Virus record (IMG/VR): IMGVR_UViG_3300027413_000005
Span: 56,249 to 76,248 of that record
Direction: 5' to 3' (one strand)
Length of the DNA stretch: 20,000 nt
From: an uncultured virus (IMG/VR IMGVR_UViG_3300027413_000005)
Taxonomy: Duplodnaviria; Heunggongvirae; Uroviricota; Caudoviricetes
Below the pieces are notes generated by a model. The model had not been told where the DNA came from. It searched no databases and saw only the letters and a list, made by a program, of their open reading frames with translations. The position numbers and the translations under genes were made by a program. Positions 1 through 20,000 of the stretch are shown piece by piece (the first letter of the stretch is position 1; every line of letters starts with the position of its first letter).

Positions 1-1
1 T

Positions 2-3000
2 ACTTTTGTAATTAAAGCTAAGAATGGAGAACAGTCATTACAAATAGGACAAGAGTATTTTGTAGGACAAGGTGTAAACTTTGAAGGGGAAACACCTCTT
101 GATGAACCAGTAGTAATAAGTAGTTTTGTTCCAGTAGGACAGAATGAAGATGGAACTATTCAGATCAAAGATCAGTCTGGCCAGGTAAGGGATATATCAC
201 CAGATGTTTTATTAGATTATAATGTAGGTAGAAAATCTACATTAGTTAATAACAAGACAGCTAACTTCTATTACAGGCATAGGGATAAAGTATTTGAATT
301 TAACTTTGGTAAAAACTTTGGAGGTAAAAGAAAAGGAAGACTTATGTATGATAATGGGAAACTGTTTTTTGTATATAAAGATTCTAATGGTACTATTCTT
401 AAAAAAGAATTAGCTAATAAGTTTTTTGCACCACAACCTGGATTTGATCAAGCAAGAATTACTCCAGTAGGAAAAGTTACTGCTGAACAACAAGATGCTG
501 CAAATCAGTTTCTTAGTCCAGAGGAGTTAGCAAAGAATGAACAAACTCTTCAGTCAAATAGAGAGAATAGGCTTAAGATAATGAATGACTTAGGCGTAGA
601 GTCTAAGAGAAGATTAGAGGAGATAAATAAACAGTTAGAGAAGGATAGAAAGAAACTAGCTATCATTAAGAAAGATCTTGAGTCTATCTATACAATGAAA
701 GAGGGAGGTTCTAGAATAAAACTAACATATTCTAAGGCACAAAAGAATTTTACTAGAGCTATAAATAACTATACTGCTATGCAACAGGATACGCAAGATC
801 GTATCACAGAGTTAGAAAGAGAGCAAGAAGAGCTTGATTTAAACACTTCATACTTTGAAGCATTTGAAGTAGATCTATTAGACCTACCAGGAAACACTAA
901 AGAGTTTTTAAAAGAATTAAAAGATCAACTATCTTTACTAGAACAAAATGGTAAAGCTGTAAACAACGAAATAAAAGCTAATAACAAATTACTAGACTCT
1001 ATAAAGAAAGCTACTAAGAAGGCAGCTAAGTTACTTAAGAGTGCTTTAGAAACTACATATGTATATGATGAAGATTATGGTGATTATTTAAAAGATCTTT
1101 TAGAAAAGTCTGTGACTGGAGAAGACTTATTAAATACATGGCCTTTATTAAAACAAGAACTAGCTAACTTTAATCTTACTAACGACATACAAAAAGAAAC
1201 TAATGTTTCTGAGAGAGATGTGTTTGATGCATTAGAAAGTCGTAAAGAATTAGAAGCTACATTAGAGAGTCTAAGAAAAGAGTATGTAGCTAAGAAAGTT
1301 ATTGTAGATAGATTCCAAAGAGTAATGGATGAGTATGTTGTAGAAAAACAAAATCAAGATAAGATTGCTAATAATACTAAGTTGCTAGCAGACTTACAAC
1401 AAACTGCAAATACTGGTCCTGTAACAGATGCAGAACCAAAATCATTTGATCCTATTTCTAAAAAGTCTAATGACGTAATACCAAGAGCTAGTGTAGGTGA
1501 ACCTACAGGCCCAATACAGGATCATCAAGTTAGAGCTAATACATTTGGAGTAAACTTAAATAAGTTTGCGAATAGAAAGAATATTCGTGCTATATATTTA
1601 ACACTTAAGACCCAAGACCAAAAATTAGATGGGGTTGTACAAAGAATACTTGATAATGGTAGTCCAGAACTTATGGAAAAGTTTGGAGATTCTATTATTG
1701 TTATGGTGATGATAGATACAGCTGGTAACTTAGTAGGAGTTGATGGTCAACCTATACCTAACACTAAGAATCAACTAGACAATGCTATCTATCAAACTAT
1801 ACCTGAATCATCTCTTACAAACACTAAAGGTAGTTTGTTTAGAGTAGAGGATAGCGAAACAGCTGCAATTAAAAAACAGTTTGGTGTCTTTAGAAAAGGT
1901 ATTCTAGACAGGAATATGGTAGGTGTACCATTTAATATAGAAGCATCTTTTGGTATACCTCAATATGAACAAGACTCTAATGGAAATAATGTCTTAGGAA
2001 CTACATCTGTAGTAGAAGCAGACTTAATTAGTGAAACGGATTTATCTAAAACTAATGTAATATTTATTCCTACGACTAACAAGAATATATTTAAAGGTAC
2101 AGTTACGTACTCTCAACCTTTTGGTAGTGTATTTTTAGATCTACCTAATGGATATGTTAAGTTAAGAAATAGAAAACATACTACACAAGAAGCAGAAGCT
2201 ATATATGATTCTTTACATGCACTCTCTAAAGAGATAGTAGATTTAGATAAAGGAGCAACTAGTGATACATCAGTTCGATTATTTAACTTTTTAAAAGGTG
2301 TAACTTATTGGGGAATTCCTGTAGACACTAATGGTAATAGAAAAGCAACAGGACAAAATAGTGTGTTCTTTGAAAGAGAAATTGGTGAATCAATATCAGG
2401 AATAAATTTTACTAAGTTATCATTAAAAATGGGAGCATTTCCATCAGTGGATTTTAACCCTGTTTCTATATCAAAGAATAAAGAATTTATTATTGAGACG
2501 TTGGGCCAGATGTATAATAACATCGATAACTCTAATCTAAAAAACATAGACCAGTCCTTTGAGCAAATAACAAAAATAAATGAGAACGGTACAATAGAAT
2601 CAATAACGTGGCCTAATTACCAAACCTATCTATTATCTAAAAACATACCAGGAGGAGGTACAAGACAAGATTTTCAACTTCCTTTACATACTACAATGAA
2701 ACCTGTGGTAGAAGGTAGTGATGAGGTTAACAGAAGGGGTGTATATTTTGTAAATGAAGATAGTGCTGAAGATTTTATATCCGAAGTGGTGCCACCAAAG
2801 TCAACAAGAATTCAAGTAATAAGTCCAAAAGGACCAGCTGCGCCAACACAACAAACTAGTGAGGTTAGTTTAAATAAACAATCATCTTTAAGTACTATAG
2901 TTTCTTCATGGTTACAAACAGAGGAAGGTTCTTTAGACAACCAAACTGCAGAAGAATCAGCATCTAAGTTTGCTTTAATCTACAACAGAAAAAACCCTGT

Positions 3001-6000
3001 AACAGGTGAAGACAATAGATCAGTAGCTGAGATTATAGAAGGCAACAAAAGCTTAACACCTGGTCAAAGAAAAGATAACGCAGGTCAAGTAGGTACAGAT
3101 CTATTTAACACAATTGCTCAAGGCATGAGTGTTAGAGAAACTATATTGAATGAAATTAAAAATCAAACTTTATCTTTAAAACCAACACCACAAACTAGTG
3201 AGGTTGAAGTTGTATTAGATAACAAACAAACTAATACCTTTACCAGTCCTAAAGGCAAAAAGATTTTGTTTAAAGCTTCTCCAAGTACTACTGCTCAAAA
3301 CTATAAGGAAAAGGGACAGATTTCAGTTATGATGAATGATGACTTGAAACAATTACTTGCAGAAAATCCTGATGCTGCAACACAAGAAAAAATAAAGAAA
3401 AGTATAAAGTATGAGATCTATAATTATATAGCACCTGAGTTAGCTAAATTAAAAGAACAGGATGCAGAGGATGAAATGCAAATGACTCCTGAGATGTTTG
3501 ATCAGATCATGGCTGCAAGAAAACAAAAAGGTAAATCATCTCCAAGTAGTGATGTGCTAAACGCTTTAAAGAATGGACGTAATAATCAGAACAATGAAGT
3601 TCTACGTGAGGTTGTTACTGAGTCTATAGAGGGAATGAGTGAGGAGAACTGGAAAGATGCAAGAGCATGGATGTCTAAGAATTTACCTGGTGTTAGTTTC
3701 AATAGAGTTAAGAATATAATAAAAACTAAAGATGGAAAAAAAGCATGGGGATTCTTTGAAAACAATAGTATATATGTATATGAAAATGCAGAAGTAGGTA
3801 CAGTTTACCATGAAGCATTTGAAGCTGTCTTTGCACAATTCTTATCTCCACAAGAAAAGGAAAAACTATTTAATGAATTTACATCTCGCAAAGGAACTTT
3901 TGTAGACAGACCTACAGGAAGAACAGTAAAATATTCTCAAGCTACGAGAGATGAAATGAGAGAACAGTTAGCAGAAGACTTTAGAGATTATATACAAGAC
4001 AAGAAAAAACCAGAAGGTGGTTTCTTTTCTAGAGTATTTAAACAATTAAAGGATCTTATTGAAAAATGGTTTCTTAGTCCACAGTCACAAACTTATAGTA
4101 ATGAATTGTTTGACAAGATTGATGGAGGTGGCTTTGTGTCTTTGGATTACCTTCCTCTTTTACCTTTTGGGTTATTTAATTCTTATGATACTGTTGACTT
4201 TGCAACACCAGGAACTAGTGCTGTATTTAGAGTAGAAACAGGTCTTAGTGATGTGCAAGTACATGATACGATTGAGCACATGACATATCTTACACTGAGA
4301 AATATAATTGCAAATAACGAAAGTTTATTCTCAGTACCAGAACTTAATCAAACAGAGTTATATAGTAGATTAAAAGGTGAGGTTCTTGCTTCTGTAGGAC
4401 AGGTGGCCCAACAGTATAAAGACATTCGTCCTCAGTTTGAAAAGTCAACTGGAGGTCAATTACAAGAAATAGATAATAAAATAGATGAGACTGTAGATCT
4501 AATGCAAAGAATAGATGACTCATGGACTTATCTTACTAAAAAGCATAAAGAATATATACTATCTTTTGGGATTACTTTTGATGAAGCTGATCAGTTACAA
4601 CTAGAAGAAGATAGATCTAATAAAGGGTATAATTCTGATGCTACAAAAATAGATAACTTTAAAAAGACTGGAGCAGCAGTAAAATTATTACTAGCTACTG
4701 TTCCAGTAGTTACAGTTAATGAAAATGCAGATGTAAGATTTAGTCCTAGCACTATAAACGGTGTTAAGCTTCTTCCTGTTACACAAACATTTATTACTGT
4801 TTTAGAAAATGTTTCTAATGCTACTAGCATGGAGAACATGTTAGAGAAGTTAAGGGATGTTGCTCTTAATGATCCTAATTACTTATCTTTATATAAACGT
4901 CTTAGTGGAAGAGGTGCTAATGAAGGTGCAGTTAGTCTTGACAATATTACTGAAAGACATCAGTTAACCTTACTAGCAGCATTGTTTAAAACATTTAAAA
5001 AACAAAATCCTATTGTTAAAATAGTAAATGTATTAGAGAATGGAGAAACTGTAGTTTCTGAAGCTAATTTATCTACAGCATCTCGTCAGATGTCTCAACA
5101 GTATCTAAACTCTATTGTTACTACATCTAAGAGAGGTAATGGAATATTTAAGCAAGTGGGTGGAGTATTTAATCCAGACACTAAAAAGTTATCTAAATAT
5201 CCTTTAAATACTTTGCAGAACATGTTTAATTTCTTAGGAGGATTAGGCATACCTTTTAATGCAAAAGAGTACAATAATTTTGATGTAGGTCAAAAGAAAA
5301 GATTTGCATCAGCTGTTAATGGAATAAAGAAAAGTATTGAACAATCAAAAGATATTAAATTCTTTTCTACTAAATCATTAAACTTTGCTGGACAGATATT
5401 AAATTTAGCTACATTAAAAGTTATAGCTACTAACCCAGAGGTATCTAGTACATACTTTAATATAGATGGTGAGAGAGTTCAAACTTATATTGGAACTAAT
5501 GCTGCATCTGAAGTACATAACTTTATGACATCTGTAGGAAATAAGCAAGAACTAGGAGATACTCCTTATTCTTATTTATTAACTGATGTATTCGCACAAA
5601 ACTCTACTATAATAGAAAGAATATATGATGCAGAAGGTAACCTAAGAACAGATAAAGTAAATTTATTTAAGCCAGGATATGCTGGAGGAATACTCAATGG
5701 ACAAAAAGGTACTGCAAAGGGATCATCTCAGTTACAATTTCCTGATAGACTACGACAAGAATTAAATCAAAACATAAATGGTCAATATCTAAACCTTGTT
5801 CCTGGAGATTCTTCTTTAGAGCATACGTTAGAAATGGGCAATCCTATTACTGAAAGAGACATAGTAAGTGGAGGTGCAGTATTAAACACTGTAATGAAAG
5901 GTTATTTTCTTTCTGAAGTAGAATTAGCTAGAGAAAAACGTGATATAGTTGAGATAGATAATAGACAAACTTCTGACTTAAGATTCTTTAAAGAGATATT

Positions 6001-9000
6001 AGGAGAAGAATTGCATGAAGAGATAAGACAAAATGTTTTAGATCCTGCTTTAACAGCAGAACAAGTTTATGAACTCAGTGTAGATAAAATTATAGATGCT
6101 ACTTCTTCTTATATACAAAGAAATAAAAATCAATATGCTACTTTTTTATTAAAGTACGGAGTTATACAACAAGCTGAAAATGAGCAATCAGGAGAACTTA
6201 CAGATAGGTATACTGCATCAGGTGTAGAAGGTATGACAAATATGACTATACAAGAAATGGACAGAAAACTTCTTGTGCAGGAGATTAATTATATCATTTC
6301 TAACATAGAGATGCATAAAATACTATATGGAGATCCTTATGGATATAAAGATGAACTTAAACGTATTAAAAGTTTCTTATCTCCTAGACAAGCTATAGTT
6401 AACAACTCTCCACAATGGAACAATAGAGCAAATGAAATATGGAATAGAGGATTAGAAATAGATACTGTAGGTTATACTAAGTTTACTAGAGATTACTTTC
6501 GAACTGTAACAGGAGGAGATGTAAAAGGAGTAATAGATATACCTAATTATAAAGCATATACAGAGACTGATGGTGGAGGAATAATTTCTATAAAAGCTTA
6601 TCGTAACTTTAGAATTAGAACTGCAGACTGGAATGATGCACAAGAGAGTCAATATAGATATGATATAGCTTGGTACAAAAGACACAAGAGTTTACCACTT
6701 TCAAAATCAGAAAAAGATCTTTTAAAAGAAGGTAACCCTCAAGTACAGAGTACATACGTAACTCTTAAACCTATTGTTTCTGGTGCTAAACTAGATAAAG
6801 ACGGTAGTGTATCTGCTAATAATAATGTAGTGCTAGATAAATATGCATTATATCCTCTTTCATACAGAGTGATGCATGAAATAAATCCTACATCTAATAC
6901 TCTTAAGTTATATGATAAGATGCAAAAAGAAGATATAGATTATCTGGTCTTTGAGTCTGGTAGAAAAGTAGGAGCAGAAGGTATACATGATACATATAAT
7001 GATGATGGTGAGTTTAATAATGCAGAATATGAAAGTGTTATAAATATACCGTTTAATATTATAAGTCTGCAATCAGAAGTACCTTCTAAGGAAGATGGAA
7101 GAGTAACACGTGCAAGTCAAATTACTAAACTTATAACTCTAGATTACTTAGATAATGGTATGCCTATAGATTATAAAGGTGCACTTGATCAGTGGTTAAC
7201 TTTAACTGAAGAACAAAAACAAAAAGCATCAGTTATATATGCAGAGATTCAGAATAACACAAAGCTCTTAGATGAGATGACCAAGGAAGGTCTTAATGTT
7301 ATGATGAAAAAACTTGGTATTACCAGAGTAGGTAACGCATATAAAGTTACTGATTTGGCTCCAGCTGCTAAAACATTACGTGAGGAATTATTTAAAAGAG
7401 AGACTAATGATAATATAAGTGATGCTCTAGATGGATTTTTAATGGGAGATGCAGTTCTAGAAGCTACCCAATCATATAATCAGATTAGAAATATATTATA
7501 TTCTATAGTACAGAAAAGTATTGTACGTCCTAAGATAAACGGTGGACAGAAAGTGCAGATACCTTCAGCATTATTTGAGTCTACTCGTACAAAAAAAACC
7601 ACTATTAATGGTAAGATAGGTTATACTTCTGAGGTACTTAAGTTTTACAATAACTCAAAGGGAGAAAACGTAATGGAAGTTATGGTGGGTCGTTGGTTTG
7701 GTAGTAGCTTATCTGATGAGGCACTTCTAGAATACCTAAACAATACTGAGGAAGGTCAAAAGATATTACGTGGTGTAGCTTTCCGTATACCTACACAGAA
7801 ACAAAACTCTATTGATGCTATAAAGATAAAGCAATTCTTACCAAAAGAATTTGGGGATAATGTTGTTGTACCTGCTGCTCTAGTAGAGAAGGTGGGATCG
7901 GATTTTGATATTGATAAACTTTTCATGTATCTTAAAAATGTAACATACATTAATAATGAGTTACAGTTAATTCCATTTTATGGATATGGTGAACAATCCA
8001 AGAAAAGATTTGGAGAGTTATTTGATGCAGGTTCACTTCTTAATAAAGCTCAGCAAAAAGAATTACAAGCTCAAATAGATTTGTTTGAATCTGGAGAACT
8101 TGAAGGTGATTTAATTGAAGCTATATTTGGAGAAACCTTTGACAATCAGGATGTTATTGATGATTACATATTAGAACTTAAAGACAAAGGTATACGTCAG
8201 ACTGTAATAGATAGAATGTATATGAGATCTTTAGAGAATGAATTTATTCAGTCTACAGAGAATCTTATAACCTTTCCAGAAAACTATGAAAGATTAACTG
8301 TTCCAAATGACGCTAGTCAATTAGAAGAATTATCTAAAGAGATTGTAGACAAGACAAAAGAATCAGCATTTAACTATCGTAACGTTGGTAACTTACTAAA
8401 TAGAAGATTTATGGCTAGGTTACGTAATGCTTTTGTACAAGGTAAAAGAGGTATTGGTATTGCTGCAGTGAATCAAACTAACTTAGCACTTAACCAACAT
8501 TCTCCAGTATTTGTAGAACTAAATAGTATAAAGTTTAGAAGAAAAAATACTGTAAACATACCTGATAACGGTGAGATGATAAGTCTTTCTGGTGTCAAAA
8601 ATAAAGCTGAAGATTATATATCAGACATAAATGGACAAGTGATAGATGGCATGGTAGATATATCAGCAGGTCCATGGATTATAGAGTTAGGAATTACACC
8701 TGCTACAGCTTCTACATGGTTGTACTTAATTAAGGCTGGTGTACCAATAGATTCTGTAGCATACTTTATGAACCAACCTATCATTATTGACTATTTAAAC
8801 AAGATAGAAGAGAGTGGTTATACATGGTTATTTATAGAGGACTTTGCTAATGAGCTTAAAGAAAATAAATATGACAGCCCAAGTAACTTAACATCTGCTG
8901 AAAAACAACTTCTTCCTGATTCAAATGCATTACGTTCACAACTTGGTAAGACTACCTTTAGTAATAAAGATGCTGCATATCAAAGACTTATATTAGATGA

Positions 9001-10546
9001 GTTTTTAAACTACGCAAAGCAAGCTCAAGATCTATTTGAAGTAACACAAGGTACGAATTGGGATACCTCTACATTTAATGACCCTCTACTCATCTTTAAA
9101 AAAGAAGAACAATATTTAAATGCATTACAGAAACCCATATTTAGTTATGTAGATGGAAAAGTAATTCCAGCTGCTGAAGCTTTAGTACAAACCACTTTCT
9201 TAAAAGAAACTATATTGTCTCTTACACAAGCAAGAAATGGCATAGCTAACTTTCTTACATCAGATCAAGACAGGAGTAGAACAATCTTGCAAAAGGTTTT
9301 ACGTCCATACATTAATAGATCAGATAGAGATTTTATTAAAATTAGTAGAGCTGCAACAAATAGTTTCTTTGATTATGCAGTTCAGACAGATCAAAATTTA
9401 AACATGTTTCTAAAGTCTTTACTGATAGACAAAGATGGAATAGCTTTTCAAGTAGACAAGTTTGTCGAAGATGTATTAGGAAACCCTAACCATCCTTTAT
9501 ATGAAAACCAAGTAGTGCGACTATTGGAAAGTGATCCTAATAAACGTGTTGGGGATGTTGCTAATAATATAAAGTTAAGAAACAATGATAGAAAAGTTTA
9601 TGAACAGAACTCTATTATATATGCTTTCCGCCAACTTAAAGAAGAATTAGGTGATGGAAGTAATCTATATAGTAATATTTTAATAAGTTCTATACTACAG
9701 TCAGGTTTAAATAATTCTCCTATATCATTTACATCTTTGTTACCTTATGAAGACTTCCAAAAAATATACAATCAAACATTGTCTACCTTAGAAAAAAACC
9801 CTAACTTGAACGACTTCTATGAACTAGGTATGTTCGAGAGAAATAATTGGTCTGCTGGAAGTGGAATTGTTCCATCAAAGAAGGCTCCTTGGATACAAAC
9901 AGATCAAGGTAAAAGATACAATCCAGCAATGTTATACCTTCCTAAAAACATTAAAGCAAGTACAGCTACAAAAGCTATACCTCAATTAGTAACAATTGGT
10001 ACAGGGACTAGGGAAGGACAATCAGACTATATAACATATAGTTGGAACAGTGGAAGTTATGATGCTAAACAAAGAAAAGAAATGGCTTCTAAAGGAGACT
10101 TCTCATTTATTAATAAAGCTTTATTTAAGAAGATAAAGAGTGGAGATGAAGGTTTTATTCATTCTTACAAACAGAAAAAAACTGGTAAACTTATGGAATA
10201 TTTTGTATACAAACATATAAATGCACTAGGAGATTCTTATAGAGCTCAAGAATATTACATAAATGCTAAGCCTTCTGTATTTGATAATGGTTTATTAAAA
10301 GCAGAAGAGAAACAAGATGTTACTATAATAGAAGCATGGAAAGGAAAAGCTGCTGTAAGGCCAGTTGCTCAAAAGAATGACACATCAGACAGTAACCAAT
10401 TAGTTACTAAAACAGGTGCAGTCTATAAATTAAGTTTGTCAAATGCTACGTACAGTGAAGCTGCTATTAATACAGTGCTATTAACAGAGCTAGGGTATAC
10501 AGAAGAACAAGCAGGTGAGATATTTGAAGAAATTTGTAAAATATAA
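2..10546 (+). CDS. Giant virion-associated polyvalent protein containing a crAss-like/phi14:2 gp66-type DNA-dependent RNA polymerase (5'-truncated, >3514 aa)
   Basis: The frame of the track ORF 344..10546 stays open back to base 2 (TFVIKAKNGEQ...KRKGRL-M), so ATG 344 is internal and the true start lies outside the window. Motifs: ETDGGG (6563-6580), ESGRKVG, FRIPTQ (7781-7798) and GSDFDIDK (DFDID at 7901-7915), the DxDxD catalytic loop variant of crAss-like virion RNAPs. Zincin-like HEAFE at 3809-3823. Ends at TAA 10544-10546. Confidence 0.9.
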   Translation, partial: TFVIKAKNGEQSLQIGQEYFVGQGVNFEGETPLDEPVVISSFVPVGQNEDGTIQIKDQSGQVRDISPDVLLDYNVGRKSTLVNNKTANFYYRHRDKVFEFNFGKNFGGKRKGRLMYDNGKLFFVYKDSNGTILKKELANKFFAPQPGFDQARITPVGKVTAEQQDAANQFLSPEELAKNEQTLQSNRENRLKIMNDLGVESKRRLEEINKQLEKDRKKLAIIKKDLESIYTMKEGGSRIKLTYSKAQKNFTRAINNYTAMQQDTQDRITELEREQEELDLNTSYFEAFEVDLLDLPGNTKEFLKELKDQLSLLEQNGKAVNNEIKANNKLLDSIKKATKKAAKLLKSALETTYVYDEDYGDYLKDLLEKSVTGEDLLNTWPLLKQELANFNLTNDIQKETNVSERDVFDALESRKELEATLESLRKEYVAKKVIVDRFQRVMDEYVVEKQNQDKIANNTKLLADLQQTANTGPVTDAEPKSFDPISKKSNDVIPRASVGEPTGPIQDHQVRANTFGVNLNKFANRKNIRAIYLTLKTQDQKLDGVVQRILDNGSPELMEKFGDSIIVMVMIDTAGNLVGVDGQPIPNTKNQLDNAIYQTIPESSLTNTKGSLFRVEDSETAAIKKQFGVFRKGILDRNMVGVPFNIEASFGIPQYEQDSNGNNVLGTTSVVEADLISETDLSKTNVIFIPTTNKNIFKGTVTYSQPFGSVFLDLPNGYVKLRNRKHTTQEAEAIYDSLHALSKEIVDLDKGATSDTSVRLFNFLKGVTYWGIPVDTNGNRKATGQNSVFFEREIGESISGINFTKLSLKMGAFPSVDFNPVSISKNKEFIIETLGQMYNNIDNSNLKNIDQSFEQITKINENGTIESITWPNYQTYLLSKNIPGGGTRQDFQLPLHTTMKPVVEGSDEVNRRGVYFVNEDSAEDFISEVVPPKSTRIQVISPKGPAAPTQQTSEVSLNKQSSLSTIVSSWLQTEEGSLDNQTAEESASKFALIYNRKNPVTGEDNRSVAEIIEGNKSLTPGQRKDNAGQVGTDLFNTIAQGMSVRETILNEIKNQTLSLKPTPQTSEVEVVLDNKQTNTFTSPKGKKILFKASPSTTAQNYKEKGQISVMMNDDLKQLLAENPDAATQEKIKKSIKYEIYNYIAPELAKLKEQDAEDEMQMTPEMFDQIMAARKQKGKSSPSSDVLNALKNGRNNQNNEVLREVVTESIEGMSEENWKDARAWMSKNLPGVSFNRVKNIIKTKDGKKAWGFFENNSIYVYENAEVGTVYHEAFEAVFAQFLSPQEKEKLFNEFTSRKGTFVDRPTGRTVKYSQATRDEMREQLAEDFRDYIQDKKKPEGGFFSRVFKQLKDLIEKWFLSPQSQTYSNELFDKIDGGGFVSLDYLPLLPFGLFNSYDTVDFATPGTSAVFRVETGLSDVQVHDTIEHMTYLTLRNIIANNESLFSVPELNQTELYSRLKGEVLASVGQVAQQYKDIRPQFEKSTGGQLQEIDNKIDETVDLMQRIDDSWTYLTKKHKEYILSFGITFDEADQLQLEEDRSNKGYNSDATKIDNFKKTGAAVKLLLATVPVVTVNENADVRFSPSTINGVKLLPVTQTFITVLENVSNATSMENMLEKLRDVALNDPNYLSLYKRLSGRGANEGAVSLDNITERHQLTLLAALFKTFKKQNPIVKIVNVLENGETVVSEANLSTASRQMSQQYLNSIVTTSKRGNGIFKQVGGVFNPDTKKLSKYPLNTLQNMFNFLGGLGIPFNAKEYNNFDVGQKKRFASAVNGIKKSIEQSKDIKFFSTKSLNFAGQILNLATLKVIATNPEVSSTYFNIDGERVQTYIGTNAASEVHNFMTSVGNKQELGDTPYSYLLTDVFAQNSTIIERIYDAEGNLRTDKVNLFKPGYAGGILNGQKGTAKGSSQLQFPDRLRQELNQNINGQYLNLVPGDSSLEHTLEMGNPITERDIVSGGAVLNTVMKGYFLSEVELAREKRDIVEIDNRQTSDLRFFKEILGEELHEEIRQNVLDPALTAEQVYELSVDKIIDATSSYIQRNKNQYATFLLKYGVIQQAENEQSGELTDRYTASGVEGMTNMTIQEMDRKLLVQEINYIISNIEMHKILYGDPYGYKDELKRIKSFLSPRQAIVNNSPQWNNRANEIWNRGLEIDTVGYTKFTRDYFRTVTGGDVKGVIDIPNYKAYTETDGGGIISIKAYRNFRIRTADWNDAQESQYRYDIAWYKRHKSLPLSKSEKDLLKEGNPQVQSTYVTLKPIVSGAKLDKDGSVSANNNVVLDKYALYPLSYRVMHEINPTSNTLKLYDKMQKEDIDYLVFESGRKVGAEGIHDTYNDDGEFNNAEYESVINIPFNIISLQSEVPSKEDGRVTRASQITKLITLDYLDNGMPIDYKGALDQWLTLTEEQKQKASVIYAEIQNNTKLLDEMTKEGLNVMMKKLGITRVGNAYKVTDLAPAAKTLREELFKRETNDNISDALDGFLMGDAVLEATQSYNQIRNILYSIVQKSIVRPKINGGQKVQIPSALFESTRTKKTTINGKIGYTSEVLKFYNNSKGENVMEVMVGRWFGSSLSDEALLEYLNNTEEGQKILRGVAFRIPTQKQNSIDAIKIKQFLPKEFGDNVVVPAALVEKVGSDFDIDKLFMYLKNVTYINNELQLIPFYGYGEQSKKRFGELFDAGSLLNKAQQKELQAQIDLFESGELEGDLIEAIFGETFDNQDVIDDYILELKDKGIRQTVIDRMYMRSLENEFIQSTENLITFPENYERLTVPNDASQLEELSKEIVDKTKESAFNYRNVGNLLNRRFMARLRNAFVQGKRGIGIAAVNQTNLALNQHSPVFVELNSIKFRRKNTVNIPDNGEMISLSGVKNKAEDYISDINGQVIDGMVDISAGPWIIELGITPATASTWLYLIKAGVPIDSVAYFMNQPIIIDYLNKIEESGYTWLFIEDFANELKENKYDSPSNLTSAEKQLLPDSNALRSQLGKTTFSNKDAAYQRLILDEFLNYAKQAQDLFEVTQGTNWDTSTFNDPLLIFKKEEQYLNALQKPIFSYVDGKVIPAAEALVQTTFLKETILSLTQARNGIANFLTSDQDRSRTILQKVLRPYINRSDRDFIKISRAATNSFFDYAVQTDQNLNMFLKSLLIDKDGIAFQVDKFVEDVLGNPNHPLYENQVVRLLESDPNKRVGDVANNIKLRNNDRKVYEQNSIIYAFRQLKEELGDGSNLYSNILISSILQSGLNNSPISFTSLLPYEDFQKIYNQTLSTLEKNPNLNDFYELGMFERNNWSAGSGIVPSKKAPWIQTDQGKRYNPAMLYLPKNIKASTATKAIPQLVTIGTGTREGQSDYITYSWNSGSYDAKQRKEMASKGDFSFINKALFKKIKSGDEGFIHSYKQKKTGKLMEYFVYKHINALGDSYRAQEYYINAKPSVFDNGLLKAEEKQDVTIIEAWKGKAAVRPVAQKNDTSDSNQLVTKTGAVYKLSLSNATYSEAAINTVLLTELGYTEEQAGEIFEEICKI
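2843..3205 (+). repeat. Pair of 24-bp direct repeats (2843-2866 and 3182-3205), 339 bp apart and in frame
   Basis: ccaacacAacaaactagtgaggtt versus ccaacacCacaaactagtgaggtt, 23/24 identical, encoding PTQQTSEV and PTPQTSEV. Confidence 0.9.
3640..4075 (+). other. Zincin-like (MPTase-type) domain in gene 1 with altered metal motif HEAFE
   Basis: AWGFF..NSIYV....EVGTVYHEAFEAVF, then REQLAEDFRDY and an amphipathic FFSRVFKQLKDLIEKWF helix; this is the layout of HExxH zincin domains of phage polyvalent proteins. Confidence 0.65.
6300..8800 (+). other. RNA polymerase core region (two-barrel type) within gene 1; boundaries approximate
   Basis: Ordered motifs LYGDP..KDELKR, TDGGG, LKP, KYAL, SGRKVG, RIPTQ, GSDFDIDK, GIGIAA, DGMVD, recognised by eye as the pattern of crAss-like RNAPs. 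Confidence 0.8.
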
Positions 10547-10549
10547 GAA

Positions 10550-13500
10550 ATGGCGACATGTCCTAATATAAATTTACCAGAGTGGAAAGAGCTGGTTGCT
10601 GCCCAAGGTAAAGCAAGAGCATACTTTCTATGGAATGAGTATAGTGGTGATGTTCCTGGACAGGAATACACTGGTGTAGCAGGTGTTGAATCTATTTCCC
10701 CTAAAGTAAAACAACTTATAGCTAAAATGGGTGTAGACATTCTAGACCTACAAACTTATGCAGAGCAAAATCCTGATATAGATATTAGTGGTGCTTATGC
10801 TATTGCAGATGCTGTTGGAAAGATGATTGCTATAAGTGAAGGGTCTACAGATGTAGAGGTGACAGAAGAGATAGTGCACATTGCCACTCAAATAATAGAA
10901 GAAAAGAATCCTGGTTTAGTTACAGAAATGATATCTAAAATAGGTAGATTTAAAATATATAAGGACACATTAAAACAGTATAGGAACATTCCAGCTTATC
11001 AATTAGAAGATGGAAGACCTAATATTAGAAAGATAAAAAAAGAAGCTGCAGATAAACTAATTACTCAATTAGTCTCTAGTAGTCTAACTGAAACCGAAAT
11101 CTCTGAAGAGTTGTTAGAAGAAGAGAATGCTTCTATATTTAGAAGAATTTGGAATGATATAACTGACTGGTTCAAAGGACAGTATGCAAAATCTAATTTA
11201 AATATATTTCAAACAGCAGCTGATCAAGTTGTTGAAGGGGTAGAGGGAAGTTTAATTGATGGTACACCTAGAGAGATATACTTTTCTGTAACAGATGCTC
11301 AAAAGAATATACAGAGAGAACTATTAGAAACTCAGAAAATTCTTAGAAGTGTTCCTGTGGTAAAAGAGAACTCTAATCCTTTACTAGGTGATGAGATAAG
11401 TAATGAATATGAATTGTATGTAGACGGTGAATGGAAAAAGAATCCAAAAAGAGTAACAGACCAAGTAAAAAAATACTATTTAGAAAAGTTTAAAAATAAA
11501 CCACCGTTTACCAAAGAAGAGGATAGAGATAATGAGTTTAAAAAACAACTTGGTATAGAGTTTCATGATTACTTTCAAGAGATTCATTCTAGATACTTTA
11601 ATGAAGATGGCACAAGAAGAGAAGTTTCTAAACCTCGTCCTGTAATAGAAGATTCTAAAAAGGCTGTAGTCTATGCAAAGTTAGAAACATACTATACAAA
11701 TCTTGTTGCAGAATATTCTAAAGATGGAAAGACTCCTCTCGTATTTTCTGAGATAAAAGTATATAATAAAAAAGAAAAGGAAGCTGGTACGATTGATCTT
11801 CTTATCATAGATGAAAATGGTAAGGCTAATATATATGATTGGAAGTTTATGAGTATGTCTAAAACAGCTGAAGATGTATCTAATTACAAACAAGGTGCAT
11901 TTGGTATACAGCTTAGGTCATACAAAAATATATTACAGCAAGACTACGGAGTTAAAGAGATAGGAAAAAATAGAGCTGTTCCTATTTCTCTTGAATTGAA
12001 AAGAGAAAACTTTCAAGACAGTAAGTCTCCTTTAACTTTTACTGGTATAGGTATAGGTAGTGTAAACCCTACTGAAATAGAACCACTCTACTATACCCCT
12101 GTATCAGAAAAATCAGAGAAAACAGGATTTGAAGAATTAGACGACCTTATATCTAAACTAAATGCTGTATACGGTCAGATAAGTAAAACAATACCCAATG
12201 ACGAACTGTCAAAAAACAGTAAGAAAAATAGACTTGGGATTCTTAAACAGGCAATACGTCAAGCTCAGGCTAATGAAAACATCACTCCTACTATAGATGC
12301 TTTAAGAGTAATACAAACTGAAGGAGAAAATATTATAGCTGAGTATAAAACTATATATGAAGGAAGACCTGCACAATCAACAGACTTCGAAAATTCACAA
12401 CTTTCAGACTTCTCTAATAGAATAGATAACTATAAAGAACAAGCAAGTGCATTCAGTAAAATAAATGAAGAACTGTCTCCAATACTTCAAGCTGCTCAAA
12501 GTATTTCTAAAGAAGATAAGGCACGCATTCAAATTGACATAGATGCAAAAGCTCGTATGTTAAATATAAATGTTTCTGAGATAGAAAAAATAAGTGGTGA
12601 ATTTATAGACAAGTTTGTAGGACTAAGAAATAATGAAACAGGACTATTAGAACCCCAAGCTTTATTGAGAGGGCTTAAGGCAAGGTTCCGAAGTTTATCA
12701 GAGTTACCTCTGCCTTCACTAAGGATACTATCTAGACTAGCTAGAATAGCACAGTCAAAAGGACAAACTAAGTCATTAGAAGATGTTAATAAACTTTTAG
12801 AAATTAGAGATAAGATTAAGGAAAAAGGTGGTAATTTATTAAATACTGTAAATCCCTTATATCAAAAAGATAAAAAAGGAAGATTAGTAAATAAACTTGT
12901 ATACAAATATTCTAAAGACTTCTATGACGCTGTTAAGGATAACGCTCAAGAAGGAAATAGAAGTAAAGCGTGGTTACAGGACAATGTAGACTTATCAGCA
13001 TATAAGTTAGAAGCTGATAAAATGATTCAGAAACAGTTAGCTAGCAATAAAGAAGGATATGAAGATGAAGAATTAAGAAAGGAACTTGATCTGAAAGCTA
13101 AACGCATGTATGATGTGACTAGAAATGACTTTACTGGATGGGATAACTACATAATAAAAAGACACCCTTTGTCTAAATGGGAGTCAGTTGAATATCTTAA
13201 TATTAAAAAAGATAAGGATCTACTTGAGTTATATAATTTTACTCAAAAAATGAATGACGAAGCTGAAAAGATGGGTTATCTTCAAGGAAAAATTGCTAGC
13301 ACATTCTTACCTTTTGTTCGTAAAGGAACAGCAGAATCTCTTTCCTGGGAAAATGGTTTAAGTGTTTTACAAAACTTTGGAAAATCATTAACCAGAAGAG
13401 CAGATGATATAGGATATGGATCTATAAATGAGATTACAGGTGAAACAGAAAATGGTATACCTAAATACTATACTAGTGATTTTAGTAGAACTGAAGACCC

Positions 13501-15415
13501 TGAAGTAAATGACATGACTGATGTATCATTAGAATTCTTTAAAAATCAAATACTTTATATTCAACAGATGAATAAGTATAAGTACATGAAGGAAATTGAA
13601 GGACAGATAAATCTAGTTAGAACTATAGTACAAGCAAAAGATCATTACAAAACTAGTCCTAATTCCAAAGTGATAAGTGAAGGGGGAGAACCTGTAGTTG
13701 AAAAAGGTAATAAAAACAATGCAAAGATTTTTGACTTGTTTATGGAAACAATTATGTATGATAACGCATTTCCAGATGATAGTGAAGATTTTGGTATACC
13801 TACTGGGAAAATAAGAAAAGGTATAAATAGTGTTTGGACGCAAATGACAGGTAAACCTTTGTTTAAAGAAGGTGAGAAAGGAACTAACTATTCTATTGTT
13901 AAGAGTATGCAAGTTTTAAATAATGCTTTTCAAATGAAAACATTAGGATTAGAACCTATCTCTGGTGCGGTAAGTCTTTTTGGTGCAAACATTCAAGTAG
14001 CAGCACAGTCAGGTAACTACTTTAATTTTAGAGAGTACGTTAAGAATGAATTAAAAGTTTTAGGAAACTGGAGTAGAAAAAAAAGTGGTGTAGAAACAAA
14101 ACAAATGAAAGTTTTTGAGCAACTAACTGACTTGTTTATGCCGCTTAAAGATAGTCCTATATATGAAAAGTTAAAGACGTCTGGTGTAAACCTATCTACA
14201 AGACTTGACATGGAAGCAGGTGATACATTGTTTGCATTTTTCAGACAACCAGAAATAGTCTTAGAAAAAGGATTGTTCATGACTCTTTTAGATAACACAA
14301 TGGTTATTGATGGAAAGCTAATAAACATACCTGAGTTTGTAAGAAATAAATATAAAAATAGATACAACAACGCTGAAACATTTAGTAACATTAAAGGTGA
14401 TATAGAATCTGAAATACAAGATCTTAAAAAGAATAAATCCATAACTAGCACTTCTAAACTAGGAGAGAATGGTAAAGTAGAAGTTCCAGGTTTAAATTTA
14501 AATGACAGGAAAGAATTACAACGTATTACAGACCTCACAAGAACTTTAGCTAGAAATGCTACAGGTGGCTTTACAGACTTTGATAGTATTAAAATGAACA
14601 TGAACATCTGGACTAAGTCTATGATGGTATTTAAAGGGTGGATACCTAAACTTGTAGACACAAGGTTTAGTGAGTTTAGAAAAGTGGGAGATGACTTTAA
14701 TGTAAGAGTTGATGAAAATGGAATTCTTACTGGAGAGAAATATGATATTGGTAGAATAAGACTGTTCGTTGGTAATTTTCTGTCAGTTAATATATTAAAA
14801 AGTATAAGAGAGCTTCGATCAATAGGAGCAGTGGGAGGTACTTTAAACGATGAAGGTTTAGAAAAGTTAGATAAGATGTTTGAATACTACTCTACTTTCT
14901 ATAAAGAAACTACTGGTAAACCTTTCAACATGTCTAGAGAAGATTTTATAGACATGGTTAGAACTAATACTAGAAAACAATTACAAGAACTTCTTTTGTT
15001 AGTAGGATTAAATCTAATGCTATTTGCAGTAGGGTTTATGGAACCAGACGAAGATGATAGAGCTTCAAAAAACTGGTTCTATTTTCAAGAGAAAACTCTT
15101 AGAAGATTTCAACAAGAGCTTATGTTCTTTTATAACCCCTCAGAGTGGAGTGCTACTCTTGAAGGTGGTCTTTTCCCTTCTCTTTCATTACTAAGTGAGA
15201 TGGAAAAATTCATTACCCAATCTACTAAAGAAATTACAGGATATGATTACAGTGATCCAAATAAATCTGAACAGGACGTAAGAAGAGATGCTGTTCCTGT
15301 AAAGTATTTTATGAAACTATTACCTGTAACTAAATCTTTAGTACAGTGGTTATCAATATTTGATATCGGCTTTGCTGAAGAAATGGATGTAACAATAAAT
15401 GCACGTCCAAGATAA
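10550..15415 (+). CDS. Large putative virion-ejected polyvalent protein (1621 aa): degenerate zincin-like domain, PD-(D/E)xK nuclease, helical region, C-terminal hydrophobic segment
   Basis: Long ORF starting 3 nt after the gene 1 stop. EEIVH at 10865-10879 with downstream KKEAADKLI and IFRRIWNDITDWF. Nuclease motifs GIEFH...SE...AGTIDLL...IYDWK...QLRSY (11552-11925). Hydrophobic LLLLVGLNLMLFAVGFM (14990-15040). Confidence 0.8.
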   Translation: MATCPNINLPEWKELVAAQGKARAYFLWNEYSGDVPGQEYTGVAGVESISPKVKQLIAKMGVDILDLQTYAEQNPDIDISGAYAIADAVGKMIAISEGSTDVEVTEEIVHIATQIIEEKNPGLVTEMISKIGRFKIYKDTLKQYRNIPAYQLEDGRPNIRKIKKEAADKLITQLVSSSLTETEISEELLEEENASIFRRIWNDITDWFKGQYAKSNLNIFQTAADQVVEGVEGSLIDGTPREIYFSVTDAQKNIQRELLETQKILRSVPVVKENSNPLLGDEISNEYELYVDGEWKKNPKRVTDQVKKYYLEKFKNKPPFTKEEDRDNEFKKQLGIEFHDYFQEIHSRYFNEDGTRREVSKPRPVIEDSKKAVVYAKLETYYTNLVAEYSKDGKTPLVFSEIKVYNKKEKEAGTIDLLIIDENGKANIYDWKFMSMSKTAEDVSNYKQGAFGIQLRSYKNILQQDYGVKEIGKNRAVPISLELKRENFQDSKSPLTFTGIGIGSVNPTEIEPLYYTPVSEKSEKTGFEELDDLISKLNAVYGQISKTIPNDELSKNSKKNRLGILKQAIRQAQANENITPTIDALRVIQTEGENIIAEYKTIYEGRPAQSTDFENSQLSDFSNRIDNYKEQASAFSKINEELSPILQAAQSISKEDKARIQIDIDAKARMLNINVSEIEKISGEFIDKFVGLRNNETGLLEPQALLRGLKARFRSLSELPLPSLRILSRLARIAQSKGQTKSLEDVNKLLEIRDKIKEKGGNLLNTVNPLYQKDKKGRLVNKLVYKYSKDFYDAVKDNAQEGNRSKAWLQDNVDLSAYKLEADKMIQKQLASNKEGYEDEELRKELDLKAKRMYDVTRNDFTGWDNYIIKRHPLSKWESVEYLNIKKDKDLLELYNFTQKMNDEAEKMGYLQGKIASTFLPFVRKGTAESLSWENGLSVLQNFGKSLTRRADDIGYGSINEITGETENGIPKYYTSDFSRTEDPEVNDMTDVSLEFFKNQILYIQQMNKYKYMKEIEGQINLVRTIVQAKDHYKTSPNSKVISEGGEPVVEKGNKNNAKIFDLFMETIMYDNAFPDDSEDFGIPTGKIRKGINSVWTQMTGKPLFKEGEKGTNYSIVKSMQVLNNAFQMKTLGLEPISGAVSLFGANIQVAAQSGNYFNFREYVKNELKVLGNWSRKKSGVETKQMKVFEQLTDLFMPLKDSPIYEKLKTSGVNLSTRLDMEAGDTLFAFFRQPEIVLEKGLFMTLLDNTMVIDGKLINIPEFVRNKYKNRYNNAETFSNIKGDIESEIQDLKKNKSITSTSKLGENGKVEVPGLNLNDRKELQRITDLTRTLARNATGGFTDFDSIKMNMNIWTKSMMVFKGWIPKLVDTRFSEFRKVGDDFNVRVDENGILTGEKYDIGRIRLFVGNFLSVNILKSIRELRSIGAVGGTLNDEGLEKLDKMFEYYSTFYKETTGKPFNMSREDFIDMVRTNTRKQLQELLLLVGLNLMLFAVGFMEPDEDDRASKNWFYFQEKTLRRFQQELMFFYNPSEWSATLEGGLFPSLSLLSEMEKFITQSTKEITGYDYSDPNKSEQDVRRDAVPVKYFMKLLPVTKSLVQWLSIFDIGFAEEMDVTINARPR
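11552..11935 (+). other. PD-(D/E)xK (RecB/Cas4-like, PDDEXK_1-type) nuclease domain in gene 2
   Basis: G-x3-H helix, E, GTID (11786-11797), DWK (11837-11845) and QLxxY in canonical order; catalytic D and D-x-K intact; no Cys, so no Fe-S cluster. Confidence 0.8.
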
Positions 15416-15428
15416 AATAAAAAACACG

Positions 15429-15463
15429 ATTGCTATATTACACTAAGTAATTTTAATAGCAAT
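15429..15463. other. Intergenic imperfect inverted repeat (possible terminator or regulatory hairpin)
   Basis: attgctat (15429-36) pairs with atagcaat (15456-63); attac (15437-41) pairs with gtaat (15447-51); 5-nt loop and 4-nt 3' bulge. AT-rich with no plus-strand U-tract. Confidence 0.35.
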
Positions 15464-15487
15464 AATTAAAAATTAAAAATAATAGCT

Positions 15488-15495
15488 TAAATTCG
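15488..15495 (+). promoter_or_regulatory. Possible Bacteroidota sigma70 -7 element variant (TAAATTCG versus consensus TAnnTTTG)
   Basis: One mismatch to consensus, in the only sizeable intergenic gap and 6 nt before ATG 15502. No clear TTTG -33 element. Confidence 0.3.
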
Positions 15496-15501
15496 TAAAT
15501 T

Positions 15502-15927
15502 ATGAGAACCGCTGAAACTTGCCCAACTTGCTCCACTTTTCAAGATGCTACATGTATCTTGTATACTGGGGTATATCTACCTAATATTGATGCTAATCCA
15601 GGAACTGATCTGAATATTATATTAGAAGGTATAAATACAAATCTAGTACCTTTAACAGGAACAGGAGCTCCTGACGCACCTTCTTCTAATCCTCCTACAA
15701 ATATAAATTCTCCTGCACCTTATGTGGGGCAGATTTATATTGATAATGCTTCAAGTTTGGTATACTATGCAGCCACTTCAGGAACTGCAGATGATTATGA
15801 CATACTTATAACAGCACCTAAAACAGGAGCACCTGAATACTCTAACAATGCTGCAGCTGTGTTTGCAGGATTATCTATAGGTCAGATATATAGAACAGGA
15901 GACTTTCTTAAAATAGTACATTTATAA
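15502..15927 (+). CDS. Small putative virion/tail-associated protein (141 aa)
   Basis: N-terminal CxxC...CILYTG..L module similar to the N-terminus of the next gene; GTGAP...GQIYID fibre-like motif; C-terminal YSNNAAAVFAGLSIGQIYRTGDFLKIV. Codon usage like neighbouring genes. Confidence 0.75.
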   Translation: MRTAETCPTCSTFQDATCILYTGVYLPNIDANPGTDLNIILEGINTNLVPLTGTGAPDAPSSNPPTNINSPAPYVGQIYIDNASSLVYYAATSGTADDYDILITAPKTGAPEYSNNAAAVFAGLSIGQIYRTGDFLKIVHL

Positions 15928-15942
15928 ATAACAACATTCCAG

Positions 15943-18900
15943 ATGAGTAAATTAATTTGTGTAGCGGATCCATGTCCAATCAGATTAAGTAGTGCCTGCG
16001 TATTTTACGAAGGACCTATCTTAGTTTGCGCTGGTGTCAATACAAACATGACTGTAGAGGAAGCTCTTCAGCATATAAACGATGCCTTGTGTTCAGGAGC
16101 TGGAGTAGATGGCACAAGTGGTTCTTCTGGTACTTCTGGTACTTCAGGTACAACTGGTACATCTGGAACGTCTGCTACATCTGGAACTTCAGGTACCACA
16201 GGAACTAGTGGAACATCTGGTTCAAGTGGAACATCTGCTACATCTGGTACATCTGGAACAACAGGTACAAGTGGTACAACTGGTACAAGTGGTACAACTG
16301 GTACTTCTGGTACAACTGGGACAAGTGGAACAACTGGGACAAGTGGAACCTCTGGTACCTCTGGTACCTCTGGTTCTAGTGGGTCAAGTGGAAGTAGTGG
16401 GTCTTCTGGTACAACAGGAACCAGTGGAACAACAGGTTCGTCAGGCAGTAGCGGTACAAGTGGAACAAGTGGAACCTCTGGTACCTCTGGTACTAGTGGA
16501 GATCAAGGAGATAAATATAAGACATGTATTACGGAAACATCATTTACATTAGGTAATACTGTAGATGAGTGTTTAACTGTAGATACTGGTCTTGCTTATA
16601 CTGCAGGTCAGTCTATTGTTATTGCTCATGATGTAAATAATTATCAAGAATGTGATGTTGTGTCGTATGATTCAACAACAGGAGTTTTATGTTTTACAGT
16701 ACCATTTAATGTTGTAGGTAGTGGAACATACACTACTTGGTGTTGTAATTTAGACGGTGCTACAGGTGGTGATGGATCACATGGTACAAGTGGAACTAGC
16801 GGCACAACTGGTAGTTCTGGAAGCTCAGGCACAACTGGGACTAGTGGTACAAGTGGTACAACAGGTACGAGTGGTACAACAGGTACAAGCGGTAGCTCTG
16901 GTACTAGTGGAACCTCTGGCTCAGCTGGTACGTCAGGTTCAGCTGGTACTAGTGGAACTACAGGAACATCAGGTACAACAGGGACTAGTGGAAGTTCTGG
17001 TACAACAGGAACTAGTGGAACCAGTGGTTCAGCTGGCACAAGTGGTACATCTGGAAGCAGTGGAACTACAGGAACTAGTGGTAGTGCAGGGTCGTCTGGT
17101 ACATCTGGCACATCTGGTACAAGTGGAACAACAGGAACCAGTGGAAGTACTGGTACTTCTGGAACAGCAGGAACTAGTGGTATTAATGGATCTTCTGGTG
17201 CATCAATAGCAAACTGGTATGCAATGTTTAGTGACAACACAACTCAAACCCTTGCAGCAGCAAATGTTCCAACAGCAGTTTTATTTAATACAATAGAATT
17301 ATCTAACGGTATAGCTTTAGATTTTGGTCAACAAATTAGATATCCATATGCAGGAGTATATGAAGTTGGATATTCTTTACAGTTTGAAAAAACAGCAGGA
17401 GTAGGTCATACAGAAATTGATGTGTGGTTACAGAAAAATGGTACAGACCTTGTAAGAAAAGATAGGATTCAATCCTTACATCACAATGATGCAATACATA
17501 CACCATATACACAATTTATAATAGAATTAGAAGCAGGTGACTATTTAGAAGTATATTTTGCTTCAAATAATGCTAACACTAGACTTGATGCATTTCCTAA
17601 TTCAATCACTCCTTTTCAAAAACCTGCAGCACCTTCAGCAATCTTTAATACTGTACAAGTAGGTATATCAGTAGGTATGACATCAGGCACTAGTGGTACT
17701 TCTGGTACCTCAGGGACAAGTGGTTCTTCTGGAACTAAAGGAACTTCTGGTACCTCTGGTAGCAGTGGTATAGATGGTACGTTTGGTACAAGTGGCACAA
17801 CTGGGACATCAGGTACTACTGGAACCTCTGGTACTTCAGGGACCTCTGGAACTTCTGGTAGTAGTGGTATAGATGGGACCTCTGGAACTAGTGGGTCAGC
17901 TGGTACAAGTGGTTCTTCTGCAACGTCAGGAACAAGAGGAACTAGTGGTACAAGTGGTACATCTGGAAATTCTGGTAGTTCAGGTACATCTGGATCAAGT
18001 GGTAACGCAGGTACTAGTGGTACAGCTGGAACCAGTGGGTCTAGTGGAGATGATGGAACAAGTGGTTCTAGTGGCACTGCAGGGTCTAGTGGGTCTAGTG
18101 GTGAAACAGGTAGCTCTGGAACAGCTGGTTCAAGTGGTACCAGTGGCACAACCGGTATAGACGGTACAAGTGGATCTAGTGGATCTAGTGGAGACACTGG
18201 AAGCTCAGGTACAAGTGGTACCTCAGGAAGTAGTGGATCTTCAGGAAACTCTGGTAGTTCAGGAACCAGTGGTACATCTGGCACGAGTGGATCTAGTGGT
18301 AATACTGGTTCTAGTGGAACTAGTGGTACTTCAGGAAGTTCTGGTACAGCAGGTACATCTGGAGCTGACGGTAGTTTTGGTGGTGCATGTTTCGATTATA
18401 CATTCTCAACTACTGTTCCTAATCCTGCAGCAAATCCTGGTACAGGAAAAGTTCAGTTAAATAATGCTACACAAACTTCAGCTACTAGATTATATATAAG
18501 TGAGTTTGATGATGATGGTAACAATATACAATCTTTCCTAGAAAGTATTGATGCATCTACATCTGCAATAAAAGGACACGTAAGATTAGCAGACAAAGAC
18601 GATTCACGTGACTTTATATTATTTGCAATAGATGAATTAACTGACAATGGATCTTGGTGGACATTAGTAGTAATAAATGAATCTCAAGGTGGTCTTCCTC
18701 TTACTAACTTTGAAGATATTACAGCATGTTTTGTATTAACAGGAGATAAAGGAGACCCAGGTGTGGATGGAACATCTGGATCCTCAGGGACTTCAGGTAC
18801 ATCTGGAAGTTCAGGTGATAGTGGAAGTAGTGGTACAAGTGGAACAGCTGGTACAAGTGGCACAAGTGCACAAAATGGAACATCTGGCACCTCTGGAACT

Positions 18901-20000
18901 AGTGGTAGCTCAGGAACAACTGGCACATCAGGGACTAGTGGTACAACTGGAGAGGATGGAACCTCTGGTACAAGTGGTAGCAGTGGGACATCTGGTACTA
19001 GTGGAGAAACAGGGACATCTGGTACTAGTGGAACAAGTGGGAGCTCTGGTGAAGATGGTACAAGTGGATCTTCTGGTACAGCTGGAACTAGTGGATCGAG
19101 TGGAACAACAGGTACTTCTGGAACTAGTGGTACATCTGGATCTTCAGGAGATGACGGTAGTTCAGGGACTACTGGAACTAGTGGAACTTCTGGTACATCA
19201 GGAACATCAGGAAGTTCAGGAAATAATGGAAGTAATGGAACTAGTGGTACAAGTGGGTCTTCAGGAACTAGTGGAACTTCAGGCAGCAGTGGTACAAGTG
19301 GTACCAGTGGCAGCAGTGGTACAAGTGGTACTTCTGGTACAAGTGGTACTTCAGGTTCAAGTGGTAGTTCTGGATCAACCCCTGCAGATCAAGTGTGTGG
19401 AACTGGTGTAGCCACAAGAGTTGCATGGTGGGAAAACACTACGTGCATAAGTCATGATGCAGATCTTTATTGGGACAATACTAATAAAAGATTAGGAATT
19501 GGCACTGCTGTACCAACAACTCCTTTACATATTGATATAGGCACCAACGACACAGGTATTCTAGTTGAAAGCTCAGATACATATGCACGCATACGGTTAA
19601 AAGACCAGTATGGGGAGGGTTCAATAGCTGCTTTATCTTCAAATTTATTATTTAGCACAGCCGCTAACTTTTCTGAAATGATGCGCCTTAATGATAATGG
19701 CAACCTTGGAATCGGTCAAACCGGTCCCCAAGAAAGACTCACCGTTAGCCAAGGAACAGGGAACGTTGCTATACAAATACACGCATTCAATGGTTCAGTT
19801 GGGACAGAGGCTACTTTAAAATTTAGCACCGCTGCTTCAACAGCCTCACAAGTAAAAGCGGCTATTATAGCCAGAAATACAGCAGGTAGTTTTGGAAGAA
19901 GTGACATGCACTTCGCTTTAGATTCTGCAGCAGACGGTAATAACGTCGAGCTTTCAGATACAAAAATGATCATATTAAATGGTGGCAACGTTGGTATTGG
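15943..20000 (+). CDS. Long fibre protein with Gly-Thr/Ser collagen-like tracts, a C1q/TNF-like domain and GIG fibre repeats (3'-truncated, >1352 aa; absent from the ORF track)
   Basis: Manual translation from ATG 15943 (MSKLICVADPCPIRLSSACVFYEGP...) shows no stop to the window end (...KMIILNGGNVGI). It starts 15 nt after the gene 3 stop. Confidence 0.9.
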   Translation, partial: MSKLICVADPCPIRLSSACVFYEGPILVCAGVNTNMTVEEALQHINDALCSGAGVDGTSGSSGTSGTSGTTGTSGTSATSGTSGTTGTSGTSGSSGTSATSGTSGTTGTSGTTGTSGTTGTSGTTGTSGTTGTSGTSGTSGTSGSSGSSGSSGSSGTTGTSGTTGSSGSSGTSGTSGTSGTSGTSGDQGDKYKTCITETSFTLGNTVDECLTVDTGLAYTAGQSIVIAHDVNNYQECDVVSYDSTTGVLCFTVPFNVVGSGTYTTWCCNLDGATGGDGSHGTSGTSGTTGSSGSSGTTGTSGTSGTTGTSGTTGTSGSSGTSGTSGSAGTSGSAGTSGTTGTSGTTGTSGSSGTTGTSGTSGSAGTSGTSGSSGTTGTSGSAGSSGTSGTSGTSGTTGTSGSTGTSGTAGTSGINGSSGASIANWYAMFSDNTTQTLAAANVPTAVLFNTIELSNGIALDFGQQIRYPYAGVYEVGYSLQFEKTAGVGHTEIDVWLQKNGTDLVRKDRIQSLHHNDAIHTPYTQFIIELEAGDYLEVYFASNNANTRLDAFPNSITPFQKPAAPSAIFNTVQVGISVGMTSGTSGTSGTSGTSGSSGTKGTSGTSGSSGIDGTFGTSGTTGTSGTTGTSGTSGTSGTSGSSGIDGTSGTSGSAGTSGSSATSGTRGTSGTSGTSGNSGSSGTSGSSGNAGTSGTAGTSGSSGDDGTSGSSGTAGSSGSSGETGSSGTAGSSGTSGTTGIDGTSGSSGSSGDTGSSGTSGTSGSSGSSGNSGSSGTSGTSGTSGSSGNTGSSGTSGTSGSSGTAGTSGADGSFGGACFDYTFSTTVPNPAANPGTGKVQLNNATQTSATRLYISEFDDDGNNIQSFLESIDASTSAIKGHVRLADKDDSRDFILFAIDELTDNGSWWTLVVINESQGGLPLTNFEDITACFVLTGDKGDPGVDGTSGSSGTSGTSGSSGDSGSSGTSGTAGTSGTSAQNGTSGTSGTSGSSGTTGTSGTSGTTGEDGTSGTSGSSGTSGTSGETGTSGTSGTSGSSGEDGTSGSSGTAGTSGSSGTTGTSGTSGTSGSSGDDGSSGTTGTSGTSGTSGTSGSSGNNGSNGTSGTSGSSGTSGTSGSSGTSGTSGSSGTSGTSGTSGTSGSSGSSGSTPADQVCGTGVATRVAWWENTTCISHDADLYWDNTNKRLGIGTAVPTTPLHIDIGTNDTGILVESSDTYARIRLKDQYGEGSIAALSSNLLFSTAANFSEMMRLNDNGNLGIGQTGPQERLTVSQGTGNVAIQIHAFNGSVGTEATLKFSTAASTASQVKAAIIARNTAGSFGRSDMHFALDSAADGNNVELSDTKMIILNGGNVGI
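16102..16515 (+). repeat. Gly-X-Y tract 1 (46 triplets, mostly GTS/GTT/GSS)
   Basis: 9-nt periodicity; Gly every third codon except Ala at 16174 and 16237. Confidence 0.95.
16756..17205 (+). repeat. Gly-X-Y tract 2 (50 triplets)
   Basis: Uninterrupted Gly register from GAT GGD GSH to GSS GAS. Confidence 0.95.
17206..17670 (+). other. C1q/TNF-like (BclA C-terminal-like) jelly-roll domain within the fibre
   Basis: AVLFNT....NG.......IRYPYAGVYEVGYSLQF...VWLQKNG...IIELEAGDYLEVY matches the gC1q-like strand pattern by eye. Confidence 0.7.
17686..18387 (+). repeat. Gly-X-Y tract 3 (78 triplets)
   Basis: Gly register with one Ala substitution at 17920. Confidence 0.95.
18742..19380 (+). repeat. 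Gly-X-Y tract 4 (71 triplets)
   Basis: Gly register with one Ala substitution at 18868; contains the only Pro of all four tracts (GDP). Confidence 0.95.
19489..20000 (+). repeat. G(N)(L/V)GIG tail-fibre shaft repeats (three copies visible)
   Basis: RLGIGTAVP..PLHI (19489), GNLGIGQTGP.ERLTV (19699) and GNVGI(G) (19984); FSTAA also recurs at 19651 and 19822. Confidence 0.75.

Follow-up and report, generated by a model that had tools for sequence, protein, structure and literature searches.

A close parallel comes from cyanopodophage A4 (Anabaena phage A-4L, Saffermanviridae), in which cryo-EM of the pre-ejectosome revealed a disulfide between Cys1715 of gp27 and Cys5 of gp26, with the C-terminal helix of gp27 docked on gp26 (PMC12002296). 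These are the sole cysteines of the two proteins, which are 1717 and 1114 amino acids long. In the available sections of that paper, the bond is presented as a local stabilizer of a pentameric ring, and they make no mention of a general rule, of a chain, or of a tie to gene fission. Cysteine is also rare in the ejected proteins of the Schitoviridae, accounting for 0.00075% of residues in gp71 homologues compared with 0.865% in proteomes (PMC11445570). Those phages (N4 with gp50; DEV with gp71, gp72, and gp73) deliver a giant virion RNA polymerase (RNAP) into the cell and suppress cysteine across the ejection operon, and the bodies of the proteins studied here are Cys-free too. However, the RNAP of the N4 type consists of one polypeptide and belongs to another polymerase class, the T7-like single-subunit enzymes, with zero cysteines and no terminal pair, whereas the crAss chain retains just the cysteines that face a neighbor. 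True homologs are found in phi14:2 (gp078-gp077-gp076) and crAss001 (gp47-gp50-gp49); phi14:2 is numbered here as in GenBank, and its RNAP is gp66 of PDB 6VR4. The cargo proteins of both phages have been detected in virions by mass spectrometry, according to the GenBank record notes and, for crAss001, the accessible parts of PMC10172136. Variable fusion of the three RNAP-block proteins is known from bioRxiv 10.1101/2020.03.07.982082, which suggests that fused forms are cleaved proteolytically, rather than that split ones are joined covalently, and in which the words cysteine, disulfide, and Cys do not occur. The crAss001 particle has inter-subunit disulfides in its portal vertex and tail; the cargo is unresolved in the maps of that atlas, the available text of which does not mention a terminal disulfide between cargo proteins (PMC10172136). 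We found no literature description of terminal-Cys linkage for crassviruses.

The locus compared with these systems lies in a 20,000-nucleotide stretch of an uncultured virus (record positions 56249-76248; the window), where the 3' part of one giant gene, gene 1, is followed by a second, gene 2 (Table 1). The full gene 1 ORF occupies record positions 53886-66794, with 4302 codons counted from a TTG just past the preceding stop and 4287 from the first ATG. By homology, gene 1 fuses a protein like crAss001 gp47 and phi14:2 gp078 with a predicted virion two-barrel RNAP of the phi14:2 type. Residues 118-2104 match crAss001 gp47 (blastp, E = 6.6e-31 and 1e-8), and residues 2853-3701 match phi14:2 gp077 (blastp, E = 4e-22). 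The single gene 1 sequence gave no match to the PDB; a profile of 38 homologs (A2) was needed, and it matched 6vr4_A with an E value of 2.9e-31 (profile positions 56-1068 against chain positions 803-1762). The residues G, D, F, D, I, D, and K of the GSDFDIDK motif are invariant in 38/38 A2 sequences, and the DFDxD motif is named in the abstract of bioRxiv 10.1101/2020.03.07.982082. Judging by homology and by its place in the structural and cargo gene block, the gene 1 RNAP would be packaged in the virion and act on early genes. The RNAP part matches 103 phage records, nearly all of them crassviruses. PHROG matches in the record include a terminase (3.8e-81), a portal (3e-94), a major head protein (1.4e-37), and a DNA polymerase (5.7e-138); the crAss-type terminase, portal, and major capsid protein, together with a cargo block after the tail genes, give the locus a Crassvirales context. 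The gene 2 product is, by sequence, a member of the PD-(D/E)XK superfamily and a predicted nuclease, with matches to Pfam PF12705 (E = 2.8e-5; 24.6 bits, cutoff 22) and the PHROG 298 exonuclease (E = 8.6e-5) and with E401, D416, D430, and K432 invariant in 6/6 sequences (alignment A1). An earlier note, made from the letters of the window, had given these identities correctly: crAss-like (PHROG and phage-record matches), RNAP (6vr4_A profile), and nuclease (PF12705).

Table 1. Features of the two giant genes and their junction (window coordinates unless marked as record).
Feature	Position	Strand	Remarks
Gene 1, 3' part	2..10546	+	3514 of 4287 codons; start upstream of window at record 53931
GSDFDIDK, catalytic DFDxD motif of crAss-type virion RNAP (predicted)	7895..7918	+	Aligns with identical GSDFDIDK in 6vr4_A
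Gene 1 C-terminal connector module (putative), last 48 residues	10400..10543	+	A3 alignment, AlphaFold2
Gene 1 sole Cys codon TGT	10535..10537	+	Third residue from C-terminus (EEICKI*)
TAA stop of gene 1 (10544-10546) and one-codon spacer GAA	10544..10549	+	Genes 1 and 2 in same frame here
Gene 2	10550..15415	+	1621 aa; last chain member; one Cys
Gene 2 N-terminal connector module (putative), residues 1-37 (MATCPNINLPEW...VP)	10550..10660	+	A4 alignment, AlphaFold2
Gene 2 sole Cys codon TGT	10559..10561	+	Residue 4 (MATCPN, ATG 10550)
PD-(D/E)XK nuclease domain of gene 2 (predicted), residues 309-481	11474..11992	+	Pfam PF12705, PHROG 298

The same note had drawn attention to one cysteine at each of the facing termini, and the letters bear this out (residue 3512 of the 3514 visible in gene 1 and residue 4 of 1621 in gene 2). 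The full-length gene 1 product of 4287 residues holds a single cysteine, so no partner lies in the part outside the window. The junction reads ...GAA GAA ATT TGT AAA ATA TAA GAA ATG GCG ACA TGT CCT.... From position-specific base composition, 41.2 Cys codons are expected in the visible part of gene 1 and 19.5 in gene 2, where one each is observed; the two genes together thus have 2 cysteines, located at the facing ends, in 5908 residues for which about 60 would be expected. When the same DNA is read in its two other frames, TGT/TGC triplets number 46/196 and 25/76. The three ORFs preceding gene 1 (839, 1191, and 898 amino acids) contain no cysteine at all, so that five consecutive ORFs ending in gene 2 have 2 in 8851 residues, the suppression expected of ejected proteins; Cys in other virion genes of the record is at 1.8-9.7%. 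The two products are most likely packed and injected by this crAss-like phage. If a lone cysteine were equally likely at any position, the joint chance of finding one at most 6 residues from the end of 4287 and another at residues 2-5 of 1621 would be about 3.5e-6, and chance placement is excluded because the terminal cysteines are conserved in relatives, as described below. The reading that we favor, with a probability of about 0.68, is that an intermolecular disulfide joins the gene 1 C-terminus to the gene 2 N-terminus, so that the cargo would form a head-to-tail thread of about 5900 residues.

Comparison with A4 is consistent with such a bond. In both phages, the genes for two large ejection proteins are adjacent, the sole cysteine of the upstream protein is third from its C-terminus, and the sole cysteine of the downstream protein falls within its first 5 residues (residue 5 in A4 and residue 4 in the window). 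The C-terminal cysteine of gene 1 also sits at the end of a predicted helix, recalling the docked helix of A4 gp27 in the available description. However, blastp detected no homology of A-4L gp25-gp29 to genes 1 and 2 (the best match had E = 0.007 across 62 residues and all others at least 0.06), and A4 lacks a virion RNAP and has just one link; the likeness is in the way of working, not in family, and serves as analogy only. With phi14:2 and crAss001, in contrast, the window shares homologous proteins, the same gene order, and the same terminal-Cys rule, and in each the cargo block follows two or three Cys-free cargo genes. The window differs in that the first two members form a single fused protein of 4287 amino acids, leaving one junction rather than two. 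Its last member, with the PD-(D/E)XK domain, resembles crAss001 gp49 weakly by profile (hhalign probability 53%, E = 1.4e-4).

The rule could be followed through split and fused chains in 10 annotated crassviruses from the Steigviridae, Suoliviridae, and Intestiviridae. At 14/14 junctions between separately encoded chain members, a cysteine lies 1-9 residues from the upstream C-terminus and another at residue 3-5 of the downstream protein (for crAss002, with the start moved to M33). None of the outer chain ends in this set has a terminal cysteine, and the counts of C-terminal and N-terminal cysteines are equal in 10/10 of the viruses. In phi14:2, the only cysteine of gp078 is its last residue, the RNAP gp077 has just Cys 3 and Cys 2179 of 2180 residues, and the single cysteine of gp076 is Cys 3. 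The gp47 gene of crAss001 is located away from gp50, on the opposite strand, and yet its product ends in ...RCNS; a gp47-type gene of cr128_1 is likewise on the other strand, away from its partner, and retains the Cys end. The rule depends on whether neighboring parts are encoded separately or fused. The fused gp47-like and RNAP parts of window gene 1 have no internal cysteine, and no fused form, including this one, contains a connector module inside. One relative, L026, has gene 1 split. Its ORF A ends in ...KKCKG, and its ORF B starts with MGVCPNIKLPEW, is 60% identical at its start to gene 2 residues 1-40 (E = 4e-14), and aligns from residue 62 with window gene 1 from residue 2188. The new ends at the split carry a second copy of the same putative connector.

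We then tabulated the termini of homologous gene pairs in 80 related loci, with gene 2 identities of 100-25% and 59 distinct terminal-sequence pairs. An automatic rule (Cys at gene 2 residue 5 or earlier and Cys among the final 6 residues of the giant ORF upstream) was passed by 76/80; 3 more followed it on inspection and one was cut off, giving 79/79 informative loci, so the two terminal cysteines are conserved and always co-occur. Neither of the two computable outcomes that the earlier note had named as refuting, a failure of conservation or co-occurrence and a partner Cys in the unseen N-terminus of gene 1, was observed. The gene 2 cysteine is at residue 3-5 throughout, even where the surrounding sequences are unrelated; position is conserved, not sequence. 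The N-terminal contexts include at least 10 that are unrelated (MATCPN, MACNVQ, MSKCALDI, MAECQVF, MPCKIQIK, MSCNDKK, MAHCVNRSSPEF, and MKLCHRDK among them), and the unrelated C-terminal contexts are as numerous. TGT and TGC are both used at both sites (70/9 and 65/13), and the spacing between the genes runs from a 1-nt overlap (-1) to 723 nt with differing frames, which argues for selection on the protein; conserved read-through of the in-frame TAA is rejected by the same spacing and frames. Overall Cys content in the relatives is 0.057-0.063%. Many have a third cysteine: the upstream ORFs contain 59 internal cysteines, 43 of which fall in the RNAP part, at 891-1251 residues from the end, and gut phages have up to 7 internal ones. 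Restriction of Cys to the ends thus does not hold universally, and competition for the link from an odd internal thiol is conceivable. The two cysteines are never lost singly in the related loci, so joint loss gives no test of pairing, and co-variation of the two modules could reflect linkage alone, the modules being adjacent in DNA.

Each cysteine belongs to a small predicted module. The gene 1 C-terminal module is predicted to have three short strands and two helices, the last of which ends in the cysteine; in alignment A3 (30 sequences), Cys is the only invariant column, with L, G, and G nearly invariant, and AlphaFold2 places helices at 47-53 and 57-69 with a pLDDT of 85-92 over residues 21-70. 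In the gene 2 N-terminal module, the cysteine is predicted to lie in an extended stretch ahead of a helical hairpin (residues 1-9 coil, helices 10-19 and 21-30; pLDDT 75-86 over residues 1-40), and C4, N6, W12, L15, G20, W28, G33, and P36 are invariant in alignment A4 (30 sequences). Co-folding, as the earlier note had proposed, was done with the last 70 residues of gene 1, the first 75 of gene 2, and custom alignments of 30 rows each. The score was 0.32 against 0.04 for the best of 3 controls, with runs agreeing in at least 94% of contacts and a partner pLDDT of at least 55. The verdict was "weak support," with no contacts reported. The mark applied was reached by 116/157 solved complexes and 2/215 mismatched pairs; scores of 0.60 or less comprise 18/157 solved complexes and both mismatches, counts that are only rough with custom alignments. 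The model thus points weakly to direct docking.

Other explanations were weighed against the disulfide. Each terminal cysteine might bond a third virion component, whether portal-proximal, ring, or another Cys-rich cargo protein, anchoring the chain ends with no mutual bond. Disulfides are numerous in the tail and portal-vertex proteins of crAss001 (PMC10172136), and two Intestiviridae cargo proteins, p-crAssphage gp47 (sole Cys 856 of 857) and crAss002 gp30 (sole Cys 550 of 557), have no evident partner, as anchoring would allow. Anchoring does not predict equal numbers of C- and N-terminal cysteines beside Cys-free outer ends; moreover, the L026 split introduces both cysteines together, along with a duplicate of these two modules, the co-fold leans weakly to direct docking, and the pair is direct in A4 as described. 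We regard anchoring as unlikely. It is similarly improbable that the cysteines serve a non-covalent or modified-terminus function (a docking contact, acylation, or a packaging or export signal) in proteins that stay unlinked. Such a role would agree with the conservation of the small modules within clades and with a bond so far never observed in a crassvirus, but a common signal should occupy the same end of each protein, whereas the first member has a C-terminal cysteine only, the last an N-terminal one only, and the middle member both. The sequence ahead of the N-terminal cysteine contains neither a lipobox nor a signal peptide, and mere contact sits poorly with the strong exclusion of Cys from the rest of these proteins. 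The earlier note had offered a shared metal site as an alternative; an ion such as Zn, Cu, or Fe bridged by the two thiols where the proteins meet seems quite improbable. Two facing thiols are able to bind metal, and the sequence rule alone fits both arrangements alike. With one conserved Cys per side, however, neither module has an invariant His, Asp, Glu, or further Cys beside it (A3 and A4), the Cys position is kept while the surrounding sequence is swapped for unrelated sequence, and the sole solved case with this signature, in the available account of A4, is a disulfide. Chance, or a DNA or RNA constraint at the junction (translational coupling, a ribosome site, or read-through), for which the shared frame and the nearness of both Cys codons to the start codon (13 nt ahead of it and 9 nt past it) might speak, is refuted by the variable spacing and frames, the two synonymous codons, the other-strand genes of crAss001 and cr128_1, and the 79/79 loci, and its probability is negligible.

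The tail-to-head disulfide suggested in the earlier note therefore gains support from sequence and analogy, through the split/fusion rule in 10 crassviruses, the duplicated connector of L026, and Cys1715-Cys5 of A4. Under this disulfide reading, the gene 1 and gene 2 proteins would be made separately in the reducing cytoplasm, and the C-terminal module, a helix ending in Cys, may dock onto the N-terminal module, with its Cys in the first extended residues. The docked pair would be packed in the capsid, where neighboring thiols may oxidize, as the disulfides seen in crAss001 particles and the A4 pre-ejectosome suggest. Gut crassviruses inhabit an anoxic habitat, and the sequences give no sign of how or when the thiols oxidize. 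At infection, the partly unfolded cargo would exit via the tail as one chain, in fixed order and at a 1:1 ratio. A link within a few residues of both ends would leave almost no side branch and retain the N-to-C direction, as in fused forms, and the Cys-free remainder of the chain would keep wrong pairs from forming. The link may then be reduced in the host cytoplasm and the parts released.

A broader proposition is possible and more tentative: that in crassviruses, and perhaps in a wider range of podophages, the internal proteins are delivered as a single thread, concatenated by covalent links and about 5200-6600 residues long. As part of the same tentative proposal, small portable connector cassettes, each pairing a C-terminal helix that ends in Cys with an N-terminal Cys ahead of a helical hairpin, would let a giant gene split with the thread intact, and reduction of the link in the host cytoplasm might be the trigger that releases and activates the virion RNAP. 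If true, such a thread would account for the freedom with which these genes have fused and split during evolution.

The viral record from which the window is taken (G000) encodes a crAss-type terminase, portal, major capsid protein, and DNA polymerase. Searched as a single sequence, the giant gene 1 product gave no Pfam, PHROG, or PDB match. A profile of 38 gene 1 homologues, compared with the virion RNA polymerase (RNAP) of Cellulophaga phage phi14:2 (PDB 6VR4), gave an E value of 2.9e-31, and in that comparison the motif GSDFDIDK is identical in the two. By blastp, residues 118 to 2104 match crAss001 gp47 and phi14:2 gp078, and residues 2853 to 3701 match the polymerases phi14:2 gp077 and crAss001 gp50. 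Gene 1 thus joins in one ORF the initial two members of the known three-protein RNAP cargo block. Gene 2 contains a PD-(D/E)XK domain, above the Pfam cut-off and with invariant acidic and lysine residues, and is weakly similar to crAss001 gp49; as a single sequence it found no PDB match and, in the phage collection at 1e-5, no tblastn match. According to text of the crAss001 atlas, gp47, gp49, and gp50 are found in virions and are thought to exit via the tail partly unfolded (PMC10172136).

Genes 1 and 2 were found to contain exactly one cysteine codon each, against 41.2 and 19.5 expected from base composition at each codon position. Read in either of its two remaining frames, this DNA shows dozens of TGT or TGC codons. 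The two codons face each other across the junction (...GAA GAA ATT TGT AAA ATA TAA GAA ATG GCG ACA TGT CCT...). Codon positions and counts confirm what the earlier note had described, one cysteine per giant protein at facing ends. It had also allowed for a partner cysteine in the then unseen gene 1 N terminus, which is now excluded: G000 (76,248 bases, rated 67% complete, with the window as its final 20 kb) holds the complete ORF, 4302 codons from a TTG and 4287 from the first ATG just past the preceding stop, with still a single cysteine. The three ORFs preceding gene 1 (839, 1191, and 898 amino acids) have none, so that five consecutive ORFs carry 2 cysteines in 8851 residues. Other structural genes in G000 have cysteine contents of 1.8 to 9.7%. 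Histidine is also scarce in the five cargo ORFs, which may be unspecific, since the other structural genes are likewise low (0 to 1.4%). It is established that N4-like phages suppress cysteine in the proteins they eject; text of PMC11445570 ascribes this to passage through the periplasm.

Both terminal cysteines were conserved across related loci. A first scan returned 10 loci, and the 9 that hold the junction all keep both, with no further cysteine in gene 2 or in the visible 998 to 999 residues of gene 1. A profile-based scan extended the set to 80 loci, in which gene 2 identity ranges from 100 to 25%. An automatic rule, under which the first cysteine of the gene 2 homologue lies no later than residue 5 and the upstream ORF (at least 400 amino acids) has its last cysteine within 6 residues of its end, picked out 76 of the 80. 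Two of the others, L054 and L074, have their first in-frame ATG within the upstream ORF; read from the following ATG, L054 starts MATC... and L074 M-x-C, and their upstream ORFs terminate in ...KKLC and ...KECY, respectively. In L079 just 178 upstream residues are visible, ending ...KTCKK, and L093 is cut within gene 2. After inspection, both cysteines were present in 79/79 informative loci, representing 59 distinct terminal-sequence pairs. The N-terminal cysteine is residue 4 in 47 loci, residue 3 in 28, and residue 5 in 2, while the C-terminal one is followed by no residue in 37 loci, by one in 16, by two in 17, and by three to five in 8. The position is constant and the flanking sequence is not: the pattern holds in at least 10 unrelated contexts at the N terminus and in as many at the C terminus, and both synonymous cysteine codons are used at both sites. 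The terminal cysteines are certainly under selection. Three gene 2 homologues look irregular beside close relatives, those of L051 (421 amino acids) and L057 (525 amino acids) being shorter and that of L074 having an odd cysteine-containing tail (...ISCCWTYKRYR); frameshifts or assembly errors are the likely cause.

A read-through fusion of genes 1 and 2, which share a frame with a single TAA between them, was rejected, as in relatives the pair either overlaps by 1 nt or is spaced by 1 to 723 nt, in other frames. Even where inserts separate the genes, both cysteines are kept; the frame is open across these inserts, for 247 amino acids in L040 and 175 in L071. A split intein with trans-splicing was rejected by inspection, as 2 residues follow the C-terminal cysteine, 3 precede the N-terminal one, and intein blocks do not fit.

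The same arrangement was evident in annotated crassviruses, whether the cargo block is encoded by two or three genes (see table). A facing cysteine pair occurs at 14/14 junctions in 10 genomes, and the outer chain ends have none. The crAss001 gp47 gene lies on the opposite strand, away from gp50. The internal start of crAss002 gp33 resembles that of p-crAssphage gp44 (MSCGNIK; record BK010471), and the sequence suggests that the annotated gp33 start is 32 codons too far upstream. The annotation divides the cr108_1 polymerase between two ORFs, gp054 and gp053; the break is probably an intron or other interruption and not two true protein ends. Taken across these genomes, the terminal cysteines almost certainly act in pairs at the junctions between chain members. 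Upstream of the chain, Intestiviridae encode a smaller cargo protein whose sole cysteine is close to the C terminus, with no evident N-terminal partner.

Positions and cysteine content of the features discussed (G000, viral record containing the window; L-numbers, related loci)
Feature	Location	Strand	Detail
GSDFDIDK motif	window 7895-7918		gene 1
Gene 1 sole Cys codon	window 10535-10537	+	TGT, third codon from end of ORF 2..10546
Gene 2 sole Cys codon	window 10559-10561	+	TGT, codon 4 of ORF 10550..15415
Five Cys-poor cargo ORFs	G000 45047-71663 (window up to 15415)		His 0.3-0.7%
Tail/fibre-like ORF	window 15502-15927	+	Cys-rich N terminus
Collagen-repeat protein	window 15943-19998, runs off window end	+	Cys-rich N terminus MSKLICVADPC...
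Tail/fibre-like ORFs	G000 22237-25839, 25862-26944, 26957-27268	+	Cys-rich N termini
Insert between genes 1 and 2	L040/L041 9275-10000		723 nt
Insert between genes 1 and 2	L071 9161-9652		489 nt
phi14:2			gp078 (1797 aa), sole Cys is last residue; RNAP gp077 (2180 aa), Cys 3 and 2179 only; gp076 (1421 aa), Cys 3 only
crAss001			gp47, sole Cys 2339/2341; gp50, Cys 5, 1334, 2404 of 2412; gp49, Cys 5 only
cr111_1, cr128_1			three-part pattern as in phi14:2 and crAss001
cr118_1, cr4_1, cr60_1, cr108_1			first two parts form one chain member ending in Cys; next protein M-x-C or M-x-x-x-C
cr108_1 gp054/gp053 break	L099 20609-20900		inside DFDID motif, 290-nt gap, no Cys there
p-crAssphage			last two parts fused; gp45 end ...SFSCM; gp44 start MSC, far end without terminal Cys
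crAss002			gp32 end ...SFVCS; gp33 fits if start is internal M33-S-C35
crAss002 gp33	L106 15951-16050		internal MSCTPSNPK, residues 33-35 Met-Ser-Cys
p-crAssphage gp47	L105 4946-7519		sole Cys 856/857
crAss002 gp30	L106 5256-6929		sole Cys 550/557

L026, a member of the window's own clade, has gene 1 split into ORF A and ORF B and so serves as a natural experiment. The C terminus of ORF A reads ...KEILIKKCKG, ORF B runs from MGVCPNIKLPEWKRLV... to ...EIINAKCKG, and the N terminus of gene 2 is MATCPNINLPEW. Residues 1 to 40 of ORF B and residues 1 to 40 of the window's gene 2 share 60% identity (E value of 4e-14). The alignment of ORF B with the window's gene 1 starts at residue 62 of the former and residue 2188 of the latter (E value of 3e-63). 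The split is thus accompanied by a second copy of the connector pair, the C-terminal and N-terminal modules that carry the facing cysteines, and this copy is missing from the fused window gene. No leftover connector was found inside any other upstream ORF of the related loci, in a search that left out the fusion points of the fused gut forms cr118_1, cr4_1, cr60_1, p-crAssphage, and crAss002; L036 and L064 each have a lone cysteine some 2150 to 2180 residues from the end, where the surrounding sequence is unrelated. The last ~48 residues of gene 1 are predicted to form two helices and three short strands, the final helix ending in the cysteine (pLDDT 85 to 92), and the first ~37 residues of gene 2 an extended stretch with the cysteine followed by a helical hairpin (pLDDT 75 to 86). 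A fold search of both models against the PDB gave nothing at an E value of 0.001 or below (best values: C-terminal module, 0.52; N-terminal module, 4.1). The co-fold of the two ends scored 0.32, with 0.04 for the best of three controls, and its verdict was "weak support"; of the solved complexes, 116 of 157 attained this mark, as did 2 of 215 mismatches (counts that are rough with own alignments), and scores of 0.60 or less comprise just 18 of the 157 solved complexes plus both mismatches. At least 94% of contacts are shared between co-fold runs, with a partner pLDDT of at least 55.

Judged from these sequence patterns, a disulfide is the most likely chemistry for the link, with a probability of roughly two in three. 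It would yield a head-to-tail thread of 5908 residues in this phage; the summed chain lengths are 5398 residues in phi14:2, 6102 in crAss001, and 5212 to 6613 in the other annotated phages. Placement of both cysteines near the ends fits a thread that passes a narrow channel in one direction with no side branch, and this closeness to both ends is not predicted by rival readings. No conserved metal ligand was found beside either cysteine. Lysine or arginine, which could boost thiol reactivity, occurs within 2 residues of the cysteine in 32/61 distinct C termini and 15/52 distinct N termini, with no clear enrichment over the 27 to 46% expected. Points against a disulfide are the weakness of the co-fold support, the unexplained oxidation in an anoxic gut habitat, and the extra cysteine that many relatives have in the polymerase part. 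In the upstream ORFs of most of the distant relatives (L029 to L095) this cysteine lies 891 to 1251 residues from the C terminus, and this position (consensus DGKRVCEIMVGRWF in the alignment of 38 gene 1 homologues) accounts for 43 of the 59 internal cysteines; it is present as Cys1334 of crAss001 gp50 and absent from the window and phi14:2. With a disulfide link, we infer that delivery would be ordered and 1:1 and that the chain parts would be released by reduction.

This type of link has already been published, as a detail in the structure of one unrelated phage. In Anabaena phage A-4L, a disulfide between gp27 Cys1715 and gp26 Cys5 was seen by cryo-EM (PMC12002296), and in the sequence records these are the sole cysteines of gp27 (1717 amino acids) and gp26 (1114 amino acids). 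The A-4L proteins have no sequence homology to the window's genes, and the case, an analogy and not a homology, counts among the points against the crassvirus link. For particles of crAss001, a cultured phage of Bacteroides intestinalis, text of the atlas describes inter-subunit disulfides in the portal vertex and tail; the cargo was not resolved, the passages on disulfides, gp47, gp49, and gp50 make no mention of cargo cysteines, and the word "cysteine" is absent from the main text, although the methods include a non-reduced mass-spectrometry sample (PMC10172136). In the preprint on the RNAP of phi14:2, a cultured phage of Cellulophaga baltica, the words cysteine, disulfide, and Cys do not occur; its authors report occasional fusion of the three proteins and propose that they are cleaved, and activation of the virion RNAP was left open. 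We found no description of the terminal-cysteine rule in literature on crassviruses or on the terminal cysteines of ejection proteins, and none of its crassvirus-wide occurrence, an RNAP-containing chain, the split/fusion rule, or a portable connector.

Cysteine-rich N termini were also observed in tail and fibre-like ORFs of the record (MRTAETCPTCST, MLSPRLTNCKEC, MSTQNCSNCYNGC, and MAYLPVNPCC). The collagen-repeat protein, which resembles a tail fibre, is 21.5% Gly, 20.9% Ser, and 18.5% Thr, matches Pfam Collagen in 13 stretches (E value of 5.6e-95), and has many tail-fibre PHROG matches. The cysteine-rich N termini of the tail and fibre-like ORFs may be docking ends, as text of the atlas has crAss001 fibre N termini docking in disulfide-stabilised hubs (PMC10172136).

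The terminal-cysteine rule aids annotation by marking true protein ends, such as the probable crAss002 gp33 start. Crassviruses are the most abundant human gut phages, and the protein that they package and deliver, their RNA polymerase among it, exceeds 600 kDa. A covalent head-to-tail thread, if true, would give a simple account of delivery order, ratio, and direction, and would also account for the exclusion of cysteine elsewhere in the cargo proteins and for the free fusing and splitting of the three genes.
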